From an uncultured Clostridium sp. (lineage in GTDB: Bacteria > Bacillota_I > Bacilli_A > RF39 > UBA660): a DNA stretch of 64,000 nt. A model generated the notes under the pieces. The model saw only the letters and a list, made by a program, of their open reading frames with translations, ran no database searches and had not been told where the DNA came from. How positions within the stretch are numbered: the first letter of the stretch is position 1; the number at the start of each line of letters is the position of its first letter. A program made the translations under genes and the position numbers. Shown piece by piece: positions 1 through 64,000 of this stretch. The DNA lies in contig CAMIWC010000004.1 in the NCBI GenBank assembly GCA_946402315.1, positions 17,509-81,508 on the forward strand, in the 5' to 3' direction.

Positions 1-1
1 A

Positions 2-673
2 GGTTTCGGAATGAAAAAAGGAGTAGTTAAAGCTACTGGATACCCTAGAATGGATTGCTTTTTTGATAAGAAATATGTTGATGGTATAAAAAACGATTTC
101 TATAAGGAATATCCAGAACTTAAAAATAAAAAGATTATATTATTTGCACCTACTTATAGAGGTGTTAGTTTGCCTAAAGCAACTTATGATTTTGATAAGT
201 TGGATTTAGATAAGTTATATAAAGAACTTCATAAAGAATATGCCTTTATTATTAAATGGCATCCAGCTGTTTATAATAATATTCAAAGAGGATTAATTAC
301 AGGTTATGATTTATCTAAATATAAAGATTTCTTTTATGATTTTTCTAATTATAGAGATATTAATAATTTATTACTTGTTTGTGATAGTATGATAACTGAT
401 TATTCATCAGTAATATTTGATTATGTATTACTTAATAAACCAGTGTATTACTTTGCTTATGATTTAGAATTATATGAGGAAGATAGAGGCTTATATTATC
501 CATTTAAAGATTATGTTTATGGAAGTGTATCTAAGAATACTAATGAGTTAATTAAGGATATTAAAGAAGCTAAAATGATGAATAAAGAAAGAAAAAAATT
601 TATGGATACATTTATGATATCTTGTGATGGTAATTCTACCAAAAAAACATTTGATTTTATATTTAAAGAATAA
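2..673 (+). CDS. TagF/TarL-family CDP-alditol phosphotransferase, C-terminal fragment (5' end outside the window)
   Basis: The frame is open from nt 2. Motifs ILFAPTYRG, KWHP and ITDYSSVIFDY are shared with the paralogs at 9079 and 10220 and with the C-terminus of the 876-aa protein. Confidence 0.8.
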   Translation, partial: GFGMKKGVVKATGYPRMDCFFDKKYVDGIKNDFYKEYPELKNKKIILFAPTYRGVSLPKATYDFDKLDLDKLYKELHKEYAFIIKWHPAVYNNIQRGLITGYDLSKYKDFFYDFSNYRDINNLLLVCDSMITDYSSVIFDYVLLNKPVYYFAYDLELYEEDRGLYYPFKDYVYGSVSKNTNELIKDIKEAKMMNKERKKFMDTFMISCDGNSTKKTFDFIFKE

Positions 674-772
674 TCTGATTTTATCAGATTTTTTTTATAA
701 ATATGCCTGTTTTCTTGATATAGATGTCCATTTTTTGTTATACTATTTTTAGAGGATTCGGAGGTAAATAAT

Positions 773-1483
773 ATGATATATGCAGAAATTTTAGCGGGTG
801 GTAAAGGAACTCGTATGGGTAATACCGAAATGCCTAAACAATATTTAATGTTAGGAACTAAACCTATCATTATACATACAATTGAACAATTTATTATGAG
901 TTCAAGATTTAGTAAGGTAATTGTTGCTTGTCCTAAAGACTATGTACCATATACTAAAGACTTATTAGATAAATATATTCCTAATCATGGGGTAGAAGTT
1001 ATTGAAGGTGGTTCTACACGTAATGAAACTATTATGAATGGGTGTCGTTTTATTGAGGAAACTTATGGATTAAATGATGACGATGTAATAGTAACTCATG
1101 ATGCGGTTAGACCATTTATTACACCAAGAATTATTGATGATAATATTGATGCGGTTAAAGTATGTGATGCAGTAGATACAGTAGTACCTGCTACTGATAC
1201 AATTGTTGAAAGTAAAGATGGAGAATATATTTCATCTATACCTAATCGTGCTTATTTAAATCAAGGACAAACTCCACAAAGTTTTAATATTAAGAAACTT
1301 ATGAAAGTATATGGAGATTTAACTGAAGAAGAAAAAGATATTTTAACAGATGCTTGTAAGATTTTTACTATAAAGAAGAAGAAAGTTAAAATAGTTAGAG
1401 GAGAGACTTATAACATTAAGATAACTGATATTCATGATTTAAAGATTGCTAATGCTATCTTAATGGAAAGAGGTAACAAATAA
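773..1483 (+). CDS. tarI: Ribitol-5-phosphate cytidylyltransferase (CDP-ribitol synthesis)
   Basis: N-terminal AEILAGGKGTRMG...PKQYL nucleotidyltransferase motif. The protein aligns along its full length with my memory of S. aureus TarI (VTHDAVRPF, QGQTPQSFNI, YNIKIT). Its stop overlaps the start of tarJ. Confidence 0.9.
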   Translation: MIYAEILAGGKGTRMGNTEMPKQYLMLGTKPIIIHTIEQFIMSSRFSKVIVACPKDYVPYTKDLLDKYIPNHGVEVIEGGSTRNETIMNGCRFIEETYGLNDDDVIVTHDAVRPFITPRIIDDNIDAVKVCDAVDTVVPATDTIVESKDGEYISSIPNRAYLNQGQTPQSFNIKKLMKVYGDLTEEEKDILTDACKIFTIKKKKVKIVRGETYNIKITDIHDLKIANAILMERGNK

Positions 1484-2502
1484 TGATTAGTCAAACTTAT
1501 AGATTGTTTTCTCCTCAACAAATAAGAGTTGACTTAGTAGATGAACAAGTAGGTGAAGATGAGGTTGTTATTAGACCAACTTATCTATCTATTTGTGCAG
1601 CTGATAAAAGATATTACTATGGAAGAAGAGCTAAAGAAGTATTACAACAAAAACTACCTATGGCTCTAATTCATGAAGGTGTAGGAGAAGTTATTTATGA
1701 TCCATCTGGTACTTATTCTGTTGGAACAAAGGTTGTAATGATTCCAAATACACCTGTAGAACATGATGATGTTATTAAAGAAAATTATTTAAGAAGTAGT
1801 AAGTTTAAATCTAGTGGATATGACGGATTTATGAGAAGTTTTGTTGTAATGAAAAAAGATAGAGTAATCCCATATCATAGTATTGATGATAGAACTGCAG
1901 TACTTCTTGAATTAATGAGTGTTGCTATGAATGCATTAGAACATTTTACTCATTATAGTCACATGAAAAAACAAACAATTGGTGTTTGGGGATGTGGAAG
2001 TGTAGGATTTGTAACAGCACTAGTTTTAAAATATACATTCCCTAATGCTAAAGTAGTAGTAGTTGGTACTCGTATAGAAAAACTAAATTATTTTGGTTTT
2101 GCTGATGAAACTTATTTAACTACTGATTTACCAGAAAACTTTTCTGTAGATCATGCTTTTGAATGTGTTGGTGGTACTAATGCTGAAAGTGCTATTAATC
2201 AAATAATAGATGTAATTAATCCCGAAGGAACAATAGGGCTTATGGGAGTATCTGAAAATAATGTACCTTTAAATACAAGAATGATTCTTGAAAAAGGATT
2301 AACTGTTATTGGTAATAGTAGAAGTGGTTACGAAGATTTTGCTGCTGCTATAGATTTCTTAGAGAAATTTGATACTGCTGATGAATATCTTAATACTATT
2401 ATTTCTGATGAAATAGATGTTAAAGGACTTAAAGATATTACAGAAGCATTTAATAGAGATAACAATAATGAATTTAAAACAATTATGAAATGGAATATCT
2501 AA
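1483..2502 (+). CDS. tarJ: Ribulose-5-phosphate reductase (zinc alcohol-dehydrogenase family)
   Basis: Motifs SICAADKRYY, LIHEGVGEV, KVVMIPNTP and HAFECVGG match TarJ as I remember it. The gene is translationally coupled to tarI (ATGA overlap at 1480-1483). Confidence 0.85.
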   Translation: MISQTYRLFSPQQIRVDLVDEQVGEDEVVIRPTYLSICAADKRYYYGRRAKEVLQQKLPMALIHEGVGEVIYDPSGTYSVGTKVVMIPNTPVEHDDVIKENYLRSSKFKSSGYDGFMRSFVVMKKDRVIPYHSIDDRTAVLLELMSVAMNALEHFTHYSHMKKQTIGVWGCGSVGFVTALVLKYTFPNAKVVVVGTRIEKLNYFGFADETYLTTDLPENFSVDHAFECVGGTNAESAINQIIDVINPEGTIGLMGVSENNVPLNTRMILEKGLTVIGNSRSGYEDFAAAIDFLEKFDTADEYLNTIISDEIDVKGLKDITEAFNRDNNNEFKTIMKWNI

Positions 2503-2539
2503 AAGAATAAAAAGGCTAATTTATAAAGGAGGAATTGTT

Positions 2540-5170
2540 ATGGACAAATATAAATACAAAATATCGGTTATAATTCCGATTTATAAAGTAGAGGAATATA
2601 TAGAAGAAACAATTAAAAGTGTTATTAACCAAACTATAGGATTTGAAAAAAATATACAATTAATATTAGTAAATGATGGCTCACCAGATAACAGTGAAGC
2701 CATTTGTTTAAAATATAAAGAATTATATCCAAATAATATTATTTATATTAAGAAAGAAAATGGAGGAGTATCTTCTGCTAGAAATGAAGGATTAAAACGT
2801 GTAGAAGGTGAGTTCACTACTATGCTAGATAGCGATGATTTATGGACCCCTAATTCCTTTAAAGAGATATATGAGGCAATTATAAATAATCCTACAGTAA
2901 ATGTTTTTAGTTGTAAAATGATTTTCTTTGATGGAGAAAAAGGCAATCATCCATTAAATTATAAATATAAAGAAGATAAAGTAGTTGATATCTTAAAAGA
3001 TTATGATTATCCTCAATTAAGCACATGCTGTGCATTTGTAAGATCAAGTGTTTATGCTGGTCATAGATTTGATGAAACAGTTAAATTTGGTGAAGATAAT
3101 AAACTTATAAATGAAATAATATTAAATGAAGGTAAATATATGGTTTTGAAGAAACCTACATATTTATATAGAAAAAGACAAAATGGTTTATCAGCTATTC
3201 AATCTTGTTCTTTAAAAGATGATTGGTATTTTGTAACACCTAAAGTAGATGAATACTTATTTAATTTATCAAAAGAAATATATGGTAAAGTAATTAAGTA
3301 TATTCAAAATTTAGTTTGTTATGAATTAGTATGGCGTGTTCCTTTAAATAAAAAATACGATATGAAGGGACGTCACAAAGAATATATTAAAATTATTGAT
3401 AATCTTGTTAATGATATAGATGAAGATGTCATTATTAATAGTAGATTAATGCCTTTTGATAGATGTATATATCTATTAAGTAAAAAGGACAAGAATATCT
3501 ATGACAAAATATCCTTTGAAGGGGATAAAGTATTAATAGATGGAGTAAAATATAAAGATAATAAGACTAATATTTTGGTAATAGATCAAATATATGTAAG
3601 AAAAAATAAGATATATTTTTATGGAACACTTGATTTAAATATTATTAAGAAAAAAGATTTCAAAGTATTAGTTAATAACAAAGAATTAGATATAAATTAT
3701 TATGAACTACTTGATACACTTAATGTAACTGCATATGATGGAAAGGGTATTCATAATTATGTGGGAGTATCTTTTATAGTTAATGCTGATGAAAAATGGA
3801 ATTTAAAGTTTGTATTTAAAGATAAAACAATTACTCCTAACTTTAACTTTGGTACTTTCTTAAGTGAAGGAGTTCCAAAGACTTATCATACTATTAATAA
3901 GATGACTATTATCAAAAAAGATGGATTAATTATCAATCAAAGGAAGAATGTATTTAAATCAATATATTATGAGTTATGTAATGATTTCTATTTATTATCT
4001 AAAGGTAAGATAAAGAGTTGTATTATTAGAGTTGCGACTAAGTTCTTTCAAATATTTAAAAGAAGAGACTTATGGTTTATTTCTGATAGATTAAATAAAG
4101 CAGATGATAATGGTGAACATTTCTTTAAATATTTAGTAGAAAATCATAAGAATGAAAATGTTTATTATGTATTAAATAAAGGTAGTTCTGATTTTGAAAG
4201 ATTGTCTAAGATAGGAAAGGTTATAAACTATAAATCTTTAAAGTATAAATTAATGTTTGGAGCAGCTGATTATGTAGTTTCATCACATGCTGAAACCTAT
4301 GTATATAATCCTAGAGGATCGAGTGGTAAAGATTCACAAGATTTATATCATTTCAAATATATATTCCTTCAACATGGTATTACTCAAGCAGATTTATCTC
4401 CATGGTTGAATGTTAATTCTAAGAAAATGGATATGATTGTTGCTACTGCAAAACCAGAATATGAATCATTTTTAAAGTGTAAGTATTATTATGGTAAGGA
4501 TGTAGTTAAATTAACTGGAATGCCTAGATATGATGGTTTAAAAGAAAAACAAAAGAAGATTAAACCAGAGAAATCAATAATGCTTTCATTTACTTGGAGA
4601 AATAGTTTAGCTTTACCAATTAATATAACTACTGGTGAAAGAGAATATAGTAATGATTTTAAAAAATCTGATTATTATAAAATGCTTAATGGAATAATGA
4701 ATGATAAAAAATTATTAGAAGCTTTAAGAAAAAATAATTATAAGATTAGATTTATTCCACATCCTAATTTAAAGTGTCAACTATCAGACTTTAATAGTAA
4801 TGATTGTGTTGAAATAGTAGATGAAAACTTTAATTATCAAGATGAATTTTGTAAGAATAAAATTTTAGTAACAGATCAATCAAGTGTATTCTTTGATTTT
4901 GCTTACTTAGAGAAGCCAGTTGTATACTTCCGTTTTGACGAAGAAGAATTCTATAAAGGACAAGTATATGATAAAGGTTACTTCGACTATGATAAGGATG
5001 GATTTGGTCCAGTATATCGTGAATATGATAAGTTTATAGATGGACTAATAAAACTAGTTGAAAGTGATGGAAAACTTGATGATAAATATGCTAAAAGAAT
5101 AGATAAATTCTTTAAATATAAAGATCAAAAGAATTGTGAAAGAGTTTATAACGAGATAAAAAAAATATAA
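2540..5170 (+). CDS. Bifunctional GT2 glycosyltransferase / TagF-type CDP-alditol phosphotransferase (876 aa)
   Basis: The N-terminus (ISVIIPIYKVEEYIEETIKSVINQT, LVNDGSPD, DSDD) is a GT-A/GT2 fold. The C-terminal ~380 aa (LTGMPRYD, FIPHP, VTDQSSVFFDFAYLEKPVVYF) is a TagF-type domain. Confidence 0.85.
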   Translation: MDKYKYKISVIIPIYKVEEYIEETIKSVINQTIGFEKNIQLILVNDGSPDNSEAICLKYKELYPNNIIYIKKENGGVSSARNEGLKRVEGEFTTMLDSDDLWTPNSFKEIYEAIINNPTVNVFSCKMIFFDGEKGNHPLNYKYKEDKVVDILKDYDYPQLSTCCAFVRSSVYAGHRFDETVKFGEDNKLINEIILNEGKYMVLKKPTYLYRKRQNGLSAIQSCSLKDDWYFVTPKVDEYLFNLSKEIYGKVIKYIQNLVCYELVWRVPLNKKYDMKGRHKEYIKIIDNLVNDIDEDVIINSRLMPFDRCIYLLSKKDKNIYDKISFEGDKVLIDGVKYKDNKTNILVIDQIYVRKNKIYFYGTLDLNIIKKKDFKVLVNNKELDINYYELLDTLNVTAYDGKGIHNYVGVSFIVNADEKWNLKFVFKDKTITPNFNFGTFLSEGVPKTYHTINKMTIIKKDGLIINQRKNVFKSIYYELCNDFYLLSKGKIKSCIIRVATKFFQIFKRRDLWFISDRLNKADDNGEHFFKYLVENHKNENVYYVLNKGSSDFERLSKIGKVINYKSLKYKLMFGAADYVVSSHAETYVYNPRGSSGKDSQDLYHFKYIFLQHGITQADLSPWLNVNSKKMDMIVATAKPEYESFLKCKYYYGKDVVKLTGMPRYDGLKEKQKKIKPEKSIMLSFTWRNSLALPINITTGEREYSNDFKKSDYYKMLNGIMNDKKLLEALRKNNYKIRFIPHPNLKCQLSDFNSNDCVEIVDENFNYQDEFCKNKILVTDQSSVFFDFAYLEKPVVYFRFDEEEFYKGQVYDKGYFDYDKDGFGPVYREYDKFIDGLIKLVESDGKLDDKYAKRIDKFFKYKDQKNCERVYNEIKKI

Positions 5171-5189
5171 CAGGAAGAAGGAAAAATTT

Positions 5190-6341
5190 ATGAAAAAAAT
5201 GTATAAGTTATTTTATGTATTTTTATTTATATTACCATTTTTCCTTTTTTTAATGGTCCCATTTAGAGGTCAAAAAAGTATTTCTGTAGCTGAAGCTAGA
5301 ACATTACAAAAAATACCACATTTTTCTATTAAGAGTTTTGCTAAAGGAGACTATCAAGATCAATTAGAAAAAGCAATATCCGATCAATTAATTCTTTCTA
5401 GTAGAATGAAAAAAATTAATAATAGAATTAATGGTATTATGAATAGATTTGTTGTAGAAAAAGTTATTGATAATACTATAAAACCAAAAACAAAACAAAA
5501 AATGTATGTAAGTATATATGATGGATTTTATAAATATGGAGATTCTGATTACATTATTGAAAAACCAAAGAACAATAGTGATTATAATTATAGTTATAAA
5601 AGTGCTTTCTTTAATAATATTAAAGGAAATAAATACATCTATTTTATTGAAAAAGATAGAAGTGTTGATTTTAATAACATTGAAGAAAAAGAATCTATTT
5701 ATAAGAATATAAAAAAGAATTATAATGCAGAACATTATGCAAGATTTGAAATTAATTCTTTTGATGATTATAAAAAGTATTTTTATCAAACAGATCATCA
5801 TTGGAATAAAGAAGGTCAATTAAAAGGATATCAAGAAATAGTTAAGTTCCTTTTAGGTGATGAAGAAGCAACATTAAAACCTATAAAAGAAGTAACTTAT
5901 GATGTTATCTTCTATGGTAGTTCTGATAGAAAAATGCAAACTAAATACTCTACTGAAAAATTTTCTGTTTATAAATATCCAGAATTAAAATATAAAGTTC
6001 ATATAAATGGAGAAGAAAAACCTTATTCATTTTTTAAAAAATATGATGATGGTTTAATAAATAAAAGTACTTATACTAATCATTATGCATATTATTACGG
6101 TGGAGATTTTGCTGAAGTAGTTTATGACTTTAATCAACCTAAAAAGAAAAATTTATTGGTATTATGTACAAGTTATTCTAACTCAATAAAAGATTTATTA
6201 GCTTCTCATTTTAATAAAACATATTATATAGATGTAAGACATTATCCCAATTTTGATCCTAATAAATATATTGATGAACATGATATAGATATGGTTCTTA
6301 TGATGGGAGATATTACGTCATTTACTGGAGGTGGAGAATAA
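5190..6341 (+). CDS. DHHW-motif protein (AlgJ/AlgX/PatB-like SGNH O-acyltransferase partner), N-terminally membrane anchored
   Basis: It has an N-terminal hydrophobic helix and a literal QTDHHWN motif. The gene sits immediately upstream of an MBOAT gene and is translationally coupled to it. Confidence 0.7.
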   Translation: MKKMYKLFYVFLFILPFFLFLMVPFRGQKSISVAEARTLQKIPHFSIKSFAKGDYQDQLEKAISDQLILSSRMKKINNRINGIMNRFVVEKVIDNTIKPKTKQKMYVSIYDGFYKYGDSDYIIEKPKNNSDYNYSYKSAFFNNIKGNKYIYFIEKDRSVDFNNIEEKESIYKNIKKNYNAEHYARFEINSFDDYKKYFYQTDHHWNKEGQLKGYQEIVKFLLGDEEATLKPIKEVTYDVIFYGSSDRKMQTKYSTEKFSVYKYPELKYKVHINGEEKPYSFFKKYDDGLINKSTYTNHYAYYYGGDFAEVVYDFNQPKKKNLLVLCTSYSNSIKDLLASHFNKTYYIDVRHYPNFDPNKYIDEHDIDMVLMMGDITSFTGGGE

Positions 6342-7741
6342 TGCTTTTTAGTAGTATGACTTTTATATTTGTTTTTCTACCTTTAGTGCTTTTACTATAT
6401 TTTATTTCTCCTAATATAAAGATAAAAAATACTATTTTATGTGTTTTCTCAATTATCTTTTATGCTTGGGGAGAACCAGTATATATTTTTTTAATGTTAT
6501 TTACTATTATTAGTAATTTTTTCTTAACATTAAAAATGGATAAAGCGAAAAAGAAAAATATAAGGAAAAATTATTTAAAGTTAATAATAGTTATAGATTT
6601 ATTAGTATTATTCTTCTTTAAATATTCTAATTTCTTAATAGATAATATTAATAATATCTTTAATATTAGTATTAAGTCTTTAAATTTAGCTTTACCTATA
6701 GGTATTAGTTTTTATACATTCCAAACATTATCTTATGTAATAGATGTATATAGAAAAGATACTAAGGTACAAAAGAATATTATTAATTTTGCTACTTATG
6801 TTAGTTTATTTCCTCAATTAGTAGCAGGACCAATTGTTAGATATCAAACAATTGCTGATGAACTAGAGAATAGAAAATCTACACTAGATGGAGTTATATC
6901 TGGTATTCAAAGATTTTCTATAGGTCTTGGTAAAAAGGTAATAATTGCTAATTCAGTAGCACTTGCTGCCGATACTATTTATAACAATATTAGTATTTAT
7001 GGAACAGGAATGTTATGGTTTGCAATTTTATGTTATACATTACAAATTTATTTTGATTTTTCTGGTTATAGTGATATGGCTATAGGACTTGGAAAAATAT
7101 TTGGATTTAATTTCTTAGAAAACTTTAATTATCCATATATATCTGATTCTATTACTGAATTTTGGAGAAGATGGCATATGTCTTTATCATCTTGGTTCAA
7201 AGATTATGTTTATATTCCTTTAGGTGGTAATAGAGTGTCTAAAGCTAAATGGTATCGTAATATATTTATTGTATGGTTGTTAACAGGTTTATGGCATGGA
7301 GCCAACTGGAACTATATTATGTGGGGATTATATTATGGAGTAATTCTTGTTATAGAAAAACAATTCTTATTAAACTTCTTAGAAAAATTACCTAAATTAA
7401 TAAGGCATTTATATTCAATTTTCTTATTTATGTTAGGATGGACTATATTTAGACTTGAGAATACTAATGATTTGCTTTATGCGCTTAAAAATATGTTTGT
7501 ATTAAAAAAACAAAATGTATTTGAAACGCTACTTGGAAATATTAATATTTTACAAGCAGTACCATATGTAATAATTGGTATTATTCTAAGTACTCCTATA
7601 ATTAGAGCAATAAATAATAGATTTAGAAATAATAAAATATATACATTTATATTTGATATGGCAGTATATGGAATATTCTTATTATCTATTGTTAAATTAA
7701 TAGGTAGTACATATAATCCATTTATATATTTTAGATTTTAA
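6341..7741 (+). CDS. MBOAT-family membrane O-acyltransferase (AlgI/DltB/PatA-like)
   Basis: This is a polytopic protein with the motifs FYTFQTLSYVIDVY, FDFSGYSDMAIG, FWRRWHMSLSSW and the conserved MBOAT histidine context in LWHGANW. Confidence 0.85.
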   Translation: MLFSSMTFIFVFLPLVLLLYFISPNIKIKNTILCVFSIIFYAWGEPVYIFLMLFTIISNFFLTLKMDKAKKKNIRKNYLKLIIVIDLLVLFFFKYSNFLIDNINNIFNISIKSLNLALPIGISFYTFQTLSYVIDVYRKDTKVQKNIINFATYVSLFPQLVAGPIVRYQTIADELENRKSTLDGVISGIQRFSIGLGKKVIIANSVALAADTIYNNISIYGTGMLWFAILCYTLQIYFDFSGYSDMAIGLGKIFGFNFLENFNYPYISDSITEFWRRWHMSLSSWFKDYVYIPLGGNRVSKAKWYRNIFIVWLLTGLWHGANWNYIMWGLYYGVILVIEKQFLLNFLEKLPKLIRHLYSIFLFMLGWTIFRLENTNDLLYALKNMFVLKKQNVFETLLGNINILQAVPYVIIGIILSTPIIRAINNRFRNNKIYTFIFDMAVYGIFLLSIVKLIGSTYNPFIYFRF

Positions 7742-7754
7742 GTAGGTGAATAAT

Positions 7755-9068
7755 ATGAAATATGATTTTAGTTTTATAGTTCCTGTTTATAATGCAGAAA
7801 AGTATTTAAGAAGAACTGTTAAATCTATTCTTGATCAAGATTATGATACTAATAAAATAGAAATTATTTTGATTAATGATGGTTCAACTGATAATAGTTT
7901 AAAAATATGTAATAGTTTTAAACGTGATAATATTGTTGTTCTTGATCAAAAAAATGGTGGAGTATCTAATGCTCGTAACAATGGATTAAAACATGCTAGA
8001 GGTAAAATTATTACTTTCTTAGATTCTGATGATTTTATATCAAATAATCTTTGTAAGGAAGTATATAAAATGTTTCATGAAAATGATATCGATGTTGTTA
8101 CATATCCTCTTGTTAACTATAATCGTTATAAAACTAAAATGCATTTTAGATATGCTTCATTGTATGAAGATAAAGATAAAGTATATGATATTAATAAATA
8201 TCCTGAGATTATCCAAACTACAATTAATATATCTTTTATAAATAGATTTAATGAAAATGAATTATTTAATGAAAAGATAATTCGTGGTGAAGATGAAGAC
8301 TATGCAACTAGATGTATAATGCATAAAAGAAAAATTGGTTACTTACCTGATGTAAAATATTATTATCGTAAGAATAATAATAGTAGTGCAACAAAGACAT
8401 ATAAAGTAACTGAAAAAGAATTTAATACATATACAAACTATTATTTAGACTTATTAAAAAAATATAAAAATGTTTTGTATATAAAGAATATGTTTTTAAA
8501 TACTTTAAGGTGGCGAATAGATGAAAACAAATTAGTTCCTTCTAATGATAAAAAGTATTTTATAAAATTAGAAAAACTTCTTTCATATATAAATATAGAA
8601 GATATTTTGAGTTTATCATTCTTAAGTATATCTCTTAGATTAGCGGTCCTTGAATTAAAAAAGGTTAAATATACTATTTTATATGAAGATAAAATATATA
8701 TAAAAATTGCTAATAAAAAATATGATATTAATAAAGAAGTTGAGTATACTATTAGAAATGTTAAAAAGAAACCAAAAGGGTATCTTATTACAGGATTAAC
8801 TGATTTACCTATAGATTGTTCAAAAATAAAGTACAAAGACAATAAAAAATATGATTATTTTGATACTCCTATATATAATTTTAGTTATGAAAGTAAAAAT
8901 AATGTTTTTGATATTACTGATATAAAATATAAAATAAAAATAGTTCAAAGAATTAGAGTAAAAGAATTATTTTATGAAATTAATATAGATAATAAAAAAG
9001 CTAAAATTAATAGAAAAGGTATATTGTTTACTTCTAAAAAAGCATTTAAAATATTAATTAGGAAGTGA
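7755..9068 (+). CDS. GT2-family glycosyltransferase
   Basis: Motifs FSFIVPVYNAEKYL, LINDGSTDNS and LDSDD are present. I prefer the ATG at 7755 (AGGTG SD at 7744-7748) over the GTG at 7746 used in the ORF track. Confidence 0.8.
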   Translation: MKYDFSFIVPVYNAEKYLRRTVKSILDQDYDTNKIEIILINDGSTDNSLKICNSFKRDNIVVLDQKNGGVSNARNNGLKHARGKIITFLDSDDFISNNLCKEVYKMFHENDIDVVTYPLVNYNRYKTKMHFRYASLYEDKDKVYDINKYPEIIQTTINISFINRFNENELFNEKIIRGEDEDYATRCIMHKRKIGYLPDVKYYYRKNNNSSATKTYKVTEKEFNTYTNYYLDLLKKYKNVLYIKNMFLNTLRWRIDENKLVPSNDKKYFIKLEKLLSYINIEDILSLSFLSISLRLAVLELKKVKYTILYEDKIYIKIANKKYDINKEVEYTIRNVKKKPKGYLITGLTDLPIDCSKIKYKDNKKYDYFDTPIYNFSYESKNNVFDITDIKYKIKIVQRIRVKELFYEINIDNKKAKINRKGILFTSKKAFKILIRK

Positions 9069-9078
9069 TGGTTGAATT

Positions 9079-10215
9079 ATGAAAAATACTATTAAAAAGA
9101 TTTTACAAAAACTAAGAAGATTGGATTATATAGTTCTATATAAACATTACTGTCGTAAGTGTAAATTAAATGAGAATAATGTTTTATTCCTATCTTCATC
9201 TAGAGATACTCTTTCTGGTAATTCTTACTTTGTTTATGAAGAAATAAAGAAGAGAAAGAAATATCATATTGAGACAATGTTAAAGAAGAGTTTAAATAAT
9301 AAATATTCTTTCGCAGAAAAGAAAAGAATGACTAAGTTAATAGCGTCTTCTAAGTATGTATTTATAGATGATTTTTATCCAATTATATATGCTTTAAAAC
9401 TTAGAAAAGGTACTGAACTAATTCAATTATGGCATGCGATGGGTGCTTATAAAAAAGTTGGATATAGTAGGAATGCTAATCCTAAATCTTATACATTAAC
9501 TCATCGTAACTATACTGGTGCGATTGTTAGTAGTGAACAAATCAGAAAGAACTATGCTGAAGCATTTGGAATAGATATTTCTAAAGTACAAGCTTTAGGG
9601 GTACCAAGAACTGATATTTTCTTTGATAAAAAGTACAAAGAAGAGATAAAAAAATCTTTATATAAGAAATATCCTGTTTTAAAGAATAAAAAGATAATAT
9701 TGTTTGCTCCTACATTTAGAGGTAATAATATTAATGATGGATACTATGATTTCTCTAAATTTGATTTTGAAGACTTTAGTAAACAATTATCTAAAGATTA
9801 TATTTGTATATATAAGATGCATCCATTTATAAATAATCATCCTGATTATGATATAAAGAAAGATAAATTCTATCTTGATTTAACAAGTGAAAGAGAAGTA
9901 AATAATCTATTGTTTATTACAGATGTTTTATTAACAGATTACTCATCTGTAATATTTGAATATTCTTTCTTTAAAAAACCAGTAGTATTCTTTATGCCTG
10001 ATTTAGAAGATTATAAGAATAGTAGAGATTTCTTCTATCCATTGGATAATTATACTTATGGACCAATAGTAACTGATTATAAAGATTTAGTTAATACTAT
10101 TAAAGAAGAAAAGATAGATCTTAAGAAAATAGAAAAATTTGATAATTTTTTCTGTTCTGCATGTGATGGTAAATCTACTAAGAGAGTAGTAGACTACTAT
10201 TTGAAAGGAAGATAA
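9079..10215 (+). CDS. TagF/TarF-family CDP-glycerol glycerophosphotransferase
   Basis: Motifs QLWHAMGAYKKVGY, ILFAPTFRG, KMHP and LTDYSSVIFEY are present. It is a paralog of the fragment at 2-673. Confidence 0.85.
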   Translation: MKNTIKKILQKLRRLDYIVLYKHYCRKCKLNENNVLFLSSSRDTLSGNSYFVYEEIKKRKKYHIETMLKKSLNNKYSFAEKKRMTKLIASSKYVFIDDFYPIIYALKLRKGTELIQLWHAMGAYKKVGYSRNANPKSYTLTHRNYTGAIVSSEQIRKNYAEAFGIDISKVQALGVPRTDIFFDKKYKEEIKKSLYKKYPVLKNKKIILFAPTFRGNNINDGYYDFSKFDFEDFSKQLSKDYICIYKMHPFINNHPDYDIKKDKFYLDLTSEREVNNLLFITDVLLTDYSSVIFEYSFFKKPVVFFMPDLEDYKNSRDFFYPLDNYTYGPIVTDYKDLVNTIKEEKIDLKKIEKFDNFFCSACDGKSTKRVVDYYLKGR

Positions 10216-10219
10216 GAAT

Positions 10220-11341
10220 ATGAAAATTATTATATTAAAAATAGGTATTGTTTTTATTAATATTATTTATTTCTTTATTAAACTTCTTCCAATTAGAAAT
10301 AAAATAGTATTTATTTCTCGTCAAAGTAATACTAAAACAGAAGATATGCTTCTTATTGAAGAAGAACTAAAAAAACAAGATAAAGATGTAAAAATAGTAT
10401 TCTTATGTAAGAAACTTGAGGGAGGTACTAAAGCAATTGGATACGTATTCCATATGTTTAGACAAATGTACCATCTAGCAACTTCAAGAGTGGTAGTACT
10501 TGATAGTTATTGTATAGTTGCGAGTATTCTTAAAAAGAAGAAAGGCACTACTATAATTCAAATGTGGCATGCTTTGGGTTCATTTAAAAAGTTTGGTTAT
10601 AGTGTACTTGATCAAGAAGAAGGAAGTAGTAGTAAATTAGCTAAAGTAATGAAGATGCATCATAATTACGATTATATATTTACTAGTAGTGAATTTAGTA
10701 GTAAGTACTTTGCTGAAGCATTTAATGCTGATAAATCTAAAATGGTTGTTATGCCTTTAGCTAGAGTTGATTTATTAACTTCTAAAAAACTAGATAAAGA
10801 ATTACAAGCTAAGATTTATAAAAAGTATCCTGAAACTAAAACTAAGAAGAATATTGTATATGTTCCTACTTTTAGAAAAGATGGAGAACGCCCTGAAAAG
10901 ATTAAAGAATTAATTGATGCGGTTGATTATAAGAAATATAATCTTATCTTAAAACTACATCCATTAACTAAGATTGATTTTGGAGATATTAAAGCAATCT
11001 ATGATAAAGATTTTTCTAGTATTGAAATGTTATCTGTTGCCGATTATGTAATTAGTGATTATTCAGCTATTATCTATGAAGCTTCACTTAAGAATAAACC
11101 AATGTATTTTTATTGTTATGATTATGATTCATATTTTAAAAAGAGAAATTTTTACTTAGACTACAATAAAGATATTCCCGGATTAAAAGAACAAGATGCT
11201 AAGAAATTAGTTAAAGCAATTGAAAAAGATAAATATGATTTTAAAGAGTTAAAGAAATTTAATGATAAGTTTATATCATATGAAGATGGTAAATGTAGTT
11301 ATAATATAGCTAAATTTATCTTAAGTAAAATGAGTAAGTAG
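10220..11341 (+). CDS. TagB/TagF-family CDP-glycerol glycerophosphotransferase with an N-terminal membrane helix
   Basis: Motifs QMWHALGSFKKFGY, VYVPTFRK, KLHP and ISDYSAIIYEA are present. Confidence 0.8.
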   Translation: MKIIILKIGIVFINIIYFFIKLLPIRNKIVFISRQSNTKTEDMLLIEEELKKQDKDVKIVFLCKKLEGGTKAIGYVFHMFRQMYHLATSRVVVLDSYCIVASILKKKKGTTIIQMWHALGSFKKFGYSVLDQEEGSSSKLAKVMKMHHNYDYIFTSSEFSSKYFAEAFNADKSKMVVMPLARVDLLTSKKLDKELQAKIYKKYPETKTKKNIVYVPTFRKDGERPEKIKELIDAVDYKKYNLILKLHPLTKIDFGDIKAIYDKDFSSIEMLSVADYVISDYSAIIYEASLKNKPMYFYCYDYDSYFKKRNFYLDYNKDIPGLKEQDAKKLVKAIEKDKYDFKELKKFNDKFISYEDGKCSYNIAKFILSKMSK

Positions 11342-11389
11342 TAATGCTTACTTTTTTTATATATGATATACTTTTAGTAAGGTGATTAT

Positions 11390-12001
11390 ATGATAGAAGT
11401 TAATGTGCAAAGTAGTATTAAATTAACTGGTACTAAAATTATATATTTTGATCCATTAATGATGAATGATGTTCATGATGCTGATTATATATTTATTACT
11501 CATACTCATTATGATCATTTAGAACTTGAAAGCATTAAAAAGATAATTAAAGAAGATACTATTATTATTGGTCCTTTTGATATTGAAGATAAACTTGATG
11601 GTATTAATAATAAAATTATATATATGAAACCATTAGATGAATTAGAACTACCTCAAATAAAAGTGAAGGGACTACATTCATATAATTTAGATAAATCTTT
11701 TCATAAAAAAGAATATGATTGGTTAGGATATTATCTAGAGTTTGATAATAAAAAATATTATATCGCAGGAGATACTGATGCTTTAGATGAAAATAAGAAT
11801 CTTGATGTAGATGTTGCTTTTGTACCAATAGGTGGAGTATATACTATGGATTATAGTGAAGCGGCAGATTTTATTAATGAAATGAAACCTAAAGAAGTAA
11901 TACCTATACATTACGGTATGGTAGTAGGAACTAAAGAGGATTTTTTATATTTTAAAGATTTAGTTAAAGAAAGTGTTGTCAGTGAATATATAAATCTGTG
12001 A
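11390..12001 (+). CDS. MBL-fold metallo-hydrolase
   Basis: It has an ITHTHYDH (HxHxDH) metal-binding motif and a later GDTD / IPIHYG region. Confidence 0.7.
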   Translation: MIEVNVQSSIKLTGTKIIYFDPLMMNDVHDADYIFITHTHYDHLELESIKKIIKEDTIIIGPFDIEDKLDGINNKIIYMKPLDELELPQIKVKGLHSYNLDKSFHKKEYDWLGYYLEFDNKKYYIAGDTDALDENKNLDVDVAFVPIGGVYTMDYSEAADFINEMKPKEVIPIHYGMVVGTKEDFLYFKDLVKESVVSEYINL

Positions 12002-12022
12002 TATAATAAATATGGTGAAGAT

Positions 12023-12643
12023 ATGGAAGAGTATAAAGTTATAGATAGTAGAACAACATATATAGGAGAAGAAGTAGTTATTGGAGAAGGTACAGTTATT
12101 TATCCTAATGTTACTATTATGGGTAAGACTGTTATTGGTAAGAATAATGTTATAGAATCTAATACAATTATTAATAACTGTGATATAGGAGATAATAATA
12201 GAATAGTATCATCTTATCTTAAGAGTGCTAGTATTGGAAATGATAATGTTATTGGTCCTTATTCTCATTTAAGAGATAATGCTAAAATAGGTAATAATAA
12301 TGCAATTGGGAACTTTGTTGAAATAAAAAATAGTACTATTGGAGATAATAACTTTGCTAAGCATTTATCATTTATTGGTAATGTTACAGCAGGAGATGAT
12401 GTTAACTTTAGTGCAGGAATGATTATTACAGATTTCAATTGGAAGAATCAAGAATATGTTAGTTCTTCTATTGGATCTCATGTAATGATTGGTTCAAACT
12501 CTGTTTTGGTTGGACCGGTTAACTTAAGTAATAATACTTTTGTTGCTGCTGGATCCGTTATTACAAAAGATGTTGAAGAAGGAGATTTAGCTATAGCTAG
12601 ACCTAGAGAAGAAAGAAAAAAGAATTATTTAAAGGGTGAATAA
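12023..12643 (+). CDS. Left-handed beta-helix acetyltransferase, a stand-alone homolog of the GlmU C-terminal domain
   Basis: Hexapeptide repeats run throughout. Motifs IGPYSHLR, IGNFVEIKNS, KHLSFIGN, FVAAGSVITKDV and LAIARPRE align with the C-terminal half of GlmU as I remember it. No nucleotidyltransferase domain is present. Confidence 0.75.
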   Translation: MEEYKVIDSRTTYIGEEVVIGEGTVIYPNVTIMGKTVIGKNNVIESNTIINNCDIGDNNRIVSSYLKSASIGNDNVIGPYSHLRDNAKIGNNNAIGNFVEIKNSTIGDNNFAKHLSFIGNVTAGDDVNFSAGMIITDFNWKNQEYVSSSIGSHVMIGSNSVLVGPVNLSNNTFVAAGSVITKDVEEGDLAIARPREERKKNYLKGE

Positions 12644-12644
12644 T

Positions 12645-13874
12645 ATGAATATTATTGAAATTATTAATAAGAAAAGGTTAAAGAAAGAACTTAGTTATGA
12701 AGAAATTAAATATGCTTTTATGGGATATTTAAATCATGAAGTAGAAGATTATCAAATGTCTTCTTTACTTATGGCTATTGTTCTTAATGGTATGACTGAT
12801 GAAGAAGTATATCATTTAACAGATGTTTTTATTAATAGTGGAGAAATATTAGATTTAAGTAGAATAGATGGAGTAAAAGTAGATAAACATTCTACTGGTG
12901 GAATAGGTGATAAAACTACTTTAATAATTGCACCTATAGTAGCGTCTCTTGGTATTAAAGTATGTAAAATGAGTGGTAGAGGTTTAGGATATACTGGAGG
13001 TACTATTGATAAGCTAGAAAGTATTCCTGGATTTAATGTTAATTTAACAGATGAAGAAATAATTAAAGAAGTAAATGAAATAGGTATGGCTATAACTAGT
13101 CAAACAAAGAACTTAACTCCACTTGATAAAGTTATCTATTCACTTCGTGATGTTACTGGTACAGTTGAAAGTATTCCTTTAATCGCATCATCTATTATGA
13201 GTAAGAAGATTGCCTCTGGAGCTGATAAAATCCTAATAGATATTAAAGTAGGAGATGGAGCTTTAATTAAGACTAAAGAAGATGCAATTATTTTAAGTAT
13301 ATTAATGCAAAATATTGGTAAAAAGTATAATCGAGAAGTTCGTACTATTATTACTGATATGCAACATCCTTTAGGGAGAGCAGTTGGTAATACTCTTGAA
13401 GTAATTGAGGCTGCTAGTATTCTAAAAGGATATGGAGAGCATACATATTTATATGAGGTGTGTATGGAAATAGCTTCTAATATGGTTAGTATGGCTTTAG
13501 AACTACCAATGGATGATGCTAAAGAATTAGTAAAAAAAGTAATTGATAACGGTTCAGCTTATCATAAGTTCTTAGAATTTATTAATTACCAAGGTGGAAA
13601 ATTAGAAGATTCTAAATTAAGTAAGAAGACTAAAGTTATTAGAAGTACTAAGATAGGTACTGTTAAAGAAATAAATGCTTTAAAGATAGGAATGTTATCT
13701 GCCGCTTTAGGAAGTAATAGAATGACTCTTGATGATAAGATAGACTATGGAGTAGGGGTTATCCTTTATAAAGAAGTAGGAGACTATGTTAAATTTGGTG
13801 ATGTATTATGTACTTTATACATAGGAGACAATGATAATTATCCAGACCCACTTGACGCCTTTACAATCGAATAA
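12645..13874 (+). CDS. pdp: Pyrimidine-nucleoside phosphorylase
   Basis: Motifs DKHSTGGIGDKT, SGRGLGYTGGTIDKLESIPG and SIMSKKIA are present. The start is set at ATG 12645, behind an AAGGGTGA SD. Confidence 0.9.
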   Translation: MNIIEIINKKRLKKELSYEEIKYAFMGYLNHEVEDYQMSSLLMAIVLNGMTDEEVYHLTDVFINSGEILDLSRIDGVKVDKHSTGGIGDKTTLIIAPIVASLGIKVCKMSGRGLGYTGGTIDKLESIPGFNVNLTDEEIIKEVNEIGMAITSQTKNLTPLDKVIYSLRDVTGTVESIPLIASSIMSKKIASGADKILIDIKVGDGALIKTKEDAIILSILMQNIGKKYNREVRTIITDMQHPLGRAVGNTLEVIEAASILKGYGEHTYLYEVCMEIASNMVSMALELPMDDAKELVKKVIDNGSAYHKFLEFINYQGGKLEDSKLSKKTKVIRSTKIGTVKEINALKIGMLSAALGSNRMTLDDKIDYGVGVILYKEVGDYVKFGDVLCTLYIGDNDNYPDPLDAFTIE

Positions 13875-13959
13875 GTGTCAATTTATAGTAAAGTAAAGAA
13901 AATTGTTTACACAAACAATTTTTTTATTTGTTATAATGGTTTTACGTATGAGGTGCATT

Positions 13960-14337
13960 ATGAATAAGGTAAGAATAGTGGCCGCACTTATTGAACATAA
14001 CGATAAAGTATTGATTACTCAACTGTCTAGTACTGGATCTTGGGAACTGCCTGGAGGAATAGTTGACAAAGAAGAAAATGAAAAAGAAGTAATCAAAAGA
14101 GAGATTTATAATAAAATGAATATCTCGGTTAAGTGCGATTATGAAATGTGTAGAAAAACTTATATTGAGAGTGGAAAAGAAATTGAACTCGTTATGTATC
14201 ATTGTAGCTATCTTGCTGGTGAAGTAAGATTACATGATTATAGTAATCATATTTATGTTGATAAAACCATTCTTAACAAGTACCAATTTAATCCTATGGA
14301 TGTACCATTAATTAATTATATAACAGGCAACAAATAG
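13960..14337 (+). CDS. Nudix-family hydrolase with a divergent Nudix box
   Basis: The sequence WELPGGIVDKEENEKEVIKREIYNKMNI resembles GX5EX7REUXEEXGU, but the EE pair is missing. The start is set at ATG 13960 (GAGGTG SD, TTATAAT -10 at 13931-13937), not at the ORF-track start 13903. Confidence 0.65.
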   Translation: MNKVRIVAALIEHNDKVLITQLSSTGSWELPGGIVDKEENEKEVIKREIYNKMNISVKCDYEMCRKTYIESGKEIELVMYHCSYLAGEVRLHDYSNHIYVDKTILNKYQFNPMDVPLINYITGNK

Positions 14338-14391
14338 CCTGTTTTTTTGATATAATGTATTTAGATGTTTTTTACAAGGAGGTAAAGCTAC

Positions 14392-16155
14392 GTGTTTAGA
14401 TTATTTAAAAGAGTAGTAAGGACAGAAGCAGTATTTGCTTTAGCCTGTTTATTATTTACAATAATACAAGTATGGCTAGAGTTAAAGATTCCTGATTATA
14501 TGACTAATATAACCAAACTTATTCAAACAGAAGGAAGTACAATTGCCGAAATAATTAAAACTGGTGGTTGGATGTTACTATGTGCTTTATTAAGTTTAAT
14601 ATGTGCAGTTATAGTTGGATATATTTCAGCTACTTTATCATCTAGATTTTCATATAAAGTTCGTAAAAGAATATTTGGTCAAGTAGAGAGATATAGTTTA
14701 AATGAAATAAAGAAGTTTTCAACAAGTAGTTTAATAACTCGTACTACTAATGATGTAAGTCAAATAGAAGTATTTATTGCAATGGGACTTTCCGGAATGT
14801 TAAGATCTCCAGTTATGGCTACTTTAGCAATTAGTAAGATTCTTAATAAAGGATTAGAATGGACTGTATTAGTTGCTTTAGAAGTAGCATTCTTACTAAC
14901 AATAATTACTATTATTATGATTTTAGTTGTTCCTAGGTTTAAGATAATGCAAAAACTAATAGATAGAGTAAATGGAGTAACAAGAGAAAATCTTACAGGT
15001 ATTAGAGTAATAAGAGCTTTTAATGCTGAAAAGTACCAATTAAAAAGATTTGAAAAAGAAAATAATAAATTAACTGGTATTCAAATGTTTAATCATAAGA
15101 TTTTATCCTTAATTGGACCTACTATGAATGTAGTAATGCATTCATTAACATTAGGTATTTATATAATTGGAGCTATTCTAATTAGTAAAGCTGGAATGTT
15201 AGATAAGATTAATCTATTTAGTAATATGATTGTATTTAGTAGTTATGGTATGCAAGTAATAATGTCATTTATGATGCTTTCAATGATCTTTATGATGTGG
15301 CCAAGAGTATCAGTATCAGTTGGAAGAATAAATGAATTGTTAGATACTAAAACAAGTATTACAGAAGGTTCTTTTGATGGTAAGACAGAAGAGAGTGGTA
15401 CTATTGAATTTAAAAATGTATCATTTAAATATCCAGATGCTGATGAATATGTATTAAAAGATATTTCCTTTAAAGCTAATAAAGGAGAAACTGTTGCTTT
15501 TATAGGATCAACTGGTTCTGGTAAATCTACATTAATAAATCTTATACCTAGATTCTATGATGTAACAGATGGAGAAGTATTAGTAGATGGAGTAGATGTA
15601 AAAGAATACAAAGAAGAAGCTTTATATAATAAGCTTGGTTATGTATCTCAAAAAGCTTTTATATTTACTGGTACTGTTAAAGATAATGTATCCTTTGGTA
15701 AGATAAATAAACATAAAGCTAATATGGAAAAAGTAAAAGATGCTGTAAAAGTTGCTCAAGGTAAAGAATTTGTAGAGAAGATGGATAAACAATATAATTC
15801 CCATATAGCTAGAGGAGGTACTAATATTTCTGGAGGACAAAAACAAAGATTATCTATAGCTAGAGCGATTGCTCGTAATCCAGAAATATATATCTTTGAT
15901 GATAGTTTTAGTGCTCTTGATTATAAGACTGATGCTATTCTTCGTAAAGAATTAAAAAAACATACTAAAGATGCAACTAGTCTAATAGTAGCTCAAAGAA
16001 TTGGTACTATTATGAATGCAGATAAAATAATAGTTCTTGATCGAGGAGAATGTGTTGGTATTGGTACTCATAAAGAGTTATTAAATAATTGTGAAGTTTA
16101 TAAAGAAATTGCTTTATCACAATTATCAAAGGAGGAATTAGAAAATGCCGCCTAG
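14392..16155 (+). CDS. ABC exporter permease/ATPase half-transporter carrying the degenerate-site subunit of a heterodimer
   Basis: It has a 6-TM domain plus an NBD with Walker A GSTGSGKST and signature SGGQKQR. Walker B is IFDDSFSALD, so the catalytic Glu is replaced by Asp. The GTG start follows a GGAGG SD. Confidence 0.9.
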   Translation: MFRLFKRVVRTEAVFALACLLFTIIQVWLELKIPDYMTNITKLIQTEGSTIAEIIKTGGWMLLCALLSLICAVIVGYISATLSSRFSYKVRKRIFGQVERYSLNEIKKFSTSSLITRTTNDVSQIEVFIAMGLSGMLRSPVMATLAISKILNKGLEWTVLVALEVAFLLTIITIIMILVVPRFKIMQKLIDRVNGVTRENLTGIRVIRAFNAEKYQLKRFEKENNKLTGIQMFNHKILSLIGPTMNVVMHSLTLGIYIIGAILISKAGMLDKINLFSNMIVFSSYGMQVIMSFMMLSMIFMMWPRVSVSVGRINELLDTKTSITEGSFDGKTEESGTIEFKNVSFKYPDADEYVLKDISFKANKGETVAFIGSTGSGKSTLINLIPRFYDVTDGEVLVDGVDVKEYKEEALYNKLGYVSQKAFIFTGTVKDNVSFGKINKHKANMEKVKDAVKVAQGKEFVEKMDKQYNSHIARGGTNISGGQKQRLSIARAIARNPEIYIFDDSFSALDYKTDAILRKELKKHTKDATSLIVAQRIGTIMNADKIIVLDRGECVGIGTHKELLNNCEVYKEIALSQLSKEELENAA

Positions 16156-18097
16156 ATTTGGAAATGGAAAAGTAGAGAAGTCTAAAGACTTTTGGGGAAC
16201 TATAAAAAGATTAATAAAAGATTTAAAGAAGTTTCACTTATTGTTAATTGTTGCTATTTTATTAGCGGCAATTAGTTCAGTTTTTTCTATAATTGCTCCA
16301 GATAAATTATCAGATTTAACAGATGAAATAACTCTAGGAATAACTCCTAATATTAATGAAGAGAAGATTACTGATATTATGAGTAATCCAAGTATATCAA
16401 ATGAAGATAAACAAGAATTTATGCTTCTTATGAGTGAAGCTCAAAATAGTGATAATAAGACTGAGTTATTATCTAAAATGGATGAATTACCAGCAAGTAT
16501 TTATGATGAGATTAAACCAACTATAAATATGAATGCTATTAAAAATATTGCTTTATTCTTAGCCGTTATTTATTTAATTGGTGCAATCGCTAATTTATTC
16601 CAAGGAATAATAATGGCTATTGTAGCTAATGGATATGCTAAAGATTTAAGACAAGATATTAGTAAAAAGATTAATAAATTACCTCTTAAGTATTTTGATA
16701 CTCATGAAACAGGAGATATTTTATCGCGTATTACTAATGATGTAGATACAGTTGCTTTGAACCTAAATCATTCACTAGCGTCTCTCGTTATGAATATTAC
16801 AATGTTCTTTGGATGTTTGTTTATGATGTTTAAAACTAATTGGATAATGGGTGTATCTGCTGTAGGAGCTAGTTTAATTGGTTTTTCTTTAATGGCAGTT
16901 ATTCTTAGTAAGAGTCAAAAATATTTCATTAGAAAACAAAAAGAACTTGGTGATTTAAATGGATATATAGAAGAAATATATTCGGGTCATACGATTGTAA
17001 AAGCTTATAATGGAATAGAAGAAGCAGAAGATAAGATGGATATTCTAAACAAAAAATTATATTCTTCTAACAAAAACAGCCAATTCTTATCAGGACTTAT
17101 GGGTCCGATAATGGGATTCTGTGGTAACTTTGGTTACTTAGTTGTCTGCGTAGTTGGAGCTTTACTTGTTATGCACGATAGTATTACTTATGGTGTAATA
17201 GTAGCCTTTATGATTTACGTTAGAATATTCTCTAATCAATTATCACAAATGGCTCAAGCAGCAACTTCTATGCAATCAACAGCCGCAGCTGCAGAAAGAG
17301 TATTTGAATTCTTTGATGAAGAAGCTATGCCTAAAGAAGAAGTTAAACATGTACTTTATAAGGAAGACGTTAAAGGACATGTATGTTTTAAGAATGTTAA
17401 GTTTGGTTATGATGAAGATAAAACAATTATTAAGAAATTTAGTGCAGAAGCCCATCCTGGTCAAAAGATTGCGATCGTTGGACCTACTGGTGCTGGTAAA
17501 ACAACAATGGTTAATCTACTTATGCGTTTCTACGATATTAAGAATGGTGATATTACAGTAGATGGAATATCTATCCATGATTTAAGCAGAGAAAACATTC
17601 ATGATTTATTTATAATGGTTCTCCAAGATGTATGGTTATTTGAAGGAACTGTACGTGAGAATCTTAAATTTAATAATGAAAATGTTACTGATGAAGAAAT
17701 ATGGGAAGCTTGTAAAGTAGTTGGAGTTGATCACTTTATTAAAACTCTTCCAGGAGGGCTAGATGCAGTTATAAATGATAATGATTCAATAAGCCAAGGA
17801 CAAAAACAATTACTTACAATAGCGCGTGCTATGATTGCTAATCGTCCGCTTCTTATTCTTGATGAAGCAACATCTAATGTTGATACAAGAACAGAAGAAC
17901 TTGTTCAAAAAGCAATGGATAAATTAACTAAAGGTAGAACATCATTTATTATTGCTCATAGATTATCTACTATTCGTAATGCTGATTTGATATTAGTTAT
18001 GAAAGATGGTAACATTATAGAGCAAGGTAACCATGATTCGTTAATAAAGAAAAATGGATTCTACGCAGAATTATATAATTCACAATTCCAGAATTAG
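16145..18097 (+). CDS. ABC exporter permease/ATPase half-transporter carrying the consensus-site subunit
   Basis: Walker A is GPTGAGKTT and Walker B is LILDEATSNVD (canonical Glu). The signature is degenerate (SQGQKQL). It overlaps the upstream partner by 11 nt. Confidence 0.9.
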   Translation: MPPRFGNGKVEKSKDFWGTIKRLIKDLKKFHLLLIVAILLAAISSVFSIIAPDKLSDLTDEITLGITPNINEEKITDIMSNPSISNEDKQEFMLLMSEAQNSDNKTELLSKMDELPASIYDEIKPTINMNAIKNIALFLAVIYLIGAIANLFQGIIMAIVANGYAKDLRQDISKKINKLPLKYFDTHETGDILSRITNDVDTVALNLNHSLASLVMNITMFFGCLFMMFKTNWIMGVSAVGASLIGFSLMAVILSKSQKYFIRKQKELGDLNGYIEEIYSGHTIVKAYNGIEEAEDKMDILNKKLYSSNKNSQFLSGLMGPIMGFCGNFGYLVVCVVGALLVMHDSITYGVIVAFMIYVRIFSNQLSQMAQAATSMQSTAAAAERVFEFFDEEAMPKEEVKHVLYKEDVKGHVCFKNVKFGYDEDKTIIKKFSAEAHPGQKIAIVGPTGAGKTTMVNLLMRFYDIKNGDITVDGISIHDLSRENIHDLFIMVLQDVWLFEGTVRENLKFNNENVTDEEIWEACKVVGVDHFIKTLPGGLDAVINDNDSISQGQKQLLTIARAMIANRPLLILDEATSNVDTRTEELVQKAMDKLTKGRTSFIIAHRLSTIRNADLILVMKDGNIIEQGNHDSLIKKNGFYAELYNSQFQN

Positions 18098-18105
18098 GAG
18101 GTTTT

Positions 18106-18870
18106 ATGAAAAGATTTAACGATTTTTATAGAAGAGTTCTAGCTTATGCCTTTGACTTTTTATTAATTCAATTGTTTGTAAGTGTACTTGTTGATTCTAA
18201 TGTTATTAATTTCCAATATAATAATTATGCTAAAACTTATAAAGAATATGAAGCATTATATAATGATTATGATACTTATAAAGATATTAATATTAAAGAT
18301 TGTGAAGATTTAAGTAATAAGATTGAGAAAAAAGAAATAGATATAGAAGACATTACTATTGCTTATAGTGAAATAGCTGATGAAGATGAATGTAATGCAT
18401 TAGTAGATACTATTAATTCTAGAAAGATGTCTGAAAAAGACTTTGTTACTAAAAGAGATAAAATGTATTATAAATTACAAAGATTAAGTACTTTTAGATA
18501 TGTTGTTACTATCGTTGTAACAGCTCTATATCTTATCTTATTCCAAGGCTTTACTAATGGTAAGACTTTAGGTAAGAAGATAATGCATCTAAGAGTTAAA
18601 CCTATTAATAAAAAGAAATATGTTTCTTATAAACAACTTGCGATTAGATCAATATTCTTAGGTAATTTGATCTACTACATCTTGAGTTCAATACTTCCGT
18701 GGGTATTAAGCCAAAGCATTTATATAAATATTACTGATGGATTATATGGTCTTAATATATTATTTACAATATTTATGGTAGTGTTTGCTTATGCTAATAA
18801 GGAAATGCGAGGACCACATGATATTTTAGCTAATACAGAAGTAATTATAGATTTAAAAGAGAAGAAGTAA
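18106..18870 (+). CDS. RDD-family membrane protein
   Basis: It has N- and C-terminal TM segments and a terminal R-x-x-HD motif (MRGPHDILANT). The assignment is from memory of the family's architecture. Confidence 0.55.
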   Translation: MKRFNDFYRRVLAYAFDFLLIQLFVSVLVDSNVINFQYNNYAKTYKEYEALYNDYDTYKDINIKDCEDLSNKIEKKEIDIEDITIAYSEIADEDECNALVDTINSRKMSEKDFVTKRDKMYYKLQRLSTFRYVVTIVVTALYLILFQGFTNGKTLGKKIMHLRVKPINKKKYVSYKQLAIRSIFLGNLIYYILSSILPWVLSQSIYINITDGLYGLNILFTIFMVVFAYANKEMRGPHDILANTEVIIDLKEKK

Positions 18871-18983
18871 TTCTTCTCTTTTTGTGTAAAGTAATTATAT
18901 TTTTTGATGTAAACTATACAATTTTGTGTTGTAAATAGTTTACATTTTATTTTTTGCTCATTATCATATAATTAGGTGATATT

Positions 18984-19520
18984 ATGAAAGGAAAAGTTTT
19001 CATTAAAATAGGTGTGTTTTTAATGGCTATAGGATTTGCAATTACATCTTATGAAACTGTTAATGGATTAGTTAAAGAATACTTAGATGATGTAAACTTA
19101 TCCAAAGAAATAGTGTCTTCTATAAATGTAAAATATGATATGTTCTTAGATGATGTTGATAGATATAAAACAAATCTAGAAGATTTATATGCATCATACG
19201 ACATATATTTAGATGATTTTATTATAAGTAATTATAATATTCGAAATAATATTACTTTTATAAATGTAGATTTATTAGAACTACTAAGTACTGCAGAAGA
19301 ATTAAATGAGTACTGTTCTTATGATATAAATGGTACTTTAAAAAACGAGAAGTGTGACATCTTTAAAAAGAATTATAAAAGTTCTATTGATTCATATCAT
19401 AAAGCGATAGATGAATATAATCGTATAGTTGGTTTATATAATAATAAGTCCAATAAAAAAGTGGACTATTATGTTAGTCCAATCGATACGGAGTTAAATA
19501 ATTTATATAATGAGTTATAG
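18984..19520 (+). CDS. Hypothetical protein with an N-terminal membrane anchor
   Basis: It has a good SD (AGGTGAT), one N-terminal TM helix, and no recognisable domain. Confidence 0.5.
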   Translation: MKGKVFIKIGVFLMAIGFAITSYETVNGLVKEYLDDVNLSKEIVSSINVKYDMFLDDVDRYKTNLEDLYASYDIYLDDFIISNYNIRNNITFINVDLLELLSTAEELNEYCSYDINGTLKNEKCDIFKKNYKSSIDSYHKAIDEYNRIVGLYNNKSNKKVDYYVSPIDTELNNLYNEL

Positions 19521-19532
19521 GAAGGGATAAAT

Positions 19533-20783
19533 ATGATAAAGATTATTAAAAAAATTGATTTTCTTAAAGTAATTACAATTATTAGTCTTATCATTGTCCC
19601 TTTTTTGTATATAGCTTTAAATATAGTTAAGAATAATTATGATAGATTTGGAGAAGAGTTTATCATAATTAGTTATATTATGTTCTATGTATATTTATTT
19701 ATTCTTTTAGTAGGATTATTTGAATTAATCTATAAGAAAAGAATATTTAATAAGAATTTATGTAGATCATATTCATTAATGTTCTTTGCATTATTCTATA
19801 TATTTGAAGTATTAGGAGTAGTTGGATTTGTTTATTATGATAATAATTTTAAAGAATGGTTAATTACTACTAGTGCTAGTTCAGTTAATTATAAATATGT
19901 AGCTGAATACTTATATGATACTGAAACTATTAATAATACAATGTCTAATATTGAACCAATAGAAGACTTAAGTGGTGATCTAGCAGATTTTGATATAGAG
20001 TATGATGATACTATATATGCTAATGCCGCTGAACAAGAAATACTTGATCATGAAGAAGGACAAGTTTATAAAATAGTAAAAATTAATGGTACATGTATTG
20101 GTTCTAATTATACTTATCAAGGATACATGGTAATAGTATATGATATAGATCATTTAAAACTAGTTAAAAGTAAAGGTGCTGGTGTAACATCTGCTTCTTA
20201 TGGACAAACATTAGATACTATTGCTAAACAAAATAATGCAGCGGTTGCCATTAATGCTGGTGGATTCTATGATCCAGGATGGAGAAGTAATGGAGGAATT
20301 CCTGCTGGGCCTGTAATTATAGATGGTGAACTAGTAACAAACTTTAGAAGAGGTAAGCATGGTGGAGGTTTAATAGGAATTACTAATGAAAATAAATTGA
20401 ATTTAGTTTCTAAGTATTCTACTTTTGAACCATCTGATTATAAATATGCTGTTGATTTTGGACCGTTCTTAATAGTAAATGGAAAAAATCAATATAAAAA
20501 TGTTAAATCATTTACTTGGGCAACTTCTAGAACTGCAATAGGTCAAAGAGAAGATGGTACAATTATTTTCTTAGTAATTGAAGGTTCACGTTCTCATACC
20601 AAAGGAGCTAGTTATGCCGATCTCGCTGCTATATTTGAAAAGTATGGAGTGGTTAATGCTGCTAACTTAGATGGAGGAACATCTACTTCTCTTGTAGAAA
20701 ATAATAAATTTGTAAATGTTCCTTGGAACGGAAAAAAAGAAACTCACAGAGGTCTTCCTAACGCTTGGATAATTACTAAATAA
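19533..20783 (+). CDS. Phosphodiester glycosidase (NAGPA/DUF2233) domain protein with an N-terminal multi-TM region
   Basis: The C-terminal domain has the motifs AINAGGFYD, FGPFLIVNG, RTAIGQREDG and NLDGGTSTS. Confidence 0.7.
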   Translation: MIKIIKKIDFLKVITIISLIIVPFLYIALNIVKNNYDRFGEEFIIISYIMFYVYLFILLVGLFELIYKKRIFNKNLCRSYSLMFFALFYIFEVLGVVGFVYYDNNFKEWLITTSASSVNYKYVAEYLYDTETINNTMSNIEPIEDLSGDLADFDIEYDDTIYANAAEQEILDHEEGQVYKIVKINGTCIGSNYTYQGYMVIVYDIDHLKLVKSKGAGVTSASYGQTLDTIAKQNNAAVAINAGGFYDPGWRSNGGIPAGPVIIDGELVTNFRRGKHGGGLIGITNENKLNLVSKYSTFEPSDYKYAVDFGPFLIVNGKNQYKNVKSFTWATSRTAIGQREDGTIIFLVIEGSRSHTKGASYADLAAIFEKYGVVNAANLDGGTSTSLVENNKFVNVPWNGKKETHRGLPNAWIITK

Positions 20784-20848
20784 AAAGAATATATCTATTA
20801 TATTTCTTTTTTTTGTGCTAAACTTTAGTTATAGGATAGGGTGATTAG

Positions 20849-23122
20849 ATGAAAAAAAATGGAATGTTAGTCGCAATATTAATTCTCAATCTATTAACTA
20901 TTGTGCTAGGTCTTTTAGTTAAAGTCTATGGAGTCATTACACTTGCTAACATTGTTCTATCTATCTACTATTTAAATAATGAAGATAGGACTCTTATATC
21001 AGATAGAAAAATTCTAATCGTAATGGGAATAATTAACTTGCTCTCATTGAAATGGATTTCAGCAGTATTAGATTTGATTCTATATGATGATGCTTCTAGA
21101 GAAGAACGTTTTCAAAAGATTGAATCAGGGGAAATAAAAGTTGAAGAAGTAACAGTTCCTGAAAAACCTAAAGTAGATCCTAAAGTTAAAAAGATTGATT
21201 TAACTATTAAGATTGGTGTATTCATGGTATTTGTTGCTGGATTTATCTTTGCAACTACAGGATGGGAAAGTTTAAATATCTTTATTAAAGGATTTATCTT
21301 TATACTTATTTCAGCATTATTTATATTCTTATCTAAATATAGTGAAAAGAATATTAAGATTAAATCTACTATATATTTGTATTGGTTCCTGGGGATGGCT
21401 TTCATTACCTTTATATATATAGCTATAGGATTAAATAACTTGTTTGGTATTTACTTCTCGTTAAATGGTGCTGGTGAAAGTTTATTTATGGCATCTATAT
21501 TTATAGTTATTGCTATACTAGGATTAATCAGTTACTTTAATCTTAAATCTGCTAATATAATGTACATTACTTATACAGCAGTTTTAATAGCTATTATAGA
21601 AACAATGGTTCATTTTGATTTATTACTAGAAACAAGTTTAGCAGTTATTCTAGGATTATTTACTTTACTAGAATTAATGGATTATAAAGAAGATAACGAT
21701 CTTTATACTTTAAAAATATTTAGTGAATCAGGAGCAGTTCTAACAATATTTGCTTTTGCATTATTATCATTCTCATATACACAAATTGCTTCTACATTAA
21801 TGCTTTCATTATTAGCATTAATTAATGTATATTTACTAAGTATGAAACATCAAGATAAACCTATTTCAAATTTTGTATCGATTGGATATTTCTTAGCACT
21901 TCTTCCTGCTTTTTCATTAGTAGAGAATGCTAAGACTTATATAGTATTATTATTAATATTTGTTACAGCAAACTATATTTTATCTTTAACATATAAAAAT
22001 GAAAGTGCTAAAAAGATATCATTAGTAGTTAGTGATGTCTTAGTATGTATAACATTCTTTGTATCATATCCAGAAGGATATTTAATGACATGTCTAGTTA
22101 CTGCAGTAGCATTATATATTTCTGGTATGACATTCTCTAAAGAAGGATTTAATAAGATAGAATTCTTATTTATACCAGTAAAATTATTATTAATAATTAT
22201 TTCATTACTATTATTAATAGAGAAATATGTCTTTGATGTTAATGTAATAGGTACGTCATTAACATTAACTTTCTTATTAGTAGCATTTGTATACTTTGCA
22301 ACTACTAATGAAGAAACTAAAAAAGTATTTAAATTTTATTCTGGAATACTTCCGGTAGTATCTTTAGTATATTTAATATCTTATGAGTTAATAGATGATA
22401 CTAGTATGATTGCGATATCTTTAGCTTCATTTGTAGCTATGTTAATCTTATACTTTGGATCTAATATGTATCATAAAGATGAAACAGATTCATTTAAACT
22501 ATATACTTATATCTTATTATTAATTTACTTGTATGTAGTTCCTAAAATCTTTGGATATATTTATATTAGAGATAGTTATATTTTATATACTGGAATTATT
22601 TCAATGTTATTCTATATTGGAGTAGCTATTCTAAATAGAGAAGATGAATACGACTATAATTTAGCTTTATTAGCTGTAGGAGTACCATTCTTTAGTATCT
22701 TAAATAATACTGAATTAGATGTCACTTTAAGTACTATATTAATGTCTTTACTTGTGTACTATCTAACGTTTACTATTGCTCAAATAGTTAAGAGTGAACT
22801 TGCTAAACAAATAATTGGTTATATAGGATATTCTCTAGCATTCTTAATGGTAGTATTAAATGATGATCCATATATTATTCTATATGCTATAGTACTTGCA
22901 TCTTTGTCAATATTATTTGGATTCTTGAACAAGAAAAATGATTGTAAGTTCTTTATAGGTATAATTGCTATTATAATTGAAATACTATTTGGATTTAGAG
23001 AATTATGGGCAGTAATACCTATATGGGCATATATCTTAATATTTGGTATTATCTTGATACTATTTGCTACTTATGTTCAAGCAAAAGATATTAAGAAAAA
23101 AGATAATGATAAAAAAGAGTAG
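20849..23122 (+). CDS. Large polytopic membrane protein (757 aa, about 20 predicted TM helices), unknown function
   Basis: It is a long uninterrupted ORF with alternating hydrophobic stretches, an SD (AGGGTGAT) and a rho-independent terminator at 23112-23137. Confidence 0.6.
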   Translation: MKKNGMLVAILILNLLTIVLGLLVKVYGVITLANIVLSIYYLNNEDRTLISDRKILIVMGIINLLSLKWISAVLDLILYDDASREERFQKIESGEIKVEEVTVPEKPKVDPKVKKIDLTIKIGVFMVFVAGFIFATTGWESLNIFIKGFIFILISALFIFLSKYSEKNIKIKSTIYLYWFLGMAFITFIYIAIGLNNLFGIYFSLNGAGESLFMASIFIVIAILGLISYFNLKSANIMYITYTAVLIAIIETMVHFDLLLETSLAVILGLFTLLELMDYKEDNDLYTLKIFSESGAVLTIFAFALLSFSYTQIASTLMLSLLALINVYLLSMKHQDKPISNFVSIGYFLALLPAFSLVENAKTYIVLLLIFVTANYILSLTYKNESAKKISLVVSDVLVCITFFVSYPEGYLMTCLVTAVALYISGMTFSKEGFNKIEFLFIPVKLLLIIISLLLLIEKYVFDVNVIGTSLTLTFLLVAFVYFATTNEETKKVFKFYSGILPVVSLVYLISYELIDDTSMIAISLASFVAMLILYFGSNMYHKDETDSFKLYTYILLLIYLYVVPKIFGYIYIRDSYILYTGIISMLFYIGVAILNREDEYDYNLALLAVGVPFFSILNNTELDVTLSTILMSLLVYYLTFTIAQIVKSELAKQIIGYIGYSLAFLMVVLNDDPYIILYAIVLASLSILFGFLNKKNDCKFFIGIIAIIIEILFGFRELWAVIPIWAYILIFGIILILFATYVQAKDIKKKDNDKKE

Positions 23123-23184
23123 AAATACTCTTTTTTTATTAGGAAAAAATCTATTTATAAATAAAAATATATATAGGTGATTAT

Positions 23185-23400
23185 ATGTTAAAAGTAGAGT
23201 ATGAATATAAAAAAGGATTCCTTTATGTTAACTTAGAAGGAATCCTAACTATTAAGAGTAGTTTTGAATTGTCTAATTCACTTATATTTATTTCTAGATG
23301 GAATAATATAGATAATATAGTTTTAAACATAGAAAAAGCTATAGGACCAAATAAATATCTAAATTATATCTTAGAAGATTTATTTGATTATATAGCTTAA
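23185..23400 (+). CDS. Small hypothetical protein (71 aa)
   Basis: It has a strong SD (AGGTGAT) and a plausible codon composition. I recognised no family. Confidence 0.35.
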   Translation: MLKVEYEYKKGFLYVNLEGILTIKSSFELSNSLIFISRWNNIDNIVLNIEKAIGPNKYLNYILEDLFDYIA

Positions 23401-24380
23401 GTTGTTGGATTATTATTTCCGTTATCTGGAGGAGTAGGAACTGATCCATCTACAGATGGTATTAATATTTCAGATACATCTGTTGGCTTATAGTTAGTAT
23501 TAACTACAGGTTCAGTTATAACATTTTCTTCTATAGGTGCAACTTCCTCTGTAATAAATGTTTTTGGTTTAGGTTTTTCTTCTACAGGTGCTGGTATAGG
23601 TACAGTAGGTTGAGCATGTGGATCAACTTCTGGTCTATTTAATTGATTTTGATTATTAGTAACTTTACCTAAATCATTAACTGTTAATTGTGTTTGTTGT
23701 CTTTCTACATCATATACATCTCTAGCATTATAGAAATCTTTATCTATCCAGAATACTCTAAGCATTGGATTAATAATTATTAATGCTATTCCTGTATAAG
23801 TTAAAACTGTTTTTAAATCTTCAGAAGACTGATCAGTATTATTACTATATAAACTACTTGAAGTATATGAACTTGAACTATATGAATTAGATCCTAATAT
23901 ACTAATTGAACTAGAACTATCATTGAATGCTGATAATAAGAATAATATTGTTAATATTCCAGCTGCAACATATTGAATCTTTTTATGAGTACTATTAACA
24001 TATGGTATTTCAAATACAAGAGTATTTAATAAGACTAGTGTTTCTATTTTAGAGAAGAATTCAATAGCTTTATTAAGTTCTAAAACAGCATCATAATTCT
24101 TAGCAGATATTAACATTACATCGATAATCATTAGAATCATATAAACTAATGTTAAAGCTGCTCCAGCATAAGCGATAAATAGATTTTGTCTATTACCGAA
24201 TATATTAGCAATTCTTGAAAGAATAAATACTCCTACTAAAAGATTAGTTGCTAATAAATATATAATCATACCAGTTTCGCCATAAATAGAAATCTTACCT
24301 AAACTGATCATTGCTAAAGCACCAAATACAAATACTGTTACTAAAATTAAAGCTAAATATATTTTCTTAAATGTGTCCAT
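23397..24380 (-). CDS. Membrane protein with Ser-rich and Pro-rich low-complexity C-terminal tail
   Basis: About 6 TM helices are followed by SSSSISILGSNSYSSSSYTSSS and PTVPIPAPVEEKPKPK regions. The start is set at 24380, behind an AGGAGG SD. Confidence 0.6.
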   Translation of the reverse strand: MDTFKKIYLALILVTVFVFGALAMISLGKISIYGETGMIIYLLATNLLVGVFILSRIANIFGNRQNLFIAYAGAALTLVYMILMIIDVMLISAKNYDAVLELNKAIEFFSKIETLVLLNTLVFEIPYVNSTHKKIQYVAAGILTILFLLSAFNDSSSSISILGSNSYSSSSYTSSSLYSNNTDQSSEDLKTVLTYTGIALIIINPMLRVFWIDKDFYNARDVYDVERQQTQLTVNDLGKVTNNQNQLNRPEVDPHAQPTVPIPAPVEEKPKPKTFITEEVAPIEENVITEPVVNTNYKPTDVSEILIPSVDGSVPTPPDNGNNNPTT

Positions 24381-24492
24381 ATATAGGCCTCCTATCATTA
24401 TCATTTTATCATATATTAAACTATATGGATTATAAGAAATTAGTGCATTATGTAAAGTAAATATGATATTATAGTTAATAGGAGGATATCTT

Positions 24493-25203
24493 ATGGACTA
24501 TACTTTAACAATAGACAATTTTGCAGGACCATTAGATTTATTATTACATTTAATAAAAGAATCTAAAATGGATATATTTGATTTAAAGATAGAAGAAATA
24601 ACTAAACAATATTTAGATTATATTCATAAGATGGAAGAGATGAATCTAAATATAGCTAGTGCTTATTTAGTTATGTCTGCTGAATTATTAGAGATTAAGT
24701 CTAAGATGTTACTTCCTAAACATGAAGATGATTCTGAAGAGGAAGAAGATCCTCGTGAAGACTTAGTTAATAGATTAATTGAATATCAAAAATATAAAGA
24801 ATTAACTAATGATTTTAAAAGTTTAGAAGAAGAAAGAAAACAAATAATTACTAAGTTACCAGAAAATATTAGAGAATATAGTGATGCGGTTACTAATAAT
24901 GGAGATGTTACTTTAGATGATTTAATTAGTGCTTTTCAAAAGTTCTTAGATCGCGAAAAAGAACGTCAACCAATACATACTAAAGTAACTACTAAAGAAC
25001 TTAGTGTTGAAAAAAGAAGAACTAGTATTAAGAAAATATTATCTATAAAGAAAAGAGTTAATTTTATAGAATTATTTGAAGAAATAAATAAAGAATATGT
25101 AATAGTTACCTTCCTAGCTATTCTAGAAATGGCTAAAGATAACGAAATAAAACTTTATCAAGATAAGAACTTTGATAATATAATATGTGAGGTGAGTCGA
25201 TGA
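24493..25203 (+). CDS. scpA: Segregation and condensation protein A
   Basis: It has the FAGPLDLLLHLI N-terminal motif and is followed by an overlapping scpB. Confidence 0.9.
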   Translation: MDYTLTIDNFAGPLDLLLHLIKESKMDIFDLKIEEITKQYLDYIHKMEEMNLNIASAYLVMSAELLEIKSKMLLPKHEDDSEEEEDPREDLVNRLIEYQKYKELTNDFKSLEEERKQIITKLPENIREYSDAVTNNGDVTLDDLISAFQKFLDREKERQPIHTKVTTKELSVEKRRTSIKKILSIKKRVNFIELFEEINKEYVIVTFLAILEMAKDNEIKLYQDKNFDNIICEVSR

Positions 25204-25769
25204 ATAAACAAGCAATACTTGAAGGATTATTATTTGTAGTTGGAGATGATGGACTTACTTTAAAACAAATAGAAGATATACTTGAAGTTACTCCAGAAGA
25301 AGCAAATAGTTTAATAGTAGAACTTAGAAAAAGTTATGAAGATGAATCTCATGGTATAAAGATTAGTATTTTAGGAGACCGATTTAAACTAAGTACTAAA
25401 AAAGAACATCGAGAATACTATAAGAAATTATTGGAAGATGAAGATAGTAATCTATCTCAAGCAGCTTTAGAAACTTTAGCTATAGTTGCTTATAATGAAC
25501 CATTGACTCGTATTATGGTAGATGAAATAAGAGGGGTAAATTCTCGTGAGATGTTACATAAGTTAGTTGCTAAAGGACTTATAAAAGAAGTAGGTAGAAG
25601 TGATCTTCCAGGACGACCTATTTTATATGCTACTACTAGTGAATTCCTAGATTACTTTGGACTTGCTTCTAAAGATGAATTACCTAAATTCGATATGATT
25701 GTAAATGAAGATGAAGATATAGATGAAGAAGATCTATATCATTCAAGATATACTGAAGATGAAGAATAG
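25200..25769 (+). CDS. scpB: Segregation and condensation protein B
   Basis: Motifs LEGLLFVVGDDGL, ETLAIVAYNEPLTR and GRPILYATT are present, and the C-terminal tail is acidic. Confidence 0.9.
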   Translation: MNKQAILEGLLFVVGDDGLTLKQIEDILEVTPEEANSLIVELRKSYEDESHGIKISILGDRFKLSTKKEHREYYKKLLEDEDSNLSQAALETLAIVAYNEPLTRIMVDEIRGVNSREMLHKLVAKGLIKEVGRSDLPGRPILYATTSEFLDYFGLASKDELPKFDMIVNEDEDIDEEDLYHSRYTEDEE

Positions 25770-26604
25770 ATTATTATTCACAATCACAGTCCTTTTATTT
25801 GTTTTTGTAATACTATATGGTTTAAGTAATAGTAGTAATAAAAATAAAGTAGAAAAAGAAGTATTAACTTATTTAAAAGATAAATATCATGAAGAATTTA
25901 AAATAAACAGTATTAAAGAATATAATTATGTCTTTGAAGAAGAATATGAAATAAGTGATGCCTTTGTTTATGAAATGGAAGTATCTTCTCATAGATTAGT
26001 TAGTTTTAAAGTGTACTATTATGAATATAGAAATAATTCATATGAAAAGAATGATGATTTAGATTTAATCTCTCCTGGAATATATGAGAATTATATTTAT
26101 GAATATAAAATTAGAGAGATAAAGAATAAGTACTATAAAGATATTCTAGGTATTATGAGTAAATCTAAGAATATAGAATTTAGTCTAGATAATATAGCTG
26201 TTGGACTAGATAATGTTTTATTTAAGAATAGAAATGATTCTAAAGAAAGAATAGATTTATATGATAAGTACTATAGTTTTAATAAGAGTGTTAGTGATCA
26301 AGAATTCTTAGATACATATTATTCTATTTCTAAGACTGATTCTTTAATTATTACTATGGATATTAACGATGATATAACTCCTAATAATATAGAGGAGTTT
26401 AAAGAAGAGATAAGAACTCTTGTAAAGTATTTAAATAAAAATCATATTTATAATTATGATATTAATATGAATCTAGATGGTTATGTTAATGCACGTGCTA
26501 CTAGATATACCGACAATAATAAAGAACAAATATATTTAATATTTGACTATCCTTCGTATTATGATACAGAAGATAGTTTTAATGTAATTATATTTGATTT
26601 ATAA
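25759..26604 (+). CDS. Hypothetical protein with an N-terminal membrane anchor
   Basis: The sequence begins with the signal-anchor-like MKNRLLFTITVLLFVFVILYG. The start is ambiguous (25723 or 25759). Confidence 0.5.
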   Translation: MKNRLLFTITVLLFVFVILYGLSNSSNKNKVEKEVLTYLKDKYHEEFKINSIKEYNYVFEEEYEISDAFVYEMEVSSHRLVSFKVYYYEYRNNSYEKNDDLDLISPGIYENYIYEYKIREIKNKYYKDILGIMSKSKNIEFSLDNIAVGLDNVLFKNRNDSKERIDLYDKYYSFNKSVSDQEFLDTYYSISKTDSLIITMDINDDITPNNIEEFKEEIRTLVKYLNKNHIYNYDINMNLDGYVNARATRYTDNNKEQIYLIFDYPSYYDTEDSFNVIIFDL

Positions 26605-26634
26605 TATAAATATAAGAATAAGGAAGGTGTAGAA

Positions 26635-27654
26635 ATGTTTTTAAGTGCATGTGAAAACTATTCATTTTTATCTAGTATTTTGCTTATAAAAAGAATAATA
26701 GAAATAGCTTGTATGCTTGTTCCGTTATTCCTAGTTTTAACTGCTGGTATAGCACTTGCTAAGATAGTAGTTAATCCTAATGTACAAATGACTAGAAGAG
26801 ATGTAAAAAAGATTGCTAATAAGTTTATAGCAGCCGCAGCAGTTTTCTTTGTTCCATTATTTGTTAGTATTCTAATGACTACTTTAGGACGTACTAGTGT
26901 TCTTAAGACTGATTGTTGGACTAATGCTAATAATGAAGCAATAGCGGTATATCGTGCTCAAAAAGAGATGGAAGATGCAGCTGAGAAAGAAAGATTAGAT
27001 TCAGAACATGCTGAAGCTGAAAAAACAAGAAAAGAAGTAGAAGAAGCTAGAGAAAGACAAAGACAAGAAAATGAAAAGAAAACAGAAGAAGAACTAAAAA
27101 AATATCAACAAACTGGTGGATTAAGACTTGGAGATGTAATTTATTATTGCCAAGCAGATTATTATATGTATCCATATGGTTCATATGGAACTATTAGATC
27201 TCATGGATGTGGTCCTACATCTTGTGCAATTATTGCTTCTACATGGTTTGGTCCTGAAGGACATTCTCCTGTTGATACAACTAATTGGATATGTGCTCAT
27301 AATGGATGTACTTCTAATGGTAGTTATTTCTATGTTTTAACTAATTATCTAGAAACTCTTGGAGTACAAGCTAGTGAATATCTTGCTTGGAATAAACCTA
27401 ATATAGAAAGAATGAATGAAGCTTTATTATCAGGAAATAGTATGGTTATTATTCTAGTACACGAAGATGGAGAGGCTGATACTTGCGCCTTTACTAATGG
27501 AGGACACTACTTAGTAATAACTGGAATAGTAGATGGTGAGTATTCAATTGCCGATCCAGCTGGTGGTGGACCTGAACGTAATAAACACACTTGGCCAGAA
27601 AGTTCATTTAGTGCTTGTGATAGAGTATCATTCTATATATATACGAAACCGTAG
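26635..27654 (+). CDS. Membrane-anchored papain-like (C39-like) cysteine peptidase domain protein, a putative cell-wall hydrolase
   Basis: The N-terminal two-TM module is homologous to that of the ORF at 60745. An E/K-rich coiled coil follows. The C-terminal domain has a candidate Cys (HGCGPTSCA), His (GGHYLVITG) and Asp (ADP). Confidence 0.65.
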   Translation: MFLSACENYSFLSSILLIKRIIEIACMLVPLFLVLTAGIALAKIVVNPNVQMTRRDVKKIANKFIAAAAVFFVPLFVSILMTTLGRTSVLKTDCWTNANNEAIAVYRAQKEMEDAAEKERLDSEHAEAEKTRKEVEEARERQRQENEKKTEEELKKYQQTGGLRLGDVIYYCQADYYMYPYGSYGTIRSHGCGPTSCAIIASTWFGPEGHSPVDTTNWICAHNGCTSNGSYFYVLTNYLETLGVQASEYLAWNKPNIERMNEALLSGNSMVIILVHEDGEADTCAFTNGGHYLVITGIVDGEYSIADPAGGGPERNKHTWPESSFSACDRVSFYIYTKP

Positions 27655-27662
27655 GTGAGATT

Positions 27663-28289
27663 ATGAAGAAGATATTATTAATTATATGCTTAATGTTTTT
27701 ATTAACAGGATGTACTGCTAATTATGAATTAACTTATAAAAAAGGATATTTTACTGAAGAGATTACTATTTATGAAGATAAAGAAGTAGCTAAACATGAA
27801 GAGTTTCCATCTATTACCAATATTAAAGCTAATTCTAATAAAGTTAAAATAAATGAAGACTCATATTATACTATTGAACATTCTACTGATGAAAAGAATA
27901 ATATATTAAAAGCAACTTATGTTTATAAAGATTTATCTTTTGATAAATCACTTGTATATAATGATTGCTTTTCTGAAAAGAGTTTCGTTGATGGAGATGA
28001 AAGTGTTTATATATATCTAGGTGGAGAAATGACTTGTGAACACTTAGAAAATGCTACTATAACTTTTAAAACAGATAAGCAAGTTATTAAACACAATGCT
28101 GATAAAGTTAAAAAAGGAGTTTATTCTTGGGATAGTATTCCTACAGATGGAATAGTTATTGAAGTTAGTAAAAAGAATATTAGTAAAGATGCTAATATGA
28201 TTCCTCCTGTTATTAGAATAATTATTATTGCTATATTACTAGGAATAGGAATCTATATATTAAAAAAATATAATGGTGTAACAGATTAG
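27663..28289 (+). CDS. Lipoprotein with an additional C-terminal TM anchor
   Basis: It has the lipobox LLTGC and a C-terminal helix IRIIIIAILLGIGIYIL. It is homologous to the ORF at 60078 (TGC-x-ANY-x-L-x-Y-x-x-G-x-FTE). Confidence 0.7.
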   Translation: MKKILLIICLMFLLTGCTANYELTYKKGYFTEEITIYEDKEVAKHEEFPSITNIKANSNKVKINEDSYYTIEHSTDEKNNILKATYVYKDLSFDKSLVYNDCFSEKSFVDGDESVYIYLGGEMTCEHLENATITFKTDKQVIKHNADKVKKGVYSWDSIPTDGIVIEVSKKNISKDANMIPPVIRIIIIAILLGIGIYILKKYNGVTD

Positions 28290-28337
28290 GTTGCATAATT
28301 AATTAACTATGATATAATTTGTTTTCGAGGTGATGAC

Positions 28338-28799
28338 ATGATCGATTTAAAAAAAGTAGTTTTGACTAATAATATGGATTTAAAAATTGATCAAGACGTT
28401 ACTTTTGATTTAGATTTATATCATATACCGGAATTAAAAGATTTAAGAAAAGTACATTTTATTGGTAGATTATATGAAACTGATTTAGAAGAAATAGTTA
28501 TTTCTGGAACTTTATCTGGAGATATAATTGTTCTTGATGCGATTAGTTTAGAAGAAAAAACGCTTCCGTTTTCTAAAGAAATAGAAGAAAATTTACTAGA
28601 AGAAGAGGAAAGTTCAAAAAATTATATTGATATTCTCGACGTTTTATGGCAAAATATTGTCTTAGAGGTCCCATCTAGGTATACTGATATTACTGATTAT
28701 AGTAAATATCAAGGGGATGGTTGGAGATTAATCAGTGAAGAAGAATTGAAAAACGAAAGCAATCCTTTCAATGTACTGAAAGATATAGAAAAGGAGTGA
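28338..28799 (+). CDS. yceD: YceD/DUF177-family protein (large-subunit rRNA accumulation protein)
   Basis: It has the size and acidic composition of the family and the conserved position immediately upstream of rpmF. Confidence 0.7.
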
Positions 28800-28803
28800 T
28801 AAC

Positions 28804-29001
28804 ATGGCAGTACCTTTTAGAAAAGTTTCTAAAACTAGAAAAAGAATGAGAAGAAGTCACAATGCTCTTACACCTGTTGGAGTTGTAACATGTCCAGAAT
28901 GTGGAGCAGCTATTAAACCACATAGAGCTTGCCCTAAATGTGGAAGTTATAAAGGTAAAAAAGTAGTAGAGACTAAAGATAATAAAGAAGAAAATGCTTA
29001 A
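28804..29001 (+). CDS. rpmF: 50S ribosomal protein L32
   Basis: It begins [19 protein letters not shown] and contains a CPECG...CPKCG zinc ribbon. Confidence 0.95.
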
Positions 29002-29127
29002 TAAGCATTTTTTTATTTATATAATTATATGCTATAATTATATTAGTTGAAGAAACAAGAAAATCTAGATAGAATGTGTGTATTCACATTCTTTTTTATG
29101 TTAAAATAATAATAGTAGGGTGATTAT

Positions 29128-32076
29128 ATGGATGAGATATTAGAATTAGTAAATAATCATATTGATGAAGTACTAGCTAATAGTGAATTGCTTCAAAAAG
29201 TATGTAGTTATCTTAATACTAGTTTTAGTCTAACTAAAGAAAATTTAGCAACTAATCCTAATATTTTAAGAATTAGTGATTTCATAATGCCTAAAATAGA
29301 AGAAGATCCTTCTATTGTTTTATTGTTTCCATATGATAATATAGATGATACTTTAGCTAATACTTATTTAAGAAGCGCAGTTATGAATCATTTTATTCCA
29401 ACCTATGAACAAATAAAAGAAAACCCTTCAATGGGTCCACATATACCTATAGGTGTTTTAGAGAGATTATTAAGAACTAATCCTAGAATGATTAAGTTTT
29501 TTCCTAAAAGCGAAATAAAAAATTATGCTAATAAAGTAGAGTTCGTTGCAACAGAAGAAGAACTATTAGAGGTTCCAGAACTATGTGAATTTCCAGGAGT
29601 TATGGAAAGATCTATTGAGGAGAATCCTCATTTATTAAAATATCTTCATACTGTTATAGATACTTTTGTTATTTATGATGCTTTAGAACAAGTAGAATTA
29701 ACAAGACAAGACTTTTTAGATAATCCATTCTTATGTACTGATTCTACTATTTGTGAAGGAAAATATCTATATTATTATAGGTCTTTAACTACAGAACAAA
29801 AAATAGTTATAGTAACTGAACTAATTAGTTTAGGAAGAATTGATGAAATAAGTGAATTACCATTCTTTAACCATACACTTAATCCAATGCTTGAAGATGA
29901 TGCAGATATTGATAAAGTAGTTAGATTAATAAAGGTAATAACACCAGACTTAAGTAATGCAGAGAATAATAATGTTAATGATGAAAATTGGTCAATATTA
30001 AGTGCTATTATAGATGGAATAGGTGCTTATAGATATCGTCTTGGAAAAAATACTTTTAAATTTAAAAGTGCTGATGTATTAATAGATAGATTTGAAAAAT
30101 ATTTCTTAGAGATGAATCCTGAAAACGAGGATATATTATTAGGTATTCTAACTAGAGAAGTAGTAGATTTTATGGAAGCTACTCCTGAAGATGATGTTGA
30201 AGAATCAGTAAGAATTAGTTTATTAAATATATATAGAAAGTATGAAAACAATAATAGAACTATGCCTACTGAAGGGGAGGATAGAGCATTAATTACTGAA
30301 ATCTGTAATTATATGTTAAACTTCCATCGTGATAAATTTATTGCTTCAGAAAGAGTTGCAGTAGAAGAATTAATTAATAAGTATTTCTCTTTAAAACAAA
30401 CTAGAATCCAAAGCATTCTTCATAGTAAAAGAAGAAATAGAGTTATATCAAGACTTAGAGATTTCAAAAATCGTGGAGTAGATTGTTATGACGATTTTGA
30501 TAGATTAAAGATAACACTAGAATTAAGAGAATTAGATCCTAATTTTAAAGATAGTCAAATAGAAGAAATATATAAACATATAATAGATACTTTACTTGAA
30601 ACAGGAAATATTAATACCGACGGATTATATAAGTACTTAGAAGAAACTATTTTTGGAGAAAGAGAAATAATTCCAGCATACTTAAAAATAGGATTAAAAG
30701 AATGTACTGCTAAAATAGTGGATATTATAAATAAAGAAATAAATGAATCTGCTAGAGCTATCAGATTAGCTCCAGAAGAATCAGCAATAACACTTAGAGA
30801 TAGAGCTAAATATACTAGAGAATTTGTTCCTAAAAATCTTTGTATGACTAATAAAGGAATAACAGATAGTACTTTAGCTAGATTAATAGTATTACTTATG
30901 GATGATCCAGATAGATGCAGAAAAGCAACATTAGAAATAGATAAAGCTGAACCTTTAAGAAGAATTATACCTTTCTTTGGATCAATTCCGAAAACAAAAG
31001 AATTATCTGTTGAAATGTTAATGGATATACTTGCAAATTATCCAAGAATAGAACGTAGAATTAACATGAATGGCACAAGTAAAAATCTAGAATTTTGTTT
31101 TGAAAAACTAGTAGGATTTGCTACTGATTATGGTATGTCATCTAGTTTACTTAGAACTATTATTACACCTAATATAGTAGGTTATATAGGAGAACATAAT
31201 GTAGGTAAATATGCTTTATTCTATTTAGAGCATTTATTTGATAGACAAGATTCTACTATACCTATTGTTAATGGAGAAACAGGAAGATATACATATAAAT
31301 CTAGTTTCAAAGATCAAGATCGTATGGTAATAGGGAAAATGTATGATGATAGTTGTTTAGATTTAAATGATTCTTCAGGATATGATACTTTCTTTGAATG
31401 CCTTGCTGGTCCACATGGAGATGCCATTTTAATTAGAGATATTACTAGTAATGAATTAATTGGAAGAGTACTTGCTATAAGAAGAGGAAATCTTATTCAA
31501 TTACAATTAAGAAACTTAGATGGTAGAATTGATGAAAAAGAATATCAATTATTAATTAGTGAAATTGGTAAACAAATGATGACTGAAGCTCAAGAAAAAG
31601 GAGATAATCTAGAAGCAATTGTTGTCGCAACGGCACCTCATACCGGAAAAAGAGAAGATAGGTTAAAAACTGAATTTCCGCATGCTGACTGGGGAGGTTT
31701 CTATGAAATGGTTATTCCTCAAGAAGATGTTGAATTTAATTTTACTGTTAAACCAGTAGTAACTTATCATCCACAAAGAGAAAAAATAAGAGAACAAGCT
31801 ACTGATCAAGAATTAACTAGATTAAAAGCTATAAGTATTAAAATGATGCCTGATTCAATGGCAAAAGAAGATCTTGAACGAAATTTTGAACCGGTTATTT
31901 TTGAAGGTACTGGTAATCAAATATTATTAGGAGAAGATTGGTACATTATTCATAATAATGGAGAAATAGTAGAAGAGGTAATTGTACCAACTAAAGATAA
32001 TAGACAACAAGTAGAAATAGGCGTTGTTAAAGAAAAACTAGGATTAAGTAAAGGAGCTGGTACTCATTATGGTTAA
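29128..32076 (+). CDS. Large hypothetical cytoplasmic protein (982 aa)
   Basis: It has a strong SD (AGGGTGAT), no TM or signal sequence, and no NTPase motifs. Short NP-containing motifs recur in the first ~220 aa. Confidence 0.7.
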   Translation: MDEILELVNNHIDEVLANSELLQKVCSYLNTSFSLTKENLATNPNILRISDFIMPKIEEDPSIVLLFPYDNIDDTLANTYLRSAVMNHFIPTYEQIKENPSMGPHIPIGVLERLLRTNPRMIKFFPKSEIKNYANKVEFVATEEELLEVPELCEFPGVMERSIEENPHLLKYLHTVIDTFVIYDALEQVELTRQDFLDNPFLCTDSTICEGKYLYYYRSLTTEQKIVIVTELISLGRIDEISELPFFNHTLNPMLEDDADIDKVVRLIKVITPDLSNAENNNVNDENWSILSAIIDGIGAYRYRLGKNTFKFKSADVLIDRFEKYFLEMNPENEDILLGILTREVVDFMEATPEDDVEESVRISLLNIYRKYENNNRTMPTEGEDRALITEICNYMLNFHRDKFIASERVAVEELINKYFSLKQTRIQSILHSKRRNRVISRLRDFKNRGVDCYDDFDRLKITLELRELDPNFKDSQIEEIYKHIIDTLLETGNINTDGLYKYLEETIFGEREIIPAYLKIGLKECTAKIVDIINKEINESARAIRLAPEESAITLRDRAKYTREFVPKNLCMTNKGITDSTLARLIVLLMDDPDRCRKATLEIDKAEPLRRIIPFFGSIPKTKELSVEMLMDILANYPRIERRINMNGTSKNLEFCFEKLVGFATDYGMSSSLLRTIITPNIVGYIGEHNVGKYALFYLEHLFDRQDSTIPIVNGETGRYTYKSSFKDQDRMVIGKMYDDSCLDLNDSSGYDTFFECLAGPHGDAILIRDITSNELIGRVLAIRRGNLIQLQLRNLDGRIDEKEYQLLISEIGKQMMTEAQEKGDNLEAIVVATAPHTGKREDRLKTEFPHADWGGFYEMVIPQEDVEFNFTVKPVVTYHPQREKIREQATDQELTRLKAISIKMMPDSMAKEDLERNFEPVIFEGTGNQILLGEDWYIIHNNGEIVEEVIVPTKDNRQQVEIGVVKEKLGLSKGAGTHYG

Positions 32077-32269
32077 ATATGGAAAAGTAGTTGAATATAA
32101 TGGAGAATATGGACTAATCAAATCAGGAAATGATTTAGTAGATTTTGAAAAAAAAGATTTATCAACTCCTGTTAAAGTAGGAGATATAGTTGAATATAGA
32201 GAAGAAAAAGGAGATTACTTAATACTTGCTCGTAATGTAAAAGTGGTGTCTAAAGATGAAAATAATTAA
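32069..32269 (+). CDS. Small hypothetical protein (66 aa), possibly a beta-barrel (cold-shock/OB-like) fold
   Basis: Its start overlaps the stop of the 982-aa gene by 8 nt. GKVVEYNGEYGLIKS is reminiscent of the first strands of cold-shock domains, but the similarity is weak. Confidence 0.45.
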   Translation: MVKYGKVVEYNGEYGLIKSGNDLVDFEKKDLSTPVKVGDIVEYREEKGDYLILARNVKVVSKDENN

Positions 32270-32774
32270 AGTAGTTACGGGATTCTTAGAAGAGAATTGT
32301 TATATTTTAATAAAAGGTAATAATGCTTTAGTAATAGATCCTGGGGATGACTATGAACTTATAAAAAAAGAGATTGGTACTAATAATGTTTTAGCAGTAC
32401 TAATTACTCATCATCATTTTGATCATATAGGTGCCCTCGAATCATTATTAAAAGATTATCCTGTAGATATTATTGATTATAAGAGTAAAAAAAATCAAAG
32501 TATTAAAAATTTCTCTTTTAAAATAATACCTACATCAGGACATACTAGTGATTCTGTATCATTTTACTTTGAACAAGATAAAGTAATATTTACAGGAGAT
32601 TTCTTGTTTAGAAACTCTATAGGAAGAACTGATTTAGATTCAGGGAATCAAATAGAAATGGAAAAAAGTATTTCTAATATTAAAAAATATGATAGAGATG
32701 TAAAACTTTACCCAGGACATGGAGAAGAAACAACTCTTTCACATGAAATAGATTATAATATTTATATGAGGTGA
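32256..32774 (+). CDS. MBL-fold metallo-hydrolase (hydroxyacylglutathione-hydrolase-like)
   Basis: Motifs ITHHHFDHIG, GHTSDS, TGDFLF and PGHG are present. It overlaps the upstream small ORF by 14 nt. Confidence 0.8.
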   Translation: MKIIKVVTGFLEENCYILIKGNNALVIDPGDDYELIKKEIGTNNVLAVLITHHHFDHIGALESLLKDYPVDIIDYKSKKNQSIKNFSFKIIPTSGHTSDSVSFYFEQDKVIFTGDFLFRNSIGRTDLDSGNQIEMEKSISNIKKYDRDVKLYPGHGEETTLSHEIDYNIYMR

Positions 32775-32778
32775 TTAT

Positions 32779-33090
32779 ATGTATTTAGATTTAATAATTA
32801 TAGTAGTTTTATTATTACTAGTAACAGTTTATTTTAGAAGATTTTCTAACTTTGTATACGCTTTTGCGATAGTAGATATATTCTTAAGAATATTAGATTT
32901 TATTAGACGTGAAGTAAAAGTTCCTGAACTACAAAGTTTTATTGCTAAGTATTTTCCTAGTTCTATAGAGTCATTAATCTATAAATACACTAATGGAATA
33001 CTATCTACAATACTTGTATGGGTTTATGTAATACTATTTGCTATATTCTTAGGATATACATTTAAAGTGTTTTTAAAAAGAAAAAAATAG
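32779..33090 (+). CDS. Small membrane protein (103 aa, 3 TM helices)
   Basis: It has an SD (GAGGTGAT), hydrophobic helices and a basic C-terminus. Confidence 0.5.
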   Translation: MYLDLIIIVVLLLLVTVYFRRFSNFVYAFAIVDIFLRILDFIRREVKVPELQSFIAKYFPSSIESLIYKYTNGILSTILVWVYVILFAIFLGYTFKVFLKRKK

Positions 33091-33143
33091 TAATATATTA
33101 AGTAATATATTAATAGTATGATATAATTAAAATAGGTGATAAT

Positions 33144-34193
33144 ATGAAAGAAGTAAAAAAGGGTACTAAGAAAAAGAGTAGTACAACACCACCTAAGAAG
33201 ACTACTAAAAAGAAAGTAACTAATAAAAAGGTTACTCAAACTAAGAAAAAAGTAACTGAGAAGAAAGTTACTCCTGCAAAGAAAGCAGTTTCTAATAAGA
33301 AACAAATTAAAAGAGGGTTCACATTAATAGAGTTATTAGCAGTAATAGTAATTTTAGGCTTATTAATGGCAATTGCTATACCAGCAGTAACTAGATATAT
33401 TAATCAATCTAGAATGAAAACATTAGTATCAAGTATTAATGGTTATTTAGATGCTGCTACTATAGCTGTAAATGATAATGATTTTGGATCTATGTCTAAT
33501 CAAGATAATATTTATTATATTCCTGTAAGTAATATCAAGGATGATTCATGTATTAATCTTGAAAAAGGTGGATTAGATCCATATGGTAACTTTGTAGAAG
33601 CTTATGTAGTAGTTCACTACAATGCATCAGAGTACAAATATGATTATTATTTTACTTTTATAGATGATGCTGGTTATGGTATGAAGTTAACAAAAGTAGA
33701 TGAGATTAAGAGTAACGGAAAAGGACAAATAGTTAATCCTAGTCCAGTTAATCCATCAACTTCTGATTCTAATCAAATAACTATTCAAACTATAGATGAC
33801 GCAGTACCACATATATTAGGTTCTGATAGTTGTAGTGCTGCTAATAGTACTGTTGCAGGCGGATTTACACCAATTAATCCACCAATAAACCCACCAACAG
33901 GTGGAGGAAAATTCTATGTTAGAAGACAAATTAATGCTTGTACGACTAAAACATTTGAATTTAATATGGGAAGAGCTAAAATAAAATTTAGTGCTTGGGT
34001 TGAAACTGAAAACAATACTGATAACTGGCGTATTGGACCAACTGGAAAAGTTATAACAGGAACAGATACTAGAAATTTTGAAATAGATGGAGTAACTGGA
34101 GACTCATATATAACTACAGGAAAGACATATACTACTACAAATAATGGTGTACTTTTCCCATCAATCGTATGTAATGATCCAGTAGGTTCATAG
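33144..34193 (+). CDS. Pilin-like protein: 58-aa Lys-rich leader, prepilin G|FTLIE motif, conserved head and a Cys-containing C-terminal domain
   Basis: KRGFTLIELLAVIVILGLLMAIAIPA is a class III (prepilin) signal with Gly at -1, Phe at +1 and Glu at +5. An extended -10 promoter (TGaTATAAT) lies at 33119-33127. Confidence 0.8.
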   Translation: MKEVKKGTKKKSSTTPPKKTTKKKVTNKKVTQTKKKVTEKKVTPAKKAVSNKKQIKRGFTLIELLAVIVILGLLMAIAIPAVTRYINQSRMKTLVSSINGYLDAATIAVNDNDFGSMSNQDNIYYIPVSNIKDDSCINLEKGGLDPYGNFVEAYVVVHYNASEYKYDYYFTFIDDAGYGMKLTKVDEIKSNGKGQIVNPSPVNPSTSDSNQITIQTIDDAVPHILGSDSCSAANSTVAGGFTPINPPINPPTGGGKFYVRRQINACTTKTFEFNMGRAKIKFSAWVETENNTDNWRIGPTGKVITGTDTRNFEIDGVTGDSYITTGKTYTTTNNGVLFPSIVCNDPVGS

Positions 34194-34246
34194 AATTATA
34201 AGCATTGTGTTGCTATTTAATAATATAATTATAATGGGGTGATAAT

Positions 34247-35260
34247 ATGAAAGATAGTAAAAAAAGTACAAAAAAGAAAAGTGTTAAACCTACATCAAAG
34301 AAGACTACAAAAAAAACTACTAAGAAAGCAGTTAAAAAGACAGTTAAAAAAACTGCTGCTAAAAGAGTGAAAACAAAAAAAGGATTTACTTTAATAGAGT
34401 TATTAGCTGTAATAGTAATATTAGGATTATTAATGGCTCTTGCTATTCCTTCTATTACTAGATATATAAATCAATCTAGAATGAAAACTTTAGTAACTAG
34501 TATTGATGGATTTGTAGGTGCTGCTAGAGTTGCTGTAAATGATAATGATTTAGGATCAATGTCTGATGGTAATAAAATATTTTATATACCTGTTAATAAT
34601 AAAAAAGATGATTCATGTGTTTCTCTTGAAAAAGGTGGTACTGATCCATTTGGAGAATATGTTGAAGCTTACGTAGTAGTTTATTATAATGCTGCTGAAT
34701 ATAAATACGATTATTATTTTACATTTATAGATTCAGCAGGTTATGGAATGAAATTAACTAAGAGTGATGAAATTAAATCAAATGGAAAGGGACAAATTGT
34801 AAATCCTAGTCCAATAAATCCTTCAACAAGTGATTCTAATACTATAACTAGTCAAACAATTAATGGTGCGACACCTTATGTATTAGGAACTGGTAGTTGT
34901 AATGCTCAACAAAGTACTCCTGTAGTAATATCTGGTGGTGGTGGTAGTAATCCATCTACTCCTGCTGGAACATTTAAAGTAAGTATTAAACTAAATATAT
35001 GTAATATTAATACAAAAGAGTATACAGTTCCAAGTTCAAATATGAAATTTAGTACTTGGGTAAATAGTAGTGGTAATACTGAAGGATGGACAATAGATTC
35101 TCAAAACCGAGTAGTTTATTATGCATTCGATGGATTCTATTCATTAGATGGAGTAACTGGTAATTCAACTATTACTTTAGACAATACTTACACGACAACA
35201 ATGCATGATGTAAATCTTCCACAAGTATCTTGTAATCAAAACCCTTGGGATAGACCGTAG
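34247..35260 (+). CDS. Pilin-like protein, a tandem paralog of 33144-34193 with a 46-aa Lys-rich leader
   Basis: It carries KKGFTLIELLAVIVILGLLMALAIPS and the same head (NDNDLGSMS...YYFTFIDSAGYGMKLTK) and C-terminal domain. A terminator hairpin lies at 35323-35346. Confidence 0.8.
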   Translation: MKDSKKSTKKKSVKPTSKKTTKKTTKKAVKKTVKKTAAKRVKTKKGFTLIELLAVIVILGLLMALAIPSITRYINQSRMKTLVTSIDGFVGAARVAVNDNDLGSMSDGNKIFYIPVNNKKDDSCVSLEKGGTDPFGEYVEAYVVVYYNAAEYKYDYYFTFIDSAGYGMKLTKSDEIKSNGKGQIVNPSPINPSTSDSNTITSQTINGATPYVLGTGSCNAQQSTPVVISGGGGSNPSTPAGTFKVSIKLNICNINTKEYTVPSSNMKFSTWVNSSGNTEGWTIDSQNRVVYYAFDGFYSLDGVTGNSTITLDNTYTTTMHDVNLPQVSCNQNPWDRP

Positions 35261-35359
35261 TATTAAATTATTATTGCTATTTAATTAAAAATGTATTATT
35301 ATATAAGTGCATCGAGTGGAAGATTTCTTCCACTTTTTATATTATTTAGAGAGGTGTTT

Positions 35360-35617
35360 ATGGAAGAAAAATTAATAAACCTTATTAATCCTAGTATTAA
35401 GGATTTAAAAGTATGGGTAGATTCTATTAAAGTAGAACAAGAAGAAAATGAAACTTTTTTAAGAATAGCTTTAGATGCAGATTATATAATTGATCTTAAT
35501 ACTGTAGTTAAAGCTACAAGAATTATTAATCCAATACTAGATAAGGAAGATTTAGACTTAGATAATTATATGTTAGATGTTTATGCTAAACCAAAAGGAG
35601 ATAAAGAAGATGAATAG
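35360..35617 (+). CDS. rimP: Short RimP-like ribosome maturation factor (N-terminal domain only, 85 aa)
   Basis: It occupies the position directly upstream of nusA and overlaps it. The sequence ETFLRIALD...DNYMLDVYAKPKG resembles the RimP N-domain ending at the L-E-V-S-S-P-G position. The start is set at 35360, behind a GAGAGGTG SD. Confidence 0.5.
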   Translation: MEEKLINLINPSIKDLKVWVDSIKVEQEENETFLRIALDADYIIDLNTVVKATRIINPILDKEDLDLDNYMLDVYAKPKGDKEDE

Positions 35618-36683
35618 TAAAGAATTTTTAAAGGCAGTAGACCTAGTAGTACAAGAAAAAGGAATTGATAAAGAAGTAGTATTTGAAGCAATGGAACTTG
35701 CTTTAGCAACTGCTTATAAAAAGAATTTTGATTCTTTAACTAATTCTAAGATTGTTATTAATAGAGATACAGGAGATATTAAAGTATTCTCATATTTAAC
35801 AGTAGTAGAAGATGATTTTGAAGATATTGATCTAGATACAGAAATCAGTTTAACTGATGCTAGAAAAATAGATAAGACTTTAAATGTAGGAGATACTATT
35901 GATACTGAAGTTACTCCAAAAGACTTTGGACGTGTAGCTGCATCAACTGCTAAACAAGTAATAGTTCAAAAATTAAGAGAAGCGGAAAAGAATTCTATTA
36001 TTGAAGAATTTGGTAATAAAGAAGATGAATTATTAGTTGGTACAGTTGAGCTAGAAGATGTAGATAATTACTTTATTAACTTAGGAAGAAGTAATGGAAT
36101 ACTTCCTAAAAAAGAATGCATTCCTGGTGAAAAAATAGAAATGGGAAAACAAATAAAAGTATATGTTAGTAAAGTAGATGGTAGTGGTAAAGGAATGCTT
36201 ATTCTTTTATCAAGAAAACATTATGGATTCTTAAAGAGATTATTTGAACTTGAGATTCCAGAACTTTCTGATGGAACAGTACTTCTATATAGTGTTGCTA
36301 GAGACGCTGGAAGTCGTTCTAAAGTAGCAGTTTATTCTGAAAGAAGCAATATTGATCCAGTAGGGGCATGTATTGGTGAAAGAGGAAGTAGAATTGCTCG
36401 TATAATTGAAGAAGTAAATGGTGAAAGAATAGATGTAGTAAGATATGATAAAGAACCTGAAACATTTATTGCTAACGCCTTACAACCAGCTAAGAATTTA
36501 CATGTAATTATAACTGATCCTAAAAAACAAGAATGTATCGTAGTTGCTGATGATGATAACTTCTCATTAGCTATCGGTAAGAAAGGTGAAAACGCTAGAC
36601 TTGCTTCTAAATTAACTCATTATAAGATTGATGTTAAGAATACAGAACAAGCTAGAGAAATGGGAATTAATTTCATTAATTAA
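35610..36683 (+). CDS. nusA: Transcription termination/antitermination factor NusA
   Basis: It contains an S1 domain and KH domains (GACIGERGSRI, AIGKKGENARLA). The start is set at ATG 35610 (sequence MNSKEFL...). Confidence 0.95.
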   Translation: MNSKEFLKAVDLVVQEKGIDKEVVFEAMELALATAYKKNFDSLTNSKIVINRDTGDIKVFSYLTVVEDDFEDIDLDTEISLTDARKIDKTLNVGDTIDTEVTPKDFGRVAASTAKQVIVQKLREAEKNSIIEEFGNKEDELLVGTVELEDVDNYFINLGRSNGILPKKECIPGEKIEMGKQIKVYVSKVDGSGKGMLILLSRKHYGFLKRLFELEIPELSDGTVLLYSVARDAGSRSKVAVYSERSNIDPVGACIGERGSRIARIIEEVNGERIDVVRYDKEPETFIANALQPAKNLHVIITDPKKQECIVVADDDNFSLAIGKKGENARLASKLTHYKIDVKNTEQAREMGINFIN

Positions 36684-36685
36684 TT

Positions 36686-36952
36686 ATGAAACAAAGAAAA
36701 GAAGTATTTAGGACTTGTGTAATTACAAAAGAAAAATTACCTAAGAAAGACTTACTTAGAATAGTAAGAACTCCTGAAGGTAATATTGAAGTAGATTTAA
36801 CTGGTAAATTAAATGGTAGAGGTGCTTATATAAAAAAGGATATTGAAGTACTAGAAAAAGCTAAGAAAGGAAATGCTTTAGGAAAACATTTAGAAGTAAA
36901 TATTCCTGATAGTGTATATGAGCATATAAAAGAAATAATAGAAGAAAAATAA
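36686..36952 (+). CDS. ylxR: YlxR/DUF448-family RNA-binding protein
   Basis: Motifs RTCVITKEKLPKKDLLRIV and GRGAYI are present, and it sits in the position between nusA and infB. Confidence 0.85.
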   Translation: MKQRKEVFRTCVITKEKLPKKDLLRIVRTPEGNIEVDLTGKLNGRGAYIKKDIEVLEKAKKGNALGKHLEVNIPDSVYEHIKEIIEEK

Positions 36953-36973
36953 GAAAGAAGAGGTGAATTCTAT

Positions 36974-39100
36974 ATGATGAATTTATTAGAATATTCAGAA
37001 GATGTTAACAAAAGTTTAGAAGAAATAATGGAGTTATGTGATAAGTTAGAAATTGCTTATGATGATGAAAACTCTATGCTTACTGAAGATGATATCATCA
37101 TTTTAGATAATGAAATTCAAGACATGGAAGATTACGTAGTTTCAGATGAAGAAACTGAATCAGAAGAAGCTCTTGATGAAGCCGTAGAAGATCTTATTAC
37201 TACAAATAATATTAAAATAGATAATGAAAGTAATATAGAGAAATTAAAATCTAAAAAAGATAGAGTAGAAAGTACTCAAAATAATAATTTCAAAAAAGAA
37301 AGAAAAAATATCTATAAACATCGTGATAAATTACAATCTAATGAAGATGAAACTTTAAAAGAAAAGATTATCTACAAAGAAGATATGACAGTAGCAGAAC
37401 TTGCTAACGAATTAAAGGTTTCTAGTGTAGAGCTAATTAAGAAACTAATGAAATTAGGAGTAATGGCTAATGTAAATTATCCTTTATCTTTTGAAGTAGC
37501 AGAACTTCTTGTAATTGATTATGGTAAAGAAGTTACTAGAGAAGAAAATGCAGATATTTCTAACTTTGAAAATTATGAAATACATGAAAAAGATAAAGAC
37601 TTAATAGATAGACCGCCAGTAGTAACCATAATGGGACATGTAGACCATGGTAAAACATCACTACTTGATGCAATTAGAAAAACAGATGTAGTCAGTGGTG
37701 AAGCTGGAGGTATTACTCAAGCAATAGGTGCTTATCAAGTAGAATTAGATGGTAAAAAGATTACATTTATAGATACTCCAGGACATGAAGCATTTACTGA
37801 GATGAGAGCTAGAGGTGCTAGTGTTACTGATGTGGTTGTAATAATTGTTGCTGCAGATGACGGGGTTAAACCTCAAACTAAAGAAGCAATTGACCATGCT
37901 AGAGCTGCTAAAGTACCTATAATTGTAGCAATTAATAAAATAGATAAACCAGAAGCAGATGTTAATCGAATTATGACTGAACTTACTGAATATGGATTAA
38001 CTCCTGAAGAATGGGGTGGAGATATTGTTACTAATAAAATATCTGCTAAGACTCATGAAGGAATTAAGGAACTTCTAGAAAGTATAATCCTAGTAAGTGA
38101 AATGGCTGAATTAAAAGCTAACCCAAATAGATATGCAATGGGTACAGTAATTGAGTCAAGATTAGATAAAAAAGTCGGTACAATTGCAACACTTCTTGTT
38201 CAAAACGGAACTTTAAGACTAGGGGACCCAATAGTAGTTGGTACATCTTTTGGTAAAGTAAGAACTTTAAAGAATGATAAAGGACAAGATATTATATCAG
38301 CTCTACCTTCTACTCCTGTAGAAATAACTGGACTTAATGAAGTACCATCTGCTGGAGATAAGTTCATGTCTTTTGAAACTGAAAAACAAGCTAAAGCTAT
38401 AGCTGAACAAAGAAAAGAAAGAGCTAAAGCTGCTGATACTAATAAGAGTGGTATGACTTTAGAAGATTTATTTGGAGCTATCCAAGAAGGAAAGAAAGAA
38501 ATTAATGTTGTACTTAAAACAGATGTTAATGGTTCATTAGAAGCTATTAAACAAAGTTTATCTAAGATAGATGTAGAAGGAGTTAAAGTAAATATTGTTT
38601 TAGGTGGAGTAGGTACTATTACTGAAAGTGATATTACTTTAGCTAATGCAAGTGATGCTATTATCTTAGGATTTAATGTAAGACCTAGTGGTAATATTAT
38701 TGATCTTGCTAAGAATTACAATGTTGATATACGTTTATATGATATTATTTACAAAATGATTGAAGATATTGAAAATTCAATGAAAGGATTACTAGATCCA
38801 GTATTTGAAGAAGAAATAATTGGTCATGCTGAAATAAGACAAATATTTAAATTCTCTAAGATTGGTAATATTGCAGGATGTCATGTTACTGATGGTTTAA
38901 TTAAAAATAACTATAATGCAAGATTAATTAGAGATGGTATTGTTATATACACAGGAAAGATTAAATCAATTCAACACGAAAAAGATCAAGTTAAAGAAAT
39001 AAAGAAAGATATGGATTGTGGAATTACTTTAGAGAACTTCCAAGATATCAAAGAACTTGATGTAATAGAGTGTTATGAACTTAAAGAGATTAAAAGATAA
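36974..39100 (+). CDS. infB: Translation initiation factor IF-2
   Basis: It has the GTPase motifs [14 protein letters not shown] and NKID, and it lies in the nusA-infB-rbfA operon. Confidence 0.95.
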
Positions 39101-39435
39101 TGAGTTTAAGAATAGATAGATATAACAGTACTTTTCAAAAAGTAATTAGTCAGATACTTATGGAAACAAAGAATCAAAAACTTAAATCTGTTGTTTTAAC
39201 AGGAGTTGAAATAACTAATGATTTAAGTTATGCCAAAGTATATTATACAGTTTTAGATAATGTAGATAAAAAAGAAATAAAAGATTCTTTAGAAAGAAAT
39301 AAATCTTTCATAAGAGGACAAATCAGTAAAAGAGTAGATATTAGACATACTCCTGAATTAAGATTTTACTATGATGAATCCATAGAATATGGGGAAAAAA
39401 TAGAAAAATTGATAACTGATATTAACACAAAGTAG
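39100..39435 (+). CDS. rbfA: Ribosome-binding factor A
   Basis: It has the expected size and position, the motif VDIRHTPELRFYYDES, and an ATGA overlap with the infB stop. Confidence 0.9.
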   Translation: MSLRIDRYNSTFQKVISQILMETKNQKLKSVVLTGVEITNDLSYAKVYYTVLDNVDKKEIKDSLERNKSFIRGQISKRVDIRHTPELRFYYDESIEYGEKIEKLITDINTK

Positions 39436-39456
39436 TGTCAAGCACTACTTTTTTTA
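39431..39456 (+). terminator. Rho-independent terminator of the nusA-infB-rbfA operon
   Basis: The stem is AGTAGTG / CACTACT and is followed by a T-run. Confidence 0.75.
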
Positions 39457-39489
39457 TTTTTCAGGTCTTGTTTTTGTGGTATAATAAAA

Positions 39490-39698
39490 TTGTCTAAAGG
39501 AAAGGATGTTTTCTTTTAAAACCGACTAAGTTTACGATAAGGGAGTTCGGATCATTAACCGGTGTTGAATGCCATTAATCTTGGAATCCTAAAGGTTAAG
39601 TATGGACACCCACCTGCTTGATTAGGGGCGGGTTTTATCGCTAAACATTCTTCTTCTAGACAATTGTTAAAAAAAAGAAGAGCAAGTGCTCTTCTTTT
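39490..39698 (+). ncRNA. Structured intergenic ncRNA candidate, possibly 6S RNA (SsrS-like)
   Basis: It has its own extended -10 promoter (TGgTATAAT, 39477-39485). A ~21-bp closing helix forms between 39490-39511 (TTGTCTAAAGGAAAGGATGTTT) and 39643-39663 (AAACATTCTTCTTCTAGACAA). Inner pairing AAAACCG/CGGGTTTT is possible. The region is locally GC-enriched. A terminator follows at 39675-39698. No ORF is present. Confidence 0.45.
39675..39698. terminator. Bidirectional rho-independent terminator shared by the ncRNA candidate (+) and lexA (-)
   Basis: The stem AAGAAGAGCA / TGCTCTTCTT is flanked by an A-run on one side and a T-run on the other. Confidence 0.7.
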
Positions 39699-39704
39699 AC
39701 TTTG

Positions 39705-40322
39705 TTAAAATTTTCTGTATAATCCAACTACTTTACCAAGAATAGATACTTTATCTAAAATAATAGGACTCATAGTATCATTTTCTGGTTGTAATCTAAA
39801 ATGTCCATTTTCTTTATAGAACGTCTTAACTGTAACTTCATTGTTATCAGTCATTGCAACTATCTTTTCTCCGTTTAAAGCAGTATTTTGTCTTTCTACA
39901 ATAATTATATCTCCATCATAGATACCAGCATTAATCATTGATTCTCCATTAACAAGTAGAGTAAATATTTCTTTCTTACCATTTATTAATGTAGTAGGAA
40001 GAGAAAAATACTCATTAGGAGTTTCAATTGCTTCAATAGGATTCCCAGCTGTAACTTTTCCTAGTAAAGGTACATTTACAACATCTTCATTCTTTTCTTC
40101 AAATTCATTTTCTACAAGAAGTTCTAGAGTTCTATTTTTACTATTATTTTTTCTTATATATCCTTTTTCTTCTAGCTTATTTAAATGAAATTGAGTAGTT
40201 GCAGGAGAAGATAAATCTAAAGCAGAACCTATTTCTCTAACAGTAGGTGGATATCCATGAGAAGCCATAAATTTTTTAATAACTTCTAGTATGTCATTTT
40301 GTCGTTTTGTTAACTTTTCCAT
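39705..40322 (-). CDS. lexA: LexA repressor
   Basis: It has a winged-HTH N-terminus (LTKRQNDILEVIKKFMASHGYPPTVREI), an Ala-Gly cleavage site (KVTAGNP), and the Ser (GESM) and Lys (VTVKTF) of the S24 peptidase dyad. The start is set at 40322 because the predicted promoter (-10 at 40344-40349) lies inside the longer ORF-track version. Confidence 0.9.
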   Translation of the reverse strand: MEKLTKRQNDILEVIKKFMASHGYPPTVREIGSALDLSSPATTQFHLNKLEEKGYIRKNNSKNRTLELLVENEFEEKNEDVVNVPLLGKVTAGNPIEAIETPNEYFSLPTTLINGKKEIFTLLVNGESMINAGIYDGDIIIVERQNTALNGEKIVAMTDNNEVTVKTFYKENGHFRLQPENDTMSPIILDKVSILGKVVGLYRKF

Positions 40323-40353
40323 AACATCACTCCATTCATCTATATGATACAAC

Positions 40354-40382
40354 AAACGTATGTTTTTGTCAAACAACTGTTC
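40354..40382. promoter_or_regulatory. Two SOS-box-like palindromes in the lexA promoter
   Basis: AAACGTATGTTT (40354-40365) and AAACAACTGTTC (40371-40382) are variants of the Gram-positive LexA box GAAC-N4-GTTC. Box 1 sits in the 17-nt spacer of the minus-strand promoter (TTGACA at 40367-40372, TATCAT at 40344-40349). Box 2 overlaps the -35 element. Confidence 0.6.
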
Positions 40383-40471
40383 AATTATAAAAAGAGTTGA
40401 CTTTTATAACAGTTTTTGTTATTATAACCTCTTAACGAAAATTAGTAGTTAAGAGTTTGGGGGAGATTTCT

Positions 40472-41308
40472 ATGAGTATGGCAACACTTGTTTACTCTCT
40501 AGGGGATCCAATGAATGAAGAAATTCTACTTACTGGATCACTTAGACAAATCGATAATGATACTCGATTATATGCAGATGAAGTAGAAATGAAAAATAGT
40601 CCTGAGTTCAATTATAGAATACAAACATATCTAGAAAGAACATTAGGAATTGATAATGCTAATCCAAATAAACAAGGAAGATTTATATTGTATTTCATCG
40701 AGAATAACGCAAGTAGAGAACAATTATCAATATTATATGATGACCAAAAACCAGTGATTACTAAATTAAATAATATGTATGGAGATAATAGTACTACTGA
40801 TATAGAAAGAGCTAGAAAACTATTATTCTCAAGCAAAGGGAAGTTGTTCGTAAGACAAGTAATGAAAGAAGATTGGTTTAGAGATACAACTGGATGCTTA
40901 GTTAAATTAAAACAATTTGAAGCAAAAGAATTAGTGAGTGCTGGATATAAACCATTATTTAAAGATGGTGATTATTACTTGACTATAGAAGATATCTTAG
41001 ATTATTCTTCTAAAAAAGAAAAACTAGGATTTATGAGAGATCTAGTAGAAGATACTCTTGAAATATGGAAAGGTAAATTAGAAGAACAAGATGAAGATAT
41101 TCTATATTATTACTCAAGAAACTTAAGAATGAGTATTAATAAATATTATAAATCAATAAATGGTCCAAAAGCTGTTGTAAACTTCATGCCAGAAGTAAAT
41201 ACATTAGCTAACGTCATATATATAGGAGGAAAAGTAAATCGTAGAAGAAAAGGTTACTACATTTCTCCTAGAAGTAGTAAAGTAAAGAAAATGGATACTG
41301 CTGCATAG
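40472..41308 (+). CDS. Hypothetical cytoplasmic protein (278 aa), divergent from lexA
   Basis: It has a GGGGGAG SD and its own promoter (TTGACT 40397-40402, 17 nt, TATTAT 40420-40425). I recognised no family. Confidence 0.6.
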   Translation: MSMATLVYSLGDPMNEEILLTGSLRQIDNDTRLYADEVEMKNSPEFNYRIQTYLERTLGIDNANPNKQGRFILYFIENNASREQLSILYDDQKPVITKLNNMYGDNSTTDIERARKLLFSSKGKLFVRQVMKEDWFRDTTGCLVKLKQFEAKELVSAGYKPLFKDGDYYLTIEDILDYSSKKEKLGFMRDLVEDTLEIWKGKLEEQDEDILYYYSRNLRMSINKYYKSINGPKAVVNFMPEVNTLANVIYIGGKVNRRRKGYYISPRSSKVKKMDTAA

Positions 41309-41387
41309 TATCCTTTTTATTTTGCAAAAGAGGTGTTATAATTAAAACTAGAGAGATAGTAAATCTCAATAGAAAGAAGGATAAAAT

Positions 41388-42053
41388 ATGAATGAAAATA
41401 TGACACCAAACATGAATCAACCAGAACCGGTAGCAGTACCAACTACACAACCACCAAAGAAAAATACCTCAGTTGTTATTATCTTATTGATTATTGTATT
41501 ATGTGCTGCAGCAGCAGGAGGAATCTGGTATTTAGGAAATAATAAAGCAAAGGATAAGGAAAAAGAAGAACCAACACCTACAACACCAGCAAATCCAACA
41601 AACCCAACAGATCCAACTACACCTACTGACCCAACGACTCCAACTGATCCTACAACTCCTACAGATCCAACTACACCAACAGATCCAGCTACTCCAACAC
41701 CATCTGGAACTAAAACATTATCTTGTACACAAGAACTTGGAGAATACAAATCAGTTACAGAATATGTATTTACTAATAGTGTATTATCCGTAATTAGAAT
41801 TAGTGTAGTATGGAATTTCTCTAATTTAGATGATAATACTATTCAAACTTATAAAACATTAGATATGTGTTCTTCAATGGGAAATCCATCTGAGGGAGAA
41901 GAATATACACTTAAAAATTGTAAAGCAACATGGTCTGGAAAAATTTTAACTATATCTTATGATATGGAAATTCCTGATGAATATAAAGTTGTTACAATTG
42001 ATGCGTTACAAACAGAATTAACTTCTGGTGATCAAACTTGTACAATAAAATAA
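41388..42053 (+). CDS. Membrane-anchored exported protein with a PTDPTT repeat linker and a Cys-containing C-terminal domain
   Basis: An N-terminal TM helix (VVIILLIIVLCAAAAGGIWYL) is followed by five PTDPTT units and then a globular domain with 4 Cys. A terminator lies at 42053-42077. Confidence 0.65.
   Translation: MNENMTPNMNQPEPVAVPTTQPPKKNTSVVIILLIIVLCAAAAGGIWYLGNNKAKDKEKEEPTPTTPANPTNPTDPTTPTDPTTPTDPTTPTDPTTPTDPATPTPSGTKTLSCTQELGEYKSVTEYVFTNSVLSVIRISVVWNFSNLDDNTIQTYKTLDMCSSMGNPSEGEEYTLKNCKATWSGKILTISYDMEIPDEYKVVTIDALQTELTSGDQTCTIK
41604..41693 (+). repeat. Five tandem 18-bp coding repeats (PTDPTT) with synonymous differences between units
   Basis: The units are ccaacagatccaactaca / cctactgacccaacgact / ccaactgatcctacaact / cctacagatccaactaca / ccaacagatccagctact. 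Confidence 0.85.
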
Positions 42054-42115
42054 AGTACGTATTAACGTACTTTTTTATTTGACCTTTTTTGATATAATTA
42101 AATAGAGGGTAAAAT

Positions 42116-43054
42116 ATGGAAGACTTTAATGAAGAATTAGAAAAATTATTAAATGATTTAGAAGACGTAAATGGTAAAAAAGAATTGTCTGAATATTTAA
42201 AATATCTTAAATATCAAAAAAATTATTCTGATTATACTATTATTAATTATGGTGATGATATAAAAGAATATTTATTATTTTTACATGAAAAGAACATTAA
42301 TCTTTATAAGATTACCTATGAAGAAATAAGATTATATCAAATAAATCTAAATGATAAAAAAGATATTAATTCTACTATATCTAGAAAGATAAGTGCCTTA
42401 AGAGGTTTTTATAAATACTTAGAAAATGAACATAAAATGGAAAATAATCCTTTTTCATTAATTAATCTTCCTAAGAAAGATAAAAAACTACCTAGATTTT
42501 TCTATTACAATGAATTAGAAGAATTATTTAATACACCTAAACTTAATACTGCGACTGGTCAAAGAGATAGATTAATATTAGAAATGTTATACGCTACAGG
42601 AGTACGTGTAAGTGAACTTGTTAATATAAAAGTATCGGACATAGGAGATCATACTATTAAGATTCTTGGTAAAGGTAATAAAGAAAGAATAGTAAGATAT
42701 GGAGACTATTGTGAAGAAATATTAAATATGTATTTAGGAGATGGACATTATAAATTAAATTCATCTAGTGAATATTTGTTTTTAAATAATAGAGGAGGAC
42801 AACTTACAGATAGAGGAGTAAGATTTATTCTTGATAAGATTATAGAAAAGACTACTATTGAGAAAAAGATTTCTCCACATATGTTAAGACATAGTTTCGC
42901 AACTCACTTACTTAATGAAGGATGCGATATTTTAACAGTGCAAGAACTACTTGGGCATGAGAGTTTAAGTGCTACTGCAATATATACTCATGTTACGAAT
43001 GATAGATTAAAAGAAGTATATTTTAAAACTCATCCTAGAGCTAAGAAAAAGTAG
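42116..43054 (+). CDS. XerC/XerD-family tyrosine recombinase
   Basis: It has an N-terminal SAM-like core-binding domain and the catalytic residues in ATGVRVSEL, HMLRHSFATHL and LGHESLSATAIYTHV. Confidence 0.85.
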   Translation: MEDFNEELEKLLNDLEDVNGKKELSEYLKYLKYQKNYSDYTIINYGDDIKEYLLFLHEKNINLYKITYEEIRLYQINLNDKKDINSTISRKISALRGFYKYLENEHKMENNPFSLINLPKKDKKLPRFFYYNELEELFNTPKLNTATGQRDRLILEMLYATGVRVSELVNIKVSDIGDHTIKILGKGNKERIVRYGDYCEEILNMYLGDGHYKLNSSSEYLFLNNRGGQLTDRGVRFILDKIIEKTTIEKKISPHMLRHSFATHLLNEGCDILTVQELLGHESLSATAIYTHVTNDRLKEVYFKTHPRAKKK

Positions 43055-43092
43055 TATAATAAAATTAGAATAGAATAAAAGGAATGAATAGT

Positions 43093-44559
43093 ATGGCTCA
43101 AACTAAAAAGAATAATAGTAAAAAGAAAAAGATTAACAGTACTAAAAAAACAGTTAAGAAGACTAATATTAAGAAAAAAGTAGAGAAAAGAGGTTTTACT
43201 TTAATAGAACTTCTTGCAGTTATAGTAATTCTTGGCCTTTTAATGGCGATTGCTCTTCCAGCAGTTACAAGATATATTACACAATCTAGAAAAAAGACTT
43301 TAATGAAGACAATAGATAACTTTATAACTTCTGCTATGACTAGTACAAATGATAATGATTTTGGTTCTATGTCTGATCCTAATAAAATATTTTATATACC
43401 AGTACATAATGAAAAAGATAAGTCATGTGTTGAATTAGAAAAGGGTGGAAAAGATCCATTTGGTAATTGGAAAGAAGCGTATGTAGTAGTAGCTTATAAT
43501 CCTGATGAATATAAGTATGAATACTATTTTACTTTTTATGATGATTCTGGTTACGGAATGGAGTTAACAAAATTAAATGATATTAAAATGTCTAGTATAA
43601 CTAATCCAACTAGTATGAAAGAAGATAATATAACTGGACAAACAATTAATGGTAGAGAGATAAATCTTTTAACTGAAAGTTGTAATGCCAGAGATGCAAT
43701 AGTAATTGGCTCAAATGCACCTATATCAGAAAGAATATATTGGGCACTTCAAGACAATGATGCCAATGGTACGGATGAAACATTAGTATTTTCAAAATAT
43801 TCTGTTAACGGTACACATAGTGGAGATTTTGCAGGTTCAACGATATTTGGTAATTATAGTAATGTTCCATGGATAAATGGTAGTATATCTTCTAATTTAA
43901 GTAAAGATGTTACAAAAGTTAAAGTACAAAGCAGAATATCTCCAAGAAATATGAGTTTCTGGTTTTATGGAGTAGGATATAATGCGGAGTCATTCTATGC
44001 TGATTTAAGAAATATAGATGTTTCTAATGTAACTGCGATGGGAAGTATTTTTAATAGTGCAGGATATAATGCTAAAACTTTTTATTTAAATGTTAATAAT
44101 TGGAATACTTCAAAATCAACCAGTTTTGGATCAGCATTTACAAATGCTGGATTAAGATCTCAGTCATTTAGAATTGTTGGATTAAGTAAATGGAATACAT
44201 CTAGTGCAACATCTTTTACATATATGTTTACTAATGCTGGAAATGTTGCCACAACCTGGGATATTGGAGACATAAGTCAATGGGATACATCTAAGGTAAC
44301 TAATATGTATAATATGTTTAGTTGTACCGGGCAAAATGCTTCAACATATAAGTTGGACTTAAGTGGTTGGGATACTTCTAAAGTAACAAATATGACTACA
44401 ATGCTTAATAATGCTGGTACAAGAGCAACTAATTGGGAAATTAAAATACCAAAAACAAATGGAAATGGTATTAATAATACAACAACTGCAATGTATGGAA
44501 GTACTACATCTGTTGTAGCTGTTCCTAATGCAGGAAGAAGTTTTACAATAGCAGAATAA
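43093..44559 (+). CDS. Pilin-like protein with a 34-aa Lys-rich leader and a C-terminal DUF285/BspA-type repeat domain (5 repeats)
   Basis: It carries KRGFTLIELLAVIVILGLLMAIALPA and the same head as 33144/34247 (NDNDFGSMSD...YYFTFYDDSGYGMELTK), followed by repeats W(N/D)TSKVTNMxxMF. The start is set at 43093 (MAQTKK), homologous to the start of the next gene. Confidence 0.8.
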   Translation: MAQTKKNNSKKKKINSTKKTVKKTNIKKKVEKRGFTLIELLAVIVILGLLMAIALPAVTRYITQSRKKTLMKTIDNFITSAMTSTNDNDFGSMSDPNKIFYIPVHNEKDKSCVELEKGGKDPFGNWKEAYVVVAYNPDEYKYEYYFTFYDDSGYGMELTKLNDIKMSSITNPTSMKEDNITGQTINGREINLLTESCNARDAIVIGSNAPISERIYWALQDNDANGTDETLVFSKYSVNGTHSGDFAGSTIFGNYSNVPWINGSISSNLSKDVTKVKVQSRISPRNMSFWFYGVGYNAESFYADLRNIDVSNVTAMGSIFNSAGYNAKTFYLNVNNWNTSKSTSFGSAFTNAGLRSQSFRIVGLSKWNTSSATSFTYMFTNAGNVATTWDIGDISQWDTSKVTNMYNMFSCTGQNASTYKLDLSGWDTSKVTNMTTMLNNAGTRATNWEIKIPKTNGNGINNTTTAMYGSTTSVVAVPNAGRSFTIAE

Positions 44560-44581
44560 TTATATAAAAGAGATGAATAAT

Positions 44582-46597
44582 ATGACTCAAACAAAAAAGA
44601 ATAATAATAAAAATAAAAAAAATGTTAAGAAGACTCATGTTAAGAAAAACTCACCAACAAGGAAGATTCAAAAAGAGAAAAAGGGATTTACTTTAATAGA
44701 ACTTCTTGCGGTTATAGTAATTCTAGGTCTTTTAGTTGCTATAGCTCTTCCAGCGGTTACTAGATATATTACACAATCAAGGAAGAAAACTCTATTAAAA
44801 ACAATGGATAGTTTTATAAGTGCTGCAATGACTAAGGCTAATGATAATGATTTTGAATCTATGTCTGATCCAACTAAAATATATTATATTCCTGTACATA
44901 ACGAGGTTGAAAAATCATGTGTTGGTCTTGAAAAAGGTGGAATAGATCCATTTGGTAATTGGGTAGAAGCTTATGTAGCAGTAATATATAATCCAGATGA
45001 ATATAAATATGAATATTATTTTACCTTCTATGATGATGCAGGATATGGAATGGAATTGACTAGGGAAGATGAAATAAAAACAAGTAGAATAACAAATCCA
45101 ACTGAAATGAATCATACTACCATTACTCAACAAACAATAGGTGATAGAGAAGTAAATGTGCTCGAAATAGGTAGCTGTAATTCTGATCATACGACAATAG
45201 TAGATACTCCAGTAGAAGTTACTAATACAATATACTGGGCTCTACAAGATAATGATTCAAATGGAACAAATGAAACTTTAGTGTTTTCTAAAAATTCTGT
45301 TACTGGAACATATAGCGGAAATTTTTTGGGAACAAAAGCATTTATAAATAGTACAGAAATACCATGGATAGGAGCGGGCTTTAATTCTTCGAATAACAGA
45401 AGTAAAGATGTATCTGTTATAAAAGTAGAAAGCACTATAGCTCCGACATCAACACAGTTTTGGTTTGATGGGGTTGGTTATAATAGTACTTCACTTAATA
45501 TAGATATTAATAAACTTAACACTTCAAATGTAATCAGTATGGATTCAATGTTTTCTTATTTTGGATATAATGTGACGAATTTTAGGTTAGATCTTAGCAA
45601 TCTAAAAACTTCAAAAGTAACAAATATGAAGAATATGTTTGCAGGAGCTGGATATAATTCAACAACATTTAGGTTGGTTTTGAAAAATTGGAATACATCC
45701 AAAGTTACTGATATGTCTCGCATTTTTAATATTACAGGAAGAAATGCAAATTCATATGTTATTGAGGGTTTAAATAGATGGAATACATCTAATGTTACCA
45801 ATATGGCTAGTGCTTTTTATATGGCGGGTAATGCTGCTACAACATGGGATATTGGTGATATTAGTAATTGGAATACATCTAAGTTAAATAATATGATGTC
45901 GATGTTTTATCAAGCTGGTGCTAATGCAACTTCGTTTAAAATAGATGTAGGAAAATGGAATGTTTCAAATGTTACAACAATGAATCAAGCATTTCGTTAC
46001 GCTGGTCTTAATTCTTCTTCGTGGAGCATTGGTGATTTGAGTAATTGGAATATAGGTAATGTAACGGATATATGTGGATTGTTTGCTGATACTGGTAAAA
46101 ATTCAGCAATGTGGAGTGTTGGTGATTTAAGTAATTGGGATACATCAAAAGTAACAAATATGACTTGTATGTTTGATTATTCTGGATATAAAACTACAAA
46201 TTGGTATGTTGGTGATTTAAGTAATTGGGATACATCAAAAGTAACAAATATGACTTGTATGTTTGATTATTCTGGATATAAAACTACAAATTGGTATGTT
46301 GGTAATTTAAGTAATTGGAATACGTCAAAAGTAACAACAATGAATAATATGTTTTGGCTTGCGGGAGGACAATCAAAATCTTTTGAATTAGATATTAGCG
46401 GATGGAACACATCAAAAGTATCAAATATGTCTAATATGTTTAGGCAAACTGGCTTTGGAGCAACAACATGGAAAATAAAAATACCAAAAACAAATGGTAA
46501 TGGAATTAATAATACTACAACAAAAATGTATGGAAGTTCTTCAACTGTATATGCCGATCAACCTGATCCTGGAAGATATTTTACTCTAGCAGATTAA
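44582..46597 (+). CDS. Pilin-like protein with a 35-aa Lys-rich leader and a C-terminal DUF285/BspA-type repeat domain (11 repeats)
   Basis: It carries KKGFTLIELLAVIVILGLLVAIALPA, the conserved head, and 11 copies of the W-N/D-T-S-K-V-T-x-M-x-x-M-F repeat. The C-terminal tail (KIPKTNGNGINNTTT) is shared with 43093-44559. Confidence 0.8.
   Translation: MTQTKKNNNKNKKNVKKTHVKKNSPTRKIQKEKKGFTLIELLAVIVILGLLVAIALPAVTRYITQSRKKTLLKTMDSFISAAMTKANDNDFESMSDPTKIYYIPVHNEVEKSCVGLEKGGIDPFGNWVEAYVAVIYNPDEYKYEYYFTFYDDAGYGMELTREDEIKTSRITNPTEMNHTTITQQTIGDREVNVLEIGSCNSDHTTIVDTPVEVTNTIYWALQDNDSNGTNETLVFSKNSVTGTYSGNFLGTKAFINSTEIPWIGAGFNSSNNRSKDVSVIKVESTIAPTSTQFWFDGVGYNSTSLNIDINKLNTSNVISMDSMFSYFGYNVTNFRLDLSNLKTSKVTNMKNMFAGAGYNSTTFRLVLKNWNTSKVTDMSRIFNITGRNANSYVIEGLNRWNTSNVTNMASAFYMAGNAATTWDIGDISNWNTSKLNNMMSMFYQAGANATSFKIDVGKWNVSNVTTMNQAFRYAGLNSSSWSIGDLSNWNIGNVTDICGLFADTGKNSAMWSVGDLSNWDTSKVTNMTCMFDYSGYKTTNWYVGDLSNWDTSKVTNMTCMFDYSGYKTTNWYVGNLSNWNTSKVTTMNNMFWLAGGQSKSFELDISGWNTSKVSNMSNMFRQTGFGATTWKIKIPKTNGNGINNTTTKMYGSSSTVYADQPDPGRYFTLAD
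46121..46300 (+). repeat. Perfect 2 x 90-bp tandem duplication inside the DUF285 repeat region
   Basis: 46121-46210 and 46211-46300 read identically base for base (ggtgatttaagtaattgggatacatcaaaagtaacaaatatgacttgtatgtttgattattctggatataaaactacaaattggtatgtt). Each copy encodes GDLSNWDTSKVTNMTCMFDYSGYKTTNWYV. Confidence 0.95.
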
Positions 46598-46602
46598 TCA
46601 AT

Positions 46603-46631
46603 AAAAAAAGCAAGATTTAGATCTTGCTTTT
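46603..46631. terminator. Bidirectional rho-independent terminator between convergent genes
   Basis: The stem GCAAGAT / ATCTTGC is flanked by an A-run and a T-run. Confidence 0.75.
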
Positions 46632-46634
46632 AAT

Positions 46635-47183
46635 TTATTTATTTTTTATTTTGTAATAAGAACTTGTTATTAGAATAGTTCCTATTATTAATAGTAGAAC
46701 CATTACAAAGTAATACATAATATTTATTAACTCATTTGAAAATAACATTAGTATTAATCCTATTAATAGAGTAGTTATTGGTAAACGATTCTTTAATAAT
46801 AATATTTTTATAATTGAATTAATTACCATAAATGCACCAAATATTATTAGGATATAACTTAGTGTCTCTATAGGATTAAAAATAATATAGAATGCTATTA
46901 GAAAAGCGAGTACTGCTTGGATTAAAAAACTGCTTGCTTGTTTAGGGAATCTTCTTATTAAGGATAAACTTATTGTTAATAAATTTATTCCATATCCTAT
47001 TATTAATATTGGAAAGATATATATTCCGATTTTAAGTAATAGTTTAGATCCAAAGAATAGTCCTGATATAGCAATTAGTATTAATAGTATTCCAAGTATT
47101 ATTTCATATATTACTTCTTTTTTATATTGTTTCTTATATTCTTTTTGAAATTTATCTCCATCTATAATAATGTCTTTAGCCAT
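46635..47183 (-). CDS. HdeD/DUF308-like small multi-TM membrane protein
   Basis: It has six short hydrophobic helices with repeated G-x-x-x-I/L-x-x-G spacing. The family call is from memory and of low certainty. Confidence 0.5.
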   Translation of the reverse strand: MAKDIIIDGDKFQKEYKKQYKKEVIYEIILGILLILIAISGLFFGSKLLLKIGIYIFPILIIGYGINLLTISLSLIRRFPKQASSFLIQAVLAFLIAFYIIFNPIETLSYILIIFGAFMVINSIIKILLLKNRLPITTLLIGLILMLFSNELINIMYYFVMVLLLIIGTILITSSYYKIKNK

Positions 47184-47217
47184 AATGCACCTCTTTCGAG
47201 TTATTATACTACTTTTA

Positions 47218-48717
47218 TTATTCTTTGTAATTATCTATTAGAGTAGTATCTACTTTTTTATCTGGATTGGCATCTAAATAAGTTCTATTATAATTTTGTA
47301 TCATTCTAACTGCTTCCTTACCAGAATAAATAACTTCTCTTCCTGTTGGTTCGATTACTCTTAAGAATAATCTTCCTTGATGATCTATATCTTCTTGTAT
47401 TTCAATACCAGTAGTAAGTTTAATAAATTGATCTCTATCATAGTTAGGATTTGAATAATTACCTATAAATTCATCTCCGTATGTTGTTTTAACAGGAGTA
47501 TCATATGTAGGTAAGAATGAATTAGTTTTTTGTGTTTGATTATCTATAAATGCTGGTGGAGGAGTAGTAGTTTCTTCTATAGTTCCTGTAGGAATAAATT
47601 GATTAACAGGAATGGTTATATTAGATACGTCCTCATTTTTATTATCTTCATAATCTACTGCAGGAGTAGCTAAAGTATCATTCTTATATTGATTTAAGAA
47701 ATTCTTAATCATTTCTTCATTTTCGTTTTTAGTTTCTTCTGGTTCTGAAGATACACCAGAAGGAGCAGTTAAATCATTAAAGTCATTTGAAAAACTAGTT
47801 GGTGGTGGAGCTATTTCAACTACCGGTGCTTGTGGAGTTGGATCCATTACTTGAGTTGGTATTTGTTTAATTTCTACATTCTTTGGCATTTCATACGGTT
47901 CATCTGGCCAATTAGAAGTATCAGCTTTTCTTCCTGGATTACTAGATTCATATAATTGGTTATAACTCTTCAACTTTTCAATCGCAGCATTACCAATTAA
48001 TTCAGTTCTATTACCCATACTATCAACAATAGTTAGAGTAACTTTTCCATCTTTCATTCCTTCTTTGATTTCTATTTCCATTGTTTTACTTATGAAGTTA
48101 TCTCTATCTTCATTTGGATAAGATTCATCTATCGTAGTATCAACATTACTATTAACATAATTAATCTCATCACATAACTTAAATAATTCTGGTAAGTTTT
48201 CTCTAGAGAAATCATTTATTAATGTTTCTGTATATATAGAATAAAAAGTACCTATTGCATCATTTAATATTTGATCAACATCATATTCATGACCTACATA
48301 ATTAGGATTAGTTTGACTTATTAAATAAAGAATAGTACCTTTAATTTTAATTATCATATCAGAATACTCTGGTATTTTATTTATATTGTTAACAGCCTTA
48401 GATAGATTTGTAGTTACTTCATTCATATCTCTAGCTAATTCACTTAAACTAAGTGATTCATCAATTCTATGAATTCCGGCATTATCAAAAGATGTCTTCA
48501 AAATATTTGAATACATTACAAAAGAATTATCTATGACTTGTTTAATTTGATTTCTATCAATAATAATATTGAATTCAAGTAAAAGTCTTTCTAATTTTTC
48601 TATTGCATCATTAATAGAACGATCTTTTAAATCGGACTTTCTTTCAATATTATTTACAAAGTCATTTAGATACTTGATTAATAATTCATTATACTTAATA
48701 ACGCCCTCTTTATTCAT
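47218..48717 (-). CDS. Hypothetical protein (499 aa) with an internally duplicated ~70-aa domain and a Pro-rich linker
   Basis: The two copies are ...RDNFISKTMEIEIKEGMKDGKVTLTIVDSMGNRTELIGNAAIEKLKSYNQLYESSNPGRKADTS and ...RDQFIKLTTGIEIQEDIDHQGRLFLRVIEPTGREVIYSGKEAVRMIQNYNRTYLDANPDKKVDTT. Confidence 0.6.
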   Translation of the reverse strand: MNKEGVIKYNELLIKYLNDFVNNIERKSDLKDRSINDAIEKLERLLLEFNIIIDRNQIKQVIDNSFVMYSNILKTSFDNAGIHRIDESLSLSELARDMNEVTTNLSKAVNNINKIPEYSDMIIKIKGTILYLISQTNPNYVGHEYDVDQILNDAIGTFYSIYTETLINDFSRENLPELFKLCDEINYVNSNVDTTIDESYPNEDRDNFISKTMEIEIKEGMKDGKVTLTIVDSMGNRTELIGNAAIEKLKSYNQLYESSNPGRKADTSNWPDEPYEMPKNVEIKQIPTQVMDPTPQAPVVEIAPPPTSFSNDFNDLTAPSGVSSEPEETKNENEEMIKNFLNQYKNDTLATPAVDYEDNKNEDVSNITIPVNQFIPTGTIEETTTPPPAFIDNQTQKTNSFLPTYDTPVKTTYGDEFIGNYSNPNYDRDQFIKLTTGIEIQEDIDHQGRLFLRVIEPTGREVIYSGKEAVRMIQNYNRTYLDANPDKKVDTTLIDNYKE

Positions 48718-48840
48718 AGTATCACCATATTATAATTATAATATAGTTTTGAAAAGAAATAAATTACTATCTAAAAAAAATAAAAAAAATGTATACTTTT
48801 TTAACACATATAGATATAATTATTGTAGAGAGGTGAAAGA

Positions 48841-49374
48841 ATGGATAAATTAAAAGAAGTAGTTAGTAAAAACGGACTATACATTAAAGTTGGTGCATTA
48901 GTATTTGCATTCATTGGATTATTCCTTGACTTTGCAAAACTATCATATTCAAGTACATATTTAGGAACTTATAGTGCTGCTGTTAAATATTCTGAATCAA
49001 AGGATGGAAAAATAGTATTAGTACTTATTCTTGTTGCTGCTGCATTACTTTTAGCTGAAAAGTTTGCAAAAGATTTATATGACAAGATTCCTCAATCATT
49101 TGCTCCATATGGACCAATGGGATTATCTGTAGTTGCATTAGGTATTACTATTTATGACGCTATTGATGTTAAGAGTAAATTCGGAAGCACTAGTAGTTAT
49201 TTAAGTAGTAACTTCAAACTATCTTTAGAACTTGGGTTCTGGATTACTTTAATTGGTCTAATTGTTGCAGTTGCTGTAATGGCATATGATAAGTTTGTTT
49301 TAGGTAAAACAACAACTACTGCTGCACCAGTACAACCAACTACTGAAGCACCAGTTGAAAACAATCAACAATAA
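48841..49374 (+). CDS. Membrane protein (4 TM helices), unknown function
   Basis: It has hydrophobic helices and a terminator at 49376-49400. Confidence 0.5.
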   Translation: MDKLKEVVSKNGLYIKVGALVFAFIGLFLDFAKLSYSSTYLGTYSAAVKYSESKDGKIVLVLILVAAALLLAEKFAKDLYDKIPQSFAPYGPMGLSVVALGITIYDAIDVKSKFGSTSSYLSSNFKLSLELGFWITLIGLIVAVAVMAYDKFVLGKTTTTAAPVQPTTEAPVENNQQ

Positions 49375-49447
49375 TAAAAAGGCTTTAAGCCTTTTTTATT
49401 TTTCTAGAAATAACTTATTGAATTAGGTTAATATATGTGATATATTA

Positions 49448-49668
49448 TTGACATTCAAGCAAGTGCGAAAGACGGAGAATATTAAAATTTTTAGAGAGTC
49501 TACATAATGGTGAAAGTAGATAAATAGAGATATTCTTAGATCACTTTCAAGTGCATTTTATGGATAAGATAAAATCGGTTACGCGTTATAGTATTTGAGG
49601 TAATATTAAATTACAAATTAAGGTGGTACCACGAGACAATCGTCCTTATTGGTATCATCTTTTTTATT
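49448..49668 (+). promoter_or_regulatory. T-box riboswitch leader (Ile specifier) controlling ileS
   Basis: It has an AGAGA box (49493-), a GGTGAAA distal-loop motif, a candidate specifier AUC followed by A (49540-49543), a T-box core AATTAAGGTGGTACCACGAG (49616-49635), and a terminator GGTACCA...TGGTATC plus T-run (49625-49666). Confidence 0.85.
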
Positions 49669-49688
49669 TTTAAGAAAGAAGGGATATT

Positions 49689-52600
49689 ATGGAATTTAAA
49701 GAATTAAGTAAGAAACCAGTAAATGAAGTAGAAAAAGATATTCTAAAGAGTTGGGGTGGAGTAGAAGCAATTTATAATAAACAATTAGAAACTCGTAAAG
49801 ATTCTGAAAAGTTTGTTTTCTTTGATGGACCAGCAACAGCTAATGGAAATCCTGGACTACATCATATGGTAGCTAAATTCTTAAAAGATACTTTTTGCAA
49901 GTATAAATCTATGAATAATTATAATGTTGTTCGTAAGATTGGTTGGGATACTCATGGATTACCAGTAGAAGTTCAAGTAGAAAAGGAACTTGGATTTACT
50001 GATAAAACTGATATTGAAAAGTATGGAATAGCTGAATTCAATCAAAAATGTCGTGAATCTGTTTGGAAAAATGAAAAAGCATTTAGAAATCTTACAGAAG
50101 AAATGGGACAATTTATCGAATTAGAGGATGCTTATATTACATATAAGAATGATTATATTGAGACTGAATGGTGGATATTAAAGAAATACTTTGATGAAGG
50201 ATTATTTTATGAAGGAGTAAAAATAGTTCCATGGTGTCCTCGTTGTGGAACAGCACTAGCTTCTCATGAAGTAGCACAAGGTTATGAAGAAGATACTGCT
50301 AATACTGTAATTGTTCCATTTAAAAAGAAAGATGAAGATGTATATTTCTTAGTATGGACTACAACTCCTTGGACACTTTTATCAAATGTTGGTATCTGTG
50401 TTAATCCAAATGAAACTTATGTAAAAGTAGAATCTAAAGGATATAAATTTATCTTAGCTAAAGCTTTAGCAAACGTAGTTTTAGGAGATGAATATAAGGT
50501 ATTAGAAGAGTACAAAGGAAAAGATTTAGAGTATGTTGAATATGAACAATTAATTCCTGTGCTTAAATCTGATAAAAAAGGATTCTTTGTAGTATGTGAT
50601 GACTATGTAACTATGACTGATGGTACTGGTATCGTTCATATCGCTCCTGCTTTTGGTGAGGACGATAACCGTGTATCTAGAAAGTATGATTTACCTTTCT
50701 TTAATCCTGTTGGAGAAGATGGATGCTTTACTGAAGGACCTTGGAAAGGTATGTTAATATTTGATGCTGATGTTGAAGTAATTAAATATTTAAAAGAAAA
50801 TGATAAGTTATTCAAATCACAAAAAATGAAACATGATTATCCACATTGTTGGAGATGTCATTCACCACTTGTTTATTATTCTCGTCCAAGTTATTATTTA
50901 GCAGTTACTAAATATCAAGATAAGACTATTGAAGCTAATAAAACTGTTAATTGGTATCCATCATACGTTGGAGAAAAACGTTTTGGAAACTGGCTTGAAA
51001 ATATGAATGACTGGGCAATATCAAGAAATAGATATTGGGGAACACCTCTTCCTTTATGGAAATGTGAATGTGGTCATATGGAAATGATTGGAAGTAGAGA
51101 AGAATTAATAGAAAAAGCTACTGAAAAATTAAAATATGAAGATATAGAATTACATAGACCATATGTAGATGATATTCATATTAAATGTCCACATTGTGGA
51201 AAAGAAATGACTAGAACTCCTGAAGTAATAGACTGTTGGTTTGATAGTGGGGCAATGCCTTTTGCTCAATATCATTATCCATTTGAAAATAAAGAACTTT
51301 GGGAAGAACAATTCCCAGCAGACTTTATTTGTGAAGGAATAGATCAAACTCGTGGATGGTTCTACAGCTTATTACAAATAAGTGTATTTGTTACTGGAAA
51401 GAGTCCATATAAAAATGTTCTTGTTAATGAACTTCTTCTTGATAAGAATGGACAAAAGATGCATAAATCTAAAGGTAATGCAATCGAACCATTTAGTATT
51501 ATTAATGAATATGGTGCTGATACAGTAAGATTCTATTTACCATATGTATCTCCTGTGTGGACACCACTTAAATTTGATGTAGATGGTCTTAAAGAAGTAT
51601 TCTCTAAATTCTTTAATCCATTAAAGAATACATATTCATTCTTTGCAATGTACGCTAATATCGATGGTGTATCTTTAGAAGACTGTAGTACTAACTTTAA
51701 AGTAGATTATAAGAATTTAGAAGAAATAGATAAATGGATGTTATCTAAATATAATAAATTGGTTAAAAATGTTAAAGAAGCTTATGAAGAGTACGATCTT
51801 AATAAAGTGGTTAAGTACTTAGCAACTTTCGTATCAGATGATTTATCTAACTGGTACATTCGTCGTAATAGAGATCGTTTCTGGAGTAGTAGTTTAGATA
51901 ATTCTAAGAAGAGTGTTTATAAAACTACTTATGATGTATTAGTTGGTTTAACTAAATTAATCGCTCCTATAACTCCGTTCATATCTGAAGAAATGTTTAG
52001 AAATCTAACTAACAAAGAATCAGTTCATTTAGAAGATTTTCCTGATTATGATGAGAAATTAATAAATGAAAAAATTGAAACTAAGATGGATCTTGTTAGA
52101 GATTTGATTACTCTAGGAAGAAATGCTAGAGAAAATGTTAAGATAAAAGTACGTCAACCTATAAGTGAAGTAGTGCTTGATGGTAAAGTAGAGAAAGTAT
52201 TAGGTGACTTAGTTTCATTAATTAAAGAGGAATTAAATGTTAAAGAAGTAATCTTTGCTGAAAATTTATCTGAATACATGAATTTTGAAGTTAAGCCTAA
52301 CTTTAAAGTATGTGGACCAATTCTTGGAAAAGAAATAGGAGAATTCTCTAAAGCACTTACATCTATTTCTAATGAAGATATATCAAAATTAGAAAATGGA
52401 GAAGAAGTTACTTTAGGTAAGTTTAATGTTACTCCTGATATGGTAGATATTAGAATATCTTCTAAAGAAGGATTCGATGTTGCTATGGAAAATAATAATT
52501 TCATTATTTTAAATACAACATTAACTGAAGACTTAATTGAAGAAGGTATTGCTCGTGAACTTATAAGTAAAGTTCAACAATTAAGAAAGAATAAAGACTT

Positions 52601-52784
52601 TAATATTATAGATAAGATAGATATTCTTTATGAAGAAAATGAAGAATTAGAAAAAGTTCTATCTAAATATGAAGAATTTATTAAGAAAGAGACATTATGT
52701 TTAAATTTCGTTAAAGATAATAGTGTTAAAGAAGAATACAATCTTAACGGAATTGAAGTAAAACTAGATGTTGAAAGAAAATAG
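49689..52784 (+). CDS. ileS: Isoleucine--tRNA ligase (long, type-2-like, 1031 aa)
   Basis: It has a class I HIGH-type region (NGNPGLHHM), a KMSKS variant (KMHKSKGN) and editing-domain motifs. The length and the lack of a C-terminal Zn-finger tail are typical of type 2 enzymes (from memory). Confidence 0.95.
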   Translation: MEFKELSKKPVNEVEKDILKSWGGVEAIYNKQLETRKDSEKFVFFDGPATANGNPGLHHMVAKFLKDTFCKYKSMNNYNVVRKIGWDTHGLPVEVQVEKELGFTDKTDIEKYGIAEFNQKCRESVWKNEKAFRNLTEEMGQFIELEDAYITYKNDYIETEWWILKKYFDEGLFYEGVKIVPWCPRCGTALASHEVAQGYEEDTANTVIVPFKKKDEDVYFLVWTTTPWTLLSNVGICVNPNETYVKVESKGYKFILAKALANVVLGDEYKVLEEYKGKDLEYVEYEQLIPVLKSDKKGFFVVCDDYVTMTDGTGIVHIAPAFGEDDNRVSRKYDLPFFNPVGEDGCFTEGPWKGMLIFDADVEVIKYLKENDKLFKSQKMKHDYPHCWRCHSPLVYYSRPSYYLAVTKYQDKTIEANKTVNWYPSYVGEKRFGNWLENMNDWAISRNRYWGTPLPLWKCECGHMEMIGSREELIEKATEKLKYEDIELHRPYVDDIHIKCPHCGKEMTRTPEVIDCWFDSGAMPFAQYHYPFENKELWEEQFPADFICEGIDQTRGWFYSLLQISVFVTGKSPYKNVLVNELLLDKNGQKMHKSKGNAIEPFSIINEYGADTVRFYLPYVSPVWTPLKFDVDGLKEVFSKFFNPLKNTYSFFAMYANIDGVSLEDCSTNFKVDYKNLEEIDKWMLSKYNKLVKNVKEAYEEYDLNKVVKYLATFVSDDLSNWYIRRNRDRFWSSSLDNSKKSVYKTTYDVLVGLTKLIAPITPFISEEMFRNLTNKESVHLEDFPDYDEKLINEKIETKMDLVRDLITLGRNARENVKIKVRQPISEVVLDGKVEKVLGDLVSLIKEELNVKEVIFAENLSEYMNFEVKPNFKVCGPILGKEIGEFSKALTSISNEDISKLENGEEVTLGKFNVTPDMVDIRISSKEGFDVAMENNNFIILNTTLTEDLIEEGIARELISKVQQLRKNKDFNIIDKIDILYEENEELEKVLSKYEEFIKKETLCLNFVKDNSVKEEYNLNGIEVKLDVERK

Positions 52785-52845
52785 GTCATTATATATGACC
52801 TTTTTTAATTATTATGTTATACTAAAAATGTTTAGGAGTGATGTT

Positions 52846-53535
52846 ATGGAATACATTATTAAAGGAGATAGTCTTCCTGTACTTATTTGTAAATTAGAAA
52901 AAGATGAATATTTAAAGACAGAAAGTGGTGCGATGATTTGGATGAGTCCAAACATTAAAATGGAAACTATCGCAGGAAACGTTAATAAAATGTTAGGACG
53001 TATAATGACAGGAGAAGCTGCTTTCTTAAATAAATTTACTGCTAAAGAAGATGGAGAAGAAATAGCTTTTGGTTCTTGTTTTCCAGGAAGCATCATGGCT
53101 GTTGAAATAGATGAAGAACATCCTATAATAATCCAAAAAAGAGGTTTTTTAGCAGGTACTTCAGGAGTAAACCTATCTATTTTTATTAATAAGAAAATAG
53201 GTTCAGGATTATTTGGCGGAGAAGGATTTATAATGCAAAAAGTTAGTGGTAAAGGACTTGCCTTTGTAGAAATAGATGGTACTTCTTGTACTTATGATCT
53301 TAAAGAAGGAGAAAAGATTGTAGTAAATACTGGACATCTAGCTTTAGTTTCTCACACTTGTAGTTTAGATATTCAAATGGTAAAAGGAGTAAAGAATGTT
53401 CTATTTGGTGGAGAAGGACTTTTCTTAGCGACAGTTACTGGTCCTGGAAAAGTAATACTTCAAACAATGCCAATTCCATCTCTAGCTGATTCTTTATATC
53501 CATATCTACCTAAAGTAGAAGAAAAAGGTGAATAA
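52846..53535 (+). CDS. AIM24/TIGR00266 (DUF124) family protein
   Basis: Motifs ESGAMIWMS, FGGEGFIMQKVSGKG and LFGGEGLFLATVTGPGKVILQTMP are present. The start is set at 52846, behind an AGGAG SD. Confidence 0.7.
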   Translation: MEYIIKGDSLPVLICKLEKDEYLKTESGAMIWMSPNIKMETIAGNVNKMLGRIMTGEAAFLNKFTAKEDGEEIAFGSCFPGSIMAVEIDEEHPIIIQKRGFLAGTSGVNLSIFINKKIGSGLFGGEGFIMQKVSGKGLAFVEIDGTSCTYDLKEGEKIVVNTGHLALVSHTCSLDIQMVKGVKNVLFGGEGLFLATVTGPGKVILQTMPIPSLADSLYPYLPKVEEKGE

Positions 53536-53589
53536 TTACCTTTTTTTTATTTAAAAGAAATATTATAATAAATTTAAGGAAGTGATAAT

Positions 53590-54894
53590 ATGTCTTATAA
53601 TATTTTACCTGCTGACACTTATGTAGTCGTTAATAAGACTATTATTACAGAAGTAGATCGTCGAATTATAACTACTTTATATCAACCAATTATTGGTTCA
53701 CGTGCTACATCTTTATATTTTACTTTAGTAGATGATTTAAATAGAGATGAAATAATGTCTAAACAAGAAACGCATCATCATTTATTGTCTACTATGCAAA
53801 TAAAATTAGAGAATTTAGTTATAGCTCGTGAAAAATTAGAAGCCGTAGGTCTTCTTAAAACATATGTTAAAAAAGAAGATAATATAAATAGTTATGTTTA
53901 TATATTATATTCTCCTATGTCAGTAGAAGAATTTGTTAATCATCCTATATTAAATGTTGTTTTATATAATAATGTAGGAAAAAATGAATATAATAAGATT
54001 CTTAATTATTATAAAATGCCAAGAATAAGTCTTAAAGATTATGAAGATATTACTAGTAACTTTAATAGTGTATTTGGTAGTGTTAATGGAAGTATTAATA
54101 CTATTTCTGATGATATTGTTAATAAGACTAAAGAAGATATTAAACTTAGTAATGTTATAGATATGAATATGTTAATATCTAGTATTCCTTCTAATTTAGT
54201 ATCTGAAAGATGTTTTAATGATGAAGTTAAAGAACTAATTAATCAACTAGCATTTATTTATAAAATAGATGATATGAATATGCAAATGATAGTACGTAAT
54301 AGTATTAATGAAAAAGGACTTATTGATAAGAATGAATTAAGACTTAATTGTCGTAAGTATTATCAGTTTGAAAACGGTGGATCTCTACCTACATTAATTT
54401 ATGCTAAACAACCAGATTATTTAAAGAAACCATCTGGAGATACATCTAATAAAGCTAAGATTATATATACATTTGAAAATGTAAGTCCATATGATTATTT
54501 AAAGAGTAAATATAGTCATGGTGAACCTAGTGCTAGAGAATTAAAAATAATTGAAGAGTTAATGGTAGATTATAAGATGCCTCCTGGTGTAGTTAATGTA
54601 CTTATATCTTATGTATTAAAAGTAACTAATCAAAAGTTTATTAAAACATATGTAGATGCAGTTGCTTCTCAATGGTCTAGACTTAAGATTGAAACAGTAG
54701 AAGAAGCTATGGAAGTAGCTCAAAAAGAACACAATAAGCTAAAAGGAGTTATCAATAAGAATAGTACAACTAAGACTACTAAAACTAAAGATGTGGGTAC
54801 TTTACCTTCATGGTTTGATGAAAAACTAGATTCTAAAGAAATGTCTCCTGAAGAACAAAAAGAAATAGATGAGATGTTTAAAGAATTCAATTAG
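53590..54894 (+). CDS. Replication initiation/membrane attachment protein (Bacillus DnaB / DnaD-domain family)
   Basis: It has the N-terminal winged-helix-like region (RRIITTLYQPIIGSRATSLYFTL) and a C-terminal DnaD-like repeat region (MPPGVVNVLISYVL...VASQWSR). Confidence 0.7.
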   Translation: MSYNILPADTYVVVNKTIITEVDRRIITTLYQPIIGSRATSLYFTLVDDLNRDEIMSKQETHHHLLSTMQIKLENLVIAREKLEAVGLLKTYVKKEDNINSYVYILYSPMSVEEFVNHPILNVVLYNNVGKNEYNKILNYYKMPRISLKDYEDITSNFNSVFGSVNGSINTISDDIVNKTKEDIKLSNVIDMNMLISSIPSNLVSERCFNDEVKELINQLAFIYKIDDMNMQMIVRNSINEKGLIDKNELRLNCRKYYQFENGGSLPTLIYAKQPDYLKKPSGDTSNKAKIIYTFENVSPYDYLKSKYSHGEPSARELKIIEELMVDYKMPPGVVNVLISYVLKVTNQKFIKTYVDAVASQWSRLKIETVEEAMEVAQKEHNKLKGVINKNSTTKTTKTKDVGTLPSWFDEKLDSKEMSPEEQKEIDEMFKEFN

Positions 54895-54919
54895 TTTACA
54901 AATATATAATAATATGTTA

Positions 54920-55122
54920 AGATTATCTAGAAATCGCTGATTGAGATAAGTATATAAAATATAATATTTAGAGAGTTTGTGGTTGGTGAAAACAAATTAT
55001 TATTTTTATAGAAATCTACTCATGAGAGGAACTAATACTTCCCGGATCTAATCCGTTATTTAATTAAGAAAACAGAGGATGGTACCGTCTTAAGACTCCT
55101 TAAGACTACCATCTTTTTTATT
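54920..55122 (+). promoter_or_regulatory. T-box riboswitch leader (Ser specifier) controlling DUF1653-serS
   Basis: It has an AGAGA box (54970-), a GGTGAAA motif, a candidate specifier UCU followed by A (55015-55018), a T-box core AACAGAGGATGGTACCGTC (55071-55089), and a terminator GATGGTA...TACCATC plus T-run (55077-55120). Confidence 0.8.
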
Positions 55123-55135
55123 TTTGGAGGATGTT

Positions 55136-55393
55136 ATGAGAAAAATTAAAGTAGACAATTTATATAAACATTTTAAAGGGCATATGTATAGAGTAATTGC
55201 GATTGGATATAATACTGAAACTTATACCGATAATGATCCAAAAGCCTCGAGAATGGTAGTATATCAAAATATTGAAACTGATGAAGTATGGGTAAGACCA
55301 TATGATATGTTTAACTCTTTAGTTGATAAAGATAAATATCCAGAAATAAAACAAAAATATAGATTTGAAGAAATTAAGAAAGAAGGAAAATAA
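55136..55393 (+). CDS. DUF1653-family small protein
   Basis: YKHFKGHMYRVIAIG...MVVYQNIETDEVWVRPYDMF matches the Y-x-H-Y/F-K-G...VVY...RP...MF pattern of DUF1653 (from memory). The start is at 55136, behind a GGAGG SD. Confidence 0.7.
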   Translation: MRKIKVDNLYKHFKGHMYRVIAIGYNTETYTDNDPKASRMVVYQNIETDEVWVRPYDMFNSLVDKDKYPEIKQKYRFEEIKKEGK

Positions 55394-55394
55394 T

Positions 55395-56675
55395 ATGATA
55401 GATATTAAATTAATAAGAGAAAATAGAGATTTAGTAAAAGAAAATATTAAAAAGAAATTTCAAGATGAAAAATTACCATTAGTAGATGAAGTCTATGATA
55501 TGGATAAAGAAGTTCGTGAAGCTCAAACTAAAGCTGATAACTTAAAAGCAGATAAGAATAAAAAGTCTTCTGAAATTGGTGCCTTAATGAGAGATGGAAA
55601 AAAGGATGAAGCAGAAGAATTAAAGAAAAAGATTGCTGAAATGGGTAATGAGATTGCTGAACTAGAAGTAAAAAAAGAAGAATTAGATGCTAAAATTAAA
55701 GAACGTATGTTAGTAATTCCAAATATCATTGATGACTCAGTACCTATTGGTAAAGATGATACTGAAAATGTTGAAGTAGAACGTTTTGGAGATCCAATTG
55801 TTCCTTCATATGAAATACCATACCATGCTGATATTATTGAAGGATTAGGTGGAATGGATAAAGACGCTGCTGGAAGAACTAGTGGACAAGGATTTTACTA
55901 TCTTTTAGGAGATGTAGCACGTCTACACGAAGCTATGATTGCTTATGGAAGAGATTATATGATTGATCATGGATTTACTTATGCAATACCTCCGTTTATG
56001 ATTCATGCTGATGTTGTAACTGGAGTTATGTCTTTTCCTGAAATGGAAGCTATGATGTATAAAATTGAAAATGAAGACTTATACTTAATTGGTACATCAG
56101 AACACTCTATGATAGGTAGATTTAAAGATCAAATTCTAGATAAATTACCTATTACTATGACATCTTACTCTCCATGCTTTAGAAAAGAAGGTGGAAGTCA
56201 CGGACTAGAAGAAAGAGGGCTTTATCGTGTACACCAATTTGAAAAACAAGAAATGATAGTTGTTTGTGAATCAGAAGAATCAATGGACTGGTATGAAAAA
56301 ATGTGGAGATTTACTGTTGAAATATTTAGAAATATGAATATTCCAGTAAGACAACTTGAATGTTGTAGTGGAGATTTGGCTGACTTAAAAGTTAAATCTT
56401 GTGATGTTGAAGCGTGGTCTCCTCGTCAACAAAAGTATTTTGAAGTAGCATCATGTTCTAATTTAGGAGATGCTCAAGCAAGACGTCTTGGTATTCGTAA
56501 AAAAGGTGAAAAAGGAACTTATTTCTTACACACTTTAAATAATACTGTAGTAGCAACTCCTCGTGGACTTATTGCTTTAATTGAAAATAATTATAATGCT
56601 GATGGTAGTGTTACTATTCCAGAAGTATTAAGACCATATATGGGTGGAAAAGAAGTAATAGAACCAATAAAATAA
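55395..56675 (+). CDS. serS: Serine--tRNA ligase
   Basis: It has an N-terminal coiled-coil arm and class II motifs (FRKEGGSHG, RVHQFEKQE, TLNNTVVATPR). The start is at ATG 55395. Confidence 0.95.
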   Translation: MIDIKLIRENRDLVKENIKKKFQDEKLPLVDEVYDMDKEVREAQTKADNLKADKNKKSSEIGALMRDGKKDEAEELKKKIAEMGNEIAELEVKKEELDAKIKERMLVIPNIIDDSVPIGKDDTENVEVERFGDPIVPSYEIPYHADIIEGLGGMDKDAAGRTSGQGFYYLLGDVARLHEAMIAYGRDYMIDHGFTYAIPPFMIHADVVTGVMSFPEMEAMMYKIENEDLYLIGTSEHSMIGRFKDQILDKLPITMTSYSPCFRKEGGSHGLEERGLYRVHQFEKQEMIVVCESEESMDWYEKMWRFTVEIFRNMNIPVRQLECCSGDLADLKVKSCDVEAWSPRQQKYFEVASCSNLGDAQARRLGIRKKGEKGTYFLHTLNNTVVATPRGLIALIENNYNADGSVTIPEVLRPYMGGKEVIEPIK

Positions 56676-56750
56676 AGGCTTATATAAAGCCTTTTTTTAT
56701 TTGTATTTAAAAAAATATAATCTTTTGATAAAATGATTATGGTGATAAAT

Positions 56751-57314
56751 ATGAAAACTATTATCAAAGTATTTTTATTTTTATTAATAATTATATTTAT
56801 TATTTTTGTAGGACTATATTTTTATCAAAAAGAAGAAATAGAAGAACCTAAATTAAAAGAAGAGATTAATTATATGGATTATACTAGTTATGATAGGAAT
56901 TTTACTATTAGGACATCTAAAGAATGGAAAGAAGTAAAAGACAAGTACTCTTTAAATAAAGATGCTATTTTAGAACTATATAATGAAAAAGATAATGCTT
57001 ATTTCTTATTAGTTATTAATCCTAAATTAGATTATAAAAATTATTATAATTCATATAAGAACGAAGTATTTAAGCAAAAAGAAGAACAATATAAAATTAA
57101 AATAGATGAAATAAAAAAAGTTACAGTTAATGACTATGAATGGCAATACATAGATTTTAATTATGTTAATAACAATATTAATACATATATTAGATCTTAT
57201 GCTATTGAAACAACTAATTATTACGGACAAATAATAATGTGGACTGTTGCTAGTAATGAAAAAAAACTAGCTAATGAATTTGATTATCTTATTAAAAATT
57301 TCAGGGAAGTTTAA
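56751..57314 (+). CDS. Hypothetical protein with an N-terminal membrane anchor
   Basis: It has a signal-anchor helix and a GGTGAT SD. I recognised no family. Confidence 0.5.
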   Translation: MKTIIKVFLFLLIIIFIIFVGLYFYQKEEIEEPKLKEEINYMDYTSYDRNFTIRTSKEWKEVKDKYSLNKDAILELYNEKDNAYFLLVINPKLDYKNYYNSYKNEVFKQKEEQYKIKIDEIKKVTVNDYEWQYIDFNYVNNNINTYIRSYAIETTNYYGQIIMWTVASNEKKLANEFDYLIKNFREV

Positions 57315-57346
57315 ATGCATGTTATAATATTAATATAGGAGGATAT

Positions 57347-58291
57347 ATGGAACGTATAAAAGTATTTTTTAGTTATATATTAACTATTATTTTTACAATA
57401 GCTTTAACATATATTGTAATTAATAGTTTTTTATATACCTCTATTAATTATAAAAATATAAATAAATCTTTAACTAAAAACAGAATTAATTATTTAGCTG
57501 TTGGAAAAGTAGAAGTAGATGACGAATTATATAATTTTTTAGATTTAGATGATATTATTAATGATTATGTCGCTAATAAAACTATTTATGAATTAGGAAT
57601 GGCTGATAATGATCCTAGAGTAGATAGAGATTTAGTTAACAAAAAAATTAAAATAGGATTAGATGCTTATATCACTTATCGAATTGAAAACTATGAAGGT
57701 GGATTGAGTGGAGTTCTAGACGAATTTGGAGTTAATGCAGAAATTAAAAGAACTGTTATTGAAGAATTATCTAAAAAATATAATATTGATTATGAAAATA
57801 TTGAATTTATTAAACAAAGTGATTTAGATAATTTTTATAAAAGTGTAGATGATGGTATAAAGAATCATAAAAAATATTTAGATGTAGTTAAAGTTCTAAC
57901 AAATAAAGAATATAAAAAACTAGCAATCATCATATTGGTAATATCTCTTATCTTACTAGCAATCGTAAACTTTAATATAATCGCAGTATTTACTTATACT
58001 ATTGTTCCTTTAATAATTAATATAGTTCTACAAGCAATTATCTTATTAGCTTCTAGTAATATTAATTTTACTGGTACTGATTATGCTAATCTATTAAATG
58101 ATTTAATGCATTATTTCTTTGTAACTTCTATTGAATTTATTGTAGTTTTAGGAGTAATCTTGTTTATAGATGCATTTATCTATTTAATTATTAAAAATAT
58201 TAATATAGAAAAGTCTCATAAAAAAGGTAAAGCAACTCTAGATACACTTTTCGATGATTATGACAAGGATCGAACAGATGAAATTAGTTAG
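57347..58291 (+). CDS. Hypothetical membrane protein (1 N-terminal and about 3 C-terminal TM helices)
   Basis: The hydrophobicity pattern supports a membrane protein, and an AGGAGG SD is present. Confidence 0.5.
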   Translation: MERIKVFFSYILTIIFTIALTYIVINSFLYTSINYKNINKSLTKNRINYLAVGKVEVDDELYNFLDLDDIINDYVANKTIYELGMADNDPRVDRDLVNKKIKIGLDAYITYRIENYEGGLSGVLDEFGVNAEIKRTVIEELSKKYNIDYENIEFIKQSDLDNFYKSVDDGIKNHKKYLDVVKVLTNKEYKKLAIIILVISLILLAIVNFNIIAVFTYTIVPLIINIVLQAIILLASSNINFTGTDYANLLNDLMHYFFVTSIEFIVVLGVILFIDAFIYLIIKNINIEKSHKKGKATLDTLFDDYDKDRTDEIS

Positions 58292-58685
58292 TAATGACTT
58301 AAAGGAAATTGGTACTCTTTTAAATAAATTAAGAAAAGATGCTTATATAGATATTTATAAAGAAACTGAGTTCTTATCGATAGGATATTTAGTTGATAAA
58401 GACTTAAATTTATATAAATATGCAGATAGTCTTAAGTTCTCTAATGATACTCATAATTTTGGGCATTTTATAGAACTATTTAAAAATTCTAAGAAATTAG
58501 ATTATAATAGTATTAAGACCTATTTATTAGATGAATTAAAAATAATTGAAAAAGAGTATTTAGATGATCGTAATGAAGAATTAAATACAATTGAATTAAT
58601 TAGTATTGAATCTAATGAATGTGAGTTTAATAATAGTATTTTATTTAATGAAATAGAGATAAAATTATTAGAAAGTGAGAGATAA
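58254..58685 (+). CDS. Hypothetical protein (start uncertain: 58254, 58260 or 58278)
   Basis: The ORF overlaps the end of the upstream gene. I recognised no family. Confidence 0.4.
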   Translation: MIMTRIEQMKLVSNDLKEIGTLLNKLRKDAYIDIYKETEFLSIGYLVDKDLNLYKYADSLKFSNDTHNFGHFIELFKNSKKLDYNSIKTYLLDELKIIEKEYLDDRNEELNTIELISIESNECEFNNSILFNEIEIKLLESER

Positions 58686-58686
58686 A

Positions 58687-59691
58687 ATGAAAGTTCTTTT
58701 ATATACAGAAGGATATAGATTAATTAATAAGAGTGGGTTGGGTAAAGCTATTGAACATCAAAAGAAAGCTTTAGAATATGCAGGAGTAGAATATACTACT
58801 GATGAGAAAGATGATAGTTATGATATCTTACATATTAATACATACTTTCCTGGAAGTTATTTAATGGCTAAAAAAGCTAAAAAACAAGGTAAGAAAGTAG
58901 TATATCATGCTCATTCTACAGAGGAAGACTTTAAAGATGGATTTATTCTTTCTAGACAAGTTTCAGCTCATTTTAAAAAATGGCTTATTAAATGTTATAG
59001 TTTAGGAGATGTATTAATTACTCCTACAGATTATGCTAAGAGAATCATTGAAAAATACGAAGGTTTAGAAGATAAAAAGATTTATCCTATATCCAATGGT
59101 ATTGAAATAGAATATTTTAAAAAAGATAAAGAAGCTGGTAAAAGATTTAGAAGAGATTATAACATTGGTAAGAATGAAAAAGTTATAATTGGTATTGGAC
59201 TATATATTGAAAGAAAAGGTATTGTAGACTTTGTAGAATTAGCTCGTCGTATGCCTGAGTATAAGTTCATTTGGTTTGGATATAGTCCATTATCAGCAGC
59301 TACAAAACCAGTTAAAGAAGCAGTATCTACTAAATTAGATAATTTATTATTTGCTGGATATGTAGAAAGTTCTGTTATTAAAGAAGCTATGAATGGATGC
59401 GACCTATATATATTCCCAACATTTGAAGAAACAGAAGGTATTCCAATAATTGAAGCTTGTGCTTGTGAAACAAATGCTATTGTAAGAGATATTCCTATCT
59501 TTGAAGGATGGCTTGAAGATGGTGTTAATGTTTATAAAGCTAAAGATGTAGATGACTTTGAGAAAAAGATTAAAGCATTCTTAAATGGAGAACTAAAATC
59601 AGTTACTAAAGCAGGAAGAAAAGTAGCTGAAGAAAGAGACTTAAGAATTATAGGTAAAAAACTAAAGGCAGTATATGAAGACTTAATGTAA
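58687..59691 (+). CDS. GT4-family (GT-B) glycosyltransferase, possibly a glycolipid synthase
   Basis: It begins MKVLLYTEGY and has an E-x7-E region (FEETEGIPIIEACACE). The substrate cannot be read from the sequence. Confidence 0.75.
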   Translation: MKVLLYTEGYRLINKSGLGKAIEHQKKALEYAGVEYTTDEKDDSYDILHINTYFPGSYLMAKKAKKQGKKVVYHAHSTEEDFKDGFILSRQVSAHFKKWLIKCYSLGDVLITPTDYAKRIIEKYEGLEDKKIYPISNGIEIEYFKKDKEAGKRFRRDYNIGKNEKVIIGIGLYIERKGIVDFVELARRMPEYKFIWFGYSPLSAATKPVKEAVSTKLDNLLFAGYVESSVIKEAMNGCDLYIFPTFEETEGIPIIEACACETNAIVRDIPIFEGWLEDGVNVYKAKDVDDFEKKIKAFLNGELKSVTKAGRKVAEERDLRIIGKKLKAVYEDLM

Positions 59692-59748
59692 TATATTGTC
59701 TTTTAATTTAAAAAAAGATATAATTACAAGAGAAAAGAGAGTGATACA

Positions 59749-60069
59749 ATGAATATGCAATTTATCCAATATGCTGCGATTTTAGTTATTATTTTAATAA
59801 TTTTATTAGCGGTATTAAAAGCAGGAAAAAAAGATGCACACTTAGAACTAAATAAGTTAGTAGATTATTTAGGTGGAAAAGATAATATTCTTAATACTGA
59901 GACTAATATGTCTAGATTTATAGTTACATTAAAAGATGTATCTATAGTTAATAAAGAAGGTATTCAAAAACTAGGTGCTAAAGGTATTGTTGAAATAGAT
60001 AATCAATTAAAAATAATTCTTGGAGAAAATTCTAAACAATTAAAGAAATATATAGATGAATTAAAATAG
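59749..60069 (+). CDS. Membrane-anchored PTS EIIB(Glc)-like domain protein lacking the phospho-Cys
   Basis: One TM helix is followed by LVDYLGGKDNILNTETNMSRFIVTLKD...LGAKGIVEIDNQLKIILG. This aligns with the EIIB consensus ...LGGxxNI....C-x-T-R-L-R..., with Asn in place of the active-site Cys. Confidence 0.55.
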   Translation: MNMQFIQYAAILVIILIILLAVLKAGKKDAHLELNKLVDYLGGKDNILNTETNMSRFIVTLKDVSIVNKEGIQKLGAKGIVEIDNQLKIILGENSKQLKKYIDELK

Positions 60070-60077
60070 GAGTTATT

Positions 60078-60734
60078 ATGAATAAAAAGATTGGTTTATT
60101 AATATTTTTAGTACTTATATTAACTGGATGTAAAGCAAACTACGTTTTAGAATACGAAAATGGTACATTTACTGAACATTTAGAATTTATAAGTAGTGCT
60201 GATACTTATATAGAAGATGAAGGGCATCCATCATACGAAGCATTAAAAGAGAATAATGTTTCTGCTGTTAATGATGGAAGTGAAAAATGGTCAGTAGATC
60301 ATGGTAGTAGTAAATATGATATAAAGATATCTCATACATTAGAGAATACTACTTTAAACGATATTACTCTTCCAGGAGAATGTTTTGCACATCATACTTA
60401 TAAAGAAAACAATAATACAATATATTATTCCGCATTCGGAGATTTTAGTTGTGACTATTTAGATGAAGGTAGTACTTTTACTTTAGTAACAAGTGCTAAA
60501 GTATTAGATAGTAATGCAACTTCTAAAGAAAACAATAAATATATTTGGGATTTAAGTGACGAAAAAGTTAGAAAAGATGGTATTTCTTTCCAAATATTAA
60601 AAGAATCTAAGGAAAAAGATATGAATAAGAATAGAAGTGCTGATCTTATTCCTTGGTATGTAAAATTTATAATTTCTATAATATTTATTGCTGTTATAAT
60701 GGGGACAGTAATATATATGAGAAATCGTAGTTAG
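60078..60734 (+). CDS. Lipoprotein with an additional C-terminal TM anchor (paralog of 27663-28289)
   Basis: It has the lipobox ILTGC, a C-terminal helix (YVKFIISIIFIAVIMGTVIYM), and an N-terminal motif shared with the paralog (CKANYVLEYENGTFTE). Confidence 0.7.
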   Translation: MNKKIGLLIFLVLILTGCKANYVLEYENGTFTEHLEFISSADTYIEDEGHPSYEALKENNVSAVNDGSEKWSVDHGSSKYDIKISHTLENTTLNDITLPGECFAHHTYKENNNTIYYSAFGDFSCDYLDEGSTFTLVTSAKVLDSNATSKENNKYIWDLSDEKVRKDGISFQILKESKEKDMNKNRSADLIPWYVKFIISIIFIAVIMGTVIYMRNRS

Positions 60735-60744
60735 GAGGTAAGTT

Positions 60745-61716
60745 ATGTTTTTAAAAGCATGTACTGATTCAAAGTATCTATCTACTATTTTATTTTCAAA
60801 AAGATTTATAGAAATTATTTCTATGGTTGTACCAATTGCTTTGATATTAACTGTTGCAATTACATTATTTAAAATAGTAACTGATGATGATATGAAAAAC
60901 TATAAATCTCATTTAAAGAGTATTTATGGTAGAACAATTGCTGCAGTATTAGTATTCTTTACTCCAACAATTGTCAACGTATTAACATTAGCTTTAGGTA
61001 CTAATGTAGTAACAAGTAGTGAGTGTTGGAAAAATGCTAATCCTACTACCATAAAAGTGTACCAAGAAGCAGAAAAACAACAAGAAGAAGCAGAGGCTGC
61101 TAAACTAAAAGCAGAAAAAGAAAAAGCTGATGAAGAGAGAAAAGTATTAGAAGCAACTAGAGAAGCTGCAAGAGCTAAAAATGAAGATCAAAGTGAAGAA
61201 GCTAAGCAAAGAGCTTTAGCGGCATCTGAAGAAGCTAGTTGGGCTGGTACAGGTACTGCTAGCGCTACTGCTGCTGAATTAATTCGTGTTGCTTTATCAA
61301 AAGTTGGAATTAAAGGAAGACCAAATGAAATAACTAGAGGTTATGGAGCAATTGGAGGTAGTTATGATTATCACTGGTGTGCTGCCTTTGTTTGGTACGT
61401 ATCTAGTTTATCTGGAGTATATCCTGAAAAGGTTCCTCATAAGACAGCTGGAGTTCAATCATATATGTCTTATTTCAAAGGAAAAGGACAATATCAAATC
61501 TCTGCTGGTCATGGAGGTACTTATGTTCCTAAAATGGGAGATTATATTTTCTTCGATTGGGAAGGTAATGCTTATGACGGAGACCACATTGGTATTGTAA
61601 AGACTGTAGAAGGGGGAGAAGTATTAACTATTGAAGGAAACTCTAATGATTCAGTTGCTGAAAGACATTACAGTTTAACAAATCGAAATGTCATTGGATA
61701 TGGTGTATGGGAATAA
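60745..61716 (+). CDS. Membrane-anchored CHAP-domain peptidoglycan hydrolase (paralog of 26635-27654 in its N-terminal module)
   Basis: The N-terminal two-TM module (MFLKACTDSKYLSTILFSKRFIEIISMVVP...ECWKNAN) is followed by an E/K/A coiled coil and a CHAP domain with Cys (YHWCAAFVWY) and His (GDHIGIV). Confidence 0.8.
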   Translation: MFLKACTDSKYLSTILFSKRFIEIISMVVPIALILTVAITLFKIVTDDDMKNYKSHLKSIYGRTIAAVLVFFTPTIVNVLTLALGTNVVTSSECWKNANPTTIKVYQEAEKQQEEAEAAKLKAEKEKADEERKVLEATREAARAKNEDQSEEAKQRALAASEEASWAGTGTASATAAELIRVALSKVGIKGRPNEITRGYGAIGGSYDYHWCAAFVWYVSSLSGVYPEKVPHKTAGVQSYMSYFKGKGQYQISAGHGGTYVPKMGDYIFFDWEGNAYDGDHIGIVKTVEGGEVLTIEGNSNDSVAERHYSLTNRNVIGYGVWE

Positions 61717-61774
61717 CTAAGTTATTCCTTTTTCTTTTTGTAATTTTATATTATAATTTTTAATAGGTGATAGT

Positions 61775-62506
61775 ATGGATATATTATTAGCAATTCTTCC
61801 TACAATAATATTAGGATCTTATATCTATAAAAAAGATATTGTTGAAAAGGAACCAAAGAAATTATTAGTTATATTATTTTTATGTGGTTTCTTATCTGCA
61901 ATAACTACTTTAGTTCTTACTGCAGTTGTTCAATCTATATTTCCTATATTTTCTAAAAATTATGAATCATTAGATATGATTTCTTTAATGGTTTATGTCT
62001 TTTTTGGAATTGCTTTAATAGAAGAATTCTCTAAATGGATTTATATCTATGCTGTATGTTGGAATCATAAAGAATTTAATTATGCATATGACGCAATAGT
62101 ATATGCTGTATTTGTTTCGTTAGGATTTGCTACTATTGAAAATATTTTATATGTCTTAATAGGAGGAAGTAGAATAGCTTTCTTAAGAATGTTCTCGGCA
62201 GTACCAGCTCATGCTTTCTTTGGGGTTCTAATGGGTTATTATTTAGCTTTATCTAAATTAAGTCATATTCATAATTTTCATGAAAAAAGTAAAGTATATA
62301 AAATAAGAAGTTTATTTGTACCAGCTACTTGTCATTTTATTTATGATTATTTAGCTTTTGCTGGTTTAGATGCATTATTCTATATATTTATAATATTCTT
62401 ATATATCTATGCTTTATCAAAAGTTAAAAGATTATCTAAAGTTACGAAAGGATTATTTAATAGTGAAGGAGAAGTATATGGAAAATTTGGTGTTAACAAA
62501 ACTTGA
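61775..62506 (+). CDS. PrsW-family intramembrane metalloprotease
   Basis: It is a multi-TM protein with EEFSKW and PAHAFFG motifs. Confidence 0.7.
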   Translation: MDILLAILPTIILGSYIYKKDIVEKEPKKLLVILFLCGFLSAITTLVLTAVVQSIFPIFSKNYESLDMISLMVYVFFGIALIEEFSKWIYIYAVCWNHKEFNYAYDAIVYAVFVSLGFATIENILYVLIGGSRIAFLRMFSAVPAHAFFGVLMGYYLALSKLSHIHNFHEKSKVYKIRSLFVPATCHFIYDYLAFAGLDALFYIFIIFLYIYALSKVKRLSKVTKGLFNSEGEVYGKFGVNKT

Positions 62507-63071
62507 AAAATTAGCAATACTTTTTATCACAACATGGATATTTTTAATTTTTAGAAATAGATTAGTTATTATAGATAATGTAGTTTATCTATTTTTAATC
62601 GGATTTAAAAGTCCTATTGTAACTGGTATTATTAAGACAATGACTTATTTAGGTAGCGCTTATGTATTAATACCTTTAGCTATTCTTTCTTTTTTTATTG
62701 TTAAAAATAAAAAGATTAATTATTTAATTACTATAAATCTAATCTTATCTTTTTTATGTAACCAAATTTTAAAGAGAGTATTTAGAAGAAGTAGACCAAT
62801 ATTTACTCATTTAGTAAAAGAATCTGGTTTTAGTTTTCCTTCAGGACATGCAATGGTATCTTTTTGCTTTTATGGATTAATTATTTATTTAATTCACAAG
62901 AGTAATTTAAATAATAAAAAGACTTATGAATTATTATTATCATTAATAATTTTTATAATAGGATTAACCAGAATATATTTAGGCGTACATTTCTTTAGTG
63001 ATATTATAGGTGGTTTTGTATTTGGTTTATTATACTTATCTCTATTTATAAGACATTTAAAGTTGAAATAA
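62478..63071 (+). CDS. PAP2-family phosphatase (undecaprenyl-diphosphatase/BcrC-like)
   Basis: It has the PAP2 motifs KRVFRRSRP, PSGH and SRIYLGVHFFSD. The start is set at 62478, behind a GGAG SD. Confidence 0.8.
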   Translation: MENLVLTKLEKLAILFITTWIFLIFRNRLVIIDNVVYLFLIGFKSPIVTGIIKTMTYLGSAYVLIPLAILSFFIVKNKKINYLITINLILSFLCNQILKRVFRRSRPIFTHLVKESGFSFPSGHAMVSFCFYGLIIYLIHKSNLNNKKTYELLLSLIIFIIGLTRIYLGVHFFSDIIGGFVFGLLYLSLFIRHLKLK

Positions 63072-63113
63072 GATAATAATAGTGATAAGATTATAGCATT
63101 TGGAGGTTTATCT

Positions 63114-63962
63114 ATGTTAGAAATATTTTTAGATACTTTATTAGATGCATTAAAAATATTTCCGTTTATCTTTTTAGCTTTTTGTTTAATAGAATTATTT
63201 GAACATAAATTTTCAAAAAAAAGTAAAAAGATAATGGAAAAAAGCAAGAAGGTAGGACCACTTATTGGTAGTAGTTTGGGTTTAATACCTCAATGTGGTT
63301 TTTCTGTATTTGCGACTGATTTATATATAACTAGAATTATATCTTTAGGTACTTTAATATCTATATATCTAACTACTTCTGATGAAATGTTAGTTATTAT
63401 GCTTTCTAGAAAAGTAGATATATCTATAATATTAAGAGTTTTATTAATTAAATTTGTAATTGGTATTATTTGTGGTTTTATAATAGATGCCATTCTTAGA
63501 AAAAGAAAAAAGAAACTTGATAAAGTTAATTATTCTATTTGTGATGATGAGAATTGTCATTGTGATGAAGAAGGAGTATTAGTAGCGTCTTTTAAACATA
63601 CATTAAAAATATTATTATTTATCTTTTTAGTAACATTTGTTATTAATATTCTTTTAGAGTATAAAGGAAATGAATTTATATCTAAATTATTCTTAAAAGA
63701 TAATGTACTAAGTCCATTTATATCATCAATAGTTGGATTAATTCCTAGTTGTGGATCTAGTGTTATCTTAACAGAACTATACATTGAAAACGCCATTAGT
63801 TTTTCTAGTATGGTAGCTGGTTTACTTACTAATAGTGGGGTAGCTATAATAGTGCTATTTAAAAGCAATAAGAATGTTAAAGAGAATTTTAAAATATTAG
63901 GATTATTATATTTAATTGGAGTAGTTTCTGGTATTACTTTACACTTTATTTGCAATCTTTAA
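63114..63962 (+). CDS. Permease of the family annotated 'putative manganese transporter' (ArsP_2-like), with two internal repeats
   Basis: The motif is duplicated: LIPQCGFSV in the first half and LIPSCGSSV in the second. A Cys/His-rich cytoplasmic loop is present (CDDENCHCDEE). The family call is from memory. Confidence 0.55.
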   Translation: MLEIFLDTLLDALKIFPFIFLAFCLIELFEHKFSKKSKKIMEKSKKVGPLIGSSLGLIPQCGFSVFATDLYITRIISLGTLISIYLTTSDEMLVIMLSRKVDISIILRVLLIKFVIGIICGFIIDAILRKRKKKLDKVNYSICDDENCHCDEEGVLVASFKHTLKILLFIFLVTFVINILLEYKGNEFISKLFLKDNVLSPFISSIVGLIPSCGSSVILTELYIENAISFSSMVAGLLTNSGVAIIVLFKSNKNVKENFKILGLLYLIGVVSGITLHFICNL

Positions 63963-64000
63963 ATTATAATATTATAATTAAATTAGGTGATTAAAATGAA

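Follow-up and report, generated by a model that had tools for sequence, protein, structure and literature searches.

Two chromosomal gene pairs of an uncultured Bacilli lineage combine a pilin-like membrane anchor, a probable wall-cutting enzyme and a doubly anchored LppM-like lipoprotein

The 64,000-nucleotide stretch of DNA analysed here (hereafter the window) carries two chromosomal gene pairs, A1/B1 and A2/B2, in each of which a probable wall-cutting enzyme (A) is encoded next to a doubly anchored lipoprotein (B). The arrangement is built of known parts, and their combination is conserved but undescribed. The identities of the domains, the conservation of the catalytic residues, the family-wide fusion of the anchor to hydrolases, the adjacency of A and B and the core-genome location of the loci are established in this work, and on the strength of these sequence features we regard the A proteins as probable housekeeping autolysins tethered to the membrane, with B as their dedicated partner or regulator. 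Our understanding of how Gram-positive autolysins are positioned and restrained is incomplete, and next to nothing is known about it for the uncultured Bacilli with reduced genomes that live in the rumen and gut.

The first pair comprises A1 (26635..27654, forward strand, 339 aa; ORF, Pfam, AF2 and Foldseek), with a pilin-like two-helix anchor followed by a charged helix and a C39-like cysteine peptidase domain, and B1 (27663..28289, forward strand, 208 aa), whose start lies 8 nt past the end of A1 in the ORF calls. The second pair, on the same strand at 60078-61716, shows the reversed order: the lipoprotein gene B2 (60078..60734, 218 aa; ORF, AF2 and Foldseek), a paralogue of B1, comes first and is followed after 10 nt by A2 (60745..61716, 323 aa), in which the anchor (aa 1-100) and a charged helix (approximately aa 100-165) are fused to a CHAP domain. 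A1 and A2 share 40% identity across their first 156 residues (E 2e-34) and B1 and B2 share 27% (E 6e-22); the pairs would be two ancient paralogous copies of a chromosomal wall-remodelling pair in an uncultured lineage of gut/rumen Bacilli. Both A reading frames open directly at the motif MFLxxC, and the upstream gene ends 30 nt (A1) or 10 nt (A2) before the start. A preliminary description of this DNA had reported a two-helix N-terminal membrane module with a C-W-x-N-A motif in A1, a lipoprotein ORF 8 nt downstream with an LLTGC lipobox and a C-terminal membrane helix, and a recurrence of the module at 60078-61716 with a different catalytic domain. These observations are borne out by the ORF calls and hydrophobicity profiles, the first of them also by family alignments, and the last with a CHAP domain in A2 against a C39-like domain in A1 and with the gene order flipped.

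According to alignments and hydrophobicity, the anchor module of A1 (aa 1-100, 26635..26934, forward strand) consists of Cys6, helix 1 (approximately residues 22-46), a basic loop, helix 2 (approximately 62-85) and the motif Cys94-Trp95-x-Asn-Ala. Two membrane segments are evident in the hydrophobicity profiles of both A1 and A2, and the AF2 model of A1 places the anchor helices at residues 9-46 and 54-83. Throughout the anchor family C6, P30, F71, P74 and C94 are invariant, W95 is present in nearly all sequences, and the C-W-x-N-A motif is family-wide. Cys94 was also considered as a possible lipobox cysteine, and this was rejected because the residues at positions -3 to -1, as read from the sequence, do not fit the lipobox pattern.

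The module had initially been taken for an unnamed family, which did not hold up. The Pfam family PF18895 (T4SS_pilin) is matched by 6 of 17 close relatives of the anchor (best E 9.4e-9) and by 44 of 150 wider relatives at E<=1e-3; in A2 the match is below the gathering threshold (20.0 bits, E 7e-4; threshold 26.6 bits), and the Pfam search of A1 gave no match to this family. Two relatives, P0213 and P0251, exceed the cut-off with 29.2 and 28.7 bits, respectively, and the anchor also matches the NCBIfam conjugation transmembrane families of the Mycoplasma ICE (Mbov_0395/MMCAP2_0566) and of pLS20_p028. Since A1 and A2 remain under the PF18895 cut-off and their relatives reach or approach it, the profile matches identify the anchor, by way of these relatives, as a divergent branch of the VirB2-like T4SS_pilin family and of the ICE/pLS20 transmembrane families. 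A search of PDB sequences with the anchor profile returned only noise.

An exhaustive profile search with the anchor module retrieved at least 5,858 protein clusters (50% identity) at E<=1e-3; in these the module nearly always occupies residues 1-100 and is fused mostly to peptidoglycan hydrolase domains. Among the top 150 matches, the C-terminal domains include CHAP (16), NlpC/P60 (10), C39_2 (10), ELLD (7), M15_4/VanY (3), M23 (2), lysozyme (2), glucosaminidase (2), Amidase_3 (1) and S11 (1), as well as GDSL esterases (5). The fusion partners being overwhelmingly peptidoglycan hydrolases, an extracytoplasmic, wall-directed role is suggested for the family. ATLF-like and C70-like domains are also found among the domains fused to the anchor. 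Our literature search, which included papers on T4SSs, found no description of pilin-hydrolase fusions. The family would constitute a very large undescribed architecture, in which a hairpin like that of conjugation pilins, continued by a rigid helical stalk, fixes enzymes of nearly every peptidoglycan hydrolase class to the membrane; in the present lineage a doubly anchored LppM-like protein accompanies it as its dedicated partner. For PF18895 proteins this would mean a second role, outside T4SSs.

The region that connects the anchor of A1 to its catalytic domain (aa 100-156, 26932..27102, forward strand) is modelled by AF2 as one unbroken helix (block pLDDT 71-89), which would span approximately 8.5 nm if fully helical. 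The preliminary description had interpreted a charged E/K/R helix of about 60 residues as a coiled-coil spacer. The long charged helix stands, with 33 of 61 residues (54%) of the charged stretch being D, E, K or R; a canonical coiled coil seems less fitting than an ER/K single alpha-helix, with only 4 of the 47 residues at positions 110-156 being hydrophobic as read from the sequence.

The C39-like papain-fold domain of A1 (aa 163-339, 27121..27651, forward strand) matches Pfam PF13529 (Peptidase_C39_2) over residues 167-309, covering the whole profile, with 41.6 bits (cut-off 24; E 2.3e-10). In the alignment with 15 relatives Q173, the catalytic C192 (nt 27208-27210) and H291 (nt 27505-27507) are invariant, and the third catalytic position, D304, is variable (D, E, Q, N, S or T). 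Of the Cys/His/Asp set previously proposed for this domain, the Cys and the His are thus confirmed by invariance, and the Asp is present in A1 but varies among the relatives. The AF2 model of A1 has a pLDDT of 85.5, with values of 90-97 in the C39-like domain, and its top Foldseek matches are the pseudomurein endoisopeptidase PeiR and the C39-like peptidase of B. anthracis (3erv), with the C39 domain of PCAT1 and staphopain among the further matches of the domain. The CHAP domain of A2 (aa 207-299) is matched by PF05257 with 41.2 bits (cut-off 26; E 2.4e-10), and its C212 (nt 61378-61380) and H281 (nt 61585-61587) are invariant in 11 orthologues. Searches of PDB sequences with the C39 domain of A1 and the CHAP domain of A2 returned noise only. 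At the level of resemblance, domains and catalytic residues speak for the earlier view that the A proteins are wall hydrolases of the papain fold, tethered to the membrane, located outside the cytoplasm and carried on a long spacer helix, and the substrate of A1 and A2 would presumably be peptidoglycan. What counts against this is that C39_2 as a family is not established as hydrolysing peptidoglycan and that its members include leader peptidases.

Hydrophobicity profiles of B1 and B2 reveal a signal peptide and a C-terminal hydrophobic segment in both proteins, with lipoboxes LLTGC in B1 (Cys17, nt 27711-27713) and ILTGC in B2 (Cys18). In B1 the hydrophobic windows cover residues 176-204, with a membrane helix at approximately 183-203, and the intervening beta-rich ectodomain contains the invariant residues C102 and C125; in B2 a putatively LppM-like ectodomain is likewise followed by a C-terminal membrane helix. 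Sequence searches were uninformative about the family: 12 members of B contain no Pfam domain even at E<=10, in NCBIfam and Pfam searches B1 and B2 matched nothing beyond artefacts of the signal peptide or lipobox (e.g. Lysis_col and LPAM_1), and the comparison of the B profile with PDB sequences, including LppM, returned noise only. The AF2 model of B2, built from 6 sequences, comprises 11 strands (pLDDT 69, pTM 0.64), and this medium-confidence model matches LppM (PDB 2nc8) in Foldseek with E 2e-5, probability 1.0 and TM scores of 0.45/0.55, LppM being its sole PDB match below 1e-3. The layout of LppM is the same, with a signal peptide, a lipobox and a C-terminal helix (PMC5217060). The lipoprotein, which had at first not been recognised as belonging to any known family, resembles LppM in its layout and may resemble it in its fold, with no link at the sequence level.

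Analysis of the genomic neighborhoods reveals that B is a conserved, dedicated neighbor of A. All 8 foreign orthologues of A2 from reference MAGs have an adjacent B gene, in both gene orders, and the same is true for the A1 orthologue and for an ELLD-type (PF25309) relative. Starting from B, an anchor-module gene adjoins in 6 of 6 informative metagenome loci. The scans for related loci reach only fairly close relatives, because they were seeded with a CHAP-type alignment and a 6-sequence alignment of B. Within this range the conserved co-occurrence of the two families, for which the preliminary description had proposed a neighborhood survey, appears as adjacency in every informative locus of the C39, CHAP and ELLD types, and the order of A and B flips between genomes. 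B is homologous across the C39, CHAP and ELLD partners, and an M23+CHAP enzyme is also found among its partners; the B subfamilies track the type of partner, with 38-64% identity within one catalytic type against 24-34% between types. Not every anchor-family protein has a B gene beside it; exceptions are the GDSL type (locus L023) and P0033 (locus L004).

Both paralogous pairs occupy fixed positions in the core genome, the order scpB-orf293-A1-B1-yceD-rpmF and the order GT4-EIIB-like-B2/A2-PrsW-PAP2 being syntenic across MAGs, and in this low-GC lineage (approximately 27%) the GC content of both loci equals that of their surroundings. No T4SS, VirB4, VirD4/TcpA, relaxase, integrase or phage genes were found among the called genes of the examined loci (T4SS Pfam families in L001-L004, L018 and L020-L023). 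Searches with tblastn for the anchor gave no match in 72,556 plasmids and none in phages; among the PHROGs the anchor is likewise without a match and the CHAP domain is assigned to endolysin families, and scans of viral contigs matched the CHAP domain only and never B. On this evidence the A/B loci do not appear to be remnants of mobile elements. The preliminary description had held that a relationship of the N-terminal module to a conjugation family would make them such remnants; the relationship is found (PF18895 and NCBIfam), and the remnants are not.

The pilin relationship nevertheless raises the question whether the pairs belong to a conjugative element or T4SS, either as its remnants or as dispersed components; A would then be a fusion of a VirB2-like protein with a VirB1-like hydrolase, the latter opening up the wall for a mating channel, and B would serve as an accessory lipoprotein of the T4SS. 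Membrane-anchored CHAP hydrolases, e.g. PrgK and TraG, do serve Gram-positive T4SSs (PMC12857230), which would suit such an origin, as would the kinship of the anchor with the PF18895, Mycoplasma ICE and pLS20_p028 families. In view of the housekeeping synteny, the unremarkable GC content, the fixed core positions of both pairs, and the lack of T4SS genes at the examined loci and of anchor matches in plasmids, we consider it highly improbable. Somewhat less improbable, but still unlikely, is a function in interbacterial antagonism, in which a constant N-terminal module delivers polymorphic wall-degrading or lipase toxins and B is a membrane-tethered immunity protein. The contrast between the constant N-terminus and the highly variable C-terminal domains of the family (including GDSL lipases, ATLF-like and C70-like domains), the directly adjoining small lipoprotein gene, the B subfamilies that track the catalytic type, and arrays of the forms A-B-A, A-A-B and hydrolase-B-B would all be in keeping with it. 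However, immunity proteins change their fold with the toxin, whereas B is homologous across three types of partner; the loci have conserved core-genome positions and not those of variable islands; and the anchor is a hairpin integral to the membrane, while no apparatus for release or secretion is evident in the vicinity.

Endolysin-like repertoires invite comparison with phages. Unimolecular spanins such as T1 gp11 have a lipobox and a C-terminal membrane helix, i.e. the layout of B, and the catalytic domains fused to the anchor mirror those of endolysins, with the CHAP domain matching PHROG endolysin families; A could accordingly be a holin-like or signal-anchor protein fused to an endolysin, and the pair a domesticated lysis cassette for programmed lysis or vesicle release. 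This appears extremely improbable, as neither PHROGs nor phage tblastn searches contain the anchor, viral contigs match the CHAP domain but never B, a fold search of BFVD with the B model gave nothing significant, and the neighbors are housekeeping genes and not phage genes. Moreover, teichoic-acid genes on the same contig indicate that the organism has a wall, and together with relatives labelled Bacilli/Erysipelotrichaceae they suggest a monoderm host, in which spanins would have no role. It is also very unlikely that the peptidase of A1, and perhaps that of A2, serves to process proteins and not the wall, shedding, for instance, B or other surface proteins and thereby echoing the membrane-bound and secreted forms reported for LppM. 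C39-type domains do act as leader peptidases in PCAT transporters, PCAT1 is among the structural matches of A1, and the title of a 2016 paper by Barthe et al. (cited in PMC6151718) announces a dual localisation of LppM. On the other hand, the partners of B also include CHAP, ELLD and M23+CHAP enzymes, none of them a protease of this kind, the top structural match of A1 is a cell-wall (pseudomurein) isopeptidase, and the fusion partners in the family as a whole are wall hydrolases.

As housekeeping tethered autolysins, the A proteins would be held in the membrane by the helical hairpin of about 100 residues related to VirB2-like T4SS_pilin. Both termini of the hairpin would lie outside and the basic loop inside, a topology for which the positive-inside rule gives clear support in A1 and an ambiguous result in A2; Cys6 and Cys94 would then face outwards, where they may be joined by a disulfide. 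The remainder of the protein would be exported with helix 2 as its signal-anchor, the ER/K-type single helix of some 8.5 nm would form the stalk, and the papain-fold cysteine peptidase/amidase (C39-like in A1, CHAP in A2) would cut peptides or amide bonds of peptidoglycan at a set distance above the membrane. As a putative LppM-type pseudo-beta-barrel pinned to the same membrane by its N-terminal lipid and C-terminal helix, B may act together with either the constant or the catalytic part of A, as a docking partner or as a regulator (latch or activator). A and B would interact physically, with B serving as an activator or an inhibitor. This scheme predicts that A binds B, that the length of the stalk is related to how deep in the wall the cut is made, and that the hairpin is stapled by a disulfide.

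Several known systems share parts of this design. PcsB, CwlO, RipC and EnvC, which are controlled by FtsEX, have a C-terminal CHAP, NlpC/P60 or M23 domain behind a long helical region, and a membrane partner controls their activity. The long helix and C-terminal hydrolase are common to A, but those proteins are secreted and dock on FtsX, while in A the helix and the membrane hairpin are parts of one covalent chain and the neighbor is a lipoprotein; no link of the A/B pairs to FtsEX was seen. LppM of M. tuberculosis (Rv2171) is a pseudo-beta-barrel of 11 beta-strands closed by a helix; 11 strands are also predicted in the model of B2, and LppM shares with B the signal peptide, lipobox and C-terminal helix, but not any detectable sequence similarity. 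LppM is known for the binding of PIM glycolipids and for effects on macrophages, and to our knowledge no pairing with a hydrolase has been reported for it; outside mycobacteria, the A/B loci may give the LppM fold a context that is linked to function. Cassettes of a phage u-spanin and an endolysin also place a protein with a lipobox and a C-terminal helix beside an endolysin-type enzyme, and differ from A/B in that here there is no phage context, no viral homologue of the anchor or of B, and a host that appears to be monoderm. PrgK (pCF10), TraG (pIP501) and CwlT (ICEBs1) resemble A at the level of layout, with an N-terminal membrane anchor followed by CHAP, NlpC/P60 or other wall hydrolase domains (PMC12857230), but unlike A they are encoded in conjugation operons and have no described LppM-like partner. 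With PF18895 pilins (e.g. those of Patescibacteria pilin arrays) and the NCBIfam Mbov_0395/MMCAP2_0566/pLS20_p028 proteins, the anchor shares a two-helix hydrophobic hairpin of approximately 70-100 residues and, for many anchor members, an HMM-detectable similarity. In A, however, the hairpin is the N-terminus of an enzyme of 320-340 residues (about 240 of them beyond the hairpin), encoded in the core chromosome with no T4SS genes nearby, and in contrast to the small, stand-alone classical pilins A1 and A2 have no cleavable signal peptide. A more adventurous idea, which we regard as decidedly unlikely, is that the hairpin retains pilin behavior without a T4SS, being oligomerised or extracted from the membrane, with the Cys6-Cys94 staple mimicking the head-to-tail cyclisation of the T-pilin and the RP4 pilin. 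The product would be a hydrolase-decorated fibre or a contact-dependent wall-attacking device, for which the LppM-like, lipid-binding B would provide extraction, assembly or self-protection; if true, conjugation parts would here have given rise to a new class of surface machinery in Gram-positive bacteria.

Two further genes are candidate members of the system only. A membrane protein of 293 residues with no Pfam family is encoded upstream of A1 (25723..26604, forward strand), and its homologues are found directly upstream of the A1 orthologues in loci L024 (68% identity) and L018/L019 (41-48%). Upstream of B2/A2 lies a gene for a PTS_EIIB-like membrane-anchored protein of 106 residues (59749..60069, forward strand), which has a weak Pfam match and adjoins the pair in 8 of 8 other genomes with 85-92% identity. 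The B2-A2 unit is closed by a terminator-like hairpin (61709..61729, forward strand) found by a consensus scan.

We found the two-gene module claimed in the preliminary description at both sites, with the gene order flipped at the second. At the first site, the plus strand encodes the 339-aa anchor-hydrolase protein A1 (26635-27654) and, starting 8 nt after it, the 208-aa lipoprotein B1 (27663-28289); at the second, also on the plus strand, the 218-aa lipoprotein B2 (60078-60734) comes before the 323-aa A2 (60745-61716), which starts 10 nt after it. A1 and A2 show 40% identity in the first 156 residues (E 2e-34), the remainder being unrelated, and B1 and B2 show 27% identity across their full length (E 6e-22). 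According to hydrophobicity profiles, both A proteins have two membrane segments, and both B proteins have a signal peptide and a C-terminal segment. HMMs of the anchor module (the first ~100 aa of A proteins) and of B detect just two copies of each in the window.

The catalytic domains were assigned to Pfam Peptidase_C39_2 (A1 aa 167-309, 41.6 bits, cut-off 24) and CHAP (A2 aa 207-299, 41.2 bits, cut-off 26). In alignments, Q173, C192 and H291 are unchanged throughout 15 A1-type sequences, with D, E, Q, N, S or T at the third catalytic position (D304 in A1), while C212 and H281 are unchanged throughout 11 A2 orthologues. In the AF2 model of A1 (pLDDT 85.5 overall, 90-97 in the C-terminal domain), helices 9-46 and 54-83 are followed by an unbroken helix spanning 100-156, which a short, flexible hinge links to a globular domain. 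Foldseek matches this domain to PeiR, an endoisopeptidase of pseudomurein (E 7e-4), to 3erv, a C39-like peptidase from B. anthracis (E 9e-4), and also to staphopain and the C39 domain of PCAT1. As helix 100-156 is 54% charged and direct reading of the sequence finds only 4 hydrophobic residues among the 47 of region 110-156, it looks more like an ER/K single alpha-helix of ~8.5 nm than a canonical coiled coil.

The N-terminal module, earlier regarded as unrecognised, turned out to belong, as a divergent branch, to a named family, Pfam PF18895 (T4SS_pilin), used as a VirB2-like pilin profile in a survey of Patescibacteria T4SS (PMC12102498). A2 itself scores 20 bits, below the cut-off of 26.6, and weakly matches the NCBIfam family of the "pilin-like conjugal transfer protein", Mbov_0395; PF18895 is matched by 6/17 full-length homologues (best E 9.4e-9). 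When 1.84 billion representative proteins were searched with a profile built on the first 100 residues, 5,858 clusters passed E<=1e-3, and 969 passed E<=1e-10; nearly always, the match covers residues 1-100 of proteins of 300-430 aa. Among the best 150 hits, 44 match PF18895, and two of ten members checked singly pass its curated cut-off. The same region matches NCBIfam MMCAP2_0566 (19 members), Mbov_0396 (11), Mbov_0395 (8) and pLS20_p028 (4), all transmembrane families of conjugation systems. C6, P30, F71, P74 and C94 are kept in at least 90% of the 150 representatives. As the A proteins have two helices and C-terminal domains directed at the wall, their two ends should lie outside, as in the VirB2 topology; the positive-inside rule agrees with this in A1 and is ambiguous in A2. 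With both ends outside, the two anchor cysteines would be extracytoplasmic and could be disulfide-bonded.

The C-terminal domains of the best 150 anchor representatives include CHAP (16 members), NlpC/P60 and C39_2 (10 each), ELLD (7), GDSL (5), M15_4/VanY (3), M23, Phage_lysozyme and Glucosaminidase (2 each), Amidase_3 and S11 (1 each), with ATLF, C70, Big_2 and HL_N-beta on a few. In 106 long members, the linker (101-150) consists of at least 60% D/E/K/R/Q/A in 57 and at least 40% D/E/K/R in 63. This range of domains, together with the charged linkers, identifies the anchor module as a general membrane tether of wall-active enzymes. P0033, from a spore-former relative (locus L004, 6358-7554), has the same module, but its signal peptide is cleavable, and in place of the charged helix stands a linker rich in cysteine.

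Twelve B homologues share a lipobox, an N-Y-x-L-x-Y-x-x-G-x-F-x-E start, a Y-x-W motif, a C-terminal helix and two invariant cysteines, and match no Pfam domain even at E<=10, signal-peptide artefacts aside. The AF2 model of B2 (pLDDT 69, pTM 0.64, 11 strands) significantly matches a single PDB entry, 2nc8, which is LppM of M. tuberculosis (E 2e-5, probability 1.0, TM 0.45/0.55), all others having E>0.02. LppM, an 11-stranded pseudo-barrel that founded a new fold, binds PIM glycolipids (PMC6151718), and its layout of signal peptide, lipobox and C-terminal transmembrane segment (PMC5217060) is the same as that of B. The B profile found no link to LppM among PDB sequences. An LppM-like fold of B is likely, short of proof.

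The pairing of A with B is a real, conserved feature: co-occurrence across genomes, on which the preliminary description had made its reading depend, was borne out from both sides. One genome scan yielded seven full-length A2 orthologues, in MAGs that stem from rabbit, goat, chicken and the rumen of sheep and bear the labels Bacilli, Erysipelotrichaceae, Bacillota or "Clostridium sp."; an eighth orthologue was found separately. A B homologue directly adjoins all eight, in the order B-A at three loci and A-B at five. The A1 orthologue P0137 sits in A-B-yceD-rpmF, and at a distant ELLD-type locus (L020) B, recognisable at E 3e-12, has a signal peptide and lacks the lipobox. From the B side, an anchor-module gene of the C39_2 or CHAP type lies directly upstream in 6/8 metagenome loci; one of the other two (L028, 1-3071) has an M23+CHAP hydrolase whose N-terminus leaves the contig, with tandem B-like lipoproteins after it (1727-2389 and 2391-3071), and the last is truncated. 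The A:B ratio is not fixed at 1:1, because loci L005 (4299-6975, A-B-A, two CHAP copies) and L020 (3946-6825, A-A-B, two ELLD copies) have two anchor-hydrolase genes per B. The exceptions are one GDSL-type member without a B neighbour, and P0033, which lies beside yceD-rpmF but adjoins another N-terminally anchored protein of 223 aa and no B. B partners of C39-type A proteins are 38-64% identical among themselves and 24-34% to CHAP-partnered ones; as identity follows partner type, the pair duplicated and diverged as one unit.

According to the preliminary description, a module from a conjugation or phage lysis family would turn the loci into mobile-element remnants. The module does map to a conjugation family, yet the loci are not such remnants. 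Both equal their surroundings in GC (~27% in this organism), their neighbours are scpA, scpB, yceD, rpmF, nusA, infB, ileS, serS, a GT4 glycosyltransferase, PrsW and PAP2, and the orders scpB-orf293-A1-B1-yceD and GT4-EIIB-like-(B2/A2)-PrsW are repeated in other MAGs. No T4SS, relaxase, integrase or phage families occur at any locus examined, and tblastn of the anchor against plasmid and phage collections gave no match; a T4SS remnant, despite the pilin-like module, is thus very improbable. A lysis cassette with a u-spanin-like B is hardly credible: CHAP alone matched viral contigs and B never did, the anchor has no match in PHROG, and the B model resembles no viral structure significantly. 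We consider A1, and possibly A2, very improbable as a protein-processing peptidase: PCAT1 among the structural matches of A1 speaks for that role, but the top match is the cell-wall enzyme PeiR. An effector-immunity pair, to which adjacency of A and B might also point, is unlikely, given the conserved core-genome setting of the loci and the homology of B across C39, CHAP and ELLD partners.

The best-supported reading is that A1/B1 and A2/B2 are paralogous autolysin modules with a housekeeping role, in an organism whose teichoic-acid synthases, encoded on the contig, attest to a wall. The pilin-like hairpin would hold the enzyme in the membrane, with helix 2 as signal-anchor, and the ER/K helix would determine how far from the membrane the papain-fold domain contacts the wall. 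Its two anchors would keep B flat on the same membrane, where it may dock or regulate the enzyme as either latch or activator, possibly upon a lipid-linked ligand as in LppM. The logic of tethered hydrolase and membrane partner resembles that of FtsEX-PcsB/CwlO and of the T4SS hydrolases PrgK and TraG. While every component either is of a known type or looks like one (CHAP, C39_2, PF18895, LppM), the combination is new: a conjugation-pilin-like anchor in a core genome without T4SS, which carries almost every class of hydrolase and has an undescribed LppM-like family as its partner. We found no description of pilin-like anchor, hydrolases and LppM-like partner combined in the literature searched, T4SS papers included.

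Several neighbouring features deserve mention. A 106-aa protein (59749-60069) that combines a PTS_EIIB-like domain with a membrane helix at its N-terminus is 85-92% identical across 8 MAGs, unusual conservation for an orphan EIIB, the adjoining A2 reaching just 43-67%. Its place is always between the A2/B2 pair and the GT4 glycosyltransferase (58675-59691), which is itself 77-92% identical in the 6 loci spanning it. The 293-aa membrane protein upstream of A1 (25723-26604), without Pfam or PHROG family, recurs in that position with 68% identity in locus L024 and 41-48% in L018/L019, and may share an operon with A1. Directly 3' of rpmF lies a 982-aa ORF (29128-32076) without Pfam match; in L018, a long ORF without family (961 aa, truncated where the locus ends) follows rpmF at a distance of a few genes. 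Two unusually large proteins with the N_methyl prepilin motif (33144-34193, 349 aa; 34247-35260, 337 aa) are type IV pilin or pseudopilin-like. About 6 kb past the window end, on the same contig, a 1545-aa FtsK_SpoIIIE protein begins (L002 19513-20972), which by its size would be an EssC-like ATPase of type VII secretion and not a T4SS coupling protein. The ENA contig bearing the genes of the window begins at window position 9079; for the 9 kb before that (1-9078), coverage comes only from a different record of 100 kb from the same organism. A 6S RNA (39488-39666, Rfam RF00013, 49.3 bits) exceeds the gathering score.

Follow-up and report, generated by a model that had tools for sequence, protein, structure and literature searches.

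Modular pilin-like proteins with long lysine-rich leaders in an uncultured gut member of the Bacilli

Prepilin leaders are usually regarded as short, dull tags, and their length formerly defined the pilin classes. In type IVa pilins the leader has 6-7 amino acids (aa) and in type IVb pilins 15-30 aa (PMC6201914), and an 18-aa leader in S. sanguinis has already been termed 'very long' (PMC10191384). A 64-kb stretch of DNA (the whole of the sequence analysed, hereafter the window) from an uncultured gut bacterium of low GC that belongs to the Bacilli encodes four pilin-like proteins, A to D, with leaders of 58, 46, 34-37 and 35-38 aa. The original prediction that leaders at this locus fall outside the described range agrees with these published figures. 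The question raised by the locus is whether such leaders are really made, how they came about, and whether they are removed like an ordinary prepilin leader or serve some other end.

Anatomy of the four proteins

Gene A is an open reading frame (ORF) at 33144-34193 (+, 349 aa) and gene B is an ORF at 34247-35260 (+, 337 aa). A terminator-like hairpin followed by a T-run lies 3' of gene B (35314..35345, +) and is the likely end of the A-B unit. The leader of A (33144..33317, +) comprises 58 codons, including 23 Lys and 1 Arg (40% Lys, net charge +22), and its last residue is Gly(-1). The leader of B (34247..34384, +) comprises 46 codons, including 21 Lys and 1 Arg (46% Lys, net charge +21). These readings of the ORFs match the sizes and residue counts given in the original prediction. 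Both leaders run into a Gly that is followed by FTLIELLAVIVILGLLMA. The leader of A is 12 residues longer than that of B because it contains a 36-nt in-frame tandem duplication (TKKKVTNKKVTQ / TKKKVTEKKVTP; 33204..33284, +), detected by TRF with a period of 36, ~2 copies and 77-82% matches; when the paralogues are aligned, leader B shows a gap at the duplicated stretch.

The mature N-terminus of A (33318..33473, +) contains F(+1), E(+5), the hydrophobic alpha1N and the remainder of a ~50-residue alpha1, and is recognised by PF07963 and TIGR02532. In an AF2 model, the helix spans residues 61-110 and is followed by a four-stranded beta head with pLDDT >90 and by a separate C-terminal beta-domain. 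The leader has a pLDDT of ~45 and is therefore modelled as disordered. The globular head (33507..33835, +), delimited by alignments and by the AF2 model, has its beta-sheet at residues 122-184 and contains Cys136 and Cys230; the motifs NDNDxGSMS, EKGG and YYFTFxDxxGYGM are conserved in the head alignments. In the C-terminal beta-domain (33909..34193, +) the modelled strands lie between residues 256 and 334, bracketed by Cys266 and Cys343. The mature part of B (34385..35260, +) likewise consists of helix, head and C-terminal beta-domain, with Cys at positions 124, 218, 252 and 329.

The C-terminal domain of A and B had been likened to the D-region of pilins on account of its bracketing Cys residues. 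This part of the original prediction did not hold, since C266 and C343 bracket a separate beta-domain, and the D-region-like disulphide is probably C136-C230, within the head of A. In the family alignments C136 is invariant and C230 nearly so. The C-terminal ~100 aa of A and B are an extra module like those of modular pilins, and not a D-region. A beta-domain of this type is common only to A, B and the orthologue of B (P0002), and the A/B C-terminal domains searched in isolation gave no Pfam match at E<=1.

Two more paralogues, C and D, lie at 43.1-46.6 kb and carry the same head motifs as A and B, which bears out the proposal of four family members with a shared head. Their leaders have 34-38 aa. 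That of C (43093..43194, +) measures 34 aa from the second ATG and 37 from the first (43084), has 14 Lys and contains an in-frame 21-nt repeat of 2.2 copies (43105-43150, +; TRF); the database gene call for C, P0020, begins at MAQTKK. That of D (44582..44686, +) measures 35 aa from the second ATG and 38 from the first (44573), and has 13 Lys. The mature part of C (43195..44559, +) joins the pilin module to DUF285/PARCEL repeats (PF03382, 4.8e-24; TIGR02167), and that of D (44687..46597, +) joins it to a larger DUF285/PARCEL module (PF03382, 1.8e-58; TIGR02167, 1.3e-40).

In all four proteins the Gly is followed by FTLIELLAVIVILGLL. All four also score above the curated cut-offs, with 29.8-32.2 bits against 21.2 for PF07963 and 31.1-33.1 bits against 16.3 for TIGR02532, which confirms the class III signal first noticed in A and B. 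Across the aligned family no variation is seen at G(-1), F(+1) or E(+5), nor in the hydrophobic stretch. Sequence profiles match solved pilins over alpha1N only, the best match being S. sanguinis PilE1 (8pfb). A Foldseek search of the PDB gave no match at E<=0.001 with either the full model or a helix-plus-head model, and for this reason 'pilin fold' refers here only to topology and to the sequence similarity of alpha1. With the fold so understood, A-D are modular, type IV pilin-like proteins of the cell surface, built of a leader, a ~50-residue alpha1, a beta-sheet head and a variable C-terminal module.

This design is that of the modular pilins of the S. sanguinis PilB/PilC type (Raynaud et al. 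2021, PMC8179133), which likewise combine a class III signal and a Bacillota host with an alpha1 and a beta-sheet head to which a variable 'effector' module is attached C-terminally, and in which many modules, including the BspA-type LRR, occur in one family. Among homologues of A-D, the C-terminal modules vary between DUF285, BspA LRR (PF13306), Hint (PF07591), Flg_new (PF09479) and LamG (PF13385). Within the window, C and D carry PF03382, and the separate beta-domain predicted for A and B bears no signature. There are also three differences. Firstly, the leader of S. sanguinis PilB has 7 aa, whereas those of A-D have 34-58 aa, of which 37-46% are Lys. Secondly, modular pilins are encoded in a pil operon, whereas the genes of the A-D family are scattered among housekeeping genes and do not lie in pilus operons. 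Thirdly, no structural match to solved pilins was detected for the head of A-D, and incorporation of A-D into a filament is a prediction. Because reviews call leader length 'variable' (PMC10191384), the lack of a short leader does not exclude a protein from the pilins.

The type IVb pilins (TcpA, BfpA, CofA) resemble A-D in having a leader longer than that of type IVa pilins, which is removed by a dedicated prepilin peptidase. Their +1 residue is usually not Phe. Their leaders, at 15-30 aa, are not polylysine, and their genes are clustered. They have been reported in Proteobacteria only (PMC10191384). In contrast, A-D have polylysine leaders of >30 aa, a Phe at +1, scattered genes and a host within the Bacilli.

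Start codons and translation of the leaders

Shine-Dalgarno (SD) sequences precede genes A and B (aGGTGAtaatATG and GGGGTGAtaatATG): AGGTGA at 33134..33139 (+), 4 nt ahead of the ATG at 33144, and GGGGTGA at 34236..34242 (+). These are about the positions at which strong SDs had been placed (33133-33139 and 34237-34243). In the four leaders the reading frame contains 0 stops in 173 codons, whereas the other two frames contain 8 and 33. Given the base composition of the leaders themselves, the chance of a stop is ~8% per codon and the probability of finding none is ~3e-7. Of all 30-aa segments in the 69 ORFs of the window, those of the four leaders are also the most basic. Because only these four are so basic in the window, lysine-richness as a general property of the proteome was rejected.

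The starts might still be misassigned or dual, with initiation near the cleavage site and a long leader that is not (or not always) made. This is very improbable. A scan of leader A found no internal ATG, GTG or TTG, and leaders C and D have none save the ATG at codon 4; in A, C and D the long start is the real one. The original prediction that no internal start exists was thus correct for A, but not for B, in which an in-frame GTG (34367..34369, +) lies 6 codons ahead of the Phe and would yield a leader, (M)KTKKG, that resembles the canonical 6-aa leader of the family. In L007, a 94%-identical contig of 1.7 kb that lacks gene A, the ATG of B and the first 22 codons of leader B, the JGI gene call for the orthologue of B starts at this GTG. 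A pilin gene with two starts is described for Geobacter PilA in the account given in PMC6201914. However, strong SDs precede the upstream ATGs but no recognisable one precedes the GTG of B, the leader frames are kept open, and the combination of this SD with a long leader of this kind recurs in dozens of homologues. In L089 and L091, for instance, long-leader homologues are preceded by the same context as gene A (GGTGATAAT or AGGTGATAAT plus the start). As for L007, its structure may reflect either a genuine rearrangement or a chimeric assembly.

A different role for the A-rich leaders would be that of a contingency locus, in which frameshifts caused by poly(A) slippage turn the pilins on or off, as happens with surface proteins of mycoplasmas. 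Several runs of A5-A8 occur in the leaders, C and D carry the PARCEL/DUF285 repeats that characterise variable surface proteins of Mollicutes, and a tyrosine recombinase (Xer-like) gene lies directly upstream of C. The idea is nevertheless hardly credible. AAG accounts for 39% of the Lys codons in the leaders and for 27% in the ORFs of the window (p=0.02), and this enrichment breaks up the runs, the longest of which is 8. The A-tracts of the window recur unchanged in L007, which is 94% identical. Frameshifted variants were not encountered, the only homologue examined that is truncated at its N-terminus being interrupted by a scaffold gap, and the repeat search found no inverted repeats in the flanks of C and D. 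The lack of such repeats also led to the rejection of an inversion switch operated by the neighbouring recombinase.

Leader length among relatives

The 116 nearest homologues have leaders of 5-8 aa (median 7). An exhaustive phmmer search was run with residues 1-95 of A as the query, and leaders were scored in the best 150 matches; among these, 39 of the 133 newly returned motif-bearing proteins have a leader of at least 30 aa, up to 52. Dozens of related clusters carry "MEKKK...KKKKG" leaders of 30-52 residues, and the head is homologous to that of A in most of the long-leader proteins tested (40/45). The hosts are metagenome-assembled genomes (MAGs) of Bacilli; a metagenome scan with protein A gave one weak match, which was irrelevant. 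The long, lysine-rich leader is a recurrent alternative state in the wider family. The literature searched contained no description of long or lysine-rich prepilin leaders, and nothing relevant to the possibility, raised with the original prediction, that long poly-Lys leaders are already a well-described class.

The distribution of leader length was drawn from 117 orthologues of one family, collected with a leader-free query. It is bimodal. Short leaders are found in 80 orthologues (median 6) and long leaders in 31 (median 35, 44% K, 14% T); only 5 proteins fall in the trough at 15-24 aa, and the second mode is at 30-39. The ends of the long leaders are stereotyped, with MEKKK in 14/31 and KKKKG in 10/31. 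The two states are interspersed, so that a protein with a 31-aa leader is 85% identical to one with a 5-aa leader, and they co-occur within MAGs. Because MAGs mix long and short leaders, the idea of a genome-wide trait was rejected.

The mature proteins do not differ between the two classes. Short- and long-leader orthologues have mature lengths of 431 and 434, and neither net charge nor length of the mature part distinguishes long- from short-leader homologues, and the idea that the mature part compensates the leader's charge was therefore rejected. Across the family the leader is conserved in composition alone and not in sequence, and the isolated leader has no Pfam match at E<=1. This conservation of composition only, together with the lack of a Pfam match, gives no support for a sequence-specific 'histone-like' peptide of the kind envisaged in the original prediction.

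Given a genome of 27% GC, the extension might be a functionless, neutral by-product of slippage in A-rich DNA, starting from a short MKKNKKG leader. Expansions that keep the frame would be tolerated and would drift, since cleavage disposes of the leader. Many of the above observations fit: leaders A and C contain in-frame tandem duplications, composition is conserved while sequence is not, close relatives switch state rapidly, the nearest homologues function with short leaders, and the mature proteins of both classes are indistinguishable. Neutral slippage, however, predicts a decaying tail of lengths and not two modes; the stereotyped ends, the long state of all four paralogues in the window and the frames that stay open against the chance of a stop at each codon also count against it. 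Neutrality is therefore judged unlikely, although it deserves serious consideration.

The existence of two discrete states, of ~6 and ~35 aa, suggests that the long state is a selected condition. The reading that we favour, with moderate confidence, is that A-D are prepilins with a hyper-extended, disordered, polybasic n-region, that they are most likely cut by a prepilin peptidase, and that the long state is under selection.

Probable processing and possible roles of the long leader

If A-D are prepilins of this kind, the leader would remain in the cytoplasm, as expected from the positive-inside rule, the hydrophobic alpha1N would enter the membrane, and the head and C-terminal module would be translocated. 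A prepilin peptidase would most likely cut after Gly(-1), the leader being discarded, and the mature protein would join a type IV filament via alpha1. Such a filament would display PARCEL/DUF285 repeats (C and D) or a small Cys-bracketed beta-domain (A and B). The extension itself grows through in-frame duplication and slippage of Lys-codon-rich DNA, and its loss is equally easy. The long state would act in the cytoplasmic phase that precedes cleavage, through membrane association, the timing or efficiency of processing, or translation at the 5' end, and it would leave the mature protein unaffected.

The ORFs of the window and the adjoining 10 kb to its right revealed no gene for a prepilin peptidase, ATPase or platform protein. 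In motif scans of 83 related loci, PilB/PilT/PilD operons were confined to true Bacillales, in which the similarity is limited to the helix. The pilins of L054, which stems from the same ENA assembly as the window, are members of another family. In a related MAG (L031), whose DnaD-like protein is 54% identical to that of the window, a T2SSF gene (3.1e-51) is followed by a prepilin peptidase gene (A24_N_bact, 2.2e-33; Peptidase_A24, 4e-14), and this pilC-pilD pair lies 7 kb from a family pilin. Because this peptidase is present and because G/A(-1), F(+1) and E(+5) are kept in 31/31 long-leader homologues of the analysed family, predicted cleavage is, indirectly, favoured over no cleavage.

It has also been proposed that the motif stays uncleaved in long-leader proteins. 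They would then be bitopic: in the cytoplasm a polybasic tail would bind anionic lipid or nucleic acid, and the head and adhesin module would lie outside the cell. Long and short leaders would stand for two fates, a cell-surface anchor and a filament subunit. Both the coexistence of the two leader states in MAGs and the bimodal lengths fit two fates. The lack of a peptidase gene in the window and the next 10 kb points the same way, as does the position of the genes outside pilus operons, and no experimental precedent for cleavage of a leader of >30 aa was found in the literature searched. We nonetheless consider it improbable, since a plain anchor would not need the residues that are so strictly kept around the site, and a peptidase and a platform protein adjoin a family member in L031. 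For PilD of P. aeruginosa, Strom and Lory reportedly found that cleavage depends little on leader residues other than Gly(-1). In Geobacter sulfurreducens, according to the account of Richter et al. 2012 given in PMC6201914, PilA has leaders of 10 aa and 29 aa that are both cleaved by PilD, and the isoforms differ in cellular role.

Geobacter PilA, with two leader lengths on one pilin, is a precedent both for a role of length before cleavage and for the ATG/GTG pair of B. Its isoforms arise from two starts in one gene, whereas the lengths in the A-D family come from evolutionary expansion. Unlike the leaders of A-D, that of Geobacter is not a polybasic, low-complexity sequence, and the host is a diderm. 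Another parallel is the ESPR of autotransporters/TPS (PMC2805444, PMC3153244), which is also an N-terminal extension ahead of a normal signal peptide in large surface adhesins, and which is thought to act on targeting or translocation and not on the mature protein. The ESPR is, however, a conserved motif on Gram-negative Sec type I signals, whereas the extension in A-D is compositional and precedes a class III signal. Neither the full A-D proteins nor, at E<=1, the isolated leader matched the Pfam ESPR model.

A broader proposal is that the ~35-58-aa polylysine leader is a selected, switchable functional module of class III signals in gut Bacilli, which confers a second behaviour on modular pilins. 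This is put forward tentatively, and we think it doubtful. The second behaviour would be, for example, delayed or conditional processing, retention in the membrane as an adhesin that stays uncleaved and whose tail binds lipid or nucleic acid, or release of a polycationic peptide. Under such a scheme, bimodality and rapid toggling would both result from selection on the second behaviour.

In one modular-pilin family of abundant uncultured gut Bacilli, proteins that are otherwise identical thus carry leaders in two sharply separated states (~6 and ~35-58 residues). Should the long state serve a purpose, adhesin-bearing pilins would be subject to a new layer of control before assembly. If it has none, the family would provide a clean natural case of n-region inflation by slippage in a cleaved signal peptide. 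In either case, pilin finders or annotations that set an upper limit of 30-35 aa on the leader could overlook such genes or give them the wrong start; the JGI call for the orthologue of B did choose the internal GTG.

The family also adds to the modular pilins known from animal-gut bacteria, its members bearing PARCEL, Hint, LRR and LamG modules. The repeats that build the C-terminal modules of C and D are the same as those of the PARCEL/DUF285 proteins of Mollicutes and Listeria (PF03382, TIGR02167). These proteins are usually lipoproteins or Sec-secreted, whereas C and D carry the repeats as an addition to a pilin module. In gene D, 90-nt repeats were detected at 46029-46337 (+) by both TRF and the repeat search.

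Lysine-rich leaders and their translation

The original prediction that two adjacent plus-strand, pilin-like ORFs carry Lys-rich leaders of 58 and 46 residues is borne out by the ORF listing and the raw sequence. Gene A (33144-34193, plus strand; 349 aa) adjoins gene B (34247-35260, plus strand; 337 aa). The leader, comprising the residues up to and including the Gly(-1) of the prepilin cleavage motif G|F, contains 23 Lys and 1 Arg in the 58 residues of A (net charge +22; the N-terminus is MKEVKKGTKKKSSTTPPKKTTKKKVTNKKVTQTKKKVTEKKVTPAKKAVSNKKQIKRG, then FTLIELLAVIVILGLLMA), and 21 Lys and 1 Arg in the 46 residues of B. Two paralogues found by a six-frame motif scan, C (43084/43093-44559) and D (44573/44582-46597), have the same head type and leaders of 34-38 residues. 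All four proteins pass the curated cut-offs of both Pfam N_methyl and NCBIfam TIGR02532, and motif and architecture place them in the type IV pilin/class III signal family. DUF285/PARCEL repeats are additionally present in C and D.

Several lines of evidence indicate that the long leaders are really translated. Firstly, the 173 leader codons contain no stop in the coding frame, versus 8 and 33 in the other two frames; at the base composition of the leaders themselves, the probability of this is ~3e-7 (the window has a G+C content of 27%). Secondly, the ATG of A and B lies four nucleotides 3' of AGGTGA and GGGGTGA, respectively, and the AAAGGA and AAAGAG sites of C and D are correctly spaced for the second ATG of each. 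The AGGTGATAAT and start context also occurs 5' of long-leader homologues from other samples (L089 and L091). The leaders of A, C and D hold no further ATG, GTG or TTG. The original statement that the Lys-rich region holds no in-frame start with a ribosome-binding site needs qualifying for B, which has an in-frame GTG at 34367-34369, six codons before Phe+1 and without a Shine-Dalgarno (SD) sequence; a dual or mis-assigned start, which would concern B only, is nonetheless very unlikely. Thirdly, AAG makes up 39% of leader Lys codons versus 27% in the window ORFs (p=0.02), and no A-run in the leaders exceeds 8, as expected for a translated poly-Lys tract; phase variation at poly(A) runs is highly improbable. 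Finally, when 30-residue stretches of the 69 ORFs in the window are ranked by basicity, the four leaders take the top four places, which rules out a general proteome habit of basic stretches.

In T4a-type pilins, 18 residues already count as a 'very long' leader (PMC10191384), and a search of the literature on long or Lys-rich prepilin leaders found no report of any with 35-58 residues, of which about 45% are Lys. Type IVb identity was rejected, given the Phe at +1, the Bacilli hosts, and a polylysine leader of more than 30 residues.

Leader length among relatives

The leader has a median length of 7 residues (e.g., MKKNNKG, MKKMNKKG) in the 116 closest homologues, of which only the window proteins and three or four more have long ones. 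Residues 1-95 of A served as the query of an exhaustive phmmer search covering 1.84 billion representatives. Its best 150 matches included 133 new proteins with a recognisable motif, whose leaders reach at least 20 residues in 49, at least 30 in 39, and at least 40 in 13 (longest, 52). A typical long leader reads MEKKKxTKKxxKKTTKK...KKKKG|FTLIELLAVIIILG, and 40 of 45 long-leader proteins tested have heads distantly homologous to that of A.

When the leader-free mature part of one long-leader protein was used as the query, leader length in the 117 full-length orthologues was strikingly bimodal, and a second analysis shows the same picture. The short class (80 proteins) has fewer than 15 residues (median 6) and the long class (31 proteins) 25-49 (median 35; 44% Lys, 14% Thr), with only 5 proteins at 15-24. 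Mature length is the same in the two classes (431 versus 434), and no difference in mature charge was found between them. In sequence space, long and short forms lie intermingled: two proteins that share 85% identity, for instance, have leaders of 31 and 5 aa. Single MAGs harbour both states. Gly or Ala at -1, Phe at +1 and Glu at +5 are retained in all 31 long-leader orthologues.

Repeats are visible within the leaders themselves. An in-frame 36-nt tandem duplication (33204-33284) accounts for the 12 residues by which leader A exceeds leader B, and leader C contains a 21-nt repeat. The SD and first ~25 codons are 75% identical between A and B, and the counterpart region 78% between C and D, indicating that each pair inherited its long leaders through tandem gene duplication. 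Neutral expansion of the leader is a possible but rather unlikely explanation: lengths fall into two modes, ends are stereotyped (MEKKK... and ...KKKKG) and frames are kept open, all of which speaks against the long state being mere slippage debris.

A 1.7-kb JGI metagenome contig (L007) matches gene B plus rimP at 94% identity, but gene A and the first 22 codons of leader B are absent (L007:1-300 versus window 33144-34312). In their place, upstream, is a divergently oriented membrane-protein gene (AI-2E-like), and the JGI gene call begins at the GTG. Either a long leader was naturally converted to a short one, by a deletion or rearrangement that left the GTG as the sole start, or the contig is an assembly chimera.

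Modular architecture and probable processing

In an AlphaFold2 model of A, built with a 48-sequence alignment, a disordered leader (pLDDT about 45) precedes a 50-residue helix (61-110). The head that follows is a four-stranded beta-sheet (122-184; pLDDT above 90), and a linker connects it to a distinct beta-domain (256-334). The helix and head modelled alone agree with this. Foldseek returned nothing significant for the full or helix-plus-head model, which suggests a divergent or unsampled pilin head; matches of the pilin-module profile to solved pilins are limited to alpha1N (best, S. sanguinis PilE1, 8pfb). In A and B, cysteines (Cys266/Cys343) do flank the additional C-terminal domain, which has no Pfam signature, but the proposed likeness of this domain to a D-region is not upheld: the D-region-type pair is likely formed in the head, by the invariant Cys136 and the almost invariant Cys230.

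The 866 homologues (E<=1e-3) have diverse C-terminal modules, including DUF285, BspA-type LRR, Hint/intein-like, Flg_new and LamG. This combination of one pilin module with many C-terminal modules is the 'modular pilin' design, known from S. sanguinis PilB and from a survey across bacteria (PMC8179133). The modular architecture is already known; the long Lys-rich leader is a real, recurrent feature. BspA LRR, Flg_new, LamG or PBP5_C-like modules occur in further relatives of the window head. Four homologues (P0033, P0037, P0039, P0041) fuse the pilin module to Hint/intein-like domains (PF07591, PF14890, PF13403), an arrangement reminiscent of polymorphic-toxin or self-cleaving cassettes.

On the best-supported reading, these modular pilins have an otherwise canonical class III signal peptide whose n-region, the leader, is hyper-extended, disordered and polybasic. 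The leader would remain cytoplasmic and most likely be removed by a prepilin peptidase at G|F; the mature protein could then enter a type IV filament, exposing its C-terminal module. Geobacter PilA, whose forms with leaders of 10 and 29 residues are both cleaved by PilD and differ in cellular role (PMC6201914), is a precedent for leader-length variation with cleavage. No pilB/C/D-type genes occur in the window or the next 10 kb. In a related MAG (L031), whose DnaD-like protein is 54% identical to that of the window, the segment L031:908-3091 contains a T2SSF platform gene (pilC) with a bifunctional prepilin peptidase gene immediately after it, 7 kb from a family pilin, so this lineage is predicted to process prepilins. 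The other original alternative, an uncleaved bitopic anchor, is improbable. Purely as speculation, the leader could attach the precursor to the membrane or to anionic lipids, affect when or how efficiently it is processed, or give translation an unstructured, A-rich start.

Hosts and gene neighbourhood

The window lies on a metagenome-assembled contig (ENA ERZ12289775 NODE_355), of which NCBI has a 100,392-bp copy. The family is found in uncultured gut MAGs of 25-31% G+C that carry the labels Bacilli, Tenericutes, Erysipelotrichaceae or Bacillales; their sources are rumen, chicken, rabbit, mouse and human samples, and they include a circular 1.31-Mb genome and one of Candidatus Onthousia. Family genes are dispersed among housekeeping genes. 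L031, from chicken gut, is labelled 'Muribaculaceae', yet the genes at its locus are Bacilli-like and the G+C content there is 30%; a dnaD-like/dnaI pair lies immediately downstream of its pilC and peptidase genes. The dnaD-like homologue in the window (53590-54894) has no adjoining pilC-pilD. A Hadza-gut Bacilli MAG (L019:1975-12700) has five tandem prepilin-type genes (~680-690 aa; leaders 6-14 aa), a large paralogous set of big modular pilins.

Directly upstream of the PARCEL-pilin genes C and D is a XerC/XerD-like tyrosine recombinase gene (42116-43054; TIGR02224 328.8 bits, slightly below the cut-off of 335; PRK00283 282.8, above the cut-off of 279). No inverted repeats were found around C and D, so nothing points to an inversion switch. 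The segment 41388-42053, flanked by a lexA-adjacent gene and the recombinase gene, encodes a 221-aa membrane-anchored protein, without family assignment, with a (TPTDP)n low-complexity repeat (18-nt period, 6.7 copies, 41580-41699). A 982-aa ORF (29128-32076) between rpmF and the pilin pair has no Pfam match at E<=0.01. The mechanical ORF 35291-35617 overlaps a terminator-like hairpin (35314-35335); rimP itself probably begins at the ATG at 35360 (MEEKLINL...), in agreement with an 85-aa RimP_N call in a database locus (L001).

Follow-up and report, generated by a model that had tools for sequence, protein, structure and literature searches.

Adjacent genes of an uncultured gut Bacilli lineage combine a type IV prepilin N-terminus with DUF285/PARCEL repeats

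Introduction

Mycoplasmas and gut bacteria carry DUF285/PARCEL repeats in abundance on their surfaces, and yet we know of no ligand, structure or experimentally shown function for them. In the stretch of DNA that we analysed (64 kb from an uncultured Clostridium sp., hereafter the window), two adjacent genes carry such repeats behind an N-terminus of the prepilin type. The question that this locus raises is how the repeats are presented: does a type IV filament display them, or does the prepilin signal serve another purpose? The idea of functional modules grafted on type IV pilins is an established one, under the name of modular pilins (Raynaud et al. 2021, PMC8179133).

Two genes of one plan

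The two genes lie on the forward strand, as do the other genes and gene parts located below, in the ORFs 43084-44559 and 44573-46597. In both cases the start is the second ATG of the ORF (43093 and 44582), which a Shine-Dalgarno-like AAGGA/AAGAG precedes by 9 nt, and these starts agree with the corresponding database entries, P0122 (488 aa) and P0121/P0241 (671 aa). Gene 1 (43093-44559) encodes a modular prepilin of 488 aa, as supported by the ORF, the ribosome-binding site, the identity with P0122, the Pfam and NCBIfam matches and an AF2 model, while gene 2 (44582-46597) encodes one of 671 aa on the same plan, its protein being ~100 % identical to P0121/P0241. As read from the sequence, the order of the parts is the same in both: a class III (prepilin) signal peptide, a pilin-like alpha1 helix, a head bracketed by a disulfide, a beta-solenoid of the DUF285/PARCEL type with 5 or 11 turns and a conserved C-terminal cap. 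An earlier note on this DNA had described two adjacent genes sharing the leader type, the G|FTLIE motif and a conserved head, and every detail of that description was confirmed. The pair probably arose via tandem duplication, followed by a change in the number of repeats.

The window contains a first tandem pair of this kind (33144-35260; ORFs, Pfam and four-way alignment), whose proteins of 349 and 337 aa have the same head followed by another, Cys-bracketed C-terminal module that has no Pfam match. When the four proteins are aligned, they are near-invariant between G|FTLIE and the second conserved Cys of the head (the pair being C112/C197 in protein 1), and beyond this Cys the two pairs diverge.

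The prepilin N-terminus and the head

The leader of gene 1 (43093-43194) is a Lys-rich segment of 34 aa with 15 K/R, which reads MAQTKKNNSKKKK...KRG|FTLIE, and that of gene 2 (44582-44686) has 35 aa and reads MTQTKKNNNKNKK...KKG|FTLIE; both rest on the start sites and on leader comparison. They are hydrophilic and end in Gly, as the leader of a type IV pilin does. The AF2 model of the gene 1 protein gives residues 1-29 a pLDDT below 50, so they are predicted to be disordered. At the DNA level, the leader is in part a tandem repeat of low complexity. The leaders of the 33-35 kb pair are also Lys-rich, with 58 and ~46 aa. In the family of proteins that share this head, the median leader length is 7 aa and the 95th percentile is 20, so that the four paralogues of the window (34-58 aa) are extreme; we counted this departure from the family norm against the modular-pilin reading. 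The length of prepilin leaders is known to be variable (review, PMC10191384).

What follows the leader has the N-terminal motif of type IV pilins, namely G-1, F+1 and E+5 and then a hydrophobic stretch of ~21 residues (KRG|FTLIELLAVIVILGLLMAIALPAV). The profile matches lie above the curated cut-offs in both proteins, with 29.8 and 31.3 bits for N_methyl PF07963 in proteins 1 and 2 (cut-off 21.2) and 32.8 and 31.1 bits for TIGR02532 (cut-off 16.3). A phmmer search against the PDB returned type IV pilins only, the best being 9laa PilA (E = 4.6e-8), with alignments confined to alpha1 (residues 25-89).

In gene 1, 43195-43683 encodes the mature N-terminus, alpha1 (residues 37-86) and the globular head as far as its second conserved Cys (C112...C197), and in gene 2 the corresponding part, as far as C199, is encoded by 44687-45178; these limits come from the N_methyl/TIGR02532 matches, the AF2 secondary structure and the invariant Cys pair. 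Each protein thus has a conserved head of ~165 aa with one Cys pair. The AF2 model of the gene 1 protein (pLDDT 90.8) predicts a 50-residue helix (37-86), an antiparallel sheet and one strand for each repeat of 29-30 aa, and a head-only model reached a pLDDT of 89.5. In the 'lollipop' of pilins, an alpha1 helix of ~50 residues packs on an antiparallel beta-sheet head; what the models predict, at high confidence, is a helix followed by at least 4 strands. Foldseek found no similar pilin, solenoid or other structure in the PDB, the best E being 0.9 for the head-only model and 3.3 for the full one, and this lack of a solved structure resembling them was again counted against the modular-pilin reading.

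The repeats and the shared tail

In both proteins, a linker of ~10 residues attaches the solenoid to the head. Gene 1 has five PARCEL/DUF285 units of 29-30 aa (residues 308-447; 44014-44433) and gene 2 has eleven (residues 312-629; 45515-46468), as defined by in-register listing and by the PF03382 and TIGR02167 matches, together with the AF2 strands for the former and the DNA repeats for the latter. Indeed, the coding DNA contains direct-repeat families spaced by 87/90 nt, a periodicity that goes with the in-register tandem units typical of DUF285/PARCEL. Within gene 2, a near-identical 90-bp tandem (2.5 copies, 97 %; 46117-46337), which corresponds to repeat units 8 and 9, is a recent unit duplication. 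A search for inverted repeats (≥14 nt, 43900-46600) gave three weak 17-nt pairs only, a result that is not comparable with the dyad-symmetry analysis of the PARCEL paper, dyad symmetry of the coding DNA being what 'palindromic' refers to in the definition of PARCEL.

Both profiles recognise the repeats: DUF285 PF03382 scores 84.8 bits in protein 1 and 195.9 in protein 2 (curated cut-off 25), and TIGR02167 scores 48.1 bits and, over 8 stretches, 136.5 (curated cut-off 30). The copy numbers of 5 and 11 and the DUF285/TIGR02167 type put forward in the earlier note hold, on a prepilin-type N-terminus that N_methyl and TIGR02532 both recognise, and the co-occurrence of N_methyl and DUF285 that it proposed to look for is found by Pfam in each polypeptide. 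Its 'BspA-type' label, on the other hand, is a naming convention only: PF13306 LRR_5, the BspA-type LRR, has no match at E ≤ 0.01 in either protein, whereas it is present in other members of the head family.

Both proteins end, as had been claimed, in a common tail that the alignment shows to be W-x-IKIPKTNGNGINNTTT-x-MYGS...GRxFT(I/L)A(E/D). It reads W-E-IKIPKTNGNGINNTTTAMYGS...GRSFTIAE in gene 1 (44434-44556; AF2 pLDDT 95-98) and W-K-IKIPKTNGNGINNTTTKMYGS...GRYFTLAD in gene 2 (46469-46594), and it is kept in ~20 of 34 homologues that combine N_methyl with DUF285.

One head and many cargos

At least 416 family representatives (50 % clusters, E ≤ 1e-30), from uncultured animal-gut Bacilli, share the head, and they include bare pilins of ~190 aa. 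The commonest identifiable cargo, as counted among 90 long representatives, is DUF285 (21/90), followed by LRR_5 (8/90), Flg_new (4/90), dockerin (2/90) and Laminin_G_3 (2/90); lectin, PT-HINT and other modules are also found in the family. A recognisable prepilin motif is present in 34 of the best 120 relatives of protein 2, and most of these 34 are annotated with PF03382 and PF07963.

The cargo also varies at one and the same site. Directly upstream of gene 1 lies a gene for a XerC-type tyrosine recombinase (42116-43054; Pfam match and synteny), whose relatives at ≥90 % identity carry the name XerC, and in related genomes (L029, L031 and L032) xerC adjoins a gene of the head family too. In related genomes, the slot next to it encodes either a bare pilin, or a pilin of 247 aa, or a single pilin with DUF285. 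The comparison across genomes that had been suggested as a check for cargo swapping thus reveals different cargos at a syntenic position, and this, with the variety of the C-terminal modules, supports the idea of an anchor and a head with exchangeable cargos.

A pilin with a varying C-terminal part beside a tyrosine recombinase gene recalls the PilV adhesin of the R64 thin pilus and its Rci shufflon, in which a type IV minor pilin has a variable C-terminal part that specifies the ligand and is adjoined by such a gene. A shufflon or invertible element was considered here on account of the adjoining xerC and was rejected: next to the recombinase gene, the inverted-repeat searches found no recombination sites of the sfx type and no alternative, oppositely oriented C-terminal cassettes, and gave nothing beyond weak, AT-rich pairs and a single perfect 16-mer. 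This inverted repeat of 16 nt (43047-43062 / 47201-47216) is missing in the relatives, L029 among them, about 0.15 such matches are expected by chance on a rough estimate, and it looks like a shared -10 promoter box. Unlike in R64, the variation is between genomes and not within a clone, and the recombinase is annotated as the housekeeping XerC.

Filament, anchor or pseudopilus

We consider it fairly probable that genes 1 and 2 encode modular type IV pilins whose solenoid is displayed by the filament. The Lys-rich leader would stay in the cytoplasm, following the positive-inside rule, and a prepilin peptidase encoded elsewhere would cut after Gly-1. Through its hydrophobic alpha1N, the protein could then be built into a type IV filament, where it would be a subunit of low abundance, probably located at the tip. 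As the window encodes TagF-type teichoic acid enzymes, there is a wall to be crossed, and the filament would carry the DUF285 solenoid through this teichoic-acid-containing wall as a putative ligand-binding, presumably adhesive, module. The head would be a reusable carrier, used bare or fused to many modules in this uncultured gut Bacilli lineage.

The machinery that such a filament calls for was not found nearby, and this too was counted against the modular-pilin reading. Pfam, run on nearly all ORFs of ≥100 aa, detected in the 64-kb window neither a prepilin peptidase nor an assembly ATPase nor a platform gene. The GspE-type Walker A/B and His boxes and the A24 motif GGGD(V/I)K were sought by regex in 540 kb and 29 sequences (the window and 28 loci around family members); this crude scan, which would miss divergent proteins, found no pilus machinery, its sole match being the Walker A of an ABC transporter.

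These observations bear on the possibility that the prepilin signal is a general route of anchoring or export and not one of true incorporation into a pilus. The proteins, cleaved or uncleaved, would be tethered by alpha1N or would form a short pseudopilus stub, with the head as a stalk for diverse surface modules; archaeal sugar-binding proteins with class III signals may offer a parallel. We regard this as possible, if rather unlikely. The genes of the family are numerous, since in each of two MAGs the loci sampled contain at least 9 prepilin genes, and in the loci examined they lie dispersed between housekeeping genes, in no case beside pilus machinery, while cargos such as dockerin and PT-HINT are atypical of pilus-tip adhesins. 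The conserved E+5 and the full-length alpha1 are, however, features selected for filament assembly, bare members of ~190 aa with the same head resemble ordinary structural pilins and occur in tandem arrays, and a membrane-tethered protein of 450-640 aa would sit buried under the teichoic-acid-bearing wall. A wider proposition, which we judge unlikely, is that the prepilin signal and the conserved head form a general surface-display chassis in this gut Bacilli lineage, with at least 9 orphan genes per genome unlinked to pilus machinery and DUF285 as the favourite cargo, and that this chassis replaces sortase or lipoprotein anchoring; in that case, the long Lys-rich leaders of all four paralogues (34-58 aa) would have a function in the cytoplasm, such as the timing of processing or export, and would not be low-complexity drift.

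It is very unlikely, in our view, that the proteins are ComGC/GspG-family members with an add-on and form part of a Com-type (competence) pilus or a T2SS-like pseudopilus. GspG, ComGC, ComGD and ComGE are among the NCBIfam matches, and NCBI names the relatives 'type II secretion system protein', but these GspG/ComG matches span only the N-terminal ~45 residues and stay well under the equivalog cut-offs (GspG 33.9 and 30.4 bits against 88.85, ComGC 22.6 and 22.9 against 75). There is moreover no comG operon in the 64-kb window, and the mature proteins have 454 and 636 aa as against the 84 positions of the ComGC profile.

Finally, it is extremely improbable that the architecture is due to chance or is an artefact, be it a gene fusion that is mis-assembled or decaying or an ORF that was extended too far and has an untranslated A-rich 'leader': AAA-rich stretches are common in a genome of 27 % G+C and some of the leader DNA is of low complexity, but an assembly artefact is ruled out by the presence of the gene pair on contigs of 73,833 and 100,392 bp from two independent assemblies, the head is joined to DUF285 in 21 different representatives of 50 % clusters, the frame before the motif is free of stops for 34-58 codons in each of the four paralogues, and an over-extended ORF as the source of the leader was rejected because the ribosome-binding site lies 9 nt before the leader ATG and no other start codon is found between the leader and G|FTLIE.

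Known relatives of the architecture

Under the modular-pilin reading, the closest models are PilB (vWA) and PilC (lectin) of S. sanguinis, where, as here, an IPR012902 class III signal peptide and a small pilin module are joined by a short linker to a bulky module that is not specific to pili, in a monoderm host. The cargo here is a DUF285/PARCEL solenoid instead of a vWA or lectin module, the genes are orphans whereas the S. sanguinis pil genes are clustered, and the leader is Lys-rich and has 34-35 aa as against 7 aa in PilB. A further difference is that the structure searches matched the head to no solved pilin.

By HMM, the repeat family is that of the Mycoplasma LppQ-type lipoproteins and of the 'BspA family' in the NCBI naming. 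As in the PARCEL surface proteins, the units of ~25-30 aa are in tandem, with conserved hydrophobic and variable hydrophilic positions, and paralogues differ in the number of repeats. Targeting to the membrane differs, with a prepilin signal here and a lipobox, an ordinary signal peptide or TM segments in the other DUF285/PARCEL surface proteins, and so does the array, which here is capped by the conserved IPKTNGNG...FTLA tail. The PARCEL paper (Roske et al. 2010, PMC2996958) mentions pilins 0 times, and no paper on the fusion came up when the literature was searched for DUF285 in combination with pilin.

The combination is nonetheless on record. N_methyl and DUF285 in one polypeptide make a modular pilin in the sense of Raynaud et al. 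2021, whose Dataset S1 lists the IPR012902-IPR005046 (N_methyl-DUF285) architecture in 9 proteins with one DUF285 match, in 4 with three and in others (PMC8179133). With this listing and the prepilin motif in the relatives of protein 2, the suggestion of a novel anchoring mode for DUF285 is not supported. The earlier note had made novelty depend on the architecture not being already common and characterised: it is common and catalogued, whereas no member has been characterised experimentally. The N_methyl-DUF285 architecture is thus already known, and the locus reveals no new principle.

Modular pilins have been proposed as a general means of making type IV pili sticky. Within a single large clade of uncultured animal-gut Bacilli, the commonest recognisable cargo on one conserved pilin head is DUF285, and the cargo at a syntenic site varies between related genomes. 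The locus provides a defined and compact family, made of head, linker, solenoid and cap, in which the ligand of DUF285 and the entry of large subunits into filaments may be tested.

The gene pair and its leaders

In the ORF list, the two genes correspond to + strand frames at 43084-44559 and 44573-46597, in a window of about 27 % G+C. In each frame, an AAGGA/AAGAG element is followed after 9 nt by the second ATG, at 43093 and 44582 respectively. Translation from there gives 488 aa (protein 1), as in its database copy P0122, and 671 aa (protein 2), as in P0121/P0241, and because of these equal lengths we take 43093 and 44582, the starts given in the earlier note, to be the likely ones.

The leader of protein 1 is 34 aa long with 15 Lys/Arg and that of protein 2 is 35 aa long with 14 Lys/Arg. 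Both end in a Gly followed by FTLIELLAVIVILGLL, so the description of Lys-rich leaders stopping before a G|FTLIE-type motif was accurate, and as there is no start codon between leader and motif, the long leader belongs to the ORF. All four paralogues of the window have Lys-rich leaders, of 58 aa (33144-33317) and about 46 aa (34247-34384) in the first tandem pair, and of 34 aa (43093-43194) and 35 aa (44582-44686) here. These are exceptionally long for the family sharing the conserved pilin head: over the 271 members in which the motif is recognisable, leader length has a median of 7 aa and a 95th percentile of 20 aa, and outside the window no more than a handful have Lys-rich leaders of 21-42 aa. 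In syntenic relatives, the leaders are short. Comparable Lys-rich extensions occur in some unrelated members of the family (P0282, 42 aa; P0224, 28 aa; P0151, 27 aa). The long leaders of the window may be a low-complexity expansion in an A-rich genome, or they could be a functional cytoplasmic extension.

Domain content and predicted structure

Judged against curated cut-offs, both proteins combine a prepilin signal with DUF285 repeats, the co-occurrence that had been proposed for checking. Pfam N_methyl (PF07963) scores 29.8 and 31.3 bits in proteins 1 and 2 (cut-off 21.2) and NCBIfam TIGR02532 scores 32.8 and 31.1 bits (cut-off 16.3). The repeats are of the predicted type, with 84.8 and 195.9 bits for Pfam DUF285 (PF03382; cut-off 25) and 48.1 and 136.5 bits for the PARCEL repeat model TIGR02167 (cut-off 30), and the Pfam scan gave no match to the BspA-type LRR_5 in either protein. 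Matches to GspG, ComGC and similar models are confined to the first ~45 residues of the mature proteins and fall far under their cut-offs. A phmmer search of all PDB sequences returned type IV pilins only, over alpha1 (residues 25-89), the best being PilA of 9laa (E=4.6e-8).

A four-way alignment with the first pair (33144-35260, +) confirms the common head: alpha1 is nearly invariant and conservation extends as far as the second conserved Cys (C112/C197 in protein 1), past which the two pairs diverge completely. There, in place of the Cys-bracketed domain, an in-register listing gives units of 29-30 aa, 5 in protein 1 and 11 in protein 2, the copy numbers counted previously. DNA repeat families spaced by 87/90 nt match these units, and a 90-bp tandem at 46117-46337, 97 % identical, is a recent unit duplication. 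The shared tail was also recovered by alignment, as W-x-IKIPKTNGNGINNTTT-x-MYGS...GRxFT(I/L)A(E/D), so that the original description of the pair holds in all its parts. In P0122, P0121 and about 20 homologues, this tail (44434-44556 and 46469-46594) closes at the extreme C-terminus with G-(K/R)-x-F-T-(L/V/I)-A-x, which superficially resembles the N-terminal (K/R)-G-F-T-L-I-E prepilin motif but may be no more than the final strand of the solenoid cap.

The AlphaFold2 model of protein 1, built from 42 homologues (pLDDT 90.8), has the pilin 'lollipop' plan of a helix plus a sheet, with a predicted solenoid after it. A disordered leader precedes a 50-residue helix (residues 37-86) and an antiparallel sheet (strands 98-103, 126-136, 141-150 and 155-160); after a linker of lower confidence (~201-210) comes a regular array, in which every 29-30 residues contribute one short strand, and a confident C-terminal cap. 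The head modelled separately is predicted to fold in the same way (pLDDT 89.5). Foldseek found no significant match in the PDB for the full or the head-only model, so the fold is assigned on topology and not on a structural match.

One head, many cargoes

A query with the head only gave 458 matches, almost all N_methyl-only metagenomic proteins of 180-350 aa, named, where a name is given, 'type II secretion system protein [Bacilli bacterium]'. Searched against 1.84 billion 50 %-cluster representatives, a head-family profile returned 416 proteins at E<=1e-30 and 1,953 at E<=1e-10. We scanned with Pfam the 90 newly returned proteins of at least 280 aa among the best 150 profile matches: DUF285 is the commonest identifiable cargo (21/90), followed by LRR_5 (8), Flg_new (4), Dockerin, Laminin_G_3 and DUF6273 (2 each), and PT-HINT and the M26 peptidase N-domain (1 each), the rest being devoid of a recognisable extra domain. 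Since different modules sit on one head across the family, the head is a reusable carrier. With full protein 2 as query, 34 of the 120 best of 6,831 matches have a recognisable prepilin motif; most of these are annotated PF03382 + PF07963, and about 20 keep the IPKTNGNG...FT(L/V)A tail.

Many related MAGs (loci L011-L016, e.g. L013:9256-10500) also hold a conserved tandem, in which a different prepilin of ~180 aa, lacking the head motif, precedes a bare pilin of the head family; these two may be the core structural pilins of the clade.

The xerC-adjacent site in relatives

Immediately upstream of the gene pair lies xerC (42116-43054), encoding a XerC-type tyrosine recombinase, whose orthologues in other assemblies share ~84 % nucleotide identity. 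In four related genomes (that of the window, and L029, L031 and L032 with xerC at 401-1339, 529-1467 and 3728-4666), a head-family pilin gene starts within 18-38 nt of the end of xerC, and within ~18 nt in the three other assemblies, a spacing that suggests co-transcription. The window has the tandem DUF285 pilins (488 and 671 aa), then (-)182 aa, (-)499 aa, 177 aa and ileS; L029 has a single DUF285 pilin of 546 aa with the same downstream flank; L031 has a bare pilin of 193 aa, then rimP-nusA; and L032, with lexA, two unknown genes and xerC upstream, has a pilin of 247 aa. Homology is 84 % across xerC and 66-74 % across the head, and is lost in the cargo of L031 and L032. The cargo thus differs at a syntenic site, which supports, on evolutionary time scales, the cargo swapping suggested earlier. 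Inverted-repeat searches revealed no shufflon-like repeats at the locus and no evidence that the recombinase drives switching inside a single genome. The pilin pair and the 182-aa membrane-protein gene are flanked by a perfect 16-nt inverted repeat, AAAAGTAGTATAATAA (43047-43062 and 47201-47216); as both arms include TATAAT and closely precede a gene start, the repeat probably represents a common -10 promoter element, and L029 lacks it.

The lexA-unk-unk-xerC-pilin block of L031 and L032 is followed directly by rimP-nusA; the window has rimP-nusA-infB-rbfA between the first pilin pair and the lexA...xerC-second pair segment. Given these differences in gene order, the paralogous pilin genes mark a rearrangement or duplication breakpoint.

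Two neighbours have no Pfam match. The 221-aa protein at 41388-42053, probably also exposed at the surface, has a TM segment at its N-terminus, a linker rich in Pro/Thr, (PTDPTT)n, and Cys in its C-terminal domain. The 499-aa protein (47218-48717, - strand), whose N- and C-terminal halves look internally duplicated around a Pro-rich linker, has a conserved 510-aa counterpart in L029, likewise downstream of the pilin locus.

Host context and comparison with known systems

At 90 % or more, the IF-2 and XerC proteins of the window cluster with MAG proteins named '[Bacilli bacterium]'. Among GTDB species representatives, the head occurs in MAGs of uncultured Bacilli and Erysipelotrichaceae (goat rectum, rabbit, sheep rumen, Hadza gut), with a few matches in MAGs labelled Muribaculaceae or 'Bacillota bacterium', and at several loci per genome. 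Two MAGs each have at least 9 prepilin genes in the loci sampled; family genes lie amid housekeeping genes, often in tandems of 2-4. At 11-11341, the window carries a teichoic-acid-type cluster (four or five TagF-like CDP-glycerol glycerophosphotransferases, an IspD-like cytidylyltransferase, GT2 glycosyltransferases and an MBOAT/DltB-like acyltransferase). With TagF-type enzymes encoded, the organism probably has a wall, and the cluster points to a monoderm with a wall, in spite of a G+C content like that of mycoplasmas.

The grafting of adhesin modules onto pilins is exemplified by PilB of S. sanguinis, with its vWA module, and an InterPro survey put the number of 'modular pilins' above 1,200, spread over 264 architectures (Raynaud et al. 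2021, PMC8179133). Dataset S1 of that study includes IPR012902-IPR005046, that is N_methyl-DUF285, in 9 proteins with one DUF285 match, 4 with three, and more. From this entry and their domain content, proteins 1 and 2 fit the definitions of both modular pilins and DUF285 proteins. The architecture is thus already catalogued, and the idea of a novel anchoring mode for DUF285 has to be given up. Modular pilins are an accepted strategy, with leaders of variable length (2023 review, PMC10191384). The PARCEL/DUF285 paper describes lipoprotein, signal-peptide and TM topologies and no pilin fusion (PMC2996958), and our literature search found no paper having the N_methyl-DUF285 fusion as its subject.

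No recognisable assembly ATPase or prepilin peptidase was found in the window, nor in the 540 kb formed by the window and related loci. The main rival reading, in which the prepilin signal and the head serve as an anchor outside any filament, seems to us unlikely. We rather favor proteins 1 and 2 as modular type IV pilins that would present a DUF285 solenoid on a filament, with machinery encoded elsewhere, and consider this moderately probable. The pattern of the family, one head with varied cargo, is moderately interesting, and the leader is odd.
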